DNA of 43,240 bases from a virus, in IMG/VR virus record IMGVR_UViG_3300000060_000001; one strand, 5' to 3'. A program made the position numbers and the translations under genes. Shown one piece after another: positions 1 to 43,240 of the stretch (within the stretch, counting starts at the first letter, position 1; each line of letters starts with the position of its first letter). The notes beneath the pieces were generated by a model. It was given only the letters and a program-made list of their open reading frames with translations, was not told where the DNA came from and searched no databases.

Positions 1-105
1 AGCAGCAGTCTCAACGTGGCAGTCGCTCACCGTCAAGTTACCCCAAGGGTTGCTGTATGCTGCTGAGGTGATAGGCTCCACAAGCGTAGCAGCACCCGCT
101 ATGTT
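1..105. repeat. End overlap. Nt 1-105 are identical to nt 43136-43240 (circular assembly closure; unique length 43,135 bp).
   Basis: Base-by-base comparison of both window ends. The overlap lies in frame inside the tailspike CDS. Confidence 0.9.
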
Positions 106-1563
106 GTCGTTGTGCTGAATCTCACCGCCAATCCACTTCAGGTTGGCACCTTTGACGTGTACTGTGTACTGCGTGACCACGGACAATGCACCCGGCCCAC
201 CGGACACTGCATCGAATCCGATGAAGCAGAGGTAGGTCTGTGTGCCCACTGCGCGTACTGCACATGGCGTGCCAGCAGTGTAGCCACCGACGAATTCCAT
301 CTCGGATACTAAGCCATCCGGGTAGCTCTCGTCACCGCACTGGATGCCGCAGAGCACGTCAGTAGCCGCCAACCCGTAGAAGGATGAGAAGCTAACACCG
401 TTACCTGTAGTCGTCCAGAACTTGAAGCCGCATTTGATGCCTATCTTGCTCTGGCCTGAAACCTCAAGCTTGCCGTTTATACGGATACCCTGAGAGTTAC
501 AGAAGCCCAGCACGTAGTCCCCTGTGTTGTACGTAGGGTACACATAAGCGTTACACACCAGATTAAGTCCGGCCACGTTAAGCCATGTCACGGGTGCGCT
601 AATCTTGAACAGCCCATTAACGTGGGCGGTAACCCACCCTACAGCCTGACAGGCGCTTGCGAATTTCTGCAGCGCGTCAGCGGAATCCACGGTATTCGTT
701 GGGTCTGCGCCAAAGTCGGCCACAGCATCCAGCTGGTACACAAAGCGATTAGCAAGCGATGCTGGCAGCGCGTCTACAGCTACCTTGTGCTGATACTTGA
801 CCAAGTCAGCGCCAGTGCCCTCGCCAAGCTGAGTACGCAGTGCTTTAATCTCAACCCATGCACCGGGGCCAATACCCCCGGAGTTCATAGGCGTCTGGCC
901 TGCAAACACAGTCTTAGGATACGCCCCGGTCCATGCGTACTGCACGCCAGCTGCGCGATACAGCAGCGATTGCTGCACTGTGGTGAGAGTCTGGCCCGTC
1001 TCGAATTTGCCGGACAGTAGGAAGCCTGACTCAACAGCCAGACGCTTCTGTATCTCATACTGGTTCAGGTTGGTGGTGGACAGCTCAGCGGCAACGCCTG
1101 CGGCTGAGTCTGTGTCAGGAAGCAGCAGCTGAGGATTACCCACTGAGTCGAAGCCTAGGTACTTACCAGCGCGCTCTTCCACATTGCCGATTACTGAAAT
1201 TTCTGGGTCTGAGTCCGGCACGCGCAGTGTGCGCGAGCGGGAGTAGTCGGTGATGTCCGAATACTCCTCAAACCCGTACAGCAGCTGGTCAAAGTCAGCA
1301 TCTAAGTTCTGGCCAGTGAAAGCTGCACCTTGACCAAAACGGTACAGCAGCTCCACTGGCGTCTTGCGGCGCAGCATAACGGACAGCCCAGAGGCCGGGG
1401 CAGTGCCAAACGTCACAGTCTTGGTTACATCGTTGATGGTGTAGCCAGTGGTCTGGATTGTGTTGTTCAGCCTGACCTCAATTTCGCTAGTGCTGAGCAT
1501 GTCGAATGTATACGCGTACGTGACCTCCGTCCCGTCAGCAATATACAGGTTATAGCTTGCCAT
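1..1563 (-). CDS. Tail fiber/tailspike, N-terminal 521 codons. The ORF runs off the window start and continues in frame at 43135. Full length is 754 aa.
   Basis: ATG at 1563 preceded by AAGGAG. N-terminus MASYNLYIADGTEVTYAYTFDMLSTSEIEVRLNN resembles the T7 gp17-type adaptor domain. Further in, DFGADPTNTVDSADALQKF is typical of the start of pectate-lyase-3/beta-helix depolymerases. The ORF is missing from the track because there is no stop inside the window. Confidence 0.85.
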   Translation of the reverse strand, partial: MASYNLYIADGTEVTYAYTFDMLSTSEIEVRLNNTIQTTGYTINDVTKTVTFGTAPASGLSVMLRRKTPVELLYRFGQGAAFTGQNLDADFDQLLYGFEEYSDITDYSRSRTLRVPDSDPEISVIGNVEERAGKYLGFDSVGNPQLLLPDTDSAAGVAAELSTTNLNQYEIQKRLAVESGFLLSGKFETGQTLTTVQQSLLYRAAGVQYAWTGAYPKTVFAGQTPMNSGGIGPGAWVEIKALRTQLGEGTGADLVKYQHKVAVDALPASLANRFVYQLDAVADFGADPTNTVDSADALQKFASACQAVGWVTAHVNGLFKISAPVTWLNVAGLNLVCNAYVYPTYNTGDYVLGFCNSQGIRINGKLEVSGQSKIGIKCGFKFWTTTGNGVSFSSFYGLAATDVLCGIQCGDESYPDGLVSEMEFVGGYTAGTPCAVRAVGTQTYLCFIGFDAVSGGPGALSVVTQYTVHVKGANLKWIGGEIQHNDNIAGAATLVEPITSAAYSNPWGNLTVSDCHVETAA

Positions 1564-1568
1564 ATTGG

Positions 1569-4500
1569 TTAGTCTCCTTTGACCGCTTCAGTCAGGGCGC
1601 GCACGCCGGGAACGATTGATAGTAGAGGTAGTGCCATTAATGTGTTACCTGTGGCTTGGCGGGCGTTGTTCATCACGCCCTCGGCGTCGCCTTGCAAGGC
1701 TGAGCGCCCTACGCCTGCTACGTTTCCTGCTACGCCATAGACACGGTCGAGGAACAGCAGGCCCGGCGCACCGAAGCTACGCTGCTGGCCAGTGAGCACG
1801 CCAGTAAACTCTGAGGCGAAGCCTATAGCACCAAGGTAGTTGAGAGCCTGTCCGGCAGTAGTGGTGATTGGTGACTTATCATCAAACCCCTTGCCAGATA
1901 TCACGTTGTTCGCAGCTGTGGCCAAGAACGCCAGTGGGTACTGATACGCCATGAGCGTAGCCATACCGAGCACACCGTCCCGGTTGATTGTGTTAACCAG
2001 AGTCTTGTTATGGGTAGCCGCTACGAAACGACGGAACGTGAACAGGAATTTACCTAGCGTGGAGAACTCAGCGAATGCCGGAATCTCCCCAAGGCGAGCG
2101 CGCACTACTGCGTCATCCATAGAGTTAATCATCACGACGCGGGCGCGGTTAAACACGCCCTCATCCCATGCGTCCAGCTTGGTGCCGTGTTTCGCTACCT
2201 GCGCCCGGATATCTGCCAGCAGCTGCGGGTTAGCCCCATAGCGCTGCATGGCTGCGATAGCCTTTGCGTCACCCTCTGCAGCCTTGCGCAGAGACTGAAC
2301 TACCAGTGCTGCGGTCGTACGCGTCTGGTGGAAGTGGATGTATTTCTGCATGTTAACGAACATGGTAGCATCGCGGGCGTGCTCCATACGCATAACCCAC
2401 GGTGTCTTATCCGCTGTGAACATGTCCTCGTAGTGCTCCATTACAGGACGCATACGAATGTCACCAGCCACTTGTGCTGTGAGGGCTTCCTCCACATCCA
2501 GCGCCAATTGACGACCTTCCAATGTAGTAGTTCTCAACTGAGCAAGAAGTGCGCGAGCTTCCGGTACTGTGCGCAGCATGTGCTTGACGGTGTTGACCAT
2601 GCCGAACCGCTGCATGATGGTGCCGTATTCGACCAGCTGCCACAATCCCGATGCAGCCAGACCAGTGGCCTGAGTGAGCGCTGAGAGCTGTCGCATGAAC
2701 TGCGGCATCTCTTCACCGACAGGAGCACCAAGGAAGTAGTTGAAGATGTTCTGCATATCGTTAACCGCTTGACGGCGCTGTACAGGGTCAGCGATGCTCT
2801 TTGACAGCTTCTCAATCATGGCAGAGCGCTCGGCATCCGAACCAAGCCCAGCCTGCTGCAGCGCAATGCGACCGTTAATACGGCGGTTGTAGCTGTCCAT
2901 CATGCTTGTGATACTGTCGTCAAACAGGTCACGCACCTGCACGCCGGGGGCAAGGTTATGCATCATGTCAATGTTGATACGACTCTTGAGCATTGGCGCT
3001 CTACCAGCGTCCTCGCCAGCGGAACGAAGGAGCGCTGAAGCACGGGCCTTGGCAGCCTCGTCGATTCCCGGCGCTTTGCTGATGATGTCGAGTAACTCAT
3101 CTGCACCTTCCTTGTTGATGATGTGACCTGAGTTGTCAATGCCGTAACCTTTACGGCGCGCGCGCTCAACCATAGCATACGCGATGACGTTGGCTGTAGG
3201 GCGGTCGCTCTTGATGCCACGCTGCACAGCTGTGGTCATCTGCTTCATGAACTCTTTCTTGCCGATGGCGGCTTCAATTTCCTCCACCTTGGACACGTTC
3301 ATTCGGCGCGGGTAGTAGTATGGGTTCTGCTTAGTGAAGCCCGGCTCTACCAGCCCGCTGCGCTCCAGCTCATCACCCACTGCACGGGAGTATTCCCCTA
3401 AGCGGTCCGTAGCCTGTGCCACACGCACGTTTGCACCCTTGAAGCTTGGGTCAATCATGCGGCGGTCCAGCTCAAGGCGCACAGCTTGCTCAAATTCCTG
3501 CTGCGCCCGGCGGTAGCCTACAGGGTCTTTGAAGCGCTGGATGTTGCCCCAGCCCTGTTCTGACAGAGCAGCGCGCAGGGTGTCCTCATATTGGTTCAGC
3601 AGCAAGCTGTGGCGGGCAGTAAGCTCGCGATGCACAGCAGCAGCGGACACACCCGATGGGTTAAGTGGGTCGTCCAGCAGACGCGCTGCGGCTGCCTCAC
3701 CTTCTGCCCCGTACCCTGCCACGCGTTTGAACAGGGAGAACTCAAGCCAAGGTCGTTTAGGCTGCGTGCCCAAGCCTTGCTGGGCTTGCTTCAAGCCTTT
3801 CGCAGCAGCAGCTTGTGCTGACGCAGGGACAGCCGATGCGCCCGGTGTAGGAGGAACATGTATACCTGCGGCCATAGCCACAGGCGAGCCAAACTGGCTA
3901 GGGTCAACATCAGGTGGATTGTTGGGGTCAAGTCCATTTCGTCTGGCAATCTCCGCTTTGAACTCTTCTGGAGTCATGTCCTCCAACCGCTTGGTTGGTA
4001 CAGGAGGTTTACCACGACCAATGACTGTAGCAGCGCCGTGCATGGCGGCTGCGAATATAATCTCGTTCTCTGAAATAGGGCGGGTGTCAGCTACCTGCGA
4101 CTGCACGCCAGCAGTGGCACCTGCACCGAGCGCCAGCGTAGCCATGCGCCCGGCCTTCACTGCCGTGGCTGCGCCAACCGATAACAGGTCAGCTGCCAGA
4201 TACAGAGGGTCTGCGAATTGCACGACGGCATTCATCAACGGGGCTGTCTGCGCCAGCTGCGCTCTGTTGCGCATGTCGGTCAGCTGGGATACTCGCCAAT
4301 CAAATTCTTGCTGTGAGGTAGACTTGAACAGGAAGTCCCGGTCATCCTCGCTAATAGGGATGCCCACAGTTTGCAGAGCCTCGTTGGGATGAAACTGTGG
4401 GTCTGTGGTGAAGCTTGGCTTATTGAACAGGGAATTGAATACACCGACGGTGTCCCAATTCTTCACGGAAGCCGACAAAGCCTGAGAGATTGGGGTGGCT

Positions 4501-4673
4501 TCGAGTTTCTGTTGGGTATCAAACTCATCTACAGCCGCCTGCCGTACAGCAGCCTGCAGCGGCGTGTCCAGCTCACTGGCCTTCACTGGCGCTGGTGCTG
4601 GGATGGTGAGCGTAGGAGCGTTGGCCCCTACTTTCGGAGCCATGAATTTCTCAAGGTCTTTGTCAGTAATCAT
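1569..4673 (-). CDS. Internal virion (core) protein C, T7 gp16 / phiKMV gp37 position, 1034 aa
   Basis: Size and position between internal protein B and the tail fiber. ATGA start/stop overlap with the upstream gene. Confidence 0.75.
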   Translation of the reverse strand: MITDKDLEKFMAPKVGANAPTLTIPAPAPVKASELDTPLQAAVRQAAVDEFDTQQKLEATPISQALSASVKNWDTVGVFNSLFNKPSFTTDPQFHPNEALQTVGIPISEDDRDFLFKSTSQQEFDWRVSQLTDMRNRAQLAQTAPLMNAVVQFADPLYLAADLLSVGAATAVKAGRMATLALGAGATAGVQSQVADTRPISENEIIFAAAMHGAATVIGRGKPPVPTKRLEDMTPEEFKAEIARRNGLDPNNPPDVDPSQFGSPVAMAAGIHVPPTPGASAVPASAQAAAAKGLKQAQQGLGTQPKRPWLEFSLFKRVAGYGAEGEAAAARLLDDPLNPSGVSAAAVHRELTARHSLLLNQYEDTLRAALSEQGWGNIQRFKDPVGYRRAQQEFEQAVRLELDRRMIDPSFKGANVRVAQATDRLGEYSRAVGDELERSGLVEPGFTKQNPYYYPRRMNVSKVEEIEAAIGKKEFMKQMTTAVQRGIKSDRPTANVIAYAMVERARRKGYGIDNSGHIINKEGADELLDIISKAPGIDEAAKARASALLRSAGEDAGRAPMLKSRINIDMMHNLAPGVQVRDLFDDSITSMMDSYNRRINGRIALQQAGLGSDAERSAMIEKLSKSIADPVQRRQAVNDMQNIFNYFLGAPVGEEMPQFMRQLSALTQATGLAASGLWQLVEYGTIMQRFGMVNTVKHMLRTVPEARALLAQLRTTTLEGRQLALDVEEALTAQVAGDIRMRPVMEHYEDMFTADKTPWVMRMEHARDATMFVNMQKYIHFHQTRTTAALVVQSLRKAAEGDAKAIAAMQRYGANPQLLADIRAQVAKHGTKLDAWDEGVFNRARVVMINSMDDAVVRARLGEIPAFAEFSTLGKFLFTFRRFVAATHNKTLVNTINRDGVLGMATLMAYQYPLAFLATAANNVISGKGFDDKSPITTTAGQALNYLGAIGFASEFTGVLTGQQRSFGAPGLLFLDRVYGVAGNVAGVGRSALQGDAEGVMNNARQATGNTLMALPLLSIVPGVRALTEAVKGD

Positions 4674-7363
4674 TCCTTCATACCTGCCAATAGTGTCTGT
4701 TCATAGTAGAGCTTGCGGCTGTCCTGAGACAGCTTATAAGCAGGAGTGGAGCGTAGTGCCTCTAAGGCTGCTGCATCGTCACCTACACGGATAGCGTCAG
4801 CCAGCTTGCCATAGGCACCGCTGTTGCGGTACCAATCGGAGCCAGCCTGATAGCCCATCTGCATCATGAACTGGAATTGCGCTGGGTTAGCTTTGTCCCA
4901 GCCCAGCGCTACTGCCTGTCCCGGCATCTGGCGGGCCACCATGTTGGTGTGGCCTACAAAGCTGTCGTGGATTGCGCGAGCACCCCACACAGTACCACCG
5001 CGTCCAGATGACGCTGTGGCATCCGCGTAGAACGGGCTACGGTCGGATATACCAACGCCGTTAGTAGACACACCCTGACTATCGCGGTACCGGGTGTTCC
5101 TGATACCTTCGAACTCAATCAGCTTGCCACGCGCCAGAAGCATCTGGTTCTCGTCAATGCCGCCTGTGTTAACCCCGTTGACACGAATGCCCACGTTGCT
5201 TGTTGGGTCGATGAATAGTTTCCCATCGCCGTAGACTTCATTTCCAGCCGTGGCTGCGGCACGGTCATTCTCTTCCATACGCTGGCGTACGGCCTGAGGT
5301 GATATCGAGTAGGTGTTCGGTGCGACGTCGCCTTCTTTGTTGAAGTACGTCACGTTCAAACTCCCATCGGGCTGGAATGAGTATTGGCTCTGGTAGCCCT
5401 CAGGAGCCTTGCTCTGGTCAAGCTGGCTGATAGCGCGACCAATACGGTCTGGCGCTGCCTCAGCTGGCAAGCCAAGCATAGACTGCACTGTCTGGCCTCT
5501 CGGCGCAACAACAACGGAGCCAGCGCTAAGCGCCGTCTCGCCCACACGCAGCACGCGGTTGGCCAGCTTTGCCGATGCCAAAGCCTCCATACCATCCTTG
5601 CTGATGTTGGGGTTCTTCAATACCACTGCTTGTAGTTCTTCGCGGTACGCCGCCGACACTTCAGCCAGCTCGCTAGCTGCTGTAACGTCACCCGATGCCA
5701 CGCGTGCTTGGTAAAGGTTGTGGGCAGTATCCGAGAAGATACCAGCCAGCCCCTGCCATGTGCGTGAAGCGAAGCCCTGTGCTTCCAAGCTATTAACTAC
5801 AGCGTTAACGTCAGCGTTACGCTGGCTAAGAATCGTGCTGCGCTGCGCCGGAGTCAAGCCAGCGTAATCCTGCTGCTGCTTGATGTAGCCCTGCCCTGCC
5901 TGATTCAAAGTCTTGCCTGAGCGAATCTGCTCACGCATGTACACCATCTTCTCTTGGTTGGACTCATCCAGCCCCGACAGAAGTTTAGTCCATGCGGTCT
6001 TGTCGCCGTTCATCTCTGCCACGGTAACGCGGTCAATCATTGTTCGAATGGTGCCTGCGGCGTCCGGGTTAAGCTCTTCAGTGGTGCCGAAGTTGGACAG
6101 TGCTGGCTCCAGCAGTTTAGCTGCCGTCTTGTAGGCTGTAGGGTAGCCCTGCTTGGCTCCCACAGTCAGCAGGTCGAATGCGACGTCAGTCGAAGACGCC
6201 CCGGCCCGCACACGCGCTTTGACGTACGCGTCAGCAGCATCCTGCTCGCTAGCGTCCATCTGCAGGATACCCGTCATATTGCCAGTGGCGTACATGTTGC
6301 CCAGCTGTGACGCTTTAGCCTGCTTGGCATAGTCCCTGTAGAACTGCTCGCTGTCTGCCATGTATCCCGATGCTGTCATCAATTTCTTGTTGACCATCTC
6401 CTGTTGAATCTGGGAGAACGTCTTAGGGTCAACATCGCCGTATAACTGCTGGCGAGCCTGAAGTTGCGAATACTGGTCCAGCAGGCCCATGTTATCCTGC
6501 ACCTCAGTGCGGTTGCGGGACTCGTTAATCTGGCCCTGCAATTTGGCAAGTGAGTCAGCTGGCAGCTCATTGAACAGCCCGGAGTTTACAGCCAGCTCCA
6601 CAGGCGTGCGGATGTCACGGGCCAGCATTAGGCTCATCATTGATGTGACCTGCTGCTGGCGTGTCTCTAGCGGCAGTTTCTCATCTGCCAAGATGGACTT
6701 AGCCCAAGTCATAGTCGCGGCTGTAGCCTGACCATACGCGTCTCCGTCACCTGTGGCTTTGGCCTGCGCCGCTAGATTCACGAGTGTGTTGCCCTGCGCG
6801 TTGTACATCTGGGCGCGCTGGTCAATCAGGTATTTGCCGTGCTGGGCGGCCTGTGTGCGAATCAGCGTGTTGCTGAATGTCAGCTGGTTTTCCAGCAGAG
6901 CCTTTCGCCCGCTCAGGGACATCCCATCAGTATTACTGTAGATGTCCGCTGTCTTATCGTTCACAACCTTGAGGAAATCCTCAGGCGTCATCTTCTGGTA
7001 CTCATGCATATTTGCCGAGATTTCAGAAGCGGCCTGCGCCATCTGCATGCGCTTATACTGGTCGTTGTAACCAGCTTTCTGGAACTGAGCAGTAAGCCAG
7101 TTGGAGTCCAAATCCTCCACGGCTTTGCCAGTGGCTGCAGCATTGGCACCCTTAAGGTACTCTTCCTCGTTGGTACGCTCAGTGATTACACCAGCTAGTT
7201 TACTGGCGGTGTCCATAAGACGCTGCAGCGCCTCAGGCTGCACCTGCCGGATGGTGGTGTCTCGTGGAGCAAGGCTATATGGCGTTTGGGCCTGCTGTAC
7301 AGATGGTGCTCCTTGCTGAGCTGCGTTCAAATTGGCTGGCCGCTGGTCGCGCATAGTAGCCAT
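4670..7363 (-). CDS. Internal virion protein B with a C-terminal GH24 lysozyme domain (897 aa from the ATG at 7363)
   Basis: GGAGG-N5-ATG at 7363; the track start at 7375 is TTG. The C-terminal motif EFEGIRNTRYRDSQGVSTNGVGIS matches the T4-lysozyme catalytic pattern E-G-x-R-x3-Y-x-D-x2-G-x2-T-x-G-x-G. Same size and architecture as phiKMV gp36. Confidence 0.85.
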   Translation of the reverse strand: MATMRDQRPANLNAAQQGAPSVQQAQTPYSLAPRDTTIRQVQPEALQRLMDTASKLAGVITERTNEEEYLKGANAAATGKAVEDLDSNWLTAQFQKAGYNDQYKRMQMAQAASEISANMHEYQKMTPEDFLKVVNDKTADIYSNTDGMSLSGRKALLENQLTFSNTLIRTQAAQHGKYLIDQRAQMYNAQGNTLVNLAAQAKATGDGDAYGQATAATMTWAKSILADEKLPLETRQQQVTSMMSLMLARDIRTPVELAVNSGLFNELPADSLAKLQGQINESRNRTEVQDNMGLLDQYSQLQARQQLYGDVDPKTFSQIQQEMVNKKLMTASGYMADSEQFYRDYAKQAKASQLGNMYATGNMTGILQMDASEQDAADAYVKARVRAGASSTDVAFDLLTVGAKQGYPTAYKTAAKLLEPALSNFGTTEELNPDAAGTIRTMIDRVTVAEMNGDKTAWTKLLSGLDESNQEKMVYMREQIRSGKTLNQAGQGYIKQQQDYAGLTPAQRSTILSQRNADVNAVVNSLEAQGFASRTWQGLAGIFSDTAHNLYQARVASGDVTAASELAEVSAAYREELQAVVLKNPNISKDGMEALASAKLANRVLRVGETALSAGSVVVAPRGQTVQSMLGLPAEAAPDRIGRAISQLDQSKAPEGYQSQYSFQPDGSLNVTYFNKEGDVAPNTYSISPQAVRQRMEENDRAAATAGNEVYGDGKLFIDPTSNVGIRVNGVNTGGIDENQMLLARGKLIEFEGIRNTRYRDSQGVSTNGVGISDRSPFYADATASSGRGGTVWGARAIHDSFVGHTNMVARQMPGQAVALGWDKANPAQFQFMMQMGYQAGSDWYRNSGAYGKLADAIRVGDDAAALEALRSTPAYKLSQDSRKLYYEQTLLAGMKE

Positions 7364-7364
7364 G

Positions 7365-8063
7365 TTAACCTCCAAAGATACCCGATGGTTTGTACCCGCT
7401 GTAGCTGGTATTGAAATCGCTGAATGACGCGCGTTGCGCCCAATTGGTTGATTGGAAGCCGGATGACATTACACCGTTAGGCTGCACACCACCCTGTGTA
7501 CCACCAGCAGAGCCTTGGTCCGAAGGCATGTAGTTGAAGCTGGTCTGCGCCAAGCTTGAGATAAACTGCATGGATGACACACCGATGGCGCGGCCAAGGA
7601 TAGCACCTGTACTGGTAGGCTTCTGAGAATATCGCTGGGATGCAACAGCAGTGTTTACTATGTCCTCAATGGACGTGTCCAAGTTCATCTCCTGTATAAG
7701 CTCGTTATACCGGGTCTGCGCTTGGCTCTCTTGGTTTTGACGCTGAATGTCAGATGCTGTCTCGTCTACAGACACACCCTCAACTCCGGCGGCGGCGGCG
7801 CTGTTAACGCTGGTGCCGTACGCCCGGTTGGCTTCCTTGCCGATGTTGTACAGGTCTGTCCCGGTCTGCTGGCGGAGTATGCCCCGCTGCAAGTTGACCG
7901 TGTTGATGCGCTGGGCCATCGCTGCCCACGACTGTTTATTAAGCCGCTCATTCTCCCGTTGAGTAGCGCGCATCTGCCCTTGCTCGGCTTTACCCTTAGC
8001 GTAGGTTTCAATAAACGAGTTAGTAGCATCTGCGCCAGCTTTGGCGAATGCACCCCAACCCAT
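7365..8063 (-). CDS. Internal virion protein A (T7 gp14 position), 232 aa
   Basis: Synteny between tail tube B and internal protein B. GGAGAA RBS. Q/S/G-rich sequence. Confidence 0.6.
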   Translation of the reverse strand: MGWGAFAKAGADATNSFIETYAKGKAEQGQMRATQRENERLNKQSWAAMAQRINTVNLQRGILRQQTGTDLYNIGKEANRAYGTSVNSAAAAGVEGVSVDETASDIQRQNQESQAQTRYNELIQEMNLDTSIEDIVNTAVASQRYSQKPTSTGAILGRAIGVSSMQFISSLAQTSFNYMPSDQGSAGGTQGGVQPNGVMSSGFQSTNWAQRASFSDFNTSYSGYKPSGIFGG

Positions 8064-8064
8064 A

Positions 8065-10518
8065 TCAGATTCTCCGTACTTTGTTGTTGAATTTCACCAG
8101 ATACCCCAGCCCTTGCAGGTTGAAGTCACCGTGTGAGTTTGACCTGAATATCACGCTACTGGACTCAGCCTCAAGCCCTACGCGCACACGCAGGTGCGAA
8201 CGTTTCGCCAGCGGGGCAGTCTCAAGGCCCAGCTCCTGACTGGTGTAGTCAATCACGCTGGACTCCAGCCCGTCAATAGACGTGCCACCTCTGTCAGTAG
8301 CAGTGATTGTGAACTCGCTTGAGTACCGCATTGTCAAATCAAAGCACTGGACAATCAGCCTGTCTACCGCCATGTAGTTGCCACCGCTGTCGAACATGCG
8401 TGGTGGCGTCGGGCTGAACTCTGCCATAAAGCGCAGCCCTACAGTCAGAGTTGCTGTCCCATAGGTCTGGTGCAGGTGCAGCCGCCTGTTGGCGATGTCC
8501 AGATGATGTGGCCCTACCTCAGCACCAATGTACTGCCCGGTAGGCACTACAGTGGTCACAAAGCCAAGGTCTGGGTCTTCAGCATAGCCCTGCTCAATCA
8601 AGTCCCATAGCGCGTCCTGCGTCCCGGTTGACGCAAACTGGATATACGGGCCACCCGCATCCGGGCTGTCCTTGTTAACGACAGGCAGGGTCAGCGAGCA
8701 GTCCAGTGCTGGCTGATAGCGGGCTGGGTCGCTGATGTCCGGGCTATCCCTCATGGACAGCGTGAGCATATTCATATGCCCGCCCTGCTCAACTAGCAGC
8801 ACCAGAATCTCACGAACGAACCACGCAGCATGCACCACGCCATTGAACGTCCATTTATGCCAAGACGACAGAACCTTCTCATCACCCGACCACAAATACT
8901 CATTGACGTACAGCGTTGATTGCTCATCAGAGCTGCCAATCACCAGTATGTTGTTGGTGGTCGACGCAGAGATGTACGTGGCTGCACCCTCCAGATATGT
9001 TGGAAGGTGGTCCGTTACATCCTGACTGACGTATTGCAGGTCAGTAGAGCCTGACGGGACCATCTCCTTCATGGAGAATGAGCTGTTGGAACGCGGGTAC
9101 GCGAAGTACAGTGAACGCCCTGACGTAGTCGGCGCGCTGCCCAAGTCCATCTGGTAGGTGGAGGTCAATACCGCCGTCGCGTTCTGCGGGGTGAGTATCT
9201 GGTTGCGGCCCGGTATAACCCCTTGGTGTTCCTCACTAGCGAGAATCAGGTCAGAGTTAAACGGTACGCCGTACTTGAAGTTAGCCCCGGCAAAGCTTGT
9301 TGCGGTAAACTCAATGCGGTCGCTGTCCAGCATTTGCGTCACAGTCGTACGGAAGAAGTTGTTCTTGTCGTCTCGGCTGCTACTGCCCATCGTGATGTAT
9401 GGCCCTGAGAATATAATCAGACGGCCTTGGAAGGACGATATGCCTGAGATGCCATTGAGGTCCGCATCAGTGAACGCTGGGATATCGTTGTTCTTGTCAT
9501 CACCCGCTAAGCGGCCCGGCCATACACCTGTGCTGAAGGTGTGCTGGTTAGGCGTACCTGTAGCTGTGAACAGCAACGGCATGGTGTCAGGGTTGATACT
9601 GGTAGGCGAGTTGTACGCCCCCTTCTCTACCCAGCGCGACTGGTTGTGCACCCACTGGAAATACTGCGCAAACGAGTTGTCACCGACGGTCATGATAAAG
9701 CCGTCGCCAGCAGCTGGCAGCTGGGCTGGCAGTTTACTGGTCAGGTCTACGGTATGCGTGTTAGACGCGAGCGCATACGTGCTACCTGTGCTGGTGGACA
9801 CGTTGCAGAAGCCAGCGGCGACAGTAACCTGAATGTACAGGTACGCCCCGGATGCGGAGATTGACTCAAGCCCGGCAGCGCCGCCGATGTACGGCGTCAG
9901 CTGAGTCACCAGCTGGTTGATGATGTACTCGCCAGTGGCCTTAGTCGCATCACCAGCCGTAGTGCCGTCTGGGGTGGTGTACGTTGCTGCCACACTGCCC
10001 AAGTTAGTGCTTATGGTTAGGCTGTACACGCGCCCGTAGGAGCCAGCAAGGACGAAAAAATAACCCCGCCGATTTGGGTTCATACGTGTCTCTGTCGTCA
10101 CGATAGCGGGCAGCACTGATGTGTTGCCTACATATAACGTCGAGCCTACCGTAGCGAACACAATGTCAGCGGGGTTGGAGGTAATCAAGTAGTTGGACTG
10201 CCCAACAAACTGGACAGTTTCTGTTTCAACGATGGAGGTAACCCGTCCGGTAAGCGTGTTGATTACGAACGTAGTGATACCCCACCCTAAGTTGGTAGTG
10301 TGGAATCGCAGGTGGCCATAGTTTCCTAAGCTCCACCAATCAGCCAAGGTATTATCCAGCACCATCGCCACACGCGTACCGGGGCGCTTGCGCAGCCCTC
10401 GCACTGTGTCCGATGTCATGTTAGTCTGGATTTCTACCTGTGATAGCTGACGGTCTGTGTACACCTGCTGGCTCACACCACCAAGCAATGATTTGTAGTT
10501 GCCTTGGTAAGTAGCCAT
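8065..10518 (-). CDS. Tail tubular protein B (T7 gp12-like), 817 aa
   Basis: Size and synteny. TAATG overlap with the tail tubular A stop. Confidence 0.8.
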   Translation of the reverse strand: MATYQGNYKSLLGGVSQQVYTDRQLSQVEIQTNMTSDTVRGLRKRPGTRVAMVLDNTLADWWSLGNYGHLRFHTTNLGWGITTFVINTLTGRVTSIVETETVQFVGQSNYLITSNPADIVFATVGSTLYVGNTSVLPAIVTTETRMNPNRRGYFFVLAGSYGRVYSLTISTNLGSVAATYTTPDGTTAGDATKATGEYIINQLVTQLTPYIGGAAGLESISASGAYLYIQVTVAAGFCNVSTSTGSTYALASNTHTVDLTSKLPAQLPAAGDGFIMTVGDNSFAQYFQWVHNQSRWVEKGAYNSPTSINPDTMPLLFTATGTPNQHTFSTGVWPGRLAGDDKNNDIPAFTDADLNGISGISSFQGRLIIFSGPYITMGSSSRDDKNNFFRTTVTQMLDSDRIEFTATSFAGANFKYGVPFNSDLILASEEHQGVIPGRNQILTPQNATAVLTSTYQMDLGSAPTTSGRSLYFAYPRSNSSFSMKEMVPSGSTDLQYVSQDVTDHLPTYLEGAATYISASTTNNILVIGSSDEQSTLYVNEYLWSGDEKVLSSWHKWTFNGVVHAAWFVREILVLLVEQGGHMNMLTLSMRDSPDISDPARYQPALDCSLTLPVVNKDSPDAGGPYIQFASTGTQDALWDLIEQGYAEDPDLGFVTTVVPTGQYIGAEVGPHHLDIANRRLHLHQTYGTATLTVGLRFMAEFSPTPPRMFDSGGNYMAVDRLIVQCFDLTMRYSSEFTITATDRGGTSIDGLESSVIDYTSQELGLETAPLAKRSHLRVRVGLEAESSSVIFRSNSHGDFNLQGLGYLVKFNNKVRRI

Positions 10519-11066
10519 TAGCCTCTCCGGGCGCTCTCATACTGACGCCACTGAGGGCGCTGGCGCGCGTTGTATCTGCGCTGTCTGGTGTGCATAGCCT
10601 GCAATTGCGCGAACGCAGACTGCATGTTCATTAGCAGTGACGCAGGCGGGTTACCACCGAATTCTAAGTCAAACGCCATTAGCGCTGCGTTGTAAGCCAC
10701 TACGCGCTGAGCTGCGCTAGGCAGGTCTGCCCATTGCAGGTCATACGTTATCAGGCCAGAGACGTCTTCGGTGAATACATAGCTGTTGTTCTGCGTGTTG
10801 TACAGATAGCCCCCGCGAACTACGCACAGGTAGTTGTCAGGTACAAACGCCAGTGTATCGGCGGGATACTGCACACGCCCGTCAAACTCACGGTTCAGCG
10901 TCACTGTGATATTGTTGAACCACCAGTTCTCGTTGAGTAACGCTTCCCGCGCTTCGTCAATCTTGTCAAGCGCAAGAGTCACAGACGGGTGTCGTATTTC
11001 AGTAGAGGCCACAGTGTGTTCAGACAATGCTCGCAGGACGATGTTTACTGCTTCGAGTAGTGTCAT
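10518..11066 (-). CDS. Tail tubular protein A (T7 gp11-like), 182 aa
   Basis: AGGAGG-N4-ATG at 11066 (the track start at 11084 has no RBS). Size and synteny. Confidence 0.8.
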   Translation of the reverse strand: MTLLEAVNIVLRALSEHTVASTEIRHPSVTLALDKIDEAREALLNENWWFNNITVTLNREFDGRVQYPADTLAFVPDNYLCVVRGGYLYNTQNNSYVFTEDVSGLITYDLQWADLPSAAQRVVAYNAALMAFDLEFGGNPPASLLMNMQSAFAQLQAMHTRQRRYNARQRPQWRQYESARRG

Positions 11067-11089
11067 AGCACCTCCTAATGACAATCATA

Positions 11090-11113
11090 GAAGCCCCTCC
11101 TGAGAAGGGCTTC
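11090..11113 (-). terminator. Hairpin downstream of the capsid gene (T-phi-like partial terminator)
   Basis: Minus sense GAAGCCCTTC-TCAG-GAGGGGCTTC. The stem is 10 bp including one G-U, with a tetraloop, followed by UAUGAUUGUCAUU. The position after the major capsid gene is as in T7-like phages. Confidence 0.45.
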
Positions 11114-11123
11114 GAGTCTGCCA

Positions 11124-12116
11124 TTATGCTTCTTCGGTAACCACACCGACAACGTCTGGGCGTTTCTGCCCTACGGTGTACATGTGGAAGCTGTCCAGCA
11201 CGTTGGTCATTTCACGTTCGTCATCCCACACACGGTTGAACAGTGGCTGTGCTTCAACAGTCACCAGCGCCATGCTTGGGTCGAACACAATCATCTTACG
11301 CTTAATCTCGTTGGCGTCGACGTTGAAGTCTGGGCCAAGCAGATGGTCAGAGATTGCTGCCTGTGGGAAGGCGTTGGATTCGATGATGCGGATGCCGTTG
11401 ACGTACGCGATGCGGCGCATTGCGAAGTCGTTGACACCACGACCACCAGTGAACTCAACGTTCATCAGTTTCTTGTGTTCCAGCAGGATGCTGAACCACG
11501 CTGGGTCGACCAGAGTCACCAGACGGCCAAGGTCGGCATCGCGACGGATGAACGCCTCGATGACTTTCTTGTGGCCGTGAACCAGCGCGCTGGCGTCTGC
11601 TTCCTCGGAAGCCACGGTGTTGGTCAGGGTGACCTTCTCTTTGATGCCTGCGTTGAACGCGCCAGCCAGAGAAGCAGGCGGTACGAAGTCAGCACATTTC
11701 TGCAGCTGAATTACGTGCGCTTGGTCAAACGCCTTCGCCTGAGAGGTACCCATGTTACGGGTCAGCTCTGCACGGAAGTCTGGAGCGGTCCAGTCATCCT
11801 GATAGTCGATTGGGATACGGATGTAGGACACGGTATCCACAGTGACAATCAGCTTCTCAGAGCGCACTGGCTGGTTGACCAGAGACTCACCGGACTTACG
11901 ACCTTTGACGGTCACAGAGCCGAGGCGGTCGCCGCGCCAAGTGTTGGACTGGTTGGACACAGACTTGAAGTTGGTCAGGCCGGAACGGAAGATGGAGTTG
12001 TAGATGAACTGCGTCTGCACGTCACGGTCATACACCTCAAGGTGAATGTCGTTATCGCTGTTGGAGCCACCCCAATGAGGGCGGAACTGGTTCGGCTGGT
12101 AGTAGTTATCGGCCAT
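11124..12116 (-). CDS. Major capsid protein, 330 aa
   Basis: Position after the scaffold gene. Size matches phiKMV-type capsid proteins. A terminator-like hairpin follows. Confidence 0.85.
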   Translation of the reverse strand: MADNYYQPNQFRPHWGGSNSDNDIHLEVYDRDVQTQFIYNSIFRSGLTNFKSVSNQSNTWRGDRLGSVTVKGRKSGESLVNQPVRSEKLIVTVDTVSYIRIPIDYQDDWTAPDFRAELTRNMGTSQAKAFDQAHVIQLQKCADFVPPASLAGAFNAGIKEKVTLTNTVASEEADASALVHGHKKVIEAFIRRDADLGRLVTLVDPAWFSILLEHKKLMNVEFTGGRGVNDFAMRRIAYVNGIRIIESNAFPQAAISDHLLGPDFNVDANEIKRKMIVFDPSMALVTVEAQPLFNRVWDDEREMTNVLDSFHMYTVGQKRPDVVGVVTEEA

Positions 12117-12136
12117 GTTAAATAATCCTTATACGA

Positions 12137-13324
12137 TTAGTAGCCCATTGCTTTTGCTTGACGACGCTGCGCTACGAGGTGCTCGTAGTGCTTGTTGTAC
12201 TCTGGAGAGCCAACAGGGTGCGCCTGCTCAAGCCAAGTCAGGTGCTGACGAAATGCTTCGTTGGTCATAACCTCAGCGTTGCCCTGACCGCCACCATTAG
12301 GTGTGATGGTCTGTCCGCTTCGCTGAATCATGTTCCCCTGTCGGCCTACGTATTGAAGCACGGCTTGGGTTGCCAATCGAATCTGGTTTGGGTCGCCGGA
12401 GTCAATAGCCGCTGCTACCGCTTGACGAGTTCCTAAATCTGCTGCTGTGTTAAACGCCTGCACAGCCAGCTGCCACTGCTGTTGACCGCCAGCCAGCTGA
12501 TACACTGACTGCTCAATCTGAGCGTCGCGCGCCTGCCCGGCCTGCACCAGCGCATTAAACTGACTGCGCAGAGTGTTAGCCGTCTGCTGGTCGAACTGCG
12601 CCAGATAGCGCTCGTTGACCAGAGTAGGGTCACGGCGTTCATACGCCTGACCGAACGCCTGCAGTAAGTCAATCTGCTGACCTGCTGCGATTGCGTTCAT
12701 GCCCTGATAAATCGCCTGACTCGTAGCGTCTGGGAAAATCTCAGCTACTTGCTCAGGAGGGATGCCGCCTTGTTTCTGCAGCTGCTCTGCTGTAACAGGA
12801 GGTTTACCGCCCAGCTGCTGCTGTAAAGGCTGCTGCTGCTGTGGTGCCTGCTGGAACTGCTGTGGCTGCTGCTGCGGTGTTGGTCCAAACTGATACGCTG
12901 GGTTTACAGGTGGCTGCTGGAATTGCTGTGGCGGCAGCGGCTGGCCCGGAGGCGGCGTGACCTGTTGCGGATACCCATTAATCGGAGCAGGCGGAGCCGC
13001 ATATGGGCTTTGTTGCGGAGCAACGGGGCCGTACGGATTCTGCTGCACTGGAGGCGCGTAGGGACTTGGATTTCCTTGCTGCTGGGGAGCATATGGGTTT
13101 CCCGGTTGGGGAGCATAGCTCGGCTGCGCATACTGCTGCTGCGGCTGTTGCACCTGCGGTTGCTGAGGCAACTGAATTGGTGTGGCTAAATTGCCTAACG
13201 CTGGATTGACAACCGTCGGGCCTCCACCAGCAGGAGGATAGCCACCACCATAACCCGGATTCTGCGGGGCAGATGGTACACCTTGGGAAGCGGGTGCGGC
13301 GCTAGGTTGGGATTCTCCAAACAT
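12137..13324 (-). CDS. Scaffolding protein with a long P/Q-rich N-terminal low-complexity extension, 395 aa
   Basis: Position between portal and capsid. The helical Q/A-rich C-terminal half is typical of scaffolds. Residues 1-185 are dominated by P, Q, G, Y and A. Confidence 0.75.
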   Translation of the reverse strand: MFGESQPSAAPASQGVPSAPQNPGYGGGYPPAGGGPTVVNPALGNLATPIQLPQQPQVQQPQQQYAQPSYAPQPGNPYAPQQQGNPSPYAPPVQQNPYGPVAPQQSPYAAPPAPINGYPQQVTPPPGQPLPPQQFQQPPVNPAYQFGPTPQQQPQQFQQAPQQQQPLQQQLGGKPPVTAEQLQKQGGIPPEQVAEIFPDATSQAIYQGMNAIAAGQQIDLLQAFGQAYERRDPTLVNERYLAQFDQQTANTLRSQFNALVQAGQARDAQIEQSVYQLAGGQQQWQLAVQAFNTAADLGTRQAVAAAIDSGDPNQIRLATQAVLQYVGRQGNMIQRSGQTITPNGGGQGNAEVMTNEAFRQHLTWLEQAHPVGSPEYNKHYEHLVAQRRQAKAMGY

Positions 13325-13335
13325 TTAAACTCCAA

Positions 13336-14904
13336 TTAGATTTGAGAAATATTCTGGCCCGGCTCTACAGCGCCCGGCGGTACACCGCCTGCTGCTGCCG
13401 CTATCTGGTCAACCTGTCTGCCTTCTTGCTGAAGGTCTTGTGGTGACTTACGATAGTCGTCTAGTGCCACGCCATTGGATGCGAATATTGTGTCTAGTAC
13501 CGCTTTCGGGTCGATGACATTCGCAACCTGATTTATATTTGCAACCGCAACCATAGCGGCTTGTGCATCACCGAGCGCCTTAATCAGCGTCTCAGCTTCA
13601 ATGCTACGGCCAAGCGCATCCAGACCAGCGACAACCTGCAGTGACAGGATATTGCCGACAATGTCTGGTACGGTGCCCTCGTCAATCTCAGCCAGCAACA
13701 CGTACGCCAGCGGAATCTGGAGCGTCTTGGCTTGCATTGAGTATGGGCCGCCTAGGCCGCGCTCTGCACTGGTCGCTACCTGCTGAACCTCAGTAGCCGT
13801 TGTACGCTCAGAGTCACGAAACTCACCAGTGTACATGAAGGCTTGCGCCAATCGCTGCACAATCTGATTAATCTCGTCACGAGCTTGCTGAACTTTGTTG
13901 TAATCCCCGGCCTCGGCTGCTTCCAGCGCCGTGCCACTCTGGAGTGGGATGACCTGCCCTGTCTCCGCACGCTCAATATCGTCGACGTTGCCGCCTGAGC
14001 CTGTCAGTTTCCAGAAGACACGCAGTGCTTCCTGCATGTACAGTGCTGAGCTTTCTGATAGCATTGACAGACGCGCGAAATCCCCGGCGTGGTCCTCAAC
14101 AATCCCGCGACCATAGTGCTCGCCGGACTTCAGTGACCAGACAGGGAATAACCAAGGGCAGACTTTCTCAGGGTAGTAGTCGTTACCGGGGGTGAAGATG
14201 CAGCCTTGGTAGTTGCCTACCTGCTGCGTGATGGTGTACCCGTACTGCCCGCTCTCTTTTTGGACGCGGCAGATACGAGTATACAGCCAGCATTTGTGCT
14301 GGCCGCTCTTAGGGTTGAAACCCTTGGCTTGTAATTGATTTTGGAAATCCCGATGCAGCGAATCCCATGAGATACGTTCTTTGACGACAGCATCAATCAC
14401 ATTGCCACGCCCGTCGCGCTGGACCACAAAGTTTTCCAGACCGTATACACGGTAGGTACCTGTGTCCATATCACGATACAGCGCGACGTTGCCAGTTACA
14501 GCCTCGTGGGCGAGCGCCATAAGCAGGTCAGCGTAGCCGCCGTTCTGCTTGGCCTTGTCAACGATGGCCTTCTCAATCTGAATAAGAGCTGCTTGAACCT
14601 TGGACATCTGCTGACGCTGCTGGTCAGAGATGCCCTTGAGTTGCAGCTTCACAAATCTCGCAGAAGCCGGGAATAGGAACTCACCGAGGCGAGCTACTAA
14701 GTTGTTAACCAGCAATGCCCCAACAGATTGGAAGTCACGGGTGATTTGCTCACGGTTGACATCCTCCGTCTCGGCTCGGTCATATTGCGAGACAAGCTTA
14801 GCCAGCGTGTAGCGGCTGTACTCACGAGCCTTATTCACGACGTTGCTGTCCCGGTACTTCTGCCATAAGCTTTCGTAGCTTACGTTCTGCGGGTCATAAG
14901 CCAT
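13336..14904 (-). CDS. Portal (head-tail connector) protein, 522 aa
   Basis: Size and position as for T7 gp8 (536 aa). GGAG RBS. Confidence 0.85.
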   Translation of the reverse strand: MAYDPQNVSYESLWQKYRDSNVVNKAREYSRYTLAKLVSQYDRAETEDVNREQITRDFQSVGALLVNNLVARLGEFLFPASARFVKLQLKGISDQQRQQMSKVQAALIQIEKAIVDKAKQNGGYADLLMALAHEAVTGNVALYRDMDTGTYRVYGLENFVVQRDGRGNVIDAVVKERISWDSLHRDFQNQLQAKGFNPKSGQHKCWLYTRICRVQKESGQYGYTITQQVGNYQGCIFTPGNDYYPEKVCPWLFPVWSLKSGEHYGRGIVEDHAGDFARLSMLSESSALYMQEALRVFWKLTGSGGNVDDIERAETGQVIPLQSGTALEAAEAGDYNKVQQARDEINQIVQRLAQAFMYTGEFRDSERTTATEVQQVATSAERGLGGPYSMQAKTLQIPLAYVLLAEIDEGTVPDIVGNILSLQVVAGLDALGRSIEAETLIKALGDAQAAMVAVANINQVANVIDPKAVLDTIFASNGVALDDYRKSPQDLQQEGRQVDQIAAAAGGVPPGAVEPGQNISQI

Positions 14905-14906
14905 AC

Positions 14907-15167
14907 CTAGACTCCGATGCCGAGGTTACTTGATACGCCAGTTGATGTGCGTTTGCGTCGCCCGGCCAGAGTGTCTGTGGCAGAGCTAACCTCGCCGCCT
15001 GCTTGGACGGTAGGTGTGTTTGAGTTTGCTAAGTCAATACCCAAGTTGGCCTGAAGCTGTTCGGCTTTCATGGCACCGGGGTCTTGCTTGATAGTGTATT
15101 TCGGTGTGCTTGAGCCAAGGCCAAACACTGAGCCAATACCTTTGACTACGTTGCTGATACCACCCAT
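14907..15167 (-). CDS. Small G/S-rich protein upstream of the portal gene (possible virion protein), 86 aa
   Basis: GGAGAA-N7-ATG. Overlaps the GNAT gene 3' end by 22 nt. Function unknown. Confidence 0.5.
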   Translation of the reverse strand: MGGISNVVKGIGSVFGLGSSTPKYTIKQDPGAMKAEQLQANLGIDLANSNTPTVQAGGEVSSATDTLAGRRKRTSTGVSSNLGIGV

Positions 15168-15595
15168 TTAGGTTTCTCCAAATCTATGAAGCGGTTCTCC
15201 TGAACGTAAGGCCGCACCATATGGGAGTAACCGCACCAGCGCAAGCCCTCTGCTCGCGCTATGCCTTTCAGTACCCGGATGATTTCCCGTGAGCATCCAC
15301 GGTTCCGGTATTGTGGCCACACGTACATGGCCATGACAACAGCCATAGGGCCGACGTGCGGGTCAACAAGTTGTCCAATCTGAGCCACCGCCATCAGGGT
15401 GTCGTCCGGGTCTTCATCGTCGATGATGTACACGTCAACGCAACCATTTGCTGTAGCGTCGTACAGCAGCTCCACGATTGCGGTCGGCAGTAAGTCGGAC
15501 CAAGGGCGCTCCTGCTGGATGCCCTCGGCTACAGCCAGCCGTATGTCAGCTGGCATTGTAGTGTGCGATTCATTCGCCAATATAGTAGTCTTCAT
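15146..15595 (-). CDS. GNAT-family N-acetyltransferase, 149 aa
   Basis: Acetyl-CoA-binding-type motif VWPQYRNRGCSREIIRVLKGIARAEG (Q/R-x-x-G-x-G/A pattern). Confidence 0.7.
   Translation of the reverse strand: MKTTILANESHTTMPADIRLAVAEGIQQERPWSDLLPTAIVELLYDATANGCVDVYIIDDEDPDDTLMAVAQIGQLVDPHVGPMAVVMAMYVWPQYRNRGCSREIIRVLKGIARAEGLRWCGYSHMVRPYVQENRFIDLEKPKWVVSAT
15575..15595 (-). promoter_or_regulatory. Phage-promoter-like motif, copy D (ATGAAGACTACTATATTGGCG)
   Basis: Matches the 4-copy consensus ATGARRACTACTATMWTGS. Coincides with the GNAT start codon, so it may be fortuitous. Confidence 0.3.
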
Positions 15596-15596
15596 G

Positions 15597-15791
15597 TTAC
15601 TGACCTACTGTGCGTTCACGTACAGCGTTCAGCACATCCTGCTGACCAGCCTTACGATTAAGCAATACAAGATTACTATCAATAGCAATCTCTTTACTTA
15701 AAGACTCATAAGTACCGAATAACTGTTCTAGTAATGCTAACTGTCCTTTAGTAAATGTTACCTTACCATATACAGGATTATTACTACTCAT
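15597..15791 (-). CDS. Hypothetical protein, 64 aa (first gene after the RNAP gene)
   Basis: GGAGAG RBS. ORF track. Confidence 0.6.
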   Translation of the reverse strand: MSSNNPVYGKVTFTKGQLALLEQLFGTYESLSKEIAIDSNLVLLNRKAGQQDVLNAVRERTVGQ

Positions 15792-15906
15792 ATACGCTCT
15801 CCGCTCATCCGTTCGGTATCACTCATCATCTCACTACGTTCATGATTCGTTCACACTCACCTCGTCGCCGGGACGCTTCGCTGCTCCTCGCTCGCTTCGA
15901 GCAGAT

Positions 15907-15935
15907 GCTCTCACTAGCATGATAGTAGTTTTCAT
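15907..15935 (-). promoter_or_regulatory. Candidate phage RNAP (late) promoter, copy B (ATGAAAACTACTATCATGCTAGTGAGAGC)
   Basis: Starts 6 nt after the RNAP stop codon, at the head of the structural operon. ACTACTAT resembles the T7 CTCACTAT core. It is followed by a purine-rich leader. A 22-nt exact match occurs at 37905-37926 on the opposite strand. Confidence 0.55.
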
Positions 15936-15941
15936 TGCACA

Positions 15942-18371
15942 TCAGCAGAAAAACTTGCTTGAACTATTCACAAGCTGCAAGTCCAGATTGCCCCGCTCAG
16001 GTGCTTCACGATTATATGCTAAAGCAAGCTGTTGGATAGGGTCGCATTGCTCGTACATCTCTACGAATTTTTGCCGAATAACCTTATGCATCAAGCCAGC
16101 ATGCGCCGCCGCACACCCGAAGGAGTCGTGGATGGACACCATGTATACCCCGTTATTCCACATCTCCCACAGGACTTTCATCATGTGGCTGGCATCCATA
16201 GAGTGAACAAAGTTCGGAGCAATCGCCGCTGCACACTTCCGTGCGTCCGGCTTATCCAGATACTCCCGCACCTTGATGCCGTGAATGCCCATCAGCTGCA
16301 GCTTCATGATGGTGTCTTTACTGGCCGCATACAGGTTAGGAACACGCAGCCCAGAAGGTGCCTCCCACTCCACGTACTCGCCCATAGACGCGGCCTCGTA
16401 CGCGATAGCCTGCAGCCACGCCATAAGCTCAGCAGCCTTAGGCACAACACGAGGTATAGCCGCCCACATGTACTCAGCGATGTACTGCGCGCACTCCAGC
16501 AGACTCTTGCCCTGTGGCAGCTTGATGTGGTTCTCCCGGAGGTACAGACAGTAGTAGTCGACCATGCCGTGCCGTGTCGCACCGTACACGTAGGTCATTA
16601 CAGGCTTCTTGGCCATAGCACGCTGCACACCGAGACTTACCAGCCAGCTACCCATCTGGGTAGGGTTGACTGCTTCATCGCGTTGTAGGGCTTCCAGCGC
16701 AGCCGTAGCCGTCTTGATGTAGATGTCAGCCTTGCGGCCCACATGGTCAATCAGGTTCACAGCTGCGCCGCCTACCTCATCGCGCAGCATTGCCGACAAG
16801 TGCTGCAGTCCCGAGCATGTGGCATCCCACTGTGTTACGACACGGCTTGGATATGCCTCAGGGTTGCCAGAATCCAACGCTCTGAGCAAGTCAGACGCAG
16901 CCGCCCATGCGCACAGAGGGCTGTCGGCTTCCGCCCAGAACGAGTCGTACGCCTCCGGCAGTCGGCAGGCTTCCCGCAGGCGCGGTAGCATCTTATCAAC
17001 GTACGCTGCCCGGTCACTGAAGTCTGTGGAGTCATAGCCGAAGCAGTTGGCTATATGTACCTTGAGCCAGAACATACCCTCTTTACCCAGCGGCACTGGC
17101 TCAGCCAGCTCCAGCAGCGCGCGTACAGCGTCGATGCCTTGAGGATTCAGGTTGGATGCATAGTAGCAGCGGCCCCGCGTATCCGCATACGTAGGCAGGT
17201 AGACGCGTTCGAACTCCGCATACTTGGCTGCCTCGTTGATAGCCGCGTTGAGCGCCACCATCTTGGAGGAGAACTTGCGCAGCTCCCCGTAGTACAGCCG
17301 GGTGCGCACCTTGTACTCCGTCAGCTCGGCGTCCATGCGCGCCTGCATCTCTTCAGGGAATTTGCTTACGTACTGCGCGATGGTAATGCCCGCAGGTATG
17401 GTGAACGGCAGTTTAGGCTTAACTGGTTCAGCGGGCAGATTCATCACGCCTGTGCGGTTGCGTAATAAAAACTCCAGCACCATCGGGTTAACCCTGAATG
17501 GGACGCTGGATAACATCATGAGCGGCTCTATAACTGGCAGCGGGTCGACACCCATCTTGCGGTAGTCGCGATGGCGCAGTCGGCTGATGGCTGTGTACAT
17601 TGCGGCCTGCCCCGGAGACTGCCACATACCGCTCAACCCGTCACGGGATATCTGCGTGGGTGGGACAATCATCGGAGGGTAGCACATCCCATCAGAGCGC
17701 GGGAGGTTAATCCAATCGTTCATGGCTACAAGCACATCGTCGTGCAGGTGGAAGTGCGCGGTGCCACGCATGCCCCGGTTGCCACCAACACGGGCTGTAG
17801 TGATTAGCCCGGTAGGCTCAACGCAGCGCATCATCAGCTTACCGATTGTGATGAGTGCCTGCTGTGGCAGCAGCTCCATACCCACCCCAACATTAGCAGC
17901 TGAGGCTCTGGCCTTGTGGTAGATGTGGTTGGCTGATTTGGACTTGGAGCGCCGGACGTCGCGGGCAACCTTCTCCATGTAGGCAGCCTGCTTTGCCCCG
18001 GCCTTGGCGGCCCGATTGTACGTAACCTCAGCCATCAAAGCCTTACCCATATCCTTGAGCAGTATGGTGGCTTGCTGCTCTGCGGCAGCTCCTGACACGG
18101 CCATGCCCAGCGCGAGGCTGGCGCATGTCCTTACGCCCAGCTCTCGCATGTATCCCCGGTACTGCGCGCCGAAGCCACGGGTGGTTTCATTCATGATTTT
18201 GTCCATAGCTGCTTCGACGGTAGGGTACGCCTCCGCCATCATGCGCTGCAGCATTGGTACAGAACCAGCGCGCCCACTGGCTAATGCCTCACGAATGTTG
18301 TCGAGCCAGCCCTGACGATGCAGGGCACGGGCTTCCTCTTCCATCTCAATTTGCTTTTGGACTAAATCCAT
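15942..18371 (-). CDS. T7-like single-subunit DNA-dependent RNA polymerase, 809 aa
   Basis: [26 protein letters not shown] matches T7 [37 protein letters not shown] is motif B. SIHDSFG is motif C. Confidence 0.95.
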   Translation of the reverse strand: [809 protein letters not shown]

Positions 18372-18374
18372 TAC

Positions 18375-18641
18375 TTACTCCCAATCATCTGGATTGTTAG
18401 GTACATCAATGAAAGTTGGTTCTGTGTAGCCGGGCTGCGCGAGCTTACGCTGTCCTAAGTCCACCAGTACCTGATGCTGTAAATCCTTATTAGCTGTACC
18501 AGTACCGCCGCAGGCTTCACATTCCATCAGGCTGATTGGGTCGCCCATGATGTTGCGGGCCACATAGGTGCCACTACCGTGACATGCGCCGCAGGGACAA
18601 CCAACTACCGACGTGTCTTCAATAACTCTTTGTAATTGCAT
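18375..18641 (-). CDS. DnaJ-type (CxxCxGxG) zinc-finger protein, 88 aa
   Basis: Two repeats, CGACHGSG and CEACGGTG. GGAG RBS. Confidence 0.7.
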   Translation of the reverse strand: MQLQRVIEDTSVVGCPCGACHGSGTYVARNIMGDPISLMECEACGGTGTANKDLQHQVLVDLGQRKLAQPGYTEPTFIDVPNNPDDWE

Positions 18642-18642
18642 A

Positions 18643-18828
18643 TCAGCTCCAGAAGTAAAGCCACGTAAAGGTTGGGAATACTGCCAGCAGTGCCCATACT
18701 ATGAAGCCTGCAAAGCCAGCCTTCTGACCAAGGTGCCTGACGCGATACAGCAGGCATGCTTGGCTCACACAGTGGGACATCCAGCAAAAGTATAACAGTG
18801 CTACGGCGTACACCAGTATGTCAAGCAT
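18643..18828 (-). CDS. Small membrane protein with two predicted TM helices, 61 aa
   Basis: Hydrophobic stretches ILVYAVALLYFCWMSHCV and FAGFIVWALLAVFPTFTWLYFW. Tightly packed between neighbouring genes. Confidence 0.55.
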   Translation of the reverse strand: MLDILVYAVALLYFCWMSHCVSQACLLYRVRHLGQKAGFAGFIVWALLAVFPTFTWLYFWS

Positions 18829-19309
18829 TTTGTTTCCTCAACTCAAGCTCAAGAATGAACAGCGCATTGCATGCAGCATGTGCTAGGTGGTGCAGGTTGG
18901 ATTCAGGGTCGAGTTCCTCACCCTTACCAACAGCAAGCAGGTGACGCAGCAGTGCTGACTTGTAACGCTCCTCACCCTCAGGCACAGTCTGCCAAGAGTG
19001 GGCTGCATACTTCTGCGCGCCGAAGGTAAGCACTTGACCTACAGCTTCCAGTGCATTTGGGCAACCGTCGAACAGCAGGGCCATTCGTGCTTTTCCGCCG
19101 TCATACTTCATACCACCAACACCAGCGGGCAGTGGTATGCTTGGTTCCTCTACAAAACGGTCTAGATAGAACACTTCGCCGGGTACATCGGGAACTACCC
19201 AGCGGCTACAATCATCACTTAGGTAACCCTGATACAGCTCACCAGTTTTTAATACGCCCTCGCGCCCCGTAGACTTGACGCAGCGCAGAGTAACACGTTT
19301 ATTTGTCAT
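18821..19309 (-). CDS. dATP/dGTP-pyrophosphohydrolase-like (DUF5664-type) protein with an N-terminal extra domain, 162 aa
   Basis: GGAGAA-N5-ATG at 19309. MKYDGGKARMALL...VLTFGAQKYAAHSW...RYKSALLRHL...DPESNLHHLAHAACNALF matches my recollection of the family pattern. Confidence 0.55.
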   Translation of the reverse strand: MTNKRVTLRCVKSTGREGVLKTGELYQGYLSDDCSRWVVPDVPGEVFYLDRFVEEPSIPLPAGVGGMKYDGGKARMALLFDGCPNALEAVGQVLTFGAQKYAAHSWQTVPEGEERYKSALLRHLLAVGKGEELDPESNLHHLAHAACNALFILELELRKQNA

Positions 19310-19808
19310 GGTATTCTCCGTCTTTATATTTAGCATTAGCGTGCACATACTCGTGGTTGTCTTCGTACTTGGTCACCTCGTACACGGTGATACCCAAGCT
19401 ACGCATGAACTCCACGATGTGCGGCAGGTCGTCAAAGGCGCACACAATATTCTCTATGCCGATGTCTTCCAGCGCAGCGCGCTTAACCTCAGTGTCCTGT
19501 CGGCAGTCACCAATCTCGCGCATAATGAGCTTGTCGTACAGCACGCCGTTCTCTTCCAGCCACTGCTCAGTTACTTCACGAGCAATAGCGCCACGCCCGG
19601 TCAGGATGACAATGCGATACGTTAGGGCCAGTGCGTTCACAATGTCAATGGTATCCTGAATGGGCGGGTCATTCAGTCCAGCCAAGTTGAACTCAGCCCA
19701 CGCCTCATCCAGATGTCGTCGCTCGGGCGGCGGCAACAAGTGCAAGCGCCAGCGGCCATCTGCAATCGTACCGTCTAAGTCAACTACCACGGTGTCTTTC
19801 AAGTGCAT
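19299..19808 (-). CDS. HAD-superfamily phosphatase (polynucleotide 3'-phosphatase / nucleotidase-like), 169 aa
   Basis: Motif I VVDLDGT, motif II ILTGR, motif III AFDD. GAGGAAG RBS. Confidence 0.75.
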   Translation of the reverse strand: MHLKDTVVVDLDGTIADGRWRLHLLPPPERRHLDEAWAEFNLAGLNDPPIQDTIDIVNALALTYRIVILTGRGAIAREVTEQWLEENGVLYDKLIMREIGDCRQDTEVKRAALEDIGIENIVCAFDDLPHIVEFMRSLGITVYEVTKYEDNHEYVHANAKYKDGEYHDK

Positions 19809-19998
19809 TGCGTGCTTCCTCTAGTGCAAAGATCATATCGTTAACGTATGCCTTTGGCAGCCATACTTCATCACCATCCTGCCATATGCATACATAGCCA
19901 TCTTCGTATAGTGTGACCTGCGTCTGGGCCTCCCAATCTACAGAGAGGCCATCAGATTTAAGTTGCACTACACTTTCTTTATACAGTGTTCTACTCAT
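19780..19998 (-). CDS. Hypothetical protein, 72 aa
   Basis: ATGA overlap with the upstream stop. ORF track. Confidence 0.55.
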   Translation of the reverse strand: MSRTLYKESVVQLKSDGLSVDWEAQTQVTLYEDGYVCIWQDGDEVWLPKAYVNDMIFALEEARNALERHRGS

Positions 19999-21119
19999 TC
20001 CAGCATCTCAGGACTTATGGTAAAGCGAGCCACCTCACCGTACTTAGCGTGATACGTAATCACACTGGCACTACGCTCACTCAACCAGCCGCCCCGCGCA
20101 GCATACGCGTCCTTCGCTGCCAGCGTCTGGTGTTGCTCTACAATCATGACCTGCGACTCCAGCACCTTCTTGTGGTGGAGGTGGCCAACGTGTGCGTAAG
20201 CATGTCGTGTGCGTCCATACACTTCACGGAACTTGGCAATCAGCACAGTCTCTAGCTGCTCCGCTTTGCGCTTGTGACCGTGGTGGAAGAACAGTACCGT
20301 TTCGCCAAACTCATAGCAGTAGTATGGGTCGGGGTTGCGGTCGACGGTTACCCGTGGTTCCTCTTCATACAGTGCGGACAGCAGCTCACGCAGCCAGATA
20401 GAGCTGGCCATGTCGTGGTTGCCCTCTGCGCAGATGACGTGGACCTGTGGGAACTTCTCAAGCAGCATTGTCACGATGCGGCGCAGTGCCCGTATGGCTA
20501 CACGTGTCAGCTTCTGGAACCGGGTGTCGGCATCCAGCACATGCCCGCTCGATGGGGTAACTGCATCCAGCCCATCCCAATGGAGGAAGTCACCGAGCTG
20601 CCCCAGCACCGCAACCTGCGCAGGTGGCGCAGAATCAATGGCAGCTTGGAACCACTTGACCAGCAAATCCTCTGCAATCTTCAAGTCCCAATCCGCCCCA
20701 GCCTCTTCACCCCACGCCAGCATACCCAGATGGTAGTCGGTCAGAACGAACAGGTTCATCAGGTCAGCATGGGTTGCTACACTGCGGAACGGCACTGGTG
20801 CACACGGCGTGATGTCCTCACACGCAGCTTCAATAGCTGCCTGAATAAGAGCCAGCTCAGTCTCCCGGTCGACGGAAGTCTTAACCCACTGCAGCACCTG
20901 CTGGCCGTCCTTGTCATATAGCGTAGATGTGCCCTTGACCATGTAGGGTTCCGGCACAGTCTTGGTCATGTCGTGCTCAGGTGACCAGCCGGACTTAGCC
21001 AGCTTGGCCCGGCGCTCACGTACTGTGCTCTCGCCTGTGCCGTGCTTGCGGGCAATCTCCACGTTGCTGAGACCAGCGCTAATGTCTTCCATCAGCTGCT
21101 GATTTGAAATTTTAGTCAT
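19995..21119 (-). CDS. Calcineurin-like metallophosphoesterase with an N-terminal HTH domain, 374 aa
   Basis: Motifs LTDYHLG, GDFLHWD, GNHD, HHGH and GHLHH. The N-terminus LSNVEIARKHGTGESTVRERR is HTH-like. Confidence 0.8.
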   Translation of the reverse strand: MTKISNQQLMEDISAGLSNVEIARKHGTGESTVRERRAKLAKSGWSPEHDMTKTVPEPYMVKGTSTLYDKDGQQVLQWVKTSVDRETELALIQAAIEAACEDITPCAPVPFRSVATHADLMNLFVLTDYHLGMLAWGEEAGADWDLKIAEDLLVKWFQAAIDSAPPAQVAVLGQLGDFLHWDGLDAVTPSSGHVLDADTRFQKLTRVAIRALRRIVTMLLEKFPQVHVICAEGNHDMASSIWLRELLSALYEEEPRVTVDRNPDPYYCYEFGETVLFFHHGHKRKAEQLETVLIAKFREVYGRTRHAYAHVGHLHHKKVLESQVMIVEQHQTLAAKDAYAARGGWLSERSASVITYHAKYGEVARFTISPEMLE

Positions 21120-21128
21120 GCTTTGTCC

Positions 21129-21293
21129 TTACAGTGCTGCTATCAAAGAGTTAGGATGTGCATCTACTAATGCCCGCCAAGTTGCACTGTAAACAAAGTA
21201 AGCATCTCTCCGGTGCTTGCGCTTATCTGCATTGGGGTACAATCTATTCATCAATTTGATATGGTTACTAATTCGCTTAAGCTTAGTCATCAT
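21129..21293 (-). CDS. Small basic hypothetical protein, 54 aa (not in the ORF track)
   Basis: ATGATG overlaps the endonuclease VII stop. It fills an otherwise 170-nt gap. Translated by hand as MMTKLKRISNHIKLMNRLYPNADKRKHRRDAYFVYSATWRALVDAHPNSLIAAL. Confidence 0.4.
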   Translation of the reverse strand: MMTKLKRISNHIKLMNRLYPNADKRKHRRDAYFVYSATWRALVDAHPNSLIAAL

Positions 21294-21619
21294 TTCCCCT
21301 TGGTCATTACAGCTCTGGCCCGTGCTGCTGCAGCCTTCTTGCGCTTGGCAGCCGCCGCCTCTTTCTTCTCAGCATCCGTCTTGTGGGTTGGGTACATCAG
21401 CCCGGTGTGCTGCTTGCGTCGCCACGCTATGGCATTGTCCAACCACTGGTCCAGCGTTATGGTACGCTTGGCGCGGTTGGCTGCGTTCTCCATCTTACCG
21501 AGCTGCGCATTACACCAGCGGCATAGTGGCCCCCGAATCTCACCAGTGTGGTGGTCGTGGTCACACACTATGTTCTTCAGCTCTGTCATCTGCTTAGTAC
21601 AAATCGGGCAGCTCGTCAT
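21290..21619 (-). CDS. Recombination endonuclease VII-type Holliday junction resolvase, 109 aa
   Basis: CPIC...VCDHDHHTGEIRGPLCRWCNAQLG matches the Endonuclease_7 pattern. The start at 21619 keeps the first Cys pair. The longer track start would overlap the exonuclease gene by 92 nt. Confidence 0.8.
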   Translation of the reverse strand: MTSCPICTKQMTELKNIVCDHDHHTGEIRGPLCRWCNAQLGKMENAANRAKRTITLDQWLDNAIAWRRKQHTGLMYPTHKTDAEKKEAAAAKRKKAAAARARAVMTKGK

Positions 21620-22601
21620 CAATGCTGCCTTCCGTATTTCCAGCAGCTTCTTCGCGCCAATCTTTGTCACTATACCATTCCTCACACATCATCTTGTGGA
21701 GCCACGCCCTTAGTTCCCTGCTCAGCGTTAGCGTGTTTAGGTGCGCCGCGAAAGTGTACTCCGGACTCCTCAGTAACCACAGTCCATACGCCTCCGGCCA
21801 AGGGTTCTGGCCTCGCCTCATATACTCGCGTAGTACCAGCTCCGCTACTGAGGACTCGTCCTCCGATTCTTGGTGGCCTTCTAATAATTCCCATGCTTTC
21901 TCCTTACCATACTTCTTGAGTCCGGCTATCGCGTCAGCAGTATCACCCATAAGCATCTGCGCCCAGAAGAAGATAGGACCATGCCCGATGAGTGAGCGAC
22001 TGCTCTTTGTCTCGTGCCACCACAGTGTGCCTATGCCCTTGCATGGCTCAAGCACCCGGTTGTCGTACGGGTCAAGGAATCGGCCCGGCCAGCAACGCAG
22101 GTCTTTGTCAGCGCTGTATATTACTGCGTCCTCTACGCCAATGGTCCAAGCATCCATGATGAGCGTGTCATCTGCTTCCCACTCGAAGTTCAGGTTGACG
22201 TACCAATCCTCGCCTGCTGGCACGTTGAACATGTTGCGGCCTATGGCTTTGCGCAGAGGCTCAACCAGCCCCGGCTTGCGGTCTTGGTCCCGGTTGCTCT
22301 GGTACAGCTTAACGCCGCGCAGCTTGTAGCGCCCAGCCTTCTTGCACTCTCGTGCCGTCAGCTCTACCCGCACGCTCTGTGCCTGCGCCAGAAACTTGGC
22401 TGTCAGCACACCTGAGCAGAAGCGCGTCTTCGCTGTCTCAAGGTTGCTGGTCGTCGCGGCTGCGACATACACGGTACTATCAGCATCGCAAAGAAGAATA
22501 CGACCGCCAACATAACCATCAAATTGCTCCGGCAGGTCCACGGCCTGAGTCTGCAACCGCCGCAATACATCGCTGCCAGCGTTTGTCGTTCTCATTTTCA
22601 A
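21594..22601 (-). CDS. 5'-3' exonuclease / flap endonuclease (T7 gp6-like), 335 aa
   Basis: Acidic PIN-like motifs ILLCDADS, DDTLIMDAW, IYSADKDL and GDTADAIAGL. Confidence 0.85.
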   Translation of the reverse strand: MKMRTTNAGSDVLRRLQTQAVDLPEQFDGYVGGRILLCDADSTVYVAAATTSNLETAKTRFCSGVLTAKFLAQAQSVRVELTARECKKAGRYKLRGVKLYQSNRDQDRKPGLVEPLRKAIGRNMFNVPAGEDWYVNLNFEWEADDTLIMDAWTIGVEDAVIYSADKDLRCWPGRFLDPYDNRVLEPCKGIGTLWWHETKSSRSLIGHGPIFFWAQMLMGDTADAIAGLKKYGKEKAWELLEGHQESEDESSVAELVLREYMRRGQNPWPEAYGLWLLRSPEYTFAAHLNTLTLSRELRAWLHKMMCEEWYSDKDWREEAAGNTEGSIDDELPDLY

Positions 22602-22719
22602 TCACCCGCTTGAGTTTATGGAACATCTCCACGCTCATAGCACACATCTCTGTGCCATAGCGCAAACGTACTTCCTGCAGATAGTCTGCATATTGTATGT
22701 CAAGTTCTTTATCGTCCAC
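22519..22719 (-). CDS. Possible small ORF (66 aa, GTG start) overlapping the exonuclease 5' end by 83 nt
   Basis: GAGG-N6-GTG. Fills the gap downstream of the 296-aa gene. The long overlap makes it doubtful. Confidence 0.3.
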   Translation of the reverse strand: MDDKELDIQYADYLQEVRLRYGTEMCAMSVEMFHKLKRVIENENDKRWQRCIAAVADSGRGPAGAI

Positions 22720-22756
22720 GTTGCACCTCGCAGGCACATCCTTGTGCCACCGTTAG

Positions 22757-23647
22757 TTACAGAGTAGGCAGGTCGAAGTTTTCACCAGCATCAGCAGGTG
22801 GAGTTTTCTTCTTCTTGTCCGCCTTGCCCTTCGTAGCCAGCTCTTCTGGCACAGGCTCTGGCTCACCCGCCTCTTCACCAGCTGGTGTATCAAGGTCAGG
22901 TAGCTCAGAGATAGCGCCGCCTTTGCCACCGCCGTGCAGCAGCACATCCAGTGGAGAGCCGGGGAACTGTGGAGAGGACAGCAGCGTATCCTGAATCCAG
23001 TTCTTGGACTTGCCGTTGTCATCCTTGCCATCGATGTAGAGCGCATCCCAATCCTCTTTGGTTGGGCGGGTCCACAAGAACAGCTTGAACAGCGACTCGT
23101 CTTCTACCTCAGGTACATCGAACGGCTCATCAGTCACCGGGTTGACAGCAAGGCTGATGTTCTCCATGTCGATGTTGGCGTACACTTTCTTCTGCTCGCC
23201 TTCCCCGGATTCGTTATGCACGATTGGGATGATGAACGTGGCGTTCAGCAGCTGAGCGAAATGCTTAGCTGTCTTATCCGGGTTCATGCGGCGGAACAGT
23301 TTGTAAGCGCCAGACTTGGCGTTCAGGTCTTTGGTCACGTTAATCATCTTGGTCTTGATGATGCCCGGTACCATCTTGCCGCCTTCGACTTCGTGATAGG
23401 TGCTGGTCTTATCCTTGCCCTTGCCCCACACTGCGAACTTCAGGAAGAACTTATTGACAGGCGGCTTGTCTGGATACGCCTTGCTCAGCTGTGGCCCCAC
23501 CTCAATGTACTGGATGAGGCGGCCCAGCGCCTTGCCTTCTGGCAGCAGCTTGCCGCCGGAGGACACGCCTTCGTTAAAGTCAATCTCTTCCTGCTCGACG
23601 AACTCTTCTACCAGCTGGTTCATGCGATTCAAAACTGAAGATGTCAT
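22757..23647 (-). CDS. Conserved replication-module protein, possibly an ssDNA-binding protein, 296 aa
   Basis: ATGA overlap with the DNAP stop. The C-terminal region is charged and disordered and ends in ENFDLPTL, as in SSB-type tails. The functional call is inference only. Confidence 0.5.
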   Translation of the reverse strand: MTSSVLNRMNQLVEEFVEQEEIDFNEGVSSGGKLLPEGKALGRLIQYIEVGPQLSKAYPDKPPVNKFFLKFAVWGKGKDKTSTYHEVEGGKMVPGIIKTKMINVTKDLNAKSGAYKLFRRMNPDKTAKHFAQLLNATFIIPIVHNESGEGEQKKVYANIDMENISLAVNPVTDEPFDVPEVEDESLFKLFLWTRPTKEDWDALYIDGKDDNGKSKNWIQDTLLSSPQFPGSPLDVLLHGGGKGGAISELPDLDTPAGEEAGEPEPVPEELATKGKADKKKKTPPADAGENFDLPTL

Positions 23648-26103
23648 ACGGTTATGCCCTTACTCAAAAGATACTGGTGTTTATACGACAGCACTTCTTC
23701 GGCTGTCATCTCTACACGATGCTTCTCAAACATGGATGGGCCAGCTTCAACTTCAGCTGGGAATGGTACGTGCAGTGCATACTCCGGCCAGTGGTGGTTC
23801 ATGTACTGTGGGATGCACTCCATGATTGCCTTGAGTCCTACAAAGAATTCGTGAGGACAGTCAGGCGCAATGTCAAAGTAGAATGCGTCATGCACTTGGT
23901 TCATAGGCAGCGCCTTGCCGCCGAAGAACTGGTTGGCTACCAACCATCGGAACAGCAGGCCACCAATAGCCTGTACCCAGAACGCACACTCACCCTGAAT
24001 AGGGTAGTTGCGCATCTGTGTTGGCTTGTACTCAGCCACGTAGGCACGCGCTGCTTTGTTCCATTTGTCGTACTGACGGAAGGAGTAGCACGTCTTGGCT
24101 GGGGATGTCCATGTGCCACGGCGATACACATGCCAGCGGCCATACTCATCCTGCTCCTTGAACACACAGCTGTTACCCGTGCGCTCAACCTCAGGGAACA
24201 CCAGCTTCTCGAAGAACTCTTCCACCTCAGGGAACAGCTGCTTCTCGTTGTCGATGAACGCCTGCGCCTCTTCTTCAGAACAGCCAGTGCTGTATGCAAT
24301 ACCGCGCGCTGTTGCACCGTACTGGTAGGAGAACGCCATAGGCTTGATGTCCGTACGCATGGCGTCATAGCGCGCATGGTCTGGATGGTCCTCGTTATCC
24401 TTGGCCTTGTGCTTGACTTCCTCATACGTCTCACCCAGCTTAGCGGCGAGTCGCATGCAGTGCATGTCGATACCTTCAACCAGCGCCTTGGTCAGCGCGC
24501 GGTCCTTACTGAAACCACACAGCCCTACCACTTCTAGCGCCGAGTAGTCAGCTTCAACAATCTTGCCACCGTCGAATCGACTGGTGAACATCTGCTTAAC
24601 TTTACTCGTGCCTTTGCGTGGTAGGTTCTGGCTATTGGGTCGAGCAGAGGATAGTCGGGTCGTCTCGGTAGACGTCATGTTAATGGTATGGTGTACGATG
24701 TCATCTGGCTGGATGAACTGCATCATACCCGACTGACCGATAACATTGCCGTCTTCGTCGAATGTCTCGCTGAGGTAATAGGTGCCCAAATCCTTCTGCG
24801 CTTTGGCGCGCTCAGCAATCTCCACTACACCGGGGATGCCACGCACCGCCAGTATATCCAGCACCTCACCCGCCGTACTAAACACTGGTGTGCCATCAGC
24901 CAGCTTGCGCTTGCCTACCCAATCGCCAGTGCGCTGCAGCCACTTGCCCGGCTCCTTGCTGTCTTCCCACTTAAGGTTGTCAGCAATCTCAGCCGCACGT
25001 CTATCCTTAGGACGCAGCAGGCCGGGCAGAGTGTACAGCACCTCACCCCACTTGGTGTCGACCTCATCAGTATCAACCTTCTCGAACTTGGGCGCACCCT
25101 TGTTCTTGCCAGCTGCGTAGATGGTCTGATGCACCTTGCGCTCTGGGTCATACCACAGCCCTGCTTCCTCGTCAAAGGTACACTCGGACTTAGGCTTAAC
25201 CCACGTCTCCTTTCCTGCCTTAAACAGCGGAGCTTCTTCCTTGACGTAGATAAGCTGACCGTCCTTGTCAGTGCGCTCAACCCTGTCCTTATACTTCAGC
25301 ACGCCGCCGAACACGAATGCGGACATGTGGTATGCGGACGTGAACTTGAATTGTTCACGCGCCACAGCTGGCATGTCAGCTGGCAGGTATTGATACAGCT
25401 TCTCAGTCAGGCCATCAATCTGTACCTGAAGTTCCTGACGGTTGCGCTCAGCTATTTCGCGGTCAACGTGTAGCCCGACATGCATCATGTAGGACCACAT
25501 CAGCATGCCGTCCATGCGCATCAGCGCCATCTTCAGCATGCCCCGCTTATTCAGCTGCGCCCACTCACCGATTAGCACACGGGTGGTGTTCTCGATATCC
25601 CCGCTAGGGCCGGACAGATACTCGCTTAGCAGCTCTTGGTCAATCTGGCTGGTGAGGTAGCCAGCCTCCCACATCGCCTTGACGGCGTCGACCTTGTGCG
25701 TACCGCCATACAGCGGCGCAATCTCCGACAGCGCCGGGTACTGGTCCTGCTGATTGCTCAGCAAGTAATGCCCGTACGCTGTACAGAATACTCGGCCACC
25801 TCTGGCAATGAACGCCATGTACTCGTCATAGTGGTGGGTTAACCACCAGCTGATTTCATACGGGGCGTTGTGCGCCACGAGGATATCCACGCCATCCAAG
25901 TCCAGACGATAGTTGGCAAGGTAGTCTTCACGACTGGAGAAGCGCTGCTCCTCGCGCTCATAGAACTCCCAGCCATCTGGGCCTAGGTCTGCATCACGCC
26001 ACCCGGCCATGACTATGTAGTTGTCCGGACAACGTGGGGAGGCTAGCTCCCCGTACCACTCGTGATTCTCCGTTTCGTAATCGCAAATCCTAAATCTAGT
26101 CAT
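23644..26103 (-). CDS. Family-A DNA polymerase with an N-terminal 3'-5' exonuclease domain, 819 aa
   Basis: Exo I ICDYETEN. Motif A DYSALEVV. Motif B RTDIKPMAFSYQYGA. Motif C QVHDAF. Confidence 0.95.
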   Translation of the reverse strand: MTRFRICDYETENHEWYGELASPRCPDNYIVMAGWRDADLGPDGWEFYEREEQRFSSREDYLANYRLDLDGVDILVAHNAPYEISWWLTHHYDEYMAFIARGGRVFCTAYGHYLLSNQQDQYPALSEIAPLYGGTHKVDAVKAMWEAGYLTSQIDQELLSEYLSGPSGDIENTTRVLIGEWAQLNKRGMLKMALMRMDGMLMWSYMMHVGLHVDREIAERNRQELQVQIDGLTEKLYQYLPADMPAVAREQFKFTSAYHMSAFVFGGVLKYKDRVERTDKDGQLIYVKEEAPLFKAGKETWVKPKSECTFDEEAGLWYDPERKVHQTIYAAGKNKGAPKFEKVDTDEVDTKWGEVLYTLPGLLRPKDRRAAEIADNLKWEDSKEPGKWLQRTGDWVGKRKLADGTPVFSTAGEVLDILAVRGIPGVVEIAERAKAQKDLGTYYLSETFDEDGNVIGQSGMMQFIQPDDIVHHTINMTSTETTRLSSARPNSQNLPRKGTSKVKQMFTSRFDGGKIVEADYSALEVVGLCGFSKDRALTKALVEGIDMHCMRLAAKLGETYEEVKHKAKDNEDHPDHARYDAMRTDIKPMAFSYQYGATARGIAYSTGCSEEEAQAFIDNEKQLFPEVEEFFEKLVFPEVERTGNSCVFKEQDEYGRWHVYRRGTWTSPAKTCYSFRQYDKWNKAARAYVAEYKPTQMRNYPIQGECAFWVQAIGGLLFRWLVANQFFGGKALPMNQVHDAFYFDIAPDCPHEFFVGLKAIMECIPQYMNHHWPEYALHVPFPAEVEAGPSMFEKHRVEMTAEEVLSYKHQYLLSKGITV

Positions 26104-26555
26104 ATACTTACGTCCTCACATGGGTGAGTTCCGCGCAGCACTCGGTATATAACGTTAGGGTCCACCCCATAATCTCTGGCTAATTGCGTGACACCATTAG
26201 GCGCAGATAAACCTATCCGCTCTGGGCTATACCTCTTGCGTATTGCTCTGCAGTCTTCTGGTGTTAGCTTATGCTTAGCAGGTACGCGTTTAGCTGAACG
26301 ACCACGCTCCGCCCTATCCCTATTGTTATCTGCTATAGTGCCACCTATGAGATGCTCAGGGTTGACACAGCGAGGATTGTCACAGGTGTGACGCACTACA
26401 ACGCCAGCTATGTCATCAAGGTGTACACCCATCTTGCAGGCGTACACCATGCGGTGCAGTCCTACACAACGGCTGCGTTGTCCGGGCTTAGCTACTAGTG
26501 CATATCCTTCAGGCGTTAAACTCTTATGTCTGCCATGGTCTATGCATTCACTCAT
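26100..26555 (-). CDS. HNH (HNH_3-type) homing endonuclease with a C-terminal HTH, 151 aa
   Basis: HRMVY...VRHTCDNPRCVNPEHLIGGTIADNNRD. ATGA overlaps at both ends, with the nucleotidyltransferase stop and the DNAP start. Confidence 0.85.
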   Translation of the reverse strand: MSECIDHGRHKSLTPEGYALVAKPGQRSRCVGLHRMVYACKMGVHLDDIAGVVVRHTCDNPRCVNPEHLIGGTIADNNRDRAERGRSAKRVPAKHKLTPEDCRAIRKRYSPERIGLSAPNGVTQLARDYGVDPNVIYRVLRGTHPCEDVSI

Positions 26556-27241
26556 TAAGCTGTGCCTCCCAAAGTATCGGGCATGCGTGCAACATACGCC
26601 TCAATGTGTGAGTACAGCGCAGCATGCTTCTGTGCCATGTAGGCTTGGCGTCCATCACTGGCATCGGCGCGCACCGTGCGCAGCGTGAGCAGGTCGTCAT
26701 AACCATCAACGATAGCAGCCAGCGCTGGGAAGTATTGCACGTCGCTGGCCGTAAAGCTCGGCGCGTACGGGTAGGCCATGAAGTCATTAGGGTCACGGCT
26801 GTACTGCCCGGAGTAGCGCGGGATGCTGGATGGGAAATAGAACTGGTTCAGGTTGAAGTCGAACTCAGATAGCACCTGTGACCATGAACCGCAGCGGCTG
26901 ATGATTACGTCGACATCACCAATTTTGTACACGCCGAACAGACGGGAGCCGAAGTCGCCACCCTCTGCTGCGTCGTGATAGCTTGGCATGTATGCATACG
27001 GCAACGAGTTATCATACGCATGCGCACCTAGCACAATGTTGTACTGGTCGAGCAGGCAAGACACCTCTTCCATATCGTTGCCCCAGCCATAAATGATGAC
27101 ATCAAAGTCCTTAGGCTCAACGCCCAAGGCTGTGTCGCGTGCCCCGCCCCCGGCTACTACAAAGTTTTGCTCGCAAGACTGAAGCAGTTTACATACTGCC
27201 TCGACCTGTTCTGTCTTACTTGGCATATCAAATCCACTCAT
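26555..27241 (-). CDS. Minimal Pol-beta-superfamily nucleotidyltransferase of the CCA-adding / poly(A) polymerase head type, 228 aa
   Basis: VVAGGGARDTALGVEPKDFDVII fits GGxxRDxxLGxxxxDxD. EFDFNLNQ resembles the RRDFTINA motif. There is no body or tail domain. Confidence 0.7.
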   Translation of the reverse strand: MSGFDMPSKTEQVEAVCKLLQSCEQNFVVAGGGARDTALGVEPKDFDVIIYGWGNDMEEVSCLLDQYNIVLGAHAYDNSLPYAYMPSYHDAAEGGDFGSRLFGVYKIGDVDVIISRCGSWSQVLSEFDFNLNQFYFPSSIPRYSGQYSRDPNDFMAYPYAPSFTASDVQYFPALAAIVDGYDDLLTLRTVRADASDGRQAYMAQKHAALYSHIEAYVARMPDTLGGTA

Positions 27242-27423
27242 TTACGTTTCCCTTTTGTGTATGTGAAATTTACTACCGCGATGATATCTTCAGGTGGCAC
27301 GCTGTAACGCTCTGAGAGCGCCTCTGCGCCACGGAAGCAATCACCCTTGCGATAGCCTGCCCGGATTCTTTCCTGCTCTCTCAGGCTCAATGGTGCAGCC
27401 CTGTACTGCTTTTCGTCTGCCAT
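27238..27423 (-). CDS. Hypothetical protein, 61 aa
   Basis: The ATG at 27423 lies immediately after the upstream stop. The track's longer start overlaps the upstream gene. Confidence 0.5.
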   Translation of the reverse strand: MADEKQYRAAPLSLREQERIRAGYRKGDCFRGAEALSERYSVPPEDIIAVVNFTYTKGKRK

Positions 27424-27424
27424 G

Positions 27425-27907
27425 TTAGTCAGCCCTGCTAAACTTGGTGTCAACTGGCGCGTACCATGTGGTAGGCTTAGCTGCAATGTACGCATTATAA
27501 TCCTCAGCTGCCTTCACCAGTGCAGCATGCAGCCGCTCCGCCTCACCGTAGCTCCACTCTGGATTATACTTTGGTGGCTCGGCTGGTGCAGGCGCAGCAG
27601 CACCAGCTGCATAAAGTGGTGTTGGAGATTCCGGGGCTAAGCTACGAGCGTAGTCAGCCAAAGTCTGAGGTTTCTCTTTGAGCAGGCACCATTTGTCAGG
27701 GTCTGCTGTCCAGCAATGACCACCCTTGCCATCAGGTACACCACTACCGAGTGCGTGGAATGGACCTTCCAATGCAATGTGCAGCATAGTGTCAGTGCAG
27801 TGCTTGACTGTACCATAGCGGTCAGGCTGTGTCTTGCTCTGCACGAAGTCGCCCACCTTGAACAGCGGTGCTCGCTTGGCGTGCGGGTCACATTTATTTT
27901 TACCCAT
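27425..27907 (-). CDS. Hypothetical protein, 160 aa
   Basis: AGGAG-N5-ATG at 27907. ORF track. Confidence 0.65.
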   Translation of the reverse strand: MGKNKCDPHAKRAPLFKVGDFVQSKTQPDRYGTVKHCTDTMLHIALEGPFHALGSGVPDGKGGHCWTADPDKWCLLKEKPQTLADYARSLAPESPTPLYAAGAAAPAPAEPPKYNPEWSYGEAERLHAALVKAAEDYNAYIAAKPTTWYAPVDTKFSRAD

Positions 27908-27915
27908 ACAATCTC

Positions 27916-29181
27916 CTAACAGTCTTCGAATACACACTTGTCTTTGTAGAAATGAACCTGCGCCCGGCAGTGCGATGGCCGCCCTGCTATTTGTCGCTTG
28001 TTCTTCGGAGTGCTGATACCACGTCGTGACTCCAGTGATGGGTCATCGACGGAACCAACCATGATGATGACGTCGGTTGCCCCTTGAATCCCCGTCTTGG
28101 AATCCTTGAGCGCGTCGAGTGGTGGGAACAAATCGTTCTTGCCGTCTGCCGATACTTGGACAGTGGCAAACGAGACGAAGTTATAGCGCACGGCCAGCTC
28201 GCGCACCTCTTGCCACAGCTGCTCTACTTGGCTGGCTTTGTTGGATGTTGAGTCGTACGTTGACAGCTTGAAGTTGCCGAGCATATCCCAAACAACCATG
28301 CAGGGATTCATCGCTTCGATGACCTGCTCAGCCTTGGCCAATGTAGCGCCGTGCATATCCTTGACACGGATAATGCTACGCGGCGCTTTGATGGCTTTCT
28401 CGTACGCCTTGTGCAGCTTAGCCCTGTCCTTGCCTAGCTCCGCAAGTTCCGGGAGCGTGACTTCGAGCGCCGTCTGGTAGATGCGCGGGATGATATTCTC
28501 GCCCTGACCCTCGTTGTTGAACCACAGGATAGGTCGCCCCGGATACAACCGATGGGCAGTCTCCGCCATGCGCACAAGATTATATGCGATGAATGAGGTC
28601 TTCCCACTGTCAGGTCGGGCAGCGATTGCAACGGAATCCCCCGGCAGAAGTACGCGTATACAGTCTTGCAGACAGAGTAAAGGAAACTTAAAGCCGTGCC
28701 CTTCATCCGTCTTAGCCATGATGTCAACGACGTCAGTGTCGATGTAGTCCGTGACGGAGGACTGTCCACGCGAGCGTCGTGCCGACTCAGCCAGCTTACC
28801 AAGCTCGTAAATAACATCAATTTCCTCCCCGTTATCGAAGCGCTGCATGATAAGGTTAGCCCGGCCAGCTGTATCCAGCTCGACCAGCTGGTCAACGATA
28901 CCTTCGCGCGCCTGTTTAGTTGGTTGATATTCAGATAGCTGTTCGCACAGTGCCTCGAATGCAGCCATCTGCTCGGGTGAGCTGCCCGTCTTTAGCCGGA
29001 CGTGCGTACCCAGCGCCTCCAAATCCACGTAGTCAGATTCAGGGAACGCCGTGAAGTACGACTCGTACGCCTTCAGCATGTAGCTTGTCGCAGTAGACAG
29101 TGCATCCACTGGCACGCTGTGCCTCAGGGTATTGAACTTGCCCCGCTCGCGTAGCACTGTCAGTAACAGCTTGTCTAACAT
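27916..29181 (-). CDS. DnaB-like replicative DNA helicase, 421 aa
   Basis: Walker A ARPDSGKTSF. Walker B-like CMVVWDMLG. Position after the primase gene. Confidence 0.9.
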   Translation of the reverse strand: MLDKLLLTVLRERGKFNTLRHSVPVDALSTATSYMLKAYESYFTAFPESDYVDLEALGTHVRLKTGSSPEQMAAFEALCEQLSEYQPTKQAREGIVDQLVELDTAGRANLIMQRFDNGEEIDVIYELGKLAESARRSRGQSSVTDYIDTDVVDIMAKTDEGHGFKFPLLCLQDCIRVLLPGDSVAIAARPDSGKTSFIAYNLVRMAETAHRLYPGRPILWFNNEGQGENIIPRIYQTALEVTLPELAELGKDRAKLHKAYEKAIKAPRSIIRVKDMHGATLAKAEQVIEAMNPCMVVWDMLGNFKLSTYDSTSNKASQVEQLWQEVRELAVRYNFVSFATVQVSADGKNDLFPPLDALKDSKTGIQGATDVIIMVGSVDDPSLESRRGISTPKNKRQIAGRPSHCRAQVHFYKDKCVFEDC

Positions 29182-29182
29182 T

Positions 29183-29896
29183 CTACTCCCCTACGATGTA
29201 TGCCCTGCCACACACGCTCAGCTCGCGTCTGAGACGCGCTGCGCTTGGGTGACGTATTGCTACGTCCGTGTACCCAAAGGCCAGCACAACGCTAACCAGA
29301 GCTTCTACGGTGGCATCATCCACGTTAGCCACGAACGCAGCACTACCACCCCCACGAATGTGCTCGACGTAGTCTGCCGCCTCAGAGTACACCCACATGT
29401 AGTGGTGCTCATCACCTTGGCGCTTTTGCTGTACCTTGACAGCAAGGCTGTGTTTATGCGGCGAGCGCCACGGAATGAACTGCTTGCCCGTGAAGTCCAG
29501 CCCACAGAACGATGCGGTATCATCCGGTAGGTATATGCGGCCATACGTCTCGGATGCAGTGAGCTGGGAGATGTGGGGCATCAGCCCCTCACGTTCAAGC
29601 ACAGGCATCAGCAGCGCCGGGCGCTTGGCAATCAGCTCGACCAGTGGACGAACATCGTCAGGCACCTTGGCTTGAACAACCTCGGCTACCTGATACGGTG
29701 CATGCTCAAGGTCAAGATGACGGGCATAGCCGCAGCGGTAGCACTTGCACCACACCCCGTCTTTGTCCCGGCCATACTCAAACGACGTCTTGTTGAACTT
29801 GGTCTGACACTGGTGGAATCCCCGGCGCTTGCTGCCTATGGGTAGACGCTTGGCCAAGTCTGGCCACTCGTCATTGTGAATGGCGCGTAGTTTCAT
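29183..29896 (-). CDS. Putative DNA primase, 237 aa
   Basis: Zinc-ribbon-like HQCQ...CKCYRCG. Position directly upstream of the helicase gene. Called mainly from synteny. Confidence 0.55.
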   Translation of the reverse strand: MKLRAIHNDEWPDLAKRLPIGSKRRGFHQCQTKFNKTSFEYGRDKDGVWCKCYRCGYARHLDLEHAPYQVAEVVQAKVPDDVRPLVELIAKRPALLMPVLEREGLMPHISQLTASETYGRIYLPDDTASFCGLDFTGKQFIPWRSPHKHSLAVKVQQKRQGDEHHYMWVYSEAADYVEHIRGGGSAAFVANVDDATVEALVSVVLAFGYTDVAIRHPSAARLRRELSVCGRAYIVGE

Positions 29897-30330
29897 TCTT
29901 TATCCCACTCGTTCTGGTAGGTGGTGATGCGTTTACGGTTGAGTGTGGCTACTACCTTGACCACACGCACGCAGCTGAGCTTGTGCGCTGCAGCCAATCG
30001 TTCAGCTTCAGCGTATGCCTCTTCTTCAGTGCAATGAGTTACCTTAGGTTCACGCCCACTGTCGGGTACTACGCACATGTAGCGCCCCCTCGTCTCTGCG
30101 GTAGGCATATGCATTAGTGCGTTTCTAGCCATATCGGCGTTGTAATTTCGAATGGCATAGTCAATACGCGTATCACCATGCTCATCAACATTCCAGCACA
30201 CAGCTAATACTAGGTCTGTTGGACATTTTGGAACCGGATTAACCCATATTACAATCCCGGTACTACGGTAAAGCCCAGAGTTTGGATGTGTATTCCACAC
30301 GCGGTCGCCTACTTTAAATTCTGTATTCAT
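29893..30330 (-). CDS. Hypothetical protein, 145 aa
   Basis: ATGA overlaps at both ends. Confidence 0.7.
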   Translation of the reverse strand: MNTEFKVGDRVWNTHPNSGLYRSTGIVIWVNPVPKCPTDLVLAVCWNVDEHGDTRIDYAIRNYNADMARNALMHMPTAETRGRYMCVVPDSGREPKVTHCTEEEAYAEAERLAAAHKLSCVRVVKVVATLNRKRITTYQNEWDKE

Positions 30331-30509
30331 TTAATCCACCTTCTGTTATAACCGATGTCCAGTGACTTACACATAGCAAATCCACCGTAAGCCATGCCAG
30401 CTAAAAATGTCACGGCTGGGGGCAGCATAGGAAAGAAGTAAAGGGTGCTACCAAGCACGATAGTCCATACTAATATGAATAAAATAAATAAGCCTAATAC
30501 ACGCAACAT
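30327..30509 (-). CDS. Small membrane protein with two predicted TM helices, 60 aa
   Basis: GGAGG RBS. Hydrophobic stretches VLGLFILFILVWTIVLGSTLYFF and AVTFLAGMAYGGFAMC. Confidence 0.6.
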   Translation of the reverse strand: MLRVLGLFILFILVWTIVLGSTLYFFPMLPPAVTFLAGMAYGGFAMCKSLDIGYNRRWIK

Positions 30510-30528
30510 AAATACCTCCGCAAGTTGT

Positions 30529-30549
30529 CGGCAATATAGTAGTTCTCAT
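30529..30549 (-). promoter_or_regulatory. Phage-promoter-like motif, copy C (ATGAGAACTACTATATTGCCG)
   Basis: Intergenic, at the boundary between the early genes and the replication module. Matches the consensus shared with 15907-15935. Confidence 0.45.
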
Positions 30550-30574
30550 AATGCCCACTAATATAATGGGCATT
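30550..30574 (-). promoter_or_regulatory. Intergenic hairpin (AATGCCCA-N9-TGGGCATT) directly upstream of promoter-like copy C
   Basis: 8-bp perfect stem. No U tract follows, so it is not a classical intrinsic terminator. Confidence 0.5.
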
Positions 30575-30583
30575 GGGATACGG

Positions 30584-30751
30584 CTATGCTGCCATATAAT
30601 TGGCAATGCGCTCTAAGTCATCCAGCTTGGACTCAGCTTCCCACCGAGTATCGCGCACGGCCAGTGGTTTCATTGGTTCGGCCTCGTTAATCACCCACCA
30701 GTGCATGCCAGTGGGTGACTTGCGCACAGCCAGCTTAATGTTTGCTTGCAT
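30584..30751 (-). CDS. Hypothetical protein, 55 aa
   Basis: AGAGG-N6-ATG at 30751. Overlaps the upstream gene by 17 nt. Confidence 0.5.
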   Translation of the reverse strand: MQANIKLAVRKSPTGMHWWVINEAEPMKPLAVRDTRWEAESKLDDLERIANYMAA

Positions 30752-31247
30752 GCTGTGCCTCTGCGATTGCTGCCAGTACCTCAGCACCTACATTGTCGCG
30801 CAGGTGCACCACAAAGGCGTCGAACACCTCAGCTATAAAGAACAACATGATTGCAGTCGGGCTAACGTCCGCCGGGAATACGCTGTTCATGTACCAGTCG
30901 TGATACATCTCCGGCCCACGGTCAGTGGCCATTTCACCAATAAGGTGCACGGCTGTATGGTCGATGAACTGCACCATCAGCTCGTCAGCAGCGTGCTCTT
31001 GACGATTGGCGTTAGCCACCAGCTCAACCAGAATGGCCAGTTGTGCGCCCGTAACGGATGTAGCGATAGCTTCCGGGCGCAATACCTTCAGCTCATCGGC
31101 GCGCAGCAGTGACAGGTACACGCGCTTGGGAAGGTAGCCGCCTTGATACTCAACTACAGCCAGCGCGTCCGCGTCGTCCAGCTCAATGGCTGACTTGATT
31201 ACACTGTCGCGCTGCTCTTTGTTGAACTTCTCGAAGTTAATGGCCAT
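30735..31247 (-). CDS. Hypothetical protein, 170 aa
   Basis: ORF track. GAGGG RBS. Confidence 0.7.
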   Translation of the reverse strand: MAINFEKFNKEQRDSVIKSAIELDDADALAVVEYQGGYLPKRVYLSLLRADELKVLRPEAIATSVTGAQLAILVELVANANRQEHAADELMVQFIDHTAVHLIGEMATDRGPEMYHDWYMNSVFPADVSPTAIMLFFIAEVFDAFVVHLRDNVGAEVLAAIAEAQHASKH

Positions 31248-31249
31248 GA

Positions 31250-31543
31250 TTATTTACCCTCTTTGATTTTACGAATGGTGAACTTGTCACCCTCATACGC
31301 TTGGAATTCCACAGCAGTGTGGTGCCCCAGCTTGGTTACTACCAGACGGCTGCCGTCGTACTCGACCTCACCGATGCGCTGGATATAGCCGACATACGCC
31401 ACGACATAGTCGCCAATCTCCAGCTGCTCAGTGGTCTTGGTCACGTACTCAAACGGTGAGTCGTGCTCCTCAGGTCCGTCCGGGTACAGCACACTGTCTG
31501 TAATCCACTGCAGGAATTTCTCCCATTTACTTTTAATGCTCAT
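31250..31543 (-). CDS. Hypothetical protein, 97 aa
   Basis: ATGA overlap with the upstream stop. Confidence 0.7.
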   Translation of the reverse strand: MSIKSKWEKFLQWITDSVLYPDGPEEHDSPFEYVTKTTEQLEIGDYVVAYVGYIQRIGEVEYDGSRLVVTKLGHHTAVEFQAYEGDKFTIRKIKEGK

Positions 31544-31782
31544 GTTGTACCTCTCTTGAACTGAATATTAGTGCCGACCAATGTATACCAGTGTTGTTGT
31601 GCAAGCGTAATCCATTTCACTCGACGGCATACAACCCTAGACTGCACGGGATGCCCGCTGATAGCCCTGAGCACACAGCATTTATCGGTGCCGCGTGCCC
31701 AGCACATCATCCACCAATGGGTGCCATACGGGTCTACATAGACATTGCCTTGGCGGACGCGCGGCGTGTTTCTGCCATTCAT
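31540..31782 (-). CDS. Hypothetical W/C-rich basic protein, 80 aa
   Basis: ATGA overlaps at both ends. Confidence 0.6.
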   Translation of the reverse strand: MNGRNTPRVRQGNVYVDPYGTHWWMMCWARGTDKCCVLRAISGHPVQSRVVCRRVKWITLAQQHWYTLVGTNIQFKRGTT

Positions 31783-32057
31783 TGCGCTCTCCCGTCAAGC
31801 CAGCTCTCAGCCGCTGCGTACGCTGCGTCGTATGATATGTAGCCCTCATGCTCCTCACTGTCCGGCGATATGAAACCCCACAGCAAGCCGTTGCTAGGGT
31901 TACCATACGAGTAGATTACGCACGGGAACACGCCACCTACGCTATGACCACGCAGCCCGCCGTTACCAGCGCAGTGCCCTCTGGTTGCGGCTATACCACG
32001 GGCTTCCTCAAGCTCGCGTATAGCAGCAGGGCTAATGTCAGCTAATTTGTTAGCCAT
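31779..32057 (-). CDS. Hypothetical protein, 92 aa
   Basis: GGAGG-N6-ATG at 32057. The track start at 32120 lies inside the upstream hairpin region. Confidence 0.65.
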   Translation of the reverse strand: MANKLADISPAAIRELEEARGIAATRGHCAGNGGLRGHSVGGVFPCVIYSYGNPSNGLLWGFISPDSEEHEGYISYDAAYAAAESWLDGRAQ

Positions 32058-32116
32058 GATACACCTCCGCTTGTTTGATATTGAGTATGCCCTCACAGCG
32101 TAAGGGCATAGGCAAA

Positions 32117-32356
32117 TCAAGCAGTCAACTTAAATACTGTTGTGTCCCAAGGGGCTTTTGCATAGCCCACACGCCTACCCGTATCGTCTATGAAGACATA
32201 GTAGTCGAGACCACAGCCGGGATTTCCAAGGTCATCAACCTCCTCTGGGCCATACACCGTAGCTGCGTACGGCTTACCCTCCGTAACGTCGCACAGCATA
32301 TAATGCGCTGCGTCACTATCAATCTTTTCAAATGTAATTGCAACTTTACTAGCCAT
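32117..32356 (-). CDS. Hypothetical acidic protein, 79 aa
   Basis: GAGG RBS. ORF track. Confidence 0.65.
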   Translation of the reverse strand: MASKVAITFEKIDSDAAHYMLCDVTEGKPYAATVYGPEEVDDLGNPGCGLDYYVFIDDTGRRVGYAKAPWDTTVFKLTA

Positions 32357-32363
32357 GTGGACC

Positions 32364-32663
32364 TCACATCAAATTTATATTATGCCCATTAATGGACAGG
32401 GTGACGAGGACAGTGGTGCCATCCTTCGTTATGGATTCCCGCAGGCGGGGTAGCACTTCTTCGCAGGTGCCCACGAATGCCATGCGGGATATTTCGCCGG
32501 ACTTGCGCAGCTCGATTGAGCATGCATCGGTAATCTGTCCACCCGGCAGGCCGAGCGGAACATCATACCCATCTAAATGCACGCGTTCCACTGCGCTTGC
32601 TTTGGCTGTGTGGCTCACGCCGTAAAGGCTAGCCAGAAACAGCAGGATGAACAGACCTTTCAT
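32364..32663 (-). CDS. Early secreted/periplasmic protein with a cleavable signal peptide, 99 aa
   Basis: MKGLFILLFLASLYGVSHTAKA|SAVE is an n-h-c signal peptide with an AxA-like site. The ATG at 32663 is 2 nt after the upstream stop. Confidence 0.65.
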   Translation of the reverse strand: MKGLFILLFLASLYGVSHTAKASAVERVHLDGYDVPLGLPGGQITDACSIELRKSGEISRMAFVGTCEEVLPRLRESITKDGTTVLVTLSINGHNINLM

Positions 32664-32665
32664 GA

Positions 32666-32995
32666 TTAATCCCCTATACCGAACAGGTATATTTCGCCGT
32701 CGTAAATTACGTCCAGCTCGGCCAGCCACTTCTCAGTGACAGGCTCACCCGGACACCAGTGCTGGTCATTCAGCAGGTCAGTCACAAAAGCCAGCCCACT
32801 GGCATACGCTTTTGCCCGGTCGATAAGCTGCTGGTCAGTGGCCTTCTCGATGTCAATCGGAACACCCAGCACGTCAGCTTTGTCGAAGATAACCAGCCCT
32901 TCTTGGTTATCCGGCAGTCGATAGCGAAGACAAAACACAGGTTGCTTGTCCTCGCAGTCAATGCCCCGGTAGATACGGGCAGGTTGATGCGCCAT
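32666..32995 (-). CDS. Hypothetical protein, 109 aa
   Basis: GAGG RBS. ORF track. Confidence 0.7.
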   Translation of the reverse strand: MAHQPARIYRGIDCEDKQPVFCLRYRLPDNQEGLVIFDKADVLGVPIDIEKATDQQLIDRAKAYASGLAFVTDLLNDQHWCPGEPVTEKWLAELDVIYDGEIYLFGIGD

Positions 32996-33061
32996 TGTTT
33001 ACCTCAGTTGATGAACACAACGAAAGCCACCCGCGCAGGTAGCTTTGATTTTGTCCACCGT

Positions 33062-33235
33062 TTACAGCTTCCACAGCCATAGCAAATTGGTAGTGATACC
33101 AATCGCAATAGCATGCACAGGTGGGAGGAAGTAAGCAGCAGCCAAGCCTGCGCTAATGCATACTTTTAGGATAATAGCCGTCTCAATATGACGACGCTCA
33201 ATCCCCCGGAATCGGCCCACGATATTAATGCTCAT
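33062..33235 (-). CDS. Small hydrophobic protein, 57 aa (below the ORF-track cutoff)
   Basis: Hand translation MSINIVGRFRGIERRHIETAIILKVCISAGLAAAYFLPPVHAIAIGITTNLLWLWKL. The start overlaps the end of the preceding micro-gene. Confidence 0.4.
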   Translation of the reverse strand: MSINIVGRFRGIERRHIETAIILKVCISAGLAAAYFLPPVHAIAIGITTNLLWLWKL

Positions 33236-33401
33236 CGCCTAATACCGCCGTGCCAATCATGAACAGCAGCGTACCGCCAGCCATGAGACTGTAGAACAGA
33301 TGCCCTTCCAGTGCCGCCGCTGTCAGATACAGCGAATGAAACAGGAAGTGCATCTTGTGAGCCGCATGGCTGGCCGACGCCTTGCTAAGAGCTAATCGCA
33401 T
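33225..33401 (-). CDS. Small hydrophobic protein, 58 aa (below the ORF-track cutoff)
   Basis: Strong GGAGG-N5-ATG. Hand translation MRLALSKASASHAAHKMHFLFHSLYLTAAALEGHLFYSLMAGGTLLFMIGTAVLGDEH. Confidence 0.45.
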   Translation of the reverse strand: MRLALSKASASHAAHKMHFLFHSLYLTAAALEGHLFYSLMAGGTLLFMIGTAVLGDEH

Positions 33402-33504
33402 TAAACCTCCTACTTGATTGGTTTACGGCTGGCAAACGCCAGCCATACAGTTAGGCCGCCAGTGCTCAGGAACAAGGCGGCCATGTGGATTACTTCTACT
33501 GTAT

Positions 33505-33810
33505 TCACTTCTCTACGCTGAACAGCTCGCGGAACTCAGCGCCCTCAAGGTCGTCGCCATTCAACAGAGCGCTGCCGGATACAGCGGCGATGAGGACCAG
33601 AGGCATCTCACCCAGCGGTGCACTTTTGATAAAGTTTCCATCGCGCAGGTTCGCCGCGATAACGTCGTCGGTGTGACCTTCTGGGATTACACCCATAACC
33701 AGCACGCCTTCATCGCCTTCAACCTGCGCACCAACAACAGGTTGTGAATTGCCTTTGTCGAAGAAGTCTGCGCGAAGACCAGAAACAACGTAGAAAGTTA
33801 CTTTAGCCAT
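33505..33810 (-). CDS. Small acidic early protein, paralog family member (pairs with 33879-34172), 101 aa
   Basis: TTGAGGATTT-N5-ATG. MAKVTFYVVSGLRADFFDKGNSQPVVGAQVEGDEGVLVMGV aligns with MTKLAIISGIAAQYFEDGVSAPVVALVADEGYCLVGCL. Confidence 0.7.
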   Translation of the reverse strand: MAKVTFYVVSGLRADFFDKGNSQPVVGAQVEGDEGVLVMGVIPEGHTDDVIAANLRDGNFIKSAPLGEMPLVLIAAVSGSALLNGDDLEGAEFRELFSVEK

Positions 33811-33833
33811 TTTAAAATCCTCAATAGGTGATT

Positions 33834-33871
33834 GGCATGATTGCCCTACTGCGCCCACATTGTAGGCGCAG
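33834..33871 (-). promoter_or_regulatory. Intergenic hairpin + AATT-core module (CTGCGCC-N9-GGCGCAG, then GGGCAATCATGCC)
   Basis: One of seven reiterated modules. Order is stop, 5-8-bp stem, G/A-rich AATT palindrome-like box, RBS. Confidence 0.5.
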
Positions 33872-33878
33872 ACAGAAA

Positions 33879-34172
33879 TCACGCAGCAGCGTCGAAGTCA
33901 TAAATGACTTCTACAGTGGCATCCTCCAGCCCATTCGAATCTTTAGAGATGCACTGGCCGACAAGCATTGGCCACAGGAATACAGGTGGCAGGTCAGAAC
34001 CATCTGCGCCGCCCTGCTCAATGAAATGAGCTACTACATCTTCTTTTTTGTCTTCACCCAAGCAGCCAACAAGACAGTAGCCTTCATCAGCTACCAGCGC
34101 TACTACAGGAGCAGACACACCATCTTCGAAATACTGCGCAGCGATACCGGAAATGATTGCGAGCTTAGTCAT
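33879..34172 (-). CDS. Small acidic early protein, paralog family member, 97 aa
   Basis: TTGAGGATTT RBS region shared with 33505-33810. Protein similarity by eye. Confidence 0.7.
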   Translation of the reverse strand: MTKLAIISGIAAQYFEDGVSAPVVALVADEGYCLVGCLGEDKKEDVVAHFIEQGGADGSDLPPVFLWPMLVGQCISKDSNGLEDATVEVIYDFDAAA

Positions 34173-34194
34173 GATAAATCCTCAAAGTTATGGA

Positions 34195-34232
34195 GGCATA
34201 ATTGCCACGCTGCCCTCTCAGAGAAAGGACAG
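34195..34232 (-). promoter_or_regulatory. Intergenic hairpin + AATT-core module (CTGTCCT-N9-AGGGCAG, then GGCAATTATGCC)
   Basis: Same architecture as 33834-33871. Confidence 0.5.
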
Positions 34233-34239
34233 CAGGGTA

Positions 34240-34533
34240 TTACGCTACCGCTTCGATAAAGCGGTCAAGTGCTGGGTTGTCAATTTCAAACTCAGCCACT
34301 TGGATAGGGCTATACTGCGCTGCTGATTCAGGGGCGTATGGGCCGCCGCCCATCAGGAAGTGAATCGGTGCATCATCACTCTTCAGCATGCGCTCCACAT
34401 CAGCAATGCCGTCTTCCAGCTTTGCGCCCTCATTCAAGTCGAGGCCGAGTGACGGTGTGCCCTCTACAGGCTCACCCAGCAGAACAATCATGGTTACTTT
34501 ATCGCTGGTGAGCAGTACGTTTACTTTGGTCAT
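34240..34533 (-). CDS. Small acidic early protein, paralog family member (pairs with 34598-34879), 97 aa
   Basis: CCAACCGGAGATT-N4-ATG at 34533. The track's 195-aa version reads through the intergenic module. MTKVNVLLTSDKVTMIVLLGEPVEGTPSLGLDL aligns with MATINFYRVTEDRFVVVVGELRDGAPCIGFQI. Confidence 0.7.
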   Translation of the reverse strand: MTKVNVLLTSDKVTMIVLLGEPVEGTPSLGLDLNEGAKLEDGIADVERMLKSDDAPIHFLMGGGPYAPESAAQYSPIQVAEFEIDNPALDRFIEAVA

Positions 34534-34553
34534 TTTGAATCTCCGGTTGGTAT

Positions 34554-34590
34554 GGCGTAATTGCCGCATTGCCCCCTCGTAAGGAGGCAA
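34554..34590 (-). promoter_or_regulatory. Intergenic hairpin + AATT-core module (TTGCCTCC-TTAC-GAGGGGGCAA, then GGCAATTACGCC)
   Basis: Same architecture as the other modules. Confidence 0.5.
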
Positions 34591-34597
34591 TAAGGCT

Positions 34598-34879
34598 TTA
34601 CGCGAAATCTTCAGCGTCGATATCTTCAATCTCAAAGCTGGTGTACAGCTCTGGATTTGGGTTCGAAGCTTGCACTTTGGACAAGTCAAGCTGGCCGCCC
34701 TGAAACACGAACATAATACCACCCAGCACTTCCAGCTTTTCACGGAATTCAGTGATTGCACTTTCTGGATTGGACTCAGGCTTAATCTGGAAGCCAATGC
34801 AAGGCGCGCCGTCGCGCAGCTCACCAACTACAACAACAAAGCGGTCTTCAGTGACGCGGTAGAAATTGATAGTAGCCAT
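34598..34879 (-). CDS. Small acidic early protein, paralog family member, 93 aa
   Basis: CCAACCGGAGATT-N6-ATG at 34879. The C-terminal FEIEDIDAEDFA compares with FEIDNPALDRFIEAVA in the neighbour. Confidence 0.7.
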   Translation of the reverse strand: MATINFYRVTEDRFVVVVGELRDGAPCIGFQIKPESNPESAITEFREKLEVLGGIMFVFQGGQLDLSKVQASNPNPELYTSFEIEDIDAEDFA

Positions 34880-34899
34880 TAGGTAAATCTCCGGTTGGT

Positions 34900-34928
34900 T
34901 GACAGAATTGTCATAAAGCCAGCGCTTT
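34900..34928 (-). promoter_or_regulatory. Intergenic hairpin + AATT-core module (AAAGC-GCTG-GCTTT, then TGACAATTCTGTCA)
   Basis: Same architecture as the other modules. Confidence 0.45.
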
Positions 34929-34958
34929 GACACTGACTTGAGTCAATCCCGCTCAGCC

Positions 34959-35237
34959 TTACTCAGCTTCGGCTTCTACCACGCCGATGTGCTCCAGCTC
35001 AACAGGTTCTTCCCAGCGAGCAGCAGCCAGTTCGCTCAGCTCGTCGGCGTCATAGCCAGCCAGCATGAAGGCGATATCCGGTGGTACGCCTGCTTTTTGC
35101 AGTTCAACCAGCACGGCGCTGGCTTCTTCCGGCTCATGAGATTCACGGGCGTGGGCCAGATATTGACCTTGGCTTTCGACAATGTAAGCCAGTACAGATT
35201 TGGAGGTGGTGCCTTTCAGCAGGTACGCGTTTGCCAT
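34959..35237 (-). CDS. Small, very acidic early protein, 92 aa (possible distant member of the same family)
   Basis: AGGAG RBS. The C-terminus ELSELAAARWEEPVELEHIGVVEAEAE is strongly acidic. Confidence 0.65.
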   Translation of the reverse strand: MANAYLLKGTTSKSVLAYIVESQGQYLAHARESHEPEEASAVLVELQKAGVPPDIAFMLAGYDADELSELAAARWEEPVELEHIGVVEAEAE

Positions 35238-35265
35238 GTTAAGTCTCCTACGACTTGGGTTGTGT

Positions 35266-35298
35266 GGTTACAATTCAGGCCACTCAGTGAATGGCCTG
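35266..35298 (-). promoter_or_regulatory. Intergenic hairpin + AATT-core module (CAGGCCA-N9-TGGCCTG, then AATTGTAACC)
   Basis: Same architecture as the other modules. Confidence 0.45.
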
Positions 35299-35305
35299 TC
35301 AGTAA

Positions 35306-35827
35306 TCACGCTACCAGCTTGCGCAGGGCGTCCAGTGTTGCCTGTGGCACATGCACCTTGTCTGCGTCTTCCGGCAGGCCTTCACGGCGCAGCTTATCGG
35401 CCTGTTTAACGTGCTTCTCTGCACGGGCAATCAGGCGCTCCAGCTCGGTCTTCATGTCAAAGCCAGCAAACGGCGCTTCTGGCTTGCACTCCCACCACAT
35501 TTTGGCTTTAGCGTCGTCAATATGCGCTTTGATATACTCCGCGCCCTGCCAGCCGATAAAGCCATCTTTGTTGCCACCCAGCTTGCCTACCTGCAAGCCC
35601 CCGTACTGGACGAACCAGTCGACCAGTGCCTTACCGCGCACTGATTGGCCTAAGCCGTCGACCAAAGTCTGAGCACGAGTGTAGTCACCGTGCTTGTGAG
35701 CGTGCAGCAGGATGCCAACGGCGACATTCTGGATGTCTGCGCGCAGGGATTGGGCTTTCTTGAAAGCGCCGTCGATAGCTTTGTCCAGTGCTTCAGCAGT
35801 AGCGAAACTGGTATATTTAATGCTCAT
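35306..35827 (-). CDS. Hypothetical early protein, 173 aa
   Basis: GAGGTG-N6-ATG at 35827 (the track start at 35836 is GTG). Confidence 0.7.
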   Translation of the reverse strand: MSIKYTSFATAEALDKAIDGAFKKAQSLRADIQNVAVGILLHAHKHGDYTRAQTLVDGLGQSVRGKALVDWFVQYGGLQVGKLGGNKDGFIGWQGAEYIKAHIDDAKAKMWWECKPEAPFAGFDMKTELERLIARAEKHVKQADKLRREGLPEDADKVHVPQATLDALRKLVA

Positions 35828-35850
35828 GATATTCACCTCATTGGTTGATT

Positions 35851-35885
35851 AGGGTAATTCTCATAGCCCAACCATAGCTGGGCTA
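35851..35885 (-). promoter_or_regulatory. Intergenic hairpin + AATT-core module (TAGCCCA-N8-TGGGCTA, then GAGAATTACCCT)
   Basis: Same architecture as the other modules. Confidence 0.45.
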
Positions 35886-35891
35886 TAGGCA

Positions 35892-36152
35892 TTACTCTAC
35901 TACCCGTTCAAAACAGCAAACTGGAAGTGTTGCATAGTAGGCACCGTACTCCGGTCTGTTAGATTCCCATTCGACGATAACCTCGCCAGTGCCGTTAAAA
36001 CATCCATCACTATCGCGGCTGCCAGCGGGTACCAGTGTGCCCTCCACGATAGACTCACCCGCTTTCAGCTCTTCTGCATTTGCGATGCGCCCCGCAAAGC
36101 CTTTTAAGTGTGCAACAACGGATTCAACGCCTACGTAACGATATTTAGCCAT
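35892..36152 (-). CDS. Hypothetical early protein, 86 aa
   Basis: GAGG RBS. ORF track. Confidence 0.65.
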   Translation of the reverse strand: MAKYRYVGVESVVAHLKGFAGRIANAEELKAGESIVEGTLVPAGSRDSDGCFNGTGEVIVEWESNRPEYGAYYATLPVCCFERVVE

Positions 36153-36180
36153 TTTTACTACCTCGCATTTAAGGGGATTT

Positions 36181-36216
36181 AGGTTAACTTCACATAGCGC
36201 CTGTTTAAGACGCTAT
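36181..36216 (-). promoter_or_regulatory. Intergenic hairpin + degenerate AATT-type box (ATAGCG-N10-GCGCTAT, then GAAGTTAACCT)
   Basis: Same architecture, but more degenerate. Confidence 0.4.
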
Positions 36217-36222
36217 AGGCTG

Positions 36223-36288
36223 TTAGCCAAAGACACGAAACAGCACACAGAGAAAAATGACATACACGACAAGCTCGAAGTGAGTCAT
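36223..36288 (-). CDS. Possible 21-aa hydrophobic micro-protein (MTHFELVVYVIFLCVLFRVFG)
   Basis: ATGA translational-coupling overlap with the stop of the 130-aa gene. One TM-length hydrophobic stretch. No other support. Confidence 0.25.
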   Translation of the reverse strand: MTHFELVVYVIFLCVLFRVFG

Positions 36289-36677
36289 TTTGCTACCCAC
36301 ACGTATTTCCCATCGTATGAGAAATCGCCGTTGTAGTCAGTTGGCATGGCATCAGCTGGTGTGCGCTCCGCTTTGCCAGCAGGCACCCAGCCAGCCTCAG
36401 GCTCGACAAGGTACGCATCCATAGTATCCATATCAATACTGAGGATGCAGTCCTGTTCAAACACCTGTTTAGCCAGTATCGCCAGACTCATAACCTCGCC
36501 TTCTGTGTGCACTTCCACACGGATAGACATTTCGTTATGACCTAAGTAGCATCCGGCCACTTGCACCGGATGCACTTGAAACAGGTCAGTAACAGCGCGA
36601 GATAACAGAGCATGCCGCGCCATATTGTTGATGCCGTCGTATTCGTCTCTGTGGGCACTCAGGAATACAGTAAACAT
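36285..36677 (-). CDS. Hypothetical early protein, 130 aa
   Basis: GAGGTG-N4-ATG at 36677 (the track start at 36689 is GTG inside the RBS). Confidence 0.7.
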   Translation of the reverse strand: MFTVFLSAHRDEYDGINNMARHALLSRAVTDLFQVHPVQVAGCYLGHNEMSIRVEVHTEGEVMSLAILAKQVFEQDCILSIDMDTMDAYLVEPEAGWVPAGKAERTPADAMPTDYNGDFSYDGKYVWVAK

Positions 36678-36700
36678 GGTACACCTCACTCATTGGTTAT

Positions 36701-36805
36701 TATCTGGAGAGTAGCCCATCCATTGTGGCGCTTGCTTTCTTCATGCTTATGAGCATATAGCCTCGCTTGAGCATTTGAGCATTTGCCGGATGGGCTACCC
36801 AGATA
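36701..36805 (-). promoter_or_regulatory. Long interrupted stem (18 bp in total, 7 + 11 bp separated by a 3-nt bulge) enclosing 66 nt, 25 nt upstream of the second early gene. RNase III-site-like.
   Basis: Minus-sense UAUCUGG-GUAGCCCAUCC ... GGAUGGGCUAC-ucu-CCAGAUA. The 11-bp part is perfect. The loop contains the tandem CAAATGCT-CAAATGCT and a small ATGCT-CATA-AGCAT hairpin. Confidence 0.5.
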
Positions 36806-37118
36806 AATCACCTCAGAATCGCCCAGAAATTCGCCTTACGTCTTAACGTCATCCCGCATTTGCTTGGGATGCTAACTGGCTTTCAGCCGTCCAGCTCACC
36901 ATTGCTAGCTCGCTTACCAACCTACTAGACCAGACCGTCTATAACGTTGCATCGGGATATGTATGCATACCGCGCCGGAGCGCCTCTCTGTTTTCCCGTA
37001 AGCGGTATCCTTATCGCCCCCTACCTAAGTCCACGCTCGCCGTGGCTCCCGAGTAGGTCACTGACATCTTTTAGGCTTTCACCTCAGGTGGCCGCTTGAC
37101 CTGTGTTGCTTGAGACGT

Positions 37119-37147
37119 ATTACAGCAGACTGAAAACTTGCTGTCAA
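37119..37147 (-). promoter_or_regulatory. Sigma70-type early promoter (TTGACA-17 nt-TGTAAT)
   Basis: -35 TTGACA at 37142-37147 and -10 TGTAAT at 37119-37124 on the minus strand. AT-rich upstream tract. The core is homologous to the promoter at 37733-37762. Confidence 0.65.
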
Positions 37148-37197
37148 TACTATTTTCGAGATATTCATCACATTTCTGTGAATGTCTATCTCATCCA

Positions 37198-37218
37198 GCT
37201 AGTGCCCTGATAGGCTAG
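37198..37218. repeat. Left arm of the 20-21-bp inverted repeat bracketing the first early ORF
   Basis: GCTAGTGCCCTGATAGGCTAG pairs with 37500-37520. As RNA this gives 20 contiguous pairs including one G-U. Confidence 0.85.
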
Positions 37219-37235
37219 CTCGCGCTAGCCATCAC

Positions 37236-37481
37236 TCAATCAACTATACCGCCACCTTTCATACGGGCGTCCAGTGCGGATTGAACATCCGCCAGTGCGT
37301 CATCTACCGCGCCAACGCTCATCCCAAGCACAGTCGATAACCAGTCGTCATCACCTGCAAAGGTAGAATCAATTTCGCGCAGCGTTTCGCGTGCGGCCTG
37401 CAGTTTCGCAGCCCACACAGCCATTTGAATCAGCTGCGCACGTGTATAGTCGAATTTGTACAAGTCAATGTTAATGCTCAT
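37236..37481 (-). CDS. First early protein, small and acidic, 81 aa
   Basis: GAGG-N9-ATG. ORF track. Function unknown. Confidence 0.7.
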   Translation of the reverse strand: MSINIDLYKFDYTRAQLIQMAVWAAKLQAARETLREIDSTFAGDDDWLSTVLGMSVGAVDDALADVQSALDARMKGGGIVD

Positions 37482-37499
37482 GATAGTAACCTCATTCAG

Positions 37500-37520
37500 T
37501 TAGCCTATCAGGACACTAGC
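37500..37520. repeat. Right arm of the inverted repeat bracketing the first early ORF
   Basis: TTAGCCTATCAGGACACTAGC is the reverse complement of 37198-37218 with 2 DNA mismatches, one of which is G-U compatible in RNA. Confidence 0.85.
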
Positions 37521-37524
37521 CAGA

Positions 37525-37536
37525 TTGTTAAAGAGC
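37525..37536 (-). promoter_or_regulatory. rrn-type boxA antitermination element (GCTCTTTAACAA)
   Basis: 12/12 match to the E. coli rrn boxA core GCUCUUUAACAA. It is in sense orientation in the early leader, 4 nt upstream of the 5' arm of the long-range stem. Confidence 0.6.
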
Positions 37537-37732
37537 GTTTGGGATGGCTCAACCTTCTTAGCTCAACGTGTATTGCGTTCGGTAGCTGGCTTATCCGCTC
37601 TTACGTCGAAACTCACCATGCGTTACATTGCTCATCGTCATATTGCGTCTGGTATGTCTTCAGGTACTTAGGCGTCACACCTTCCCCTAGCCATCCCCCG
37701 AATCACGTTACCCTGTGTTTCGGTGTGATTGA

Positions 37733-37762
37733 ATTACAGCACACAACCTAAAAACCTTGCAA
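37733..37762 (-). promoter_or_regulatory. Sigma70-type early promoter (TTGCAA-18 nt-TGTAAT) with an upstream UP-like AT tract
   Basis: -35 at 37757-37762 and -10 at 37733-37738. A second TTGCAA lies at 37770-37775. The tract AGAAAATAATTCGAATTTATTT (37774-37795) lies immediately upstream. Confidence 0.55.
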
Positions 37763-37792
37763 GCTCTTTTTGCAAATAAATTCGAATTATTT

Positions 37793-37886
37793 TCTAAGTG
37801 TATGTATTCAGTAGTAATTTAGTTGAATGGATAAAACATACAGATACCGTTTAAACCCTATTTTTACCATCGTCTAAGTGTATGTA
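37793..37886. repeat. Two direct copies of TCTAAGTGTATGTA (37793-37806 and 37873-37886) in the AT-rich island
   Basis: Exact 14-mers 80 bp apart. This is the only strongly AT-rich segment of the genome. Confidence 0.8.
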
Positions 37887-37901
37887 ATACATAGTTAATT
37901 C

Positions 37902-37930
37902 ATAAAAACTACTATCATGCTAGTGACAGC
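37902..37930 (+). promoter_or_regulatory. Inverted copy (A) of the phage-promoter-like motif (ATAAAAACTACTATCATGCTAGTGACAGC), oriented opposite to all genes
   Basis: 22-nt exact match (37905-37926) to the minus strand at 15911-15932. The wider alignment is 27/29 by eye. It is followed on the plus strand by a purine-rich, T-poor tract like the leader after copy B. Confidence 0.5.
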
Positions 37931-38165
37931 TATCAGCTGGAGCTGGCGATGAGCAAGCGTGAAACGCTGTGAGGCGAATCGGTGAGCGTGAGGAGTCGAG
38001 AGACGTGAGTCTCTGAGACGACGCGCAGCGAACGTGTACCAGTGACAGCGTGTGTACCAGTAGAAGTAACAGGAGTAGACAGTGACGGTGTGACCGTGAC
38101 ACTGACAGCAGGTGAGAGTCCTGTACAGAGTAGAGAGTGAACCAGTGGTGCAGCGAGAGTGTACC

Positions 38166-38206
38166 ATCCCGCACCATCCAACCATCCCCGTGTATCCCCG
38201 TATCCC
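38166..38206. repeat. Five closely spaced ATCC(C) units. On the gene-sense strand these read GGGAT..GGGGAT..GGGGAT..GGAT..GGGAT, a G-run cluster.
   Basis: Units start at 38166, 38176, 38184, 38194 and 38202. Confidence 0.75.
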
Positions 38207-38226
38207 GTCGTGTGCATCACGACAAG

Positions 38227-38266
38227 GCAAAAGAGATTGAGAGCAGGTGACAGCAAAAGAGATTGA
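38227..38266. repeat. Direct repeat GCAAAAGAGATTGA x2 (38227-38240 and 38253-38266)
   Basis: Exact 14-mers 26 bp apart. These are the only A/T-containing islands inside the T-depleted tract. Confidence 0.8.
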
Positions 38267-38536
38267 TACGACCGCGCGCACTCTCCGATACCACAGACAC
38301 GGTGTGACCGTCCCCATACCATAGAGCGCACACAGTACACAGCCATAGGCGCAACGTACGGTACCGCCACGCCACGCACAGCATGAGGCAATGCGATTGC
38401 ATAGCCCATAGCCCAGCGCCCCGCACAGCGCGATACAGAGCGCCTGACACGCTACGCCATCCACGACGGCACAGCAGCACAGCCAGCGGCAGCCCATCGC
38501 GCAATAATGACCGCGCGCGAAGAGCGACGGCAGCCA

Positions 38537-38549
38537 CCCCCTACGGGGG
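38537..38549. other. CCCCC-TAC-GGGGG hairpin near the presumed genome end
   Basis: Perfect 5-bp G/C stem. It is reminiscent of the CCCCCATAGGGGG element that I recall near the T7 left end. Confidence 0.5.
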
Positions 38550-38642
38550 CATCGCGCGGCTTATGGGTCGAGGGACCACCACGCACAATTACCCAATTTT
38601 CAAGCCCTGACTTTTACGCCAAGGCCTGTTCAATGACCTAGG

Positions 38643-39179
38643 TTATAGTGTTTGGCAATACGCGGCGCAGCGCTTGGCGCGCGCTACCAGTGCTGCCCTG
38701 TACTTGACTATGGTAGGCGCAGTGCTGGCATTCAGGAACTCAACGCGTATGTCACAGATGGACTGAGCAAGGGCGCGAGGTTCCATGCGCTTTGATTTTG
38801 CCACGGATAGAGGACCGAGAGCGCCGTCTTGTGCAACCCCGCAGGCCCGCTGTAGAGCTTTAACAGCCCGCTGCACGCCGGAGTTGACGGCGAAGTCGAA
38901 GACAGCGCATGCAACCGCAGGGTGTAGCTCGTCACCACGGATAGGGGCAAAGTAGTCTCGTCTGTAAATTGCTTCTGCTTGCTCTTTGGTGAGAGCTTTG
39001 ACAGGCACACAAATAGTCCCGCCAGTACCAGTAGGGACACCACAAGCATACCCATCCAGCTTGCCATCACGAGCGTCAGAGATACCATGATTAGTTTCGC
39101 CTCCAGTGTCACCGGGCAGCTTGGTGTAGCCACCCTCGGCCAGCCCGGTGAACTTCATACATAATTCAAAATTTGTCAT
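38643..39179 (-). CDS. Endolysin: GH108-type N-acetylmuramidase with a PG_binding_3-like C-terminal domain, 178 aa
   Basis: LAEGGYTKLPGDTGGETNHGIS contains the GH108 EGGY..GG.T..GI pattern. QDGALGPLS is a peptidoglycan-binding motif. There is no N-terminal hydrophobic or SAR segment. Confidence 0.8.
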   Translation of the reverse strand: MTNFELCMKFTGLAEGGYTKLPGDTGGETNHGISDARDGKLDGYACGVPTGTGGTICVPVKALTKEQAEAIYRRDYFAPIRGDELHPAVACAVFDFAVNSGVQRAVKALQRACGVAQDGALGPLSVAKSKRMEPRALAQSICDIRVEFLNASTAPTIVKYRAALVARAKRCAAYCQTL

Positions 39180-39562
39180 TGCATACCCATTAAAGCCTGA
39201 ATGAATGATAGCAGTGAGGTTAAGTCACCCGCTTTGATGGCGAGGTATATACCGCTACACAAGGAGGCCATGAGCAAGCACCACTTGACCACCGCCGCGC
39301 CAGTCTTGACTAACTTGCCAATTGTGCTCATGGTCTTCTGGATGTCCTGTATTTGCTCGACTACTTGAAGCTGCTGCTGTATCTGCTGCCAGCGGTAGTC
39401 ATTCTCCGCTAGCTTGGCCAGCATGGCCGAATCACCTTTCTCAAGGCTACCGATTTGCACATCATGTTTGTCGAGGCGAGATTCTACGGATTGCATACGG
39501 GCCTCCACAGCACCCATACGCGAGTGGATATTAGGAGCTGGCTCCTTCGTCGGTTCCGTCAT
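39176..39562 (-). CDS. Coiled-coil protein with a single C-terminal TM helix. Holin candidate of unusual topology. 128 aa.
   Basis: AAGGTG RBS. TM segment AAVVKWCLLMASLCSGIYLAI. ATGA overlap with the endolysin start. The functional call rests on position only. Confidence 0.4.
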   Translation of the reverse strand: MTEPTKEPAPNIHSRMGAVEARMQSVESRLDKHDVQIGSLEKGDSAMLAKLAENDYRWQQIQQQLQVVEQIQDIQKTMSTIGKLVKTGAAVVKWCLLMASLCSGIYLAIKAGDLTSLLSFIQALMGMQ

Positions 39563-40019
39563 TCTTCACCTTCCGTTTCCACGGTGATGGTACAAACCAC
39601 ATAACCAATCCTACGATTACCGTAAGGCCCATAGCGAAAGACCACAGCAGGCTGCGTGGGTCGCTCTGTGAGACGACAATCTTCTCTGCCTGTACGTTTC
39701 CATTGGTGATTTGTGAACCCTGCTTAGAAGCGTTTACAGAGCCTCCTGTGACGTCCTTAACAGTCGTGCTTCCACTTCCTTGCTTAGCGGTATCCACCTT
39801 CGCGTTACCTGATACATCCCCGACTTCAGTCTTGTCGTCGCTCTTGGCGTTAAGCCCAATACCCTGCTTTGTGTTTTCCTTACCAACCTGCGCCGTAATC
39901 TCCGGCTTATCAGGGTTGATTGCGGAAGATACAGCAGATAGTGCGCTTGTCGCGGAGCAGCCCACCAATGTCAGGGACAAAGATAGGACTGCCCCGGCGA
40001 ATAACCGGGACAGTTTCAT
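39531..40019 (-). CDS. Outer-membrane lipoprotein with a C-terminal TM anchor. Unimolecular spanin (T1 gp11-like) candidate. 162 aa.
   Basis: Signal peptide plus lipobox LSLTLVGC|S. C-terminal TM LLWSFAMGLTVIVGLVMWFV followed by KRKVK. Located in the lysis cassette. Confidence 0.55.
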   Translation of the reverse strand: MKLSRLFAGAVLSLSLTLVGCSATSALSAVSSAINPDKPEITAQVGKENTKQGIGLNAKSDDKTEVGDVSGNAKVDTAKQGSGSTTVKDVTGGSVNASKQGSQITNGNVQAEKIVVSQSDPRSLLWSFAMGLTVIVGLVMWFVPSPWKRKVKNDGTDEGASS

Positions 40020-40028
40020 ATCGACCTC

Positions 40029-40340
40029 TTAGCTCAGGGCAATGGCAGTGATGGCACCGTTTGCGACGGTGAAGGTGACCTTGGTGGCATAGGTGCCAGT
40101 AGGGGTCACACCAGTCAGCTGCTGACCTGTAGATACGATGGTGGTCGTGGTACCAGTGCCGCCGATGGCAGCCAGTGCAGCCTGCACGCGGTTGAGTGCG
40201 GCAGCATACTTGGCCAGCAGCGCGGTGTTACCAGTAGCCAGATAGCCGTCCTCACCGAACTTGTGGCAGATAAGCGCCAGCATGTTGGAAGCAGCTACCA
40301 GTTCAGCACGCTGTGCGGCTGTAGATGTTGAAAGGGCCAT
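40029..40340 (-). CDS. Hypothetical A/T/G-rich protein between the terminase and lysis genes, 103 aa
   Basis: AGGAGAG RBS. ORF track. Confidence 0.65.
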   Translation of the reverse strand: MALSTSTAAQRAELVAASNMLALICHKFGEDGYLATGNTALLAKYAAALNRVQAALAAIGGTGTTTTIVSTGQQLTGVTPTGTYATKVTFTVANGAITAIALS

Positions 40341-40355
40341 AGGCTCTCCTGTGAA

Positions 40356-42119
40356 TTATCGGACACGGCGACGTGTGCCGCGTTGTTGTTTATGGTGACT
40401 GCGCCATTTAGCGTCGTCGTATCCCATAGGGTTCTCTATGAACTCACGCGCAGCAGCGGCTACACGTTTGTTCTGCTCTTCATGCTCATCCTGCTGCAGT
40501 GCTTCCACATGCAGGTATACTGCCGCCGACAGTGTCTCCACTCGGTCGTCGTGTGGGATAGAATCCCGGTCAAGCGTTATGTTCTGCATCTGCCAGAACA
40601 GGCTGTACTCCCTACCACCATTGGCCATGCCACGGCATAGGCGCACATCCTCCTCAAGCACACTCCAGTGCATCACCAAGCGATGTCGTTCAAGTACCGC
40701 ATTGAGGCGGTTAATAACTCGCACCTCTTTCTGCCCGGAGCTGTACACGCCGGAGCAGCCAAGAACCAGCCCCTGACGTCTAATCTCCCCGCGATACATG
40801 TTGACTACGGTCCCGTGCCCCATGTTGTCCTCTATGATGAGGTCGAGCACGCCGAGCTTGTTGCACCACTCTACCGCCGCCTTAATGTTCTCTTCCGTCT
40901 GCCCGCCGTGGTACACGTACATACCAATGACGTGGATATACGGGCCGACAGCAGCTGTGGCAATGATAACTGATTCGTCGTCCCCACCACCAGCAGGGTC
41001 AAGAAACGCCTTGGTATTCGTGAATGGTACATAGGTGTCCGAGAAGTCTGCGGCCATGTACAGCTGAGCGCGTGCCAGCGGGAAATCCAGAGGCAGCTCG
41101 GCTATGTGCCGGGGGTTATTTGACCAATGCAGAATCTCAGGTGCTGAGCCTCCTGCTCCTTGGAACATAATCAGGTCGGATATCTTGAGGCGCTGCTTGA
41201 GCGCATCTGACAGTGACGTATCCAGCATGAACTGCAGCTGGAAGCCAGCCTGCTGGTAGTCTCGTTCGTTCTGCAGCTGCTTCTCTTCCGAGTAGCGCTG
41301 TGGGTCCGTCTGTGCACCGCGATTGCCCAGCAGGCCGTAGCCTGTGCGCAGCTCCGGGTGCCCGTCCATCTTCTGCTTGATGTATGGGGCCAGACAGCCG
41401 CCATACCGCTCTTCCTCTTCCGGCGTAGGGTAGCGCCCCGGCCAGATGCGTACGTCGAAGCCACGCTGAGGCAGCGAGTTGTAGATGGAGTCCTGCGTCT
41501 GCGGTGTACCTAGGTACAGAATCTCTGCACCGTCGTTGGCGATAGCCGCAAACTCTTTGGTCAGTGTGTGGATACGATTTCGGTTCGCCGGGGAGCTACC
41601 ATTGCTGGTAGTCTCCACGTCGTCTGCAATGAGCAGAGAGACGTGGTTACCCTGAAGCTGGCCGAATATACCGACTGCCTTGATGGATGGCTGCTTATCC
41701 GGGATACGGAACGCATGGTGCACGTCAAAGCCGTCAGTAAACGACGTACGTGCACCAGCGCGCGTCTCCGGGCGCAGCCACTCCAGCCTATCCCACTGCA
41801 TGATAGCAGACACTATGGCGTGCGAGATGGTACCCGCATAGTCGTCAGAACCAGACACTACCAGTACGGTAGCGTTGGGTATGACGACGAACTCGTACAG
41901 AGCACGAGCAATGCCGATGGTGGACTTGGCCTCACCGCGCTGTGCCATTACGCACTTGTTCTTCAGTGAGCGCTCGGCCATGTAGCGGCCAATGTCCAGC
42001 TGCATCTCAGTGAGGTCAAAGCCCAGCCATGCGAAGTAGTCGTGCAGGAACAGCGGGAAGTTGTTCTCATAGTGAGCACGAACTATCCCGGCCATCACCA
42101 TTCGGCGTTGCATATCCAT
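40356..42119 (-). CDS. terL: Terminase large subunit (T7 gp19-like), 587 aa
   Basis: Walker-A-like MAQRGEAKST. Size and position. TAATG overlap with the small subunit. Confidence 0.9.
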   Translation of the reverse strand: MDMQRRMVMAGIVRAHYENNFPLFLHDYFAWLGFDLTEMQLDIGRYMAERSLKNKCVMAQRGEAKSTIGIARALYEFVVIPNATVLVVSGSDDYAGTISHAIVSAIMQWDRLEWLRPETRAGARTSFTDGFDVHHAFRIPDKQPSIKAVGIFGQLQGNHVSLLIADDVETTSNGSSPANRNRIHTLTKEFAAIANDGAEILYLGTPQTQDSIYNSLPQRGFDVRIWPGRYPTPEEEERYGGCLAPYIKQKMDGHPELRTGYGLLGNRGAQTDPQRYSEEKQLQNERDYQQAGFQLQFMLDTSLSDALKQRLKISDLIMFQGAGGSAPEILHWSNNPRHIAELPLDFPLARAQLYMAADFSDTYVPFTNTKAFLDPAGGGDDESVIIATAAVGPYIHVIGMYVYHGGQTEENIKAAVEWCNKLGVLDLIIEDNMGHGTVVNMYRGEIRRQGLVLGCSGVYSSGQKEVRVINRLNAVLERHRLVMHWSVLEEDVRLCRGMANGGREYSLFWQMQNITLDRDSIPHDDRVETLSAAVYLHVEALQQDEHEEQNKRVAAAAREFIENPMGYDDAKWRSHHKQQRGTRRRVR

Positions 42120-42424
42120 TAGTGCATCATCCCGCTATCATCGGCAATCTTACTGATTGCTGCATTCAAGATTGACTTGCGCTCTGCTTCCGTGCGCTCG
42201 CCGTTGAGCTGCTCCTGTAAGGCCAGCAAGTCGTCAGCATCACCTTTGTCGGCAGCTATCCCGTTATCCTTCAGGAACTGCCGAAGTACGGATAGCTCAG
42301 CCGCAGGCATCGGCGCAATGATGTTGCCATTGTCATCCTTTTTCATTGATGCGTGCAGCCGCTCTGTCAGGTACTCTACTAACGCCCTGTGCAGGGCGTC
42401 GAGTTCCTTGTTAGTGCCAGCCAT
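42119..42424 (-). CDS. terS: Terminase small subunit (T7 gp18-like), 101 aa
   Basis: Size, position directly upstream of terL, and an AAGGAG RBS. Confidence 0.7.
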   Translation of the reverse strand: MAGTNKELDALHRALVEYLTERLHASMKKDDNGNIIAPMPAAELSVLRQFLKDNGIAADKGDADDLLALQEQLNGERTEAERKSILNAAISKIADDSGMMH

Positions 42425-42433
42425 GATTACTCC

Positions 42434-43240
42434 TTACCGTTCGGCGGTTATCGTGATGAACTCCAGAGAGCCACCGTTGGTCGTCGTGGCAGCAGACGCT
42501 GTAGCGCGGATGTCTACAATCTGGCCTGCGTTAAGGTTACCCAAGTCAGCATGGACGTGTGCAATCGTAGCCGACGGCGAGCTTAGTGTCTTCAGCGTGC
42601 TGTCTACGTACACATCCAGCTGCAGGTTGCCCGATGCAACCCGAAGCGTACCATCCACCGTGACGTCGTTAAGTCCACCCGGTGGCACAGTGAAGCGGCC
42701 TGCTGAGTAGTTGGTATTCCAGCGGTATTGGTCATCCGATACCTGCGGCTGCGTGAAGTTCACGACGCCAGCTGAAGTGCCGATAGCCTGACTGTTGGCG
42801 TTCGTAGCCCGGAACACAATACGACGTGGGAAGTGCAGTATACCGCCGGACACAGCCTGCAGACCTTTCACGAAGTTCTTACCGAAGCCCGCTGGGTCGT
42901 AGTAGACGTGCGTGGTATCAGGAGCCTGAATGTTAGGCTGGTTGCGCACAACGCCGCAGTACATATTGATTTCATCCGTGGTGATGCGCCCGGCGTAAGT
43001 GTTCGCGGATGAGTGCACTGAGATGAATGGGCCATTGTTCTGCGAATGATAGCCGCGCAGCCCACGGAACGTCACGTTAGCGTTATCGCTCAGTGGAGTA
43101 GGGACGCTATCCAAGTTGGCGATTAGGCACAGAGCAGCAGCAGTCTCAACGTGGCAGTCGCTCACCGTCAAGTTACCCCAAGGGTTGCTGTATGCTGCTG
43201 AGGTGATAGGCTCCACAAGCGTAGCAGCACCCGCTATGTT
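42434..43240 (-). CDS. Tailspike, C-terminal part. This is the continuation of 1-1563 across the circular junction. Nt 43136-43240 duplicate nt 1-105.
   Basis: Frame continuity checked: ...SDCHVETAA|ALCLIANLD. The track's internal start (MEPITS) is an artefact of the window edge. Confidence 0.85.
   Translation of the reverse strand, partial: NIAGAATLVEPITSAAYSNPWGNLTVSDCHVETAAALCLIANLDSVPTPLSDNANVTFRGLRGYHSQNNGPFISVHSSANTYAGRITTDEINMYCGVVRNQPNIQAPDTTHVYYDPAGFGKNFVKGLQAVSGGILHFPRRIVFRATNANSQAIGTSAGVVNFTQPQVSDDQYRWNTNYSAGRFTVPPGGLNDVTVDGTLRVASGNLQLDVYVDSTLKTLSSPSATIAHVHADLGNLNAGQIVDIRATASAATTTNGGSLEFITITAER
43136..43240. repeat. End overlap, second copy (identical to nt 1-105)
   Basis: Direct comparison. 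Confidence 0.9.

Follow-up and report, generated by a model that had tools for sequence, protein, structure and literature searches.

Early control regions of the T7 type, with a boxA and RNase III sites, are already known, and in T7 itself the RNase III site R0.3 lies ahead of the anti-restriction gene 0.3. Two further phage systems, the put RNAs of HK022 and the nut sites of lambda, consist of cis-acting RNA elements that are located just past the early promoters and modify RNA polymerase. In the E. coli rrn leader, which is served by the rrn antitermination complex, a boxA stands beside the upstream arm of a long-range 16S leader-trailer helix that RNase III cuts (PMC4807359, PMC10250234). 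Finally, ONT-cappable-seq of virulent Pseudomonas phages has yielded 5'UTR-derived ncRNA candidates that are conserved at the genus level and whose function is not known (PMC10914365). The early region described here, from a stretch of viral DNA of 43,240 nt (the window, meaning the whole stretch that was analysed), shares features with each of these systems and also differs from each of them.

The genes around the region lie on the minus strand, and the window represents a Bonnellvirus-like phage of the Autographiviridae (T7 supergroup). Its closest phages are Escherichia phages aldrigsur, altidsur, Lidtsur, and J8-65 (∼75% identity in the DNA-polymerase region), the records of which assign them to Bonnellvirus, Autographiviridae. 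Upstream of the region (37900-38500, minus strand) is non-coding DNA of the terminal-repeat type, and small early genes follow downstream. Gene 1 had no match to any family, and a protein-based search of IMG/VR returned no relatives of it. Gene 2 (36677-36288, minus strand) encodes a SAM-degrading anti-restriction protein (SAMase; phrog_2226, E 3e-23) with ∼30% amino acid identity to the SAMases of Bonnellvirus, and a protein-based IMG/VR search likewise found no relatives. The region is probably the part of this T7-supergroup genome that controls early expression and is transcribed by host RNA polymerase (Table 1). Because a scan found no intrinsic terminators in the region, the leaders would be read through into the genes. 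Their lengths, ∼245 nt for leader 1 and ∼435 nt for leader 2, are as given in the first-pass annotation when counted to the ATGs at 37481 and 36677. That annotation also regarded the 0.7 kb of leader DNA as unusual, but the amount is normal here, as the DNA before the first gene measures 1.2 kb in J8-65 and 1.9 kb in LIMEzero.

Table 1. Features of the early region, with coordinates counted from the first letter of the window.
Feature	Coordinates	Strand	Remarks
Early promoter P1 (predicted): TTGCAA, 18-nt spacer, TGc + TGTAAT (extended −10), AT-rich tract upstream	37733..37762	−	
Leader 1 body: conserved sequence blocks, little conserved structure	37538..37726	−	blastn, four-leader alignment
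Motif UAGGGGAAG, small hairpin, AAGUACC	37663..37689	−	ten instances, seven phages
Conserved AUGAGCAAYGUA opening a mini-ORF (MSNV...)	37591..37641	−	12-24 codons in four phages
rrn-type boxA, CGCTCTTTAACAA	37525..37537	−	end of leader 1
Bracket (leader-trailer type) helix, 5' arm	37498..37524	−	27 nt right after boxA
Gene 1, 81 aa, variable cargo within the bracket helix	37236..37481	−	ATG at 37481
Bracket helix, 3' arm, pairs with 37498-37524	37194..37220	−	just past gene 1
Early promoter P2 (predicted): TTGACA, 17-nt spacer, TGc + TGTAAT	37119..37147	−	
Leader 2 5' domain: conserved core helices + lineage-specific hairpin insertions	36813..37112	−	alignment + consensus fold
Leader 2 3' stem, candidate RNase III / processing site	36695..36812	−	28 pairs, 12 phages
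Shine-Dalgarno + SAMase / SAM lyase anti-restriction gene	36285..36689	−	ATG at 36677

The two promoter strings reported earlier are present on the minus strand exactly where they were placed (TTGCAA-18-TGTAAT at 37762-37733 and TTGACA-17-TGTAAT at 37147-37119). The pattern TTG[AC][AC]A-N16-18-TGTAAT has exactly two copies in the 43 kb window, and these are P1 and P2, both on the minus strand and ∼615 nt apart. Twelve related phages have two to four tandem copies of the promoter at the equivalent place. The P1-type promoter with TCAATCACACC downstream is also found in Bonnellvirus, Ptacy1537, Asterion, and KPN234, P2 is the counterpart of the last tandem promoter in Bonnellvirus and LIMEzero, and the LIMEzero record annotates its copies as putative host promoters. 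With the present phage included, the family amounts to 46 sites in 13 phages. The −10 hexamer is TGTAAT at every one of these sites (46 of 46), TG occupies −15/−14 at 45 of 46, and the −35 element is a perfect TTGACA at 32 of 46. The spacer measures 17 nt at 36 sites and 18 nt at the other 10, and the early regions of the 13 phages contain no canonical site that has A at −11. P1 and P2 resemble the extended −10 class in having a −35 element close to TTGACA, a spacer of 17 ± 1 bp, and TG at −15/−14, but depart from it at −11, where TGTAAT (five of six matches to TATAAT) carries G in place of the A that sigma-70 promoters almost always have. A generic sigma-70 scan, which looks for A as the second base of the −10 hexamer, lists neither promoter; by reason of the G found there instead, we call P1 and P2 promoters from their context and conservation and not from consensus. 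TGTAAT has been assigned as the −10 of some E. coli constitutive promoters, by prediction only (PMC3946193). A repeated AT-rich element lies upstream of P1. The repeated ATACATACACTTAGA element was considered as a promoter for a phage polymerase and ruled out, there being just two copies in the genome.

The first-pass annotation took the two promoters and their leaders for duplicated modules that share a second homologous block further downstream. However, the local alignment of module 1 with module 2 scores 23, as against 18.7 ± 2.2 for dinucleotide shuffles (20 of 300 score as high); the best alignment spans the promoter core alone, and the second block is by itself not significant. Judged by their sequences, leader 1 and leader 2 are two different conserved elements, and the part they share is the promoter consensus. 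Both leaders had also been described as structured, which holds for leader 2 (folding z −2.77, with strong comparative support) but not for leader 1, which alone folds no better than shuffles (z −0.88). The individual hairpins that were named are all present (CCACG/CGTGG at 37045-37031, GGC/GCC at 36888-36878, and CATCCC/GGGATG at 36871-36850). The comparison with related phages that had been proposed as a check separates the leaders in the same way: leader 2 is conserved and covarying in 12 phages, whereas leader 1, compared among four leaders, is kept in sequence but not in structure.

The body of leader 1 has 71% identity over ∼190 nt (blastn) to the leader of Vibrio phage R15Z, a member of a different subfamily from the present phage, and has blocks in common with Klebsiella phages Asterion and KPN234. 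The common blocks are TCAATCACACC at the start; UAGGGGAAG with a small hairpin and AAGUACC; AUGAGCAAYGUA; and GGUGAG ... CAGCUACCGAA.GCAA ... GAGCUAAGAA. Because the consensus fold of the four full leader-1 relatives is nearly empty (−2.3 kcal/mol), this leader appears to be conserved as sequence and not as structure. The long-range pairing of GGGGATGGC (37698-37690) with GCCATCCC (37548-37541) that was pointed out in the first reading does exist, but the GGGATGGC/GCCATCCC pairing is not kept in relatives. The hairpin at UAGGGGAAG shows modest covariation, its third stem pair being AU (5), UA (3), or CG (1). Of two pattern scans with leader 1, the first returned nothing and the second seven chance matches within unrelated coding sequences.

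The 12-nt core of the boxA, GCTCTTTAACAA, has one exact copy in the window (37525-37536, minus strand), and this copy lies on the predicted transcript with a promoter upstream, as in the rrn type. The identical boxA sequence is found downstream of early promoters in T7, SP6, K1E, R15Z, and others. The two arms of the bracket helix are 27-28 nt long and 86% complementary, and when the cassette is folded (z −6.0) the helix forms part of the minimum-energy structure. As predicted, it comprises 27 bp, 25 of them contiguous, and so has the ∼20 bp or more of largely uninterrupted duplex on which RNase III acts. The 60-nt block of boxA plus arm shows 83-93% identity in SP6, K1E, PhiM1, phD2B, MR4, and many others. 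By scanning every boxA in the early regions of the compared phages we derived a rule, according to which an arm is found within a few nt of the boxA and its partner 180-690 nt downstream, usually abutting the next boxA. The helix recurs in more than 20 cassettes from at least 10 phages, with arm sequences that differ yet stay complementary (30 bp in SP6, 29 bp in phD2B, 22 bp perfect in MR4, 25 bp in Ptacy1537, and 20 bp in Era103); pairing is thus kept by compensatory change in relatives. The arms of Bonnellvirus occur as two co-varying haplotypes among ten genomes and enclose promoters there, not a gene. Because the enclosed genes are unrelated between phages, we interpret the boxA/arm cassette as a platform with variable cargo. 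The resemblance to E. coli rrn is that an identical boxA is followed by the upstream arm of a long-range helix enclosing downstream cargo. However, the cargo is rRNA in rrn and a small protein-coding gene in the phage, the helix spans 1.6 kb in rrn as compared to 180-690 nt in the phages, and rrn has boxB-boxA-boxC, whereas the likeness of the phage is to the boxA and the helix.

Leader 2 is the homologue of the leader that precedes the SAMase gene in Bonnellvirus and LIMEzero. A blastn search with the window's own leader 2 gave no match; J8-65 has a leader of ∼430 nt at the equivalent place, and with this as the blastn query 22 records were retrieved. When the 12 leaders, ten of them from Bonnellvirus and one each from LIMEzero and the window, are aligned, conserved blocks are separated by indels that correspond to whole hairpins. 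RNAalifold predicts 94 pairs, and 96% of cells are paired over the 12 leaders. Thirty-four pairs are changed on both sides, as compared to 10.6 ± 2.0 in shuffles (0 of 500 reach 34) and three to nine in slid-partner controls, with the proviso that independent events are fewer than the cell counts imply, because the covariation, drawn from 10 close Bonnellviruses and two outliers, comes mostly from few lineages. Twelve pairs are predominantly G-U, making the fold specific to the sense-strand RNA. Hairpins of unrelated sequence are found at fixed positions: where the window has CATCCC/GGGATG, J8-65 has GTGGAT/ATCCAC, HHU8 has GTGAGT/ACTCAC, and BHUENT7 has ACCCG/CGGGT. The G/C ratio is 1.26-1.38 in 12 of 12 leaders versus 1.10 on the genome sense strand. 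Constraint on the leader is thus no weaker than on the SAMase downstream of it, which has just ∼30% identity to its Bonnellvirus counterparts.

The 3' stem is the best preserved part of this fold: its 28 pairs are 100% paired in 12 of 12 phages, 11 of them with compensatory change, so that the pairing is maintained in relatives by changes on both strands of the stem. Helical segments of 3, 8, 11, and 3 bp succeed one another and lead to a variable tip; a 3-nt bulge on the 3' side separates the 8-bp from the 11-bp segment, and an invariant ACAAU bulge lies between the 11-bp and the last 3-bp segment. Separate folds of the window, J8-65, and LIMEzero give the identical topology. Between the stem and the SAMase Shine-Dalgarno sequence there are 8-10 nt, and the AUG lies ∼20 nt beyond the stem. 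With 8 + 11 + 3 bp and 3' bulges, it too reaches the ∼20 bp or more of an RNase III duplex.

Searches for leader 2 beyond this group gave little. A comparison with the covariance models of Rfam 15, suggested earlier as a check, gave no match below E = 4 for the window region and nothing relevant in the early regions of J8-65, LIMEzero, Asterion, Ptacy1537, KPN234, and R15Z. An nhmmer search with the leader 2 profile found no match in any of the other early regions compared, the long leaders of Ptacy1537, Asterion, and KPN234 among them. In pattern scans of IMG/VR and metagenomes, all matches were Bonnellvirus isolates already known, apart from a single metagenome contig that belongs to that genus. 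Blastn of the two leaders against E. coli genomes revealed neither similar nor complementary sequence, and thus no sign of host mimicry or of an antisense target. A SAM riboswitch, considered on account of the SAMase context, was ruled out by the lack of an Rfam match and by the size of the leader, which is far too large.

The region resembles that of T7 in its tandem strong host promoters (A1, A2, and A3 in T7) at the entering end of the genome, in an exact boxA downstream of promoters (813-824 in T7, between A3 and gene 0.3), in a structured element right before the first anti-restriction gene, and in a long untranslated leader. It differs in that the boxA of T7 is followed by a local hairpin, whereas here and in the SP6-like phages it is followed by a long-range helix around a whole gene; in that leader 2 has an extra conserved fold of ∼300 nt that has no T7 counterpart; and in that the −10 boxes of the present phage group are TGTAAT. 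The put and nut elements are comparable to the leaders in their position right after early promoters and in the proposed logic of shielding long early transcripts from termination, but the leaders are not known to match them in sequence or in structure, and no N-like protein is known in the present phage group.

Taken together, the explanation that we think probable is that each leader works in cis, as a platform that serves antitermination, processing, and stabilization of the mRNA. This agrees with the suggestion of the first-pass annotation that they are antitermination and processing platforms and not spacers, which fits the boxA and bracket helix of leader 1 as well as the covarying fold of leader 2 with its stem beside the ribosome-binding site. 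According to this scheme, P1 and P2, as strong extended −10 promoters, would fire once the DNA end enters the cell. The P1 transcript would consist of a conserved, mostly unstructured leader and then the exact rrn-type boxA, which may load host NusB/NusE (S10) together with NusA, NusG, and SuhB onto the polymerase. The Nus complex would shield the untranslated leader 1 from Rho and tether boxA to the polymerase, so that the arm behind boxA could pair co-transcriptionally with its partner past gene 1. This would give a leader-trailer helix of 27 bp resembling the one that encloses 16S rRNA, and RNase III would cut it, thereby excising or trimming a stable gene 1 message. The P2 transcript would begin with the 435-nt conserved, G-rich, multi-helix leader, the 3' stem of which may, as a processing site or 5' stabiliser, define where the SAMase mRNA begins and keep its ribosome-binding site accessible, while the folded 5' domain may give the long untranslated RNA resistance to Rho and RNase E. 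Not everything is covered by this scheme. As P2 transcripts carry no boxA, boxA antitermination cannot explain leader 2. Furthermore, RNase III has loose sequence rules, and the invariant ACAAU bulge with the conserved sequence of the stem hints at a partner more specific than RNase III; the ∼300 nt of conserved fold also exceeds the needs of a stabiliser. Because a cis-acting role leaves this fold and the invariant bulge unaccounted for, a separate RNA function remains a candidate, albeit an outside one.

Leader 2, and perhaps the body of leader 1 as well, might be freed by processing as a stable trans-acting RNA, which we regard as unlikely. Such an RNA would be made first, alongside the anti-restriction SAMase, and could soak up a host protein or a defence system as a decoy or sponge, or bind RNA polymerase in the manner of put and render it termination-resistant. 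That the covarying fold goes ∼300 nt beyond what a processing site needs, that the leader is under at least as much constraint as the SAMase protein, and that single-stranded and bulge nucleotides are invariant all speak for this, as does the stem of fixed geometry, which could free the leader; another antitermination device would also make sense on P2 transcripts that have no boxA. The 5'UTR-derived ncRNA candidates reported in other virulent phages (PMC10914365) are a further point in its favour and resemble leader 2 in genus-level conservation and 5' UTR location. However, those RNAs are <250 nt and bounded by premature terminators (PMC10914365), whereas leader 2 is 435 nt and has no terminator that would yield a discrete small RNA; moreover, there is no match to an Rfam family, neither similarity nor complementarity to E. 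coli genomes, and the family is narrow, being confined to Bonnellvirus, LIMEzero, and the present phage. It is doubtful that the SAMase leader (∼430 nt) represents a novel class of structured RNA in phages that acts independently, either in polymerase modification or in sequestration of a host factor or defence component. If such a class exists, and we entertain it only tentatively, it would be characterized by a conserved core, swappable hairpins, and a fixed-geometry stem with the invariant ACAAU bulge, and it could bring about put-like processive antitermination of the P2 transcripts or sequestration in the first minute of infection.

The leaders might instead act through short translated ORFs that couple ribosomes to the polymerase or regulate the downstream gene, the candidates being the MSNV mini-ORF of leader 1 and an ORF of ∼41 codons over the leader-2 stem; we find this very improbable. 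AUGAGCAAYGUA is kept in four phages, with differences in the first four codons that are synonymous only (AGC/AGT, AAT/AAC), but past residue 4-5 the peptides diverge in length and sequence, and the Shine-Dalgarno sequences of the candidates are weak or mis-spaced, that of the mini-ORF being poor. Likewise, 6 of the 10 Bonnellviruses have an intact 41-aa ORF, which terminates at the SAMase ribosome-binding site, but in altidsur, Kc261, ROV85, Lidtsur, and LIMEzero the ORF is interrupted by stop codons within the variable loop, and its halves shift frame between lineages while compensatory change keeps the stem pairs. A conserved uORF in leader 2 was consequently ruled out, the ORF being broken in 5 of 12 phages in which the pairs of the stem persist. 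Slightly less credible again is a role of the non-coding DNA as DNA (genome-entry spacing, protein-binding sites, or an origin) with the RNA folds incidental. At the genome end that enters first, all T7-group phages retain non-coding DNA of at least ∼1 kb, and the AT-rich repeats upstream of P1 could also be reconciled with such a role. However, pairing is preserved through compensatory changes, the 12 pairs in which G-U predominates would turn into A-C mismatches in the opposite strand, hairpins of unrelated sequence are exchanged at fixed positions, and arm pairs 180-690 nt apart cannot make one DNA site. Cis-acting leader platforms therefore remain the reading that we favor.

Within a kind of early region that is familiar from T7, we could not find descriptions of three variants: long-range helices around mRNAs beside boxA, the fold of the SAMase leader, and the TGTAAT promoters. 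The boxA cassettes may have been described earlier, as the SP6 genome paper lay outside our literature comparison. The G at −11 in all 46 early promoters of the group is a departure from sigma-70 rules that merits a biochemical look. E. coli K-12 supports growth of J8-65 and the -sur phages, among other relatives, which makes the predicted Nus dependence, the predicted processing by RNase III, and any independent function of the RNA directly testable. Whether anti-restriction functions are available in time depends on the first RNA to be transcribed from the incoming phage genome. A branch of T7-like phages appears to reuse the logic of the host rRNA operon, namely a boxA and the arm of a long-range helix, for small early genes carried as swappable cassettes, and one lineage retains, before its anti-restriction gene, a large folded RNA that falls outside the described families.

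The early promoters of this phage and its relatives share an unusual -10 element. Among 13 related phages (that of the window and those of loci L006 and L008-L018), all 46 early promoters carry TGTAAT, none has TATAAT, and 45 of the 46 have an extended -10 TG. Sigma-70 promoters almost always have A at -11; in contrast, these early promoters have G at that position.

An AT-rich tract lies 5′ of P1, the first of the window's two early promoters, and within it the element (A/T)TACATACACTTAGA occurs twice, 80 nt apart, with no further copies elsewhere in the genome. The element is also found 5′ of the P1-type promoter in Escherichia phage Ptacy1537, and the tract itself falls within the region that blastn shows to be similar to several Klebsiella phages. 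Downstream of P1, the first leader (the untranslated RNA ending in boxA) contains a mini-ORF beginning MSNV that is conserved in the window phage, Vibrio R15Z, and the Klebsiella phages Asterion and KPN234. In these four phages its first four codons differ only synonymously; past codon four, there is no conservation. The non-coding early region of Asterion (L027) spans 1.1 kb and contains, at about 1440-1510, the sequence GGTTCGATTCC, which resembles a tRNA T-arm; the small ORFs annotated on both strands of this region look spurious.

Coordinates of early-region features
Feature	Position	Strand	Remark
(A/T)TACATACACTTAGA copies	37793-37820 and 37873-37900	minus	upstream of P1
MSNV mini-ORF	37591-37641	minus	start AUGAGCAAYGUA
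-10 boxes of window	37119-37124 and 37733-37738		TGTAAT
Bonnellvirus helix	~100 nt around boxA and third promoter		L006 and other Bonnellvirus loci

In Bonnellvirus, boxA is followed by a helix that has no gene within its ∼160 nt, only the promoters P2 and P3. Its arms come in two haplotypes that co-vary: TCTGGTGTG/CACACCAGA and TCTGGAGTGTA/TACGCTCCAGA. Ptacy1537 (L026, 1340-2370), which belongs to a different family, Autonotataviridae, has the early layout of the window: P1, a short leader, boxA, a 25-bp bracket helix around gene 1, a second promoter, whose -10 box is overlapped by the 3′ arm of that helix, and a non-coding, unrelated leader of ∼450 nt.

Follow-up and report, generated by a model that had tools for sequence, protein, structure and literature searches.

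The first early ORF of the phage genome analysed here (IMG/VR record IMGVR_UViG_3300000060_000001; the entire stretch of 43,240 nucleotides is referred to as the window) is preceded by an exact rrn-type boxA and enclosed by a long-range RNA helix. Judging from sequence comparison with related phages, the locus is no peculiarity of this genome, but one copy of a modular cassette that is found in more than 100 phage records. In our best reading, the locus belongs to a conserved and modular type of early-gene RNA cassette found in enterobacterial podophages of the T7 family, which would combine Nus-factor loading with RNase III-type processing of a helix that closes around an exchangeable gene. 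This reading, in which the function is inferred, stands at about even confidence.

Promoters, leader and boxA

The locus comprises the following features (window coordinates, listed in the direction of transcription):

37774..37795, minus strand: AT-rich tract AGAAAATAATTCGAATTTATTT, possible UP-element-like sequence
37733..37762, minus strand: predicted sigma-70 promoter P1 (conserved motifs)
37537..37726, minus strand: untranslated leader of about 190 nt, from promoter P1 to boxA
37525..37536, minus strand: boxA, GCUCUUUAACAA, exact match, single copy in the window
37501..37525, minus strand: 5' strand of helix P1, A-UCUGGCUAGUGUCCUGAUAGGCUA (fold, duplex, covariation)
37488..37500, minus strand: junction strand with the Shine-Dalgarno sequence GAGG (37493..37490), read from the sequence
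37480..37486, minus strand: 5' strand of P3, CUAUCAU, overlapping the start codon (minimum-free-energy fold)
37236..37481, minus strand: cargo ORF, 81 aa, first ORF after the promoter
37229..37235, minus strand: 3' strand of P3, GUGAUGG, directly after the stop codon (minimum-free-energy fold)
37213..37230, minus strand: P2 hairpin GGCUAGC-GCGA-GCUAGCC, 7 bp with GNRA loop
37193..37217, minus strand: 3' strand of helix P1, UAGCCUAUCAGGGCACUAGCUGGAU (fold, duplex, covariation)
37119..37147, minus strand: second predicted sigma-70 promoter (TTGACA, 17-nt spacer, TGTAAT and TGC extension)

Promoter P1 is composed of a -35 hexamer TTGCAA (37762..37757) and a -10 hexamer TGTAAT (37738..37733), separated by a spacer of 18 nt that contains TGC. 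Neither promoter was called by a strict sigma-70 consensus scan, in case of P1 because its -10 hexamer has a G at position 2. The promoter assignments are based on motif conservation with Bonnellvirus aldrigsur, which retains the TTGCAA-17/18-TGCTGTAAT layout (repeated at the second promoter of the window) and possesses a counterpart of the second promoter directly after boxA-TCTGG. For the AT-rich tract, a resemblance to the UP element of rrnB P1 had been proposed from the sequence; 15 of 22 positions indeed agree, a value attained by 29 of 10000 composition shuffles, and the tract (37795..37774) does not abut the -35 hexamer, being separated from it by 11 nt. The leader harbours no ORF of at least 30 aa on the minus strand, and its part from 37692 to 37552 is 71% identical to the pre-boxA leader of Vibrio phage R15Z. 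Scanning 35500..39000, leader included, with the covariance models of Rfam 15 (E <= 1) yielded zero matches.

The original prediction had described the element downstream of the leader as a 12/12 match to the rrn boxA. The match (GCTCTTTAACAA, 37536..37525) is exact and identical to the boxA of the E. coli rrnB leader, and it is flanked at its 3' side by TCTGG as in the rrnB spacer version. At the RNA level, the element conforms to the consensus GYUCUUUAANA (PMC5725501) as well as to the rrn 12-mer. A match with at most one mismatch occurred in only 8 of 100 dinucleotide shuffles. Searching the window with the consensus GYTCTTTAANA revealed no further credible boxA, including the position after the 3' strand of helix P1; additional matches with one mismatch occur at chance level and outside the early region and were rejected. 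The boxA is located on the same strand as all genes, about 19 kb upstream of the phage RNA polymerase gene and downstream of the conserved sigma-70-like promoter, which is predicted only and uncalled by the strict scan. Similarity of the element to rrn is confined to about 12-17 nt, and a BLAST search with 51 nt against 5,426 E. coli genomes retrieved no match.

The product of the cargo ORF has itself as the only match among 5.8 billion proteins and zero matches to Pfam or PHROG.

Helix P1 and the fold of the module

It had been claimed that a 20-nt segment shortly behind boxA is complementary to the sequence following the stop codon of the cargo ORF. This arm (GCTAGTGTCCTGATAGGCTA, 37520..37501) pairs with 37218..37199, including one G-U pair, and the helix proved to be longer than the 20 bp originally noticed: 25 contiguous pairs are formed between 37525..37501 and 37217..37193 (3 of the 25 being G-U), with a duplex energy of -44 kcal/mol. 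Helix P1 starts at the last base of boxA and its arms are 283 nt apart with the ORF in between. The structural reading of a helix of RNase III substrate length after boxA, enclosing the first early ORF, holds. The duplex score of 56 compares with a mean of 22.6 (sd 2.5, maximum 32) for 300 shuffles of the downstream kilobase and with 14-39 for reversed-sequence controls at 151 boxA sites. The minimum-free-energy fold contains the helix (z = -6.0 vs shuffles), and in the ensemble computed for the complete module of 366 nt, the pair probabilities range from 0.78 to 1.0. Other candidates for long-range helices at 28000-37300 are repeats of only 73-93% complementarity, and the one inspected has an arm within coding sequence; they were rejected as chance.

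According to the predicted folds, helix P1 belongs to a larger structure that also comprises a covarying hairpin on the 3' side and a pairing of the start and stop regions. The latter (P3) joins the strand at the start codon with 37235..37229 in the minimum-free-energy fold, and about 11 of 19 relatives have its equivalent (ACUAUC/GAUAG) in their predicted folds. The P2 hairpin, which shares 5 nt with the 3' strand of helix P1, has 6-7 bp in each of the 15 distinct variants and covaries; the 3' region alone folds into an 11-bp hairpin (-20.4 kcal/mol). The junction in front of the start codon, of the form TAACTAAC..AAGGTGA, is conserved in relatives. A reading of AGGTGAC..TATC as promoter for a phage RNA polymerase was rejected: the motif agrees with a Shine-Dalgarno sequence and is spaced differently from the SP6 promoter.

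Conservation and covariation in related phages

The same module occurs in SP6, K1-5, PhiM1, phD2B, KL01 and others, in the order boxA, helix P1 (5' strand), Shine-Dalgarno sequence and ATG, small variable ORF, P2 hairpin and 3' strand of P1. A stretch of 60 nt comprising boxA, arm and ribosome-binding site is conserved in most of the 143 matched phage records. Conservation and covariation in relatives, named in the original prediction as a check, emerged decisively from the anchored alignment of 19 distinct modules: 97.2% of the cells pair, and 13 of 21 helix pairs are altered on both sides by compensatory changes. These values were attained by none of 500 shuffles, and slid registers of the alignment gave only 23-43% pairing. 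Helix P1 is also contained in the predicted fold of each of the 19 modules. Hence, as shown at sequence level by covariation, the helix exists and is under selection. About 31 of 399 alignment cells, counted from the covariation table, are G-U; since such pairs form only in the sense RNA, they place the structure there.

The inner 9 bp of helix P1 are invariant, and the outer helix is variable, differing even between two modules of one genome. An exact boxA is located 2-5 nt before helix P1 in all 21 sense-strand modules, and in 13 of them another boxA begins 0-3 nt after the 3' strand, even where the next unit belongs to a different stem family. Relatives carry 2-5 modules in tandem and 2-5 boxAs per early region. 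The cargo ORFs of different phages are unrelated (blastp), the same flanks holding unrelated cargo in at least 17 phages of several subfamilies and of a second family, the Zobellviridae.

The nearest relative examined, B. aldrigsur, keeps boxA without the helix; boxA and helix are therefore separable and their coupling is not obligatory. An "empty" version was found in the L175 contig, where a local 19-bp hairpin directly follows boxA in a T7-like layout. In bacterial genomes, the module-specific 20-base pattern retrieved 11 matches in unrelated MAGs (about 10 expected by chance), all with background duplex scores of 14-28; the module thus appears to be phage-specific.

Comparison with known systems

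The arrangement shares with E. coli rrn operons the identical boxA core, the TCTGG flank of the spacer copy and the position of boxA ahead of the 5' strand of a near-perfect helix of at least about 20 bp that is formed from the flanks of an excised RNA. In addition, the boxA after the 3' strand in relatives parallels the rrn spacer boxA after 16S, whereas the window has no such reload boxA. Differences concern the enclosed RNA, which in cassettes is an mRNA of 36-88 codons with its own Shine-Dalgarno sequence (81 codons in the window) and in rrn a structural RNA, the loop size (about 0.15-0.6 kb vs 1.5-2.9 kb) and the distance from boxA to the helix (0-5 nt, compared with about 17 nt between the rrnB leader boxA and the stem arm by our own reading). 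Neither boxB nor boxC was recognised in the window.

A boxA-like sequence before R0.3 had also been proposed for T7, which belongs to the same phage family. The 19-nt sequence ACGCTCTTTAACAATCTGG is indeed identical in T7 (nt 813), where it precedes gene 0.3 and the RNase III site R0.3; its place, downstream of the host promoters and ahead of the first early gene, is the same. The processing sites of T7 are local hairpins between genes, and its boxA is single. In the window, the ORF lies inside the loop of a helix that is not a local intergenic hairpin; the empty L175 variant bridges both layouts. PMC3709561 (citing Savalia 2010) presents the T7 boxA as an antitermination element with support from suppressor genetics: boxA mutations render Gp2 dispensable, which fits antiterminated host transcription.

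As in lambda nutL/N and E. coli suhB, boxA in the window precedes a ribosome-binding site, the distance to the Shine-Dalgarno sequence of the cargo being about 32 nt. For both systems, PMC5725501 describes translational repression by the Nus complex via an RNA loop. The window differs from lambda nut in having neither boxB nor a short hairpin between boxA and Shine-Dalgarno sequence, and from both systems in that its structure is long-range and encloses a whole ORF. T4-type promoter-early stem-loop (PeSL) cassettes are units of promoter and local stem-loop. As in the phages considered here, small and variable early genes without known relatives are bordered by short regulatory sequences that are conserved, and these are associated with modular shuffling. 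Unlike the window, they contain no boxA and no helix spanning an ORF.

Proposed mechanism

Considering the conserved sigma-70-type motifs, host RNA polymerase would start at promoter P1 and transcribe the leader. The boxA RNA, by virtue of its sequence identity, may load NusB-S10 onto the polymerase, followed by NusA, NusG and SuhB, in the manner of rrn operons and of the identical boxA in T7; this could provide Rho resistance through long untranslated leaders and early genes, for which the genetic support comes from T7 only. If boxA stays tethered to the polymerase, the adjacent 5' strand would be kept near the RNA exit, ready to pair with the 3' strand emerging about 300 nt later and to close the 25-bp helix around the ORF. 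Such chaperoning by Nus factors is suggested by analogy to the rrn delivery model (PMC8632103, sections 13 and 16).

The helix, in view of its length and of the arrangement in T7 and rrn, would probably be cut by RNase III. Near-perfect dsRNA of 20-25 bp is an expected substrate of this enzyme in enterobacteria. Cleavage would release a discrete monocistronic mRNA, the 3' end of which could refold into a P2-based hairpin, and free the ribosome-binding site of the cargo from the loop between boxA and polymerase. It would also sever boxA from the nascent RNA. The new boxA that 13 of 21 modules have behind the 3' strand is consistent with reloading being required whenever a cut has been made. Since the window has no reload boxA and a cut would detach its only one, Rho resistance over the whole early operon is less secure here than originally proposed. 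The variable outer half of helix P1 may serve as a module-specific address, so that within a tandem array each strand pairs with the partner from its own module alone, and thanks to the conserved flanks phages could exchange their cargo genes.

Because helix P1 starts at the last base of boxA, it could also compete with binding of NusB/S10 instead of cooperating with it. Moreover, Nus complexes can, according to PMC5725501, repress translation and promote Rho termination in a context-dependent manner. For SP6-like phages, the literature searched contained no experimental evidence of Nus binding or of cleavage by RNase III.

Alternative interpretations

A fairly unlikely alternative, compatible with the mechanism above and not exclusive of it, assigns the structure to translational control: the RNA loop between the Nus complex at boxA and the polymerase, together with helix P1 and P3, would block the ribosome-binding site, and cargo protein would be formed for a short time only, or not before the helix has been cut, antitermination of downstream genes being secondary. 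The short distance between boxA and the Shine-Dalgarno sequence agrees with this, as do the start codon abutting P3 and the partial pairing of the Shine-Dalgarno sequence in most predicted folds. According to PMC5725501, repression of suhB via boxA survives spacers of up to 100 nt, which is attributed to the loop between boxA and polymerase; lambda nutL/N is termed strikingly similar, and a reference cited there reports that RNase III modulates N-mediated translation repression. Control of translation would, however, leave unexplained why boxA occurs without a cassette in B. aldrigsur and T7 and why it recurs after each 3' strand, even before a different stem family. Less probable still is a helix that is not cleaved at all and protects mRNA ends, with boxA as an independent antiterminator. 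Helix P1 would join the flanks of the ORF and P2 cap the 3' side, thereby shielding the message from RNase E and 3' exonucleases and insulating the folding of the short mRNA from its neighbours. Strong selection on P1 and P2 and close relatives with boxA but without helix are consistent with such a role. An uncut helix would, however, lie internally, behind the 190-nt leader, and not at the ends of the RNA; the boxA right behind 13 of 21 3' strands would lack a rationale without cleavage, and the near-perfect helix would be expected to be cut by RNase III.

We regard it as quite improbable that the flanks act at the DNA level, as homology or recognition sites for the exchange of small genes during co-infection, similar to the promoter-stem-loop cassettes of T4, the RNA helix then being incidental. 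Unrelated cargo between the same flanks across subfamilies and in Zobellviridae would be accounted for, likewise the absence of the cassette in B. aldrigsur, the empty version in L175 and a cargo homologue whose position differs between two phages (within the loop or behind the hairpin). On the other hand, compensatory changes preserve the variable outer helix, among them G-U pairs that are valid on the sense strand only; this is selection on RNA and not conservation of a DNA site. Furthermore, none of the 21 modules is inverted with respect to boxA and transcription. Cargo shuffling more likely results from the conserved flanks than explains why they exist. A mobile element with terminal inverted repeats (MITE/TIR) was rejected, considering the variable outer helix and the invariant inner 9 bp, opposite to conserved outer termini, the single orientation after boxA in 21 of 21 modules and the single copy in the window. 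The probability of a chance inverted repeat beside a chance boxA match is negligible: only the small size of the elements speaks for it, and it is refuted by conservation and covariation, the boxA shuffles and the duplex-score controls.

Implications

If processing and Nus loading act together as proposed, podophages might have copied the complete logic of rRNA operons for protein-coding genes, a broader view that we advance tentatively and with less than even confidence. It would comprise the Nus/SuhB complex at boxA as co-transcriptional chaperone closing the long-range helix, excision of the mRNA by RNase III with loss of boxA, re-arming of the polymerase for the next cassette by a fresh boxA, an orthogonal address in the variable outer helix, and invariant flanks enabling cassettes to move between phage subfamilies. 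Strand delivery by boxA and Nus factors is hard to test in rrn operons because these are essential and present in seven copies. The cassettes place boxA 0-5 nt from the helix, with a loop of 150-600 nt and in a dispensable context; should the proposal hold true, a non-essential phage cassette of 350 nt would be a tractable model for the delivery function proposed for Nus factors in rrn.

This conserved and covarying structured RNA module is missing from Rfam and from the record annotations of SP6, K1-5 and K1E. No description of the cassette was found in annotations, Rfam or open-access literature, although the genome papers of SP6 and K1-5 may already note boxAs or stems. The module structures the early regions in a large group of phages that are well studied and in therapeutic use, among them SP6-like, K1-specific, Pectobacterium and Klebsiella phages, and it suggests a natural design for insulated expression units. 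It also marks the places at which phages keep and exchange uncharacterised small early genes, likely for host takeover or anti-defence.

Long-range helix downstream of boxA

On the minus strand the first early leader of the window reads ...AAAC-GCTCTTTAACAA-TCTGGCTAGTGTCCTGATAGGCTA-ACTGAATGAGGTTACTATC-ATG..., with the following features (all minus strand).

Features of the early region and the phage RNA polymerase gene
37795..37774: AT tract of the first promoter region
37536..37525: boxA 12-mer, single copy in the window
37525..37501: 5' strand of the outer helix P1
37481..37236: 81-aa ORF enclosed by P1, first ORF downstream of the promoter
37217..37193: 3' strand of P1
36689..36285: second early gene, SAMase-type anti-restriction homologue
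18371..15942: phage RNA polymerase (PHROG 414, E = 1e-211), after a DNA polymerase-sized ORF

The boxA is the same 12-mer as in the rrnB leader of E. coli, and its TCTGG flank is common to the rrnB spacer boxA (GCTCTTTAAAAATCTGGAT). A match with at most one mismatch occurred in 8 of 100 dinucleotide shuffles, and scanning the window with the published consensus GYTCTTTAANA (PMC5725501) revealed no second credible site. Sequence comparison bore out the 20-nt complementarity of the original prediction, but its length had been set too short, since 25 contiguous pairs (3 of them G-U) are formed. The duplex energy of P1 is -44 kcal/mol, its pairs have probabilities of 0.78-1.0 when the full 366-nt segment is folded as an ensemble, and the minimum-free-energy structure of the locus (z = -6.0) includes it. 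A simple duplex score of 56 compares with 22.6 +/- 2.5 (maximum 32) in 300 shuffles of the downstream kilobase and with 14-39 in reversed-sequence controls of 151 boxA sites. We regard the existence of the helix as virtually certain. Because P1 takes in the final base of boxA as its first, Nus binding and pairing could compete. Folded alone, the 3' region of the window yields an 11-bp GNRA-capped hairpin (-20.4 kcal/mol), which would plausibly serve as 3' end-protecting structure once P1 is cut.

Distribution and anatomy of the module

Among 50,697 phage records, 143 had a match to window 37800..37100 by sensitive BLAST, mostly confined to ~60 nt that comprise boxA and the 5' strand together with the ribosome-binding site. 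Matches include SP6, K1-type Vectrevirus, Pectobacterium PhiM1-like phages, Lelliottia phD2B and Klebsiella phages, as well as Cronobacter Peggy, Pseudomonas MR4, Vibrio R15Z and Erwinia Pecta (Zobellviridae). In every relative fetched, the 5' strand pairs with a partner 146-570 nt downstream, forming a module of uniform anatomy.

Elements of the module, 5' to 3'
boxA: exact in 21 of 21 modules
spacer between boxA and helix: 2-5 nt
variable outer helix: 11-14 bp
invariant pairing: TGATAGGC(T)/(A)GCCTATCA
single-stranded junction with Shine-Dalgarno: TAACTAAC..AAGGTGA
ACTATC: directly 5' of ATG
cargo ORF: 36-88 codons
GATAG: directly 3' of the stop codon
local hairpin P2: typically GCUGGC-ACUA-GCCAGC, followed by the 3' strand of P1

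A module-specific pattern was found in 28 viral contigs, most with strong partners; 185,579 bacterial and archaeal genomes gave chance-level matches only, none with a partner. One IMG/VR contig (L160/L171) carries a typical module of the same stem family (family A) with a following boxA and a covarying P2 (GGCUUGC-AAAUA-GCAAGCC). Its 122 kb far exceed the ~40-46 kb of the contigs and records with most other modules, and it could represent either another type of phage or an assembly chimera.

Covariation and fold

The original prediction had proposed conservation and covariation in relatives as a check, and both were found. When 19 distinct modules were aligned without gaps on fixed anchors (A2), 97.2 % of P1 cells hold standard pairs versus 81.7 % in shuffles. 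Both sides have changed in 13 of the 21 pairs, double-change cells number 53 (12.4 expected), and several columns show three or four Watson-Crick pair types. None of 500 shuffles reached the observed value of any measure, and sliding the partner by 1-3 columns lowers P1 pairing to 23-43 %. By our own count from the covariation table, ~31 of 399 cells are G-U; read on the opposite strand, each would be an A-C mismatch, so it is the sense RNA structure that is selected. P1 was predicted in each of the 19 module folds. All 15 distinct variants of P2 form a hairpin of 6-7 bp; P2 covaries, has G-U pairs and is strand-swapped in Pecta. Its 3' strand overlaps that of P1 by 3-5 nt, hence the two compete locally. 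A short start/stop pairing (P3) appears in ~11 of the 19 predicted folds. Conservation and covariation show P1, P2 and the junction to be RNA structures of the sense strand.

Variable cargo, tandem arrays and an empty form

Apart from two pairs of near-identical phages, the cargo ORFs are mutually unrelated (blastp), and searches of 5.8 billion proteins, Pfam and PHROG gave no homologue of the 81-aa product of the window. Cargo varies. boxA always directly precedes P1. Early regions of relatives contain 2-5 boxAs in tandem, and in such arrays a boxA usually follows P1 as well (0-3 nt past the 3' strand in 13 of 21 modules). This rule is common to other stem families, e.g., TGCTTAGTGTAACCTATGTAAGCCGTGG, which brackets gp2-4 of SP6 and gp1-2 of K1-5. 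Where one genome has two family-A modules (MR4, FBKp16, R15Z), their outer helices differ, which would prevent cross-pairing.

In Bonnellvirus aldrigsur, the closest relative inspected, GCTCTTTAACAATCTGG is directly followed by TGTG-TTGACA-17-TGTAAT, the counterpart of the second promoter of the window, with neither arms nor ORF; boxA and cassette are separable in evolution. IMG/VR contig L175 (reverse strand, ~2508-2620) carries an empty module, in which boxA-TCTGG leads directly into a local P1 hairpin of 19 bp; its loop of ~30 nt encloses no ORF. The gene past this hairpin (MKLTKTEVIQHCREVF...) is homologous to the cargo inside the P1 loop of Klebsiella phage FBKp16.

In K1-5 (L147, AY370674), a family-A module at ~1255-1464 encloses a 36-codon ORF (MKGLICVERMVNGK...) that falls into the interval separating genes 2 and 3 and has no annotation of its own in AY370674. 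The ORF was identified in records L017 and L138, the module arms of which are identical to those of K1-5.

A fourth stem family was observed in seven IMG/VR contigs (L069, L032, L041, L111, L036, L054, L128) in temperate, lambdoid-type E. coli phage regions. A hairpin (AAGCGCCC-TACA-GGACGCTT) lies upstream of a perfect boxA-TCTGG. The arm that comes next, TCTGGATATCC..., has its complement, ...GGGGATATCCAGA, at a distance of 410-690 nt downstream, with small ORFs enclosed between the two. Rfam DicF RNA is located ~290 nt beyond the 3' arm (in L032, module 2845-3440 and DicF 3713-3764). This suggests that the design of boxA plus long-range helix extends beyond T7-family phages.

Proposed function and relation to known systems

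Two of the elements are already known, namely the presence of boxA in the early leader of a T7-family phage and the processing of early T7 RNA by RNase III. As the original prediction had suggested, T7 possesses a boxA: an identical 19-mer is located at nt 813, ~100 nt before gene 0.3, followed by a local structure corresponding to the R0.3 RNase III site. According to PMC3709561 (citing Savalia et al. 2010), mutations in this antitermination element render Gp2 dispensable, implying boxA-dependent antiterminated host transcription. For the rrn complex, PMC8632103 describes NusB-S10 on boxA together with NusA, NusG, SuhB and S4, fixing the 5' leader at the RNA exit, from where the 5' strand of an RNase III stem can be delivered to its downstream complement. 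As a caution, a boxA-bound Nus complex can also repress translation of a downstream ribosome-binding site (spacers up to 100 nt) and promote Rho termination (PMC5725501). That paper draws a parallel with lambda nutL/N, and its reference list includes work on the modulation of N-mediated repression by RNase III.

The window shows a phiKMV-type layout with the phage RNA polymerase gene far along, so that host polymerase must transcribe a long stretch. The boxA is quite probably a functional Nus site; it would load the Nus complex on host polymerase and thereby protect transcription of long untranslated leaders (~190 nt before boxA, ~420 nt before the SAMase gene). While tethered, boxA would hold the 5' strand for rapid long-range pairing. 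Cleavage of P1 by RNase III, which we favour with somewhat less confidence, would generate a discrete cargo mRNA with P2-capped 3' end and freed ribosome-binding site. In tandem arrays, the tether would be lost at each cut and restored by the next boxA. For the entire chain, from Nus loading via tethered pairing and RNase III release to boxA reloading, we consider the chances even. Since the window has no boxA past the 3' strand, transcription of its downstream genes would, once P1 is cut, require either that the modified complex persists or that the second promoter, whose transcripts are without boxA, takes over.

In the open-access literature, Rfam and the SP6/K1-5/K1E records, we found no mention of an ORF-spanning covarying helix coupled directly to boxA, the three-element fold, the tandem layout with a boxA after each helix, or the swappable-cassette behaviour; the 2004 SP6 and K1-5 genome papers lie outside this scope and may contain an earlier description.

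Genome context and promoters

The closest genomes are those of Bonnellvirus (aldrigsur, Lidtsur, J8-65) with ~76 % identity over ~45 % of a 24-kb query, marking the window as a new relative within Autographiviridae. Its large ORFs all share the minus strand. Past the end of the lysis genes near 38643 come a stretch without convincing ORFs and then the promoter region; from ~37760 the early genes extend towards lower coordinates.

The predicted first promoter (TTGCAA-18-TGTAAT with TGC extension) was not supported by a strict promoter scan; in its favour are a conserved counterpart in aldrigsur and a second promoter of nearly the same sequence. The proposed likeness to the rrnB P1 UP element holds for 15 of 22 positions of the AT tract (reached by 29 of 10000 shuffles), but the tract stops 11 nt short of the -35 hexamer, with the A-tract AAAAAGAG filling the proximal position. 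An UP-like function is plausible from the sequence.

The leader upstream of boxA (37692..37552, minus strand) shares 71 % identity over 147 aligned positions with Vibrio phage vB_ValA_R15Z (L135, 757-896, upstream of the first boxA there). Neither an ORF nor an Rfam match was found in it, and it may be a conserved leader RNA element. A second sigma-70-like promoter (37147..37119) precedes the untranslated leader of ~420 nt (36690..37112, minus strand) of the SAMase-like gene. This leader is without boxA and Rfam match; aldrigsur shares a conserved stretch of 39 nt close to the 3' end (~36922..36884).

The interval from the endolysin-like gene to the first promoter (37895..38640) contains only overlapping, implausible ORFs. 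This region is probably the genome terminus or a terminal-repeat region, in which case the 43.2-kb window would represent a complete, permuted, reverse-oriented genome.

What the first reader, a model, noticed from the sequence alone, without database searches (positions are those of the whole stretch)
37902..37930. An inverted copy of the late-promoter-like element points away from all genes into the terminal tract
A 22-nt exact match, AAAACTACTATCATGCTAGTGA, occurs at 37905-37926 on the plus strand. Counting flanks the match is 27/29. The other copy sits on the minus strand just after the RNAP gene (15911-15932). In both places the motif is followed, in its own orientation, by a purine-rich, pyrimidine-poor stretch full of GTGAG/GAGC words. 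If the element is a phage RNAP promoter, this copy would fire antisense to the entire genome. It would produce a U-poor non-coding RNA across the presumed terminal repeat and then run antisense to the endolysin gene. Possible roles are transcription-primed replication of the genome end (compare T7 phiOL and the primary origin), concatemer-junction processing or packaging, or late antisense control of lysis genes. T7's analogous phiOL points in the gene direction, so the inversion is unexpected.
Basis: partly seen in the sequence, partly recalled or inferred. Interest (0 to 1): 0.65.

Follow-up and report, generated by a model that had tools for sequence, protein, structure and literature searches.

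The report
Backward-facing phage promoter at genome end
A phiKMV-type phage carries a copy of its own RNA-polymerase promoter pointing backwards, from just before the early genes into the terminal repeat; the same arrangement has been mapped experimentally in Pseudomonas phage LUZ19, so this is a new example of a known but functionally unexplained feature.

Summary
A 22-nt exact inverted repeat (27/29 with flanks) lies at 15911-15932(-), 10 nt after the RNA polymerase (RNAP) stop codon, and at 37905-37926(+). It is the longest inverted repeat in the window. It belongs to a five-member family, RRACTACTATNNTG. Four copies face the gene direction at typical promoter positions; one is inverted.

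The window is a circularly permuted phiKMV-type podophage genome with all genes on the minus strand. The inverted copy lies between the predicted terminal repeat and the AT-rich early-promoter region. All 10 related genomes examined (Bonnellvirus, Waewaevirus) have an inverted copy of their own post-RNAP motif at the same place. The motif co-varies between the sites and with the RNAP specificity loop. The backward transcript is purine-rich and U-poor in every genome.

The arrangement is already published. In LUZ19, ONT-cappable-seq mapped an antisense phage-RNAP promoter (P001) in the early region, and it is conserved in 15 other Phikmvvirus species (PMC10914365). KP34 and T7 have a forward promoter at the corresponding left-end position.

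Verdict: very probably a real phage-RNAP promoter making a non-coding transcript towards the genome end or concatemer junction. It is a new member of a known kind. Its function is unresolved.

The parts
37902..37930 (+). Inverted (leftward) phage-RNAP promoter copy, called P_inv here. The exact 22-mer is 37905-37926 and the family core RRACTACTATNNTG is 37906-37919. The predicted TSS lies within about 37916-37923 (inferred).
   Evidence: Positional homologues occur in 10/10 relatives and as LUZ19 P001.
15907..15935 (-). Forward promoter copy immediately after the RNAP gene (the major late promoter). It is identical to P_inv over 22 nt.
   Evidence: It occupies the same position as KP34 S1, LUZ19 P007 and the annotated LIMEzero promoter at 20330.
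15578..15591 (-). Second post-RNAP promoter-family member (AGACTACTATATTG), overlapping the start of the 149-aa ORF.
   Evidence: Homologous second copies occur in J8-65 (19869), LIMEzero (20741), glasur (21113) and RZ4 (20159).
30532..30545 (-). Middle promoter-family member (GAACTACTATATTG). It follows a hairpin and lies ahead of the DNA-metabolism genes.
   Evidence: Homologues occur in LIMEzero (7295, annotated as a phage promoter), J8-65 (5663), glasur (6972) and RZ4 (5803).
2520..2533 (-). Candidate fifth family member (GAACTACTACATTG, 1 mismatch) inside the 1034-aa internal virion protein gene.
   Evidence: Its offset in the gene (about 2140 nt) matches LIMEzero 33867 in ORF45 (about 2127 nt). 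LUZ19 P009 is likewise in the structural region.
37927..38168 (+). Purine-rich tract (R = 0.64, T = 0.17) transcribed first from P_inv. Non-coding.
   Evidence: The same composition is found in all relatives and in LUZ19.
38290..38571 (.). Predicted direct terminal repeat, collapsed to one copy in this circular assembly. The left terminus is predicted at 38571, reading downwards. The inner boundary is uncertain by about 15 nt. On the plus strand T = 10%.
   Evidence: In alignment A1, base 1 of J8-65 (annotated repeat 1-259) aligns to window 38571. The conserved terminal sequence CCCTCGACCC...CCCCCGTAGGGGG is also seen in KP34 and LUZ19. The boundaries are inferred, not measured.
37733..37900 (-). 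AT-rich region behind P_inv. It holds the first early host-type promoter (-35 TTGCAA at 37762..37757, -10 TGTAAT at 37738..37733) and two TACATACACTTAGA repeats.
   Evidence: The promoter was identified by homology with the J8-65 sequence TTGCAA-N17-TGTAAT. The consensus scan with strict rules did not call it, so it is inferred.

Best explanation
The element at 37902-37930(+) is a functional promoter for the phage's own single-subunit RNA polymerase. It is a flipped copy of the major late promoter that lies just after the RNAP gene.

It sits about 140 nt upstream (in gene direction) of the first early host-type promoter and about 650 nt from the predicted left terminus, at the boundary between the AT-rich early-promoter region and a purine-biased tract. 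Once the phage RNAP has been made (middle or late infection), the promoter should start a non-coding, purine-rich, U-poor transcript near 37919-37923. That transcript runs leftward through the tract and the terminal repeat. On unit-length DNA it runs off the end. On concatemers it crosses the junction and continues antisense into the lysis and terminase genes. No intrinsic terminator or T7 class II signal stands in its way.

It is the positional and functional counterpart of LUZ19 promoter P001.

Most likely role (inferred, about 0.3-0.35 on its own): the act of transcription, or the antisense RNA, works in cis at the concatemer junction. It would oppose or neutralise late read-through transcripts that would otherwise enter the early region. 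Nothing else stops them after the endolysin gene.

What is shown here: the sequence family, its positions, its conservation and co-variation, and the transcript composition. What is inferred: promoter activity in this phage, the TSS, the repeat boundaries and the biological role. The confidence of 0.75 refers to the promoter identity and the direction and nature of the transcript, not to the role.
For: 1. The repeat is exact over 22 nt and far beyond chance.

2. It belongs to a family of five RRACTACTATNNTG sites (0.6 expected). Four face the gene direction: after the RNAP gene (two copies), ahead of the DNA-metabolism genes, and inside the internal-virion-protein gene. This matches the experimentally mapped layouts of LUZ19 (P001 antisense; P007 and P008 after the RNAP gene; P009 in the structural region; PMC10914365) and of KP34.

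3. All 10 relatives examined carry an inverted copy of their own post-RNAP motif 535-656 nt from the left end or endolysin stop (717 nt in the window).

4. Lineage-specific changes appear in the forward and inverted copies together: GTGTC in altidsur, GCTAC in Kc261, and AG versus TG between J8-65 and smaasur, whose genomes are 93% identical.

5. The RNAP segment aligned to the T7 specificity loop changes in step with the motif. It is identical in glasur, RZ4 and ROV85, which share one motif.

6. Downstream there are only nonsense ORFs, no Rfam hit and no terminator.

7. The leftward transcript is purine-rich (R = 0.62-0.70) and U-poor (0.06-0.16) in the window, in all 10 relatives and in LUZ19, although the sequences are not alignable by megablast.

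8. No terminator-like site lies between the endolysin stop and the early region. Late read-through across junctions is therefore plausible. This is the rationale for the insulation idea that Putzeys et al. proposed for P001.
Against: - There are no transcription data for this phage or for any Bonnellvirus or Waewaevirus.
- The two identical copies differ from the other three family members at the two bases after CTAT (CA versus AT), so their start site and strength are uncertain.
- The co-variation with the specificity loop is confounded with phylogeny.
- For the insulation role, from my own recollection of the literature (Ma and McAllister 2009, not checked here), T7-type RNAPs can pass one another head-on. 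That would weaken a simple roadblock.
- Insulation does not explain why the transcript must be U-poor, nor why the spacing to the repeat edge is about 260-275 nt in LUZ19, J8-65 and KP34.
- KP34 and T7 manage with a forward promoter at the equivalent place. GAP227 shows no detectable copy.
Confidence: 0.75

Rival explanations
1. Junction processing or packaging signal. Leftward transcription from P_inv into the terminal repeat marks or opens the concatemer junction for terminase. This could work through a stalled or colliding RNAP, or through a stable R-loop formed by the purine-rich, U-poor RNA. It would be the phiKMV-type counterpart of T7 phiOR and the RNAP pause at the concatemer junction, approached from the other side.
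For: - P_inv is the only dedicated promoter aimed at the junction. Only 71 nt separate the endolysin stop from the predicted terminus.
- The promoter lies at a similar distance from the repeat's inner edge in phages with annotated repeats: LUZ19 264 nt, J8-65 276 nt, KP34 259 nt.
- The conserved U-poor, purine-rich composition suits uninterrupted transcription and stable RNA:DNA hybrids (hybrid stability is general knowledge).
[quoted passage not shown] T7 phiOR fires towards the junction.
Against: - No T7-type class II pause signal (ATCTGTT) lies near the junction.
- KP34 has a forward promoter at the same spot, which cannot transcribe the adjacent repeat.
- There is no direct evidence for R-loops or for terminase-RNAP contact in this group.
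Confidence: 0.22
2. Replication origin or primer. Transcription from P_inv either primes leftward DNA synthesis or opens the adjacent AT-rich DNA behind it through negative supercoiling. This would resemble the T7 primary origin and the secondary origin at phiOL.
For: - The promoter directly abuts a roughly 150-nt AT-rich block (A+T about 0.69 over the 200 nt on that side).
- It occupies the position of T7 phiOL, between the terminal repeat and the early promoters. That phiOL can act as a secondary origin is my own knowledge, not checked here.
- A purine-rich RNA would make a persistent primer or R-loop.
Against: - In T7 origins the AT-rich segment lies downstream of the promoter. Here it lies upstream, and the transcript enters GC-rich DNA. 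This defining feature is not met.
- Cumulative GC skew shows no origin-like turning point here. It simply follows the coding strand.
- A leftward leading strand would copy only about 650 nt on a monomer.
Confidence: 0.15
3. Antisense control of the lysis and terminase genes. In concatemers the P_inv transcript pairs with late mRNAs for endolysin, spanin, holin or terminase and tunes lysis timing.
For: - No terminator lies between P_inv and the lysis genes.
- In LUZ19 the antisense transcripts overlap gp47-gp49 at the right end.
Against: - The transcript must first cross about 720 nt of non-coding DNA whose composition, rather than sequence, is conserved. That points to a role within the tract itself.
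- It needs concatemeric or circular templates.
- There is no conserved pairing target.
Confidence: 0.08
4. Not a promoter. The inverted 22-mer would be a binding site for another protein (its core is a 10/12 palindrome), a recombination site, or a neutral relic of a duplication.
For: - Near-palindromic core (sequence).
- Only two copies are identical. The other family members differ at the two bases after CTAT.
Against: - The palindrome is specific to this phage. Relatives have non-palindromic motifs at both sites.
- The motif tracks the RNAP specificity loop and resembles the T7-type ...CTATAG... in close relatives.
- Conservation of position and orientation across genomes with only 67-78% RNAP identity argues against a relic.
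- The LUZ19 counterpart has a mapped TSS.
Confidence: 0.07

Closest known systems
LUZ19 promoter P001 and its counterparts in 15 other Phikmvvirus species (Putzeys et al. 2024, microLife, PMC10914365)
   Same: - A phage-RNAP promoter with the same motif as the promoters just after the RNAP gene, but on the opposite strand to all genes.
- It lies between the terminal repeat and the early sigma70 promoters. I verified the LUZ19 motif at 736-748(-), with the repeat annotated at 1-472.
- The overall layout also matches: two promoters after the RNAP gene and one in the structural region.
- The leftward transcript is purine-rich and U-poor (R = 0.68, T = 0.06).
   Different: - The motif sequence is unrelated (GgtTATGTCACacACAnnGG versus AAACTACTATCATG).
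- The phage lineage differs: Krylovirinae on Pseudomonas versus a Bonnellvirus-like phage whose known relatives infect enterobacteria. RNAP identity to the Drulisvirus phages, the next-best group of hits, is only about 34%.
- This phage also has a middle promoter ahead of the DNA-metabolism genes.
- LUZ19 has TSS data; this phage has none.
T7 phiOL (and KP34 strong promoter S2 at 475-490)
   Same: A phage-RNAP promoter in the non-coding left end, between the terminal repeat and the early host promoters. T7 phiOL is at 405 with A1 at 498. KP34 S2 is at 475-490 with the repeat at 1-216. The spacing from the repeat edge is similar, about 245-276 nt (the T7 figure uses the 160-bp repeat length from memory).
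   Different: Both point in the gene direction. The window's copy and those of its 10 relatives point towards the genome end. In T7 the AT-rich DNA is downstream of phiOL; here it is behind the promoter.
T7 A0, the minor leftward E. coli promoter at nt 224
   Same: It directs transcription leftward towards the left genome end from within the non-coding left region (annotated in NC_001604).
   Different: It is used by the host RNAP, so it would act early. It is not a copy of a phage promoter, and it lies much closer to the end.
T7 phiOR and the concatemer-junction pause
   Same: A phage-RNAP promoter firing into the concatemer junction or terminal repeat with no gene of its own to express. In T7 this is linked to maturation and packaging.
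   Different: phiOR approaches the junction from the right end of the preceding genome, in the gene direction. No ATCTGTT class II signal is present here.

Membership tests
T7-type single-subunit RNAP promoter | A conserved motif of about 20 nt that recurs in one genome far more often than chance. | tested here: met
   RRACTACTATNNTG gives 5 sites against 0.6 expected, with 0/100 shuffles reaching 5. The 22-nt exact pair had 0/100 shuffles with any match.
T7-type single-subunit RNAP promoter | Copies sit at the heads of gene blocks in the gene direction, including directly after the RNAP gene in phiKMV-type phages. | tested here: met
   Forward copies lie at 15931, 15591, 30545 and 2533. These positions match KP34 and LUZ19.
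T7-type single-subunit RNAP promoter | The motif co-varies with the cognate RNAP's promoter-recognition elements. | tested here: met
   Each motif variant goes with a distinct sequence in the segment aligned to T7 RNAP residues 739-770. Identical loops go with identical motifs. This is correlative and confounded with phylogeny.
T7-type single-subunit RNAP promoter | Specific initiation by the phage RNAP in vitro or in vivo. | not testable with these tools
   It needs transcription assays or 5'-end mapping.
phiKMV-type antisense left-end promoter (LUZ19 P001) | The same motif as the post-RNAP promoters, on the strand opposite to all genes. | tested here: met
   Identical over 22 nt to the first post-RNAP copy. 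All ORFs with homologues are on the minus strand.
phiKMV-type antisense left-end promoter (LUZ19 P001) | Located between the direct terminal repeat and the early host promoters. | tested here: met
   It is about 650 nt from the homology-predicted terminus and about 143 nt from the predicted early -35 element. The repeat boundaries are inferred, not measured.
phiKMV-type antisense left-end promoter (LUZ19 P001) | Conserved in position and orientation among relatives. | tested here: met
   10/10 Bonnellvirus and Waewaevirus genomes.
phiKMV-type antisense left-end promoter (LUZ19 P001) | Antisense transcripts that extend through the repeat into the right-end genes. | not testable with these tools
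   The only evidence available is indirect: no terminator-like site at 37200-39300 on either strand and no ATCTGTT nearby.
T7-type replication origin (phage promoter plus AT-rich segment) | An AT-rich segment immediately downstream of the promoter. | tested here: not met
   Downstream the DNA is purine-rich (37923-38165: G+C 0.56, R 0.64; 37923-38022: G+C 0.58). The AT-rich block lies upstream of the promoter in its own orientation.
T7 concatemer-junction class II pause or termination signal | ATCTGTT in the non-template strand at the junction. | tested here: not met
   The window has only two occurrences, at 14722 and 33295, neither near the junction. RNAPs this diverged may use another signal.

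The most novel reading that the evidence does not exclude
The leftward promoter together with its U-poor, purine-rich tract would be a dedicated genome-end device. The phage RNAP would lay down a hyperstable R-loop across the terminal repeat. That R-loop would prime or license duplication of the repeat, or mark the concatemer junction for terminase. On this reading it is a mechanistic alternative to T7's phiOR and junction pause, and it would explain three things together: the orientation, the conserved transcript composition, and the spacing of about 260-275 nt from the repeat edge.
Probability: 0.2. Interest if true: 0.7.

Novelty: new member of a known kind. Interest (0 to 1): 0.4.

Why it matters
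- It extends an experimentally mapped but unexplained feature, an antisense phage-RNAP promoter at the left genome end, from Pseudomonas Phikmvvirus to an unrelated group of phiKMV-type phages that infect Enterobacterales.
- The promoter sequence evolves freely in these phages, yet position, orientation and transcript composition are kept. That pattern argues for a real function in genome-end biology: insulation, packaging or replication.
- It yields a cognate promoter set for a new single-subunit RNAP, which may be useful for orthogonal expression systems.
- It gives a practical annotation rule. The A-poor left-end tract produces long false ORFs, which are annotated as genes in several GenBank relatives.

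Tried and rejected
- **Closer relatives.** Megablast of both regions against the phage collection found nothing useful. An exact 18-mer scan of IMG/VR gave one chance hit in unrelated coding DNA. An RNAP-based IMG/VR scan returned only J8-65, Lidtsur and one altidsur-like contig. An endolysin-based metagenome scan returned one 1.6-kb contig too short to reach the promoter. The exact 22-mer variant therefore could not be tested in a near relative.
- **Weaker copies.** A mismatch search with the full 22-mer (up to 7 mismatches) found none. The three further family members appeared only after reading the homologous intergenic regions.
- **A 6-nt insertion.** I first read the window's motif as the Kc261-type promoter with CATGCT inserted. 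I rejected this in favour of an ungapped alignment with the window's own other copies, which differ at only two bases.
- **Homology between the two purine-rich tracts.** Not significant.
- **Structured non-coding RNA.** No Rfam hit. Folding z-scores were -2.08 and +0.21.
- **Coding potential of the tract.** Only Cys/Trp-rich nonsense ORFs.
- **T7 class II pause signal.** Absent near the junction.
- **Universality.** KP34 has the left-end promoter in the forward direction. GAP227 (Cronosvirus) shares no 11-mer or longer between its post-RNAP region and its first 1500 nt.
- **LUZ19 supplementary TSS tables.** Not held.

Full report
**1. Observation**

The 22-mer AAAACTACTATCATGCTAGTGA occurs exactly twice, at 15911-15932 on the minus strand and at 37905-37926 on the plus strand. 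No shuffle of the window gave any match, even with three mismatches allowed. With flanks the match is 27/29. It is the longest inverted repeat in the window (15907-15935 and 37902-37930).

The minus-strand copy begins 10 nt after the stop codon of an 809-aa ORF (18371..15942). That ORF is a T7-type RNA polymerase (RNAP): Pfam RNA_pol E = 2.7e-87 and 66-78% identity to annotated phage RNAPs.

The 10/12 palindrome in the core is real, but the whole element is asymmetric.

The compositional claim is also real:
- 37917-38168 is the most purine-rich 243-nt stretch of the plus strand (R = 0.64).
- The 125 nt after the forward copy have R = 0.66.

U-depletion is moderate in the first 250 nt (16-17%) and strong further on (10% in 38291-38574). 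The two downstream tracts share composition only, with no alignable homology.

**2. Genome context**

All genes with homologues are on the minus strand.

Bases 1-105 are identical to 43136-43240. The window is therefore a circularly closed assembly of a genome of about 43.1 kb.

In gene direction the order is:
- non-coding left end;
- early genes, including a SAM lyase (36689..36285);
- DNA-metabolism genes;
- RNAP;
- structural genes;
- T7-type terminase (42119..40356);
- lysis genes, ending with a GH108 endolysin (39179..38643).

This is the phiKMV-type layout. The nearest relatives are Bonnellvirus (J8-65, the '-sur' coliphages, Kc261, RZ4, ROV85) and Waewaevirus LIMEzero, at 67-78% RNAP identity. 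There is no near-identical DNA in the phage, IMG/VR or metagenome collections.

Alignment with relatives places the first base of the J8-65 genome (annotated repeat 1-259) at window 38571, 71 nt after the endolysin stop. It also shows the conserved terminal sequence CCCTCGACCC...CCCCCGTAGGGGG, which is seen at the left ends of KP34 and LUZ19 too.

The terminal repeat is therefore predicted at about 38571 down to about 38290. This is an inference.

An early host-type promoter homologous to the J8-65 sequence TTGCAA-N17-TGTAAT lies at 37762..37733.

The inverted element thus sits between the repeat-plus-tract and the AT-rich early-promoter region. It points towards the genome end.

**3. A promoter family, not a two-copy repeat**

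I read the intergenic regions that are homologous to the promoter sites of the relatives. This revealed ATGAGAACTACTATATTGCC after a hairpin ahead of the DNA-metabolism genes, and ATGAAGACTACTATATTGG about 340 nt after the RNAP gene.

The pattern RRACTACTATNNTG has five sites in the window against 0.6 expected:
- 30545..30532(-), ahead of the DNA-metabolism genes;
- 15931..15918(-), just after the RNAP gene;
- 15591..15578(-), the second post-RNAP copy;
- 2533..2520(-), with one mismatch, inside the internal-virion-protein gene at the same relative offset as a LIMEzero site;
- 37906..37919(+), the inverted copy.

LIMEzero, J8-65, glasur and RZ4 have the same four- or five-site layout with their own motifs. 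Two of the LIMEzero sites are annotated as 'putative phage specific promoter'.

**4. Comparative test**

In all 10 relatives examined, the best match to the post-RNAP motif in the left-end region is on the opposite strand, 535-656 nt from the left end or endolysin stop.

The motif differs between lineages:
- ATGAAAGTGACTATAGTGATA in glasur, RZ4 and ROV85;
- GTGTC in altidsur;
- GCTAC in Kc261;
- AATGAAAGTAACTGT in J8-65, smaasur and Lidtsur;
- ATGAAGGCAAGCACTAAGGA in LIMEzero.

Within each genome the inverted copy is identical or nearly identical to one of the two post-RNAP copies. Even the single-base difference between J8-65 (..CTGTAGTG) and smaasur (..CTGTTGTG) appears in both the inverted and a forward copy.

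The RNAP segment that aligns with the T7 specificity loop (residues 739-770) changes in step with the motif. It is identical where the motif is identical.

These are the patterns expected of cognate promoters. They are hard to reconcile with a relic or with an unrelated binding site.

**5. The transcript**

Downstream of the inverted copy there are only Cys/Trp-rich nonsense ORFs. There is no Rfam family, only marginal excess structure (z = -2.08), no intrinsic terminator-like site on either strand within 37200-39300 and no T7 class II signal.

By analogy with the relatives (CTATAG|TG, TTGG|ACAAC) and the LUZ19 motif (ACAnnGG), the start should lie within 37916-37923. This is inferred.

The RNA would run about 650 nt to the predicted terminus. 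On concatemers it would continue antisense into the lysis genes.

Its purine-rich, U-poor composition is conserved in all 10 relatives and in LUZ19 (R = 0.62-0.70 and U = 0.06-0.16 in the first 250 nt). This holds even though the sequences themselves are not conserved.

The composition changes sharply at the promoter. The 200 nt on the other side are AT-rich in the window and its 10 relatives; in LUZ19 that flank is G+C-rich and only the strand bias ends there.

KP34, whose left-end promoter faces forward, shows a weaker bias (top-strand A = 0.16).

**6. What is known**

Putzeys et al. (microLife 2024, PMC10914365) mapped four LUZ19 RNAP promoters by ONT-cappable-seq. Two lie directly after the RNAP gene and one lies in the structural region. 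[quoted passage not shown]

Its antisense transcripts reach gp47-gp49 at the right end. Equivalent motifs, including the antisense one, were found in 15 other Phikmvvirus species. The authors suggested that it prevents transcription from running on into the early genes on circularised genomes.

I confirmed the LUZ19 motif at 736-748(-), 264 nt inside the annotated 472-bp repeat.

In KP34 (Lu et al. 2019, PMC6834552) the left-end strong promoter at 475-490 is active in vitro. I found it to be in the forward orientation.

In T7, phiOL (405) is forward. A minor E. coli promoter, A0 (224), fires leftward, and phiOR (39229) fires towards the right end.

The papers held on Bonnellvirus do not mention promoters. 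The LIMEzero record does not annotate the inverted site.

The arrangement is therefore known as a kind, but apparently undescribed for this lineage.

**7. Mechanism**

I am fairly confident (about 0.75-0.85) that the element is an active phage-RNAP promoter giving a non-coding leftward transcript. The role is open.

I rank the possible roles as follows:
- **Insulation or neutralisation of late read-through at concatemer junctions.** This comes first because no terminator separates the endolysin gene from the early region, and because the inverted copy is a duplicate of the major late promoter.
- **A packaging or junction-processing role.** This would be analogous to T7 phiOR and the junction pause. 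It would better explain the U-poor tract and the conserved spacing of about 260-275 nt from the repeat edge.
- **Replication priming.** The T7 origin architecture is not met, because the AT-rich DNA lies behind the promoter.
- **Antisense control of the lysis genes.** This is possible but does not explain the conserved tract.

**8. Verdict**

The feature is a new member of a known kind (a LUZ19 P001-type antisense left-end promoter). Interest is moderate.

The new elements are:
- extension of the arrangement to a second, distant phiKMV-type clade;
- co-variation evidence for the promoter assignment;
- the conserved transcript composition and spacing, which make the function question more testable.

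Noticed in passing
window 1-105 and 43136-43240: The two ends of the window are 100% identical over 105 nt. The contig is a circularly closed assembly (true length about 43,135 nt with one copy of the terminal repeat), permuted relative to the physical genome.
   Followed up: partly
window 38227-38240 and 38253-38266; J8-65 L002 about 270-285: GCAAAAGAGATTGA occurs twice, 26 nt apart. Its complement (TCAATCTCTTTTGC) aligns with a conserved (C/G)TATCTATCTCTTTT block that lies just inside the inner edge of the annotated J8-65 terminal repeat and is shared by Lidtsur and Kc261. It may be a repeat-boundary or terminase-related signal.
   Followed up: partly
window 37793-37820 and 37873-37900; LIMEzero L001 about 665-680: TCTAAGTGTATGTA is repeated 80 nt apart in the AT-rich block between the inverted promoter and the early promoter. 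Its complement is TACATACACTTAGA. LIMEzero has ATACATACACTTA at the equivalent place. Function unknown.
   Followed up: no
window 38537-38549 (CCCCCTACGGGGG) and 38565-38574: The terminal sequence CCCTCGACCC and a 5-bp GC hairpin about 25 nt inside the predicted left end are conserved in J8-65, and with small differences in LIMEzero, KP34 and LUZ19. From memory, T7 has a similar CCCCCATAGGGGG.
   Followed up: partly
window 37895-38537 (minus strand); ROV85 L014 788-1968; Lidtsur L016 1054-1461; Kc261 L018 918-1457: The gene strand is A-poor here, so stop codons are rare and long ORFs appear (200, 158 and 106 aa; Cys/Trp-rich nonsense). Equivalent ORFs are annotated as hypothetical proteins in several GenBank relatives and are probably false.
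   Followed up: partly
LUZ19 L006, J8-65 L002, KP34 L005, T7 L033: The distance from the inner edge of the terminal repeat to the left-end phage promoter is similar whatever the promoter orientation: LUZ19 264 nt, J8-65 276 nt, KP34 259 nt, and T7 about 245 nt (using the 160-bp repeat length from memory).
   Followed up: partly
window 35817-35842, 37471-37496, 31533-31558, 19299-19324: A 26-nt family is repeated (TTAATGCTCATGATATTCACCTCATT on the plus strand). On the gene strand it reads AGGTGA-N5-ATGAGCATTAA, that is, near-identical ribosome-binding sites and first codons (MSIK...) for several early and middle genes.
   Followed up: no
GAP227 L031 1-200: The left end of the Cronobacter phage GAP227 record has the opposite strand bias (top strand A = 0.36, T = 0.10, GAGAG/CCCAGAGA repeats). 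No copy of its post-RNAP sequence was detected there. The genome-end architecture differs in Cronosvirus, or the record does not start at the physical end.
   Followed up: no
window 30548-30570 (minus strand): The hairpin GCCCATTATATTAGTGGGC lies immediately before the middle promoter. LIMEzero annotates the same terminator-then-promoter pair at 7255-7313.
   Followed up: no
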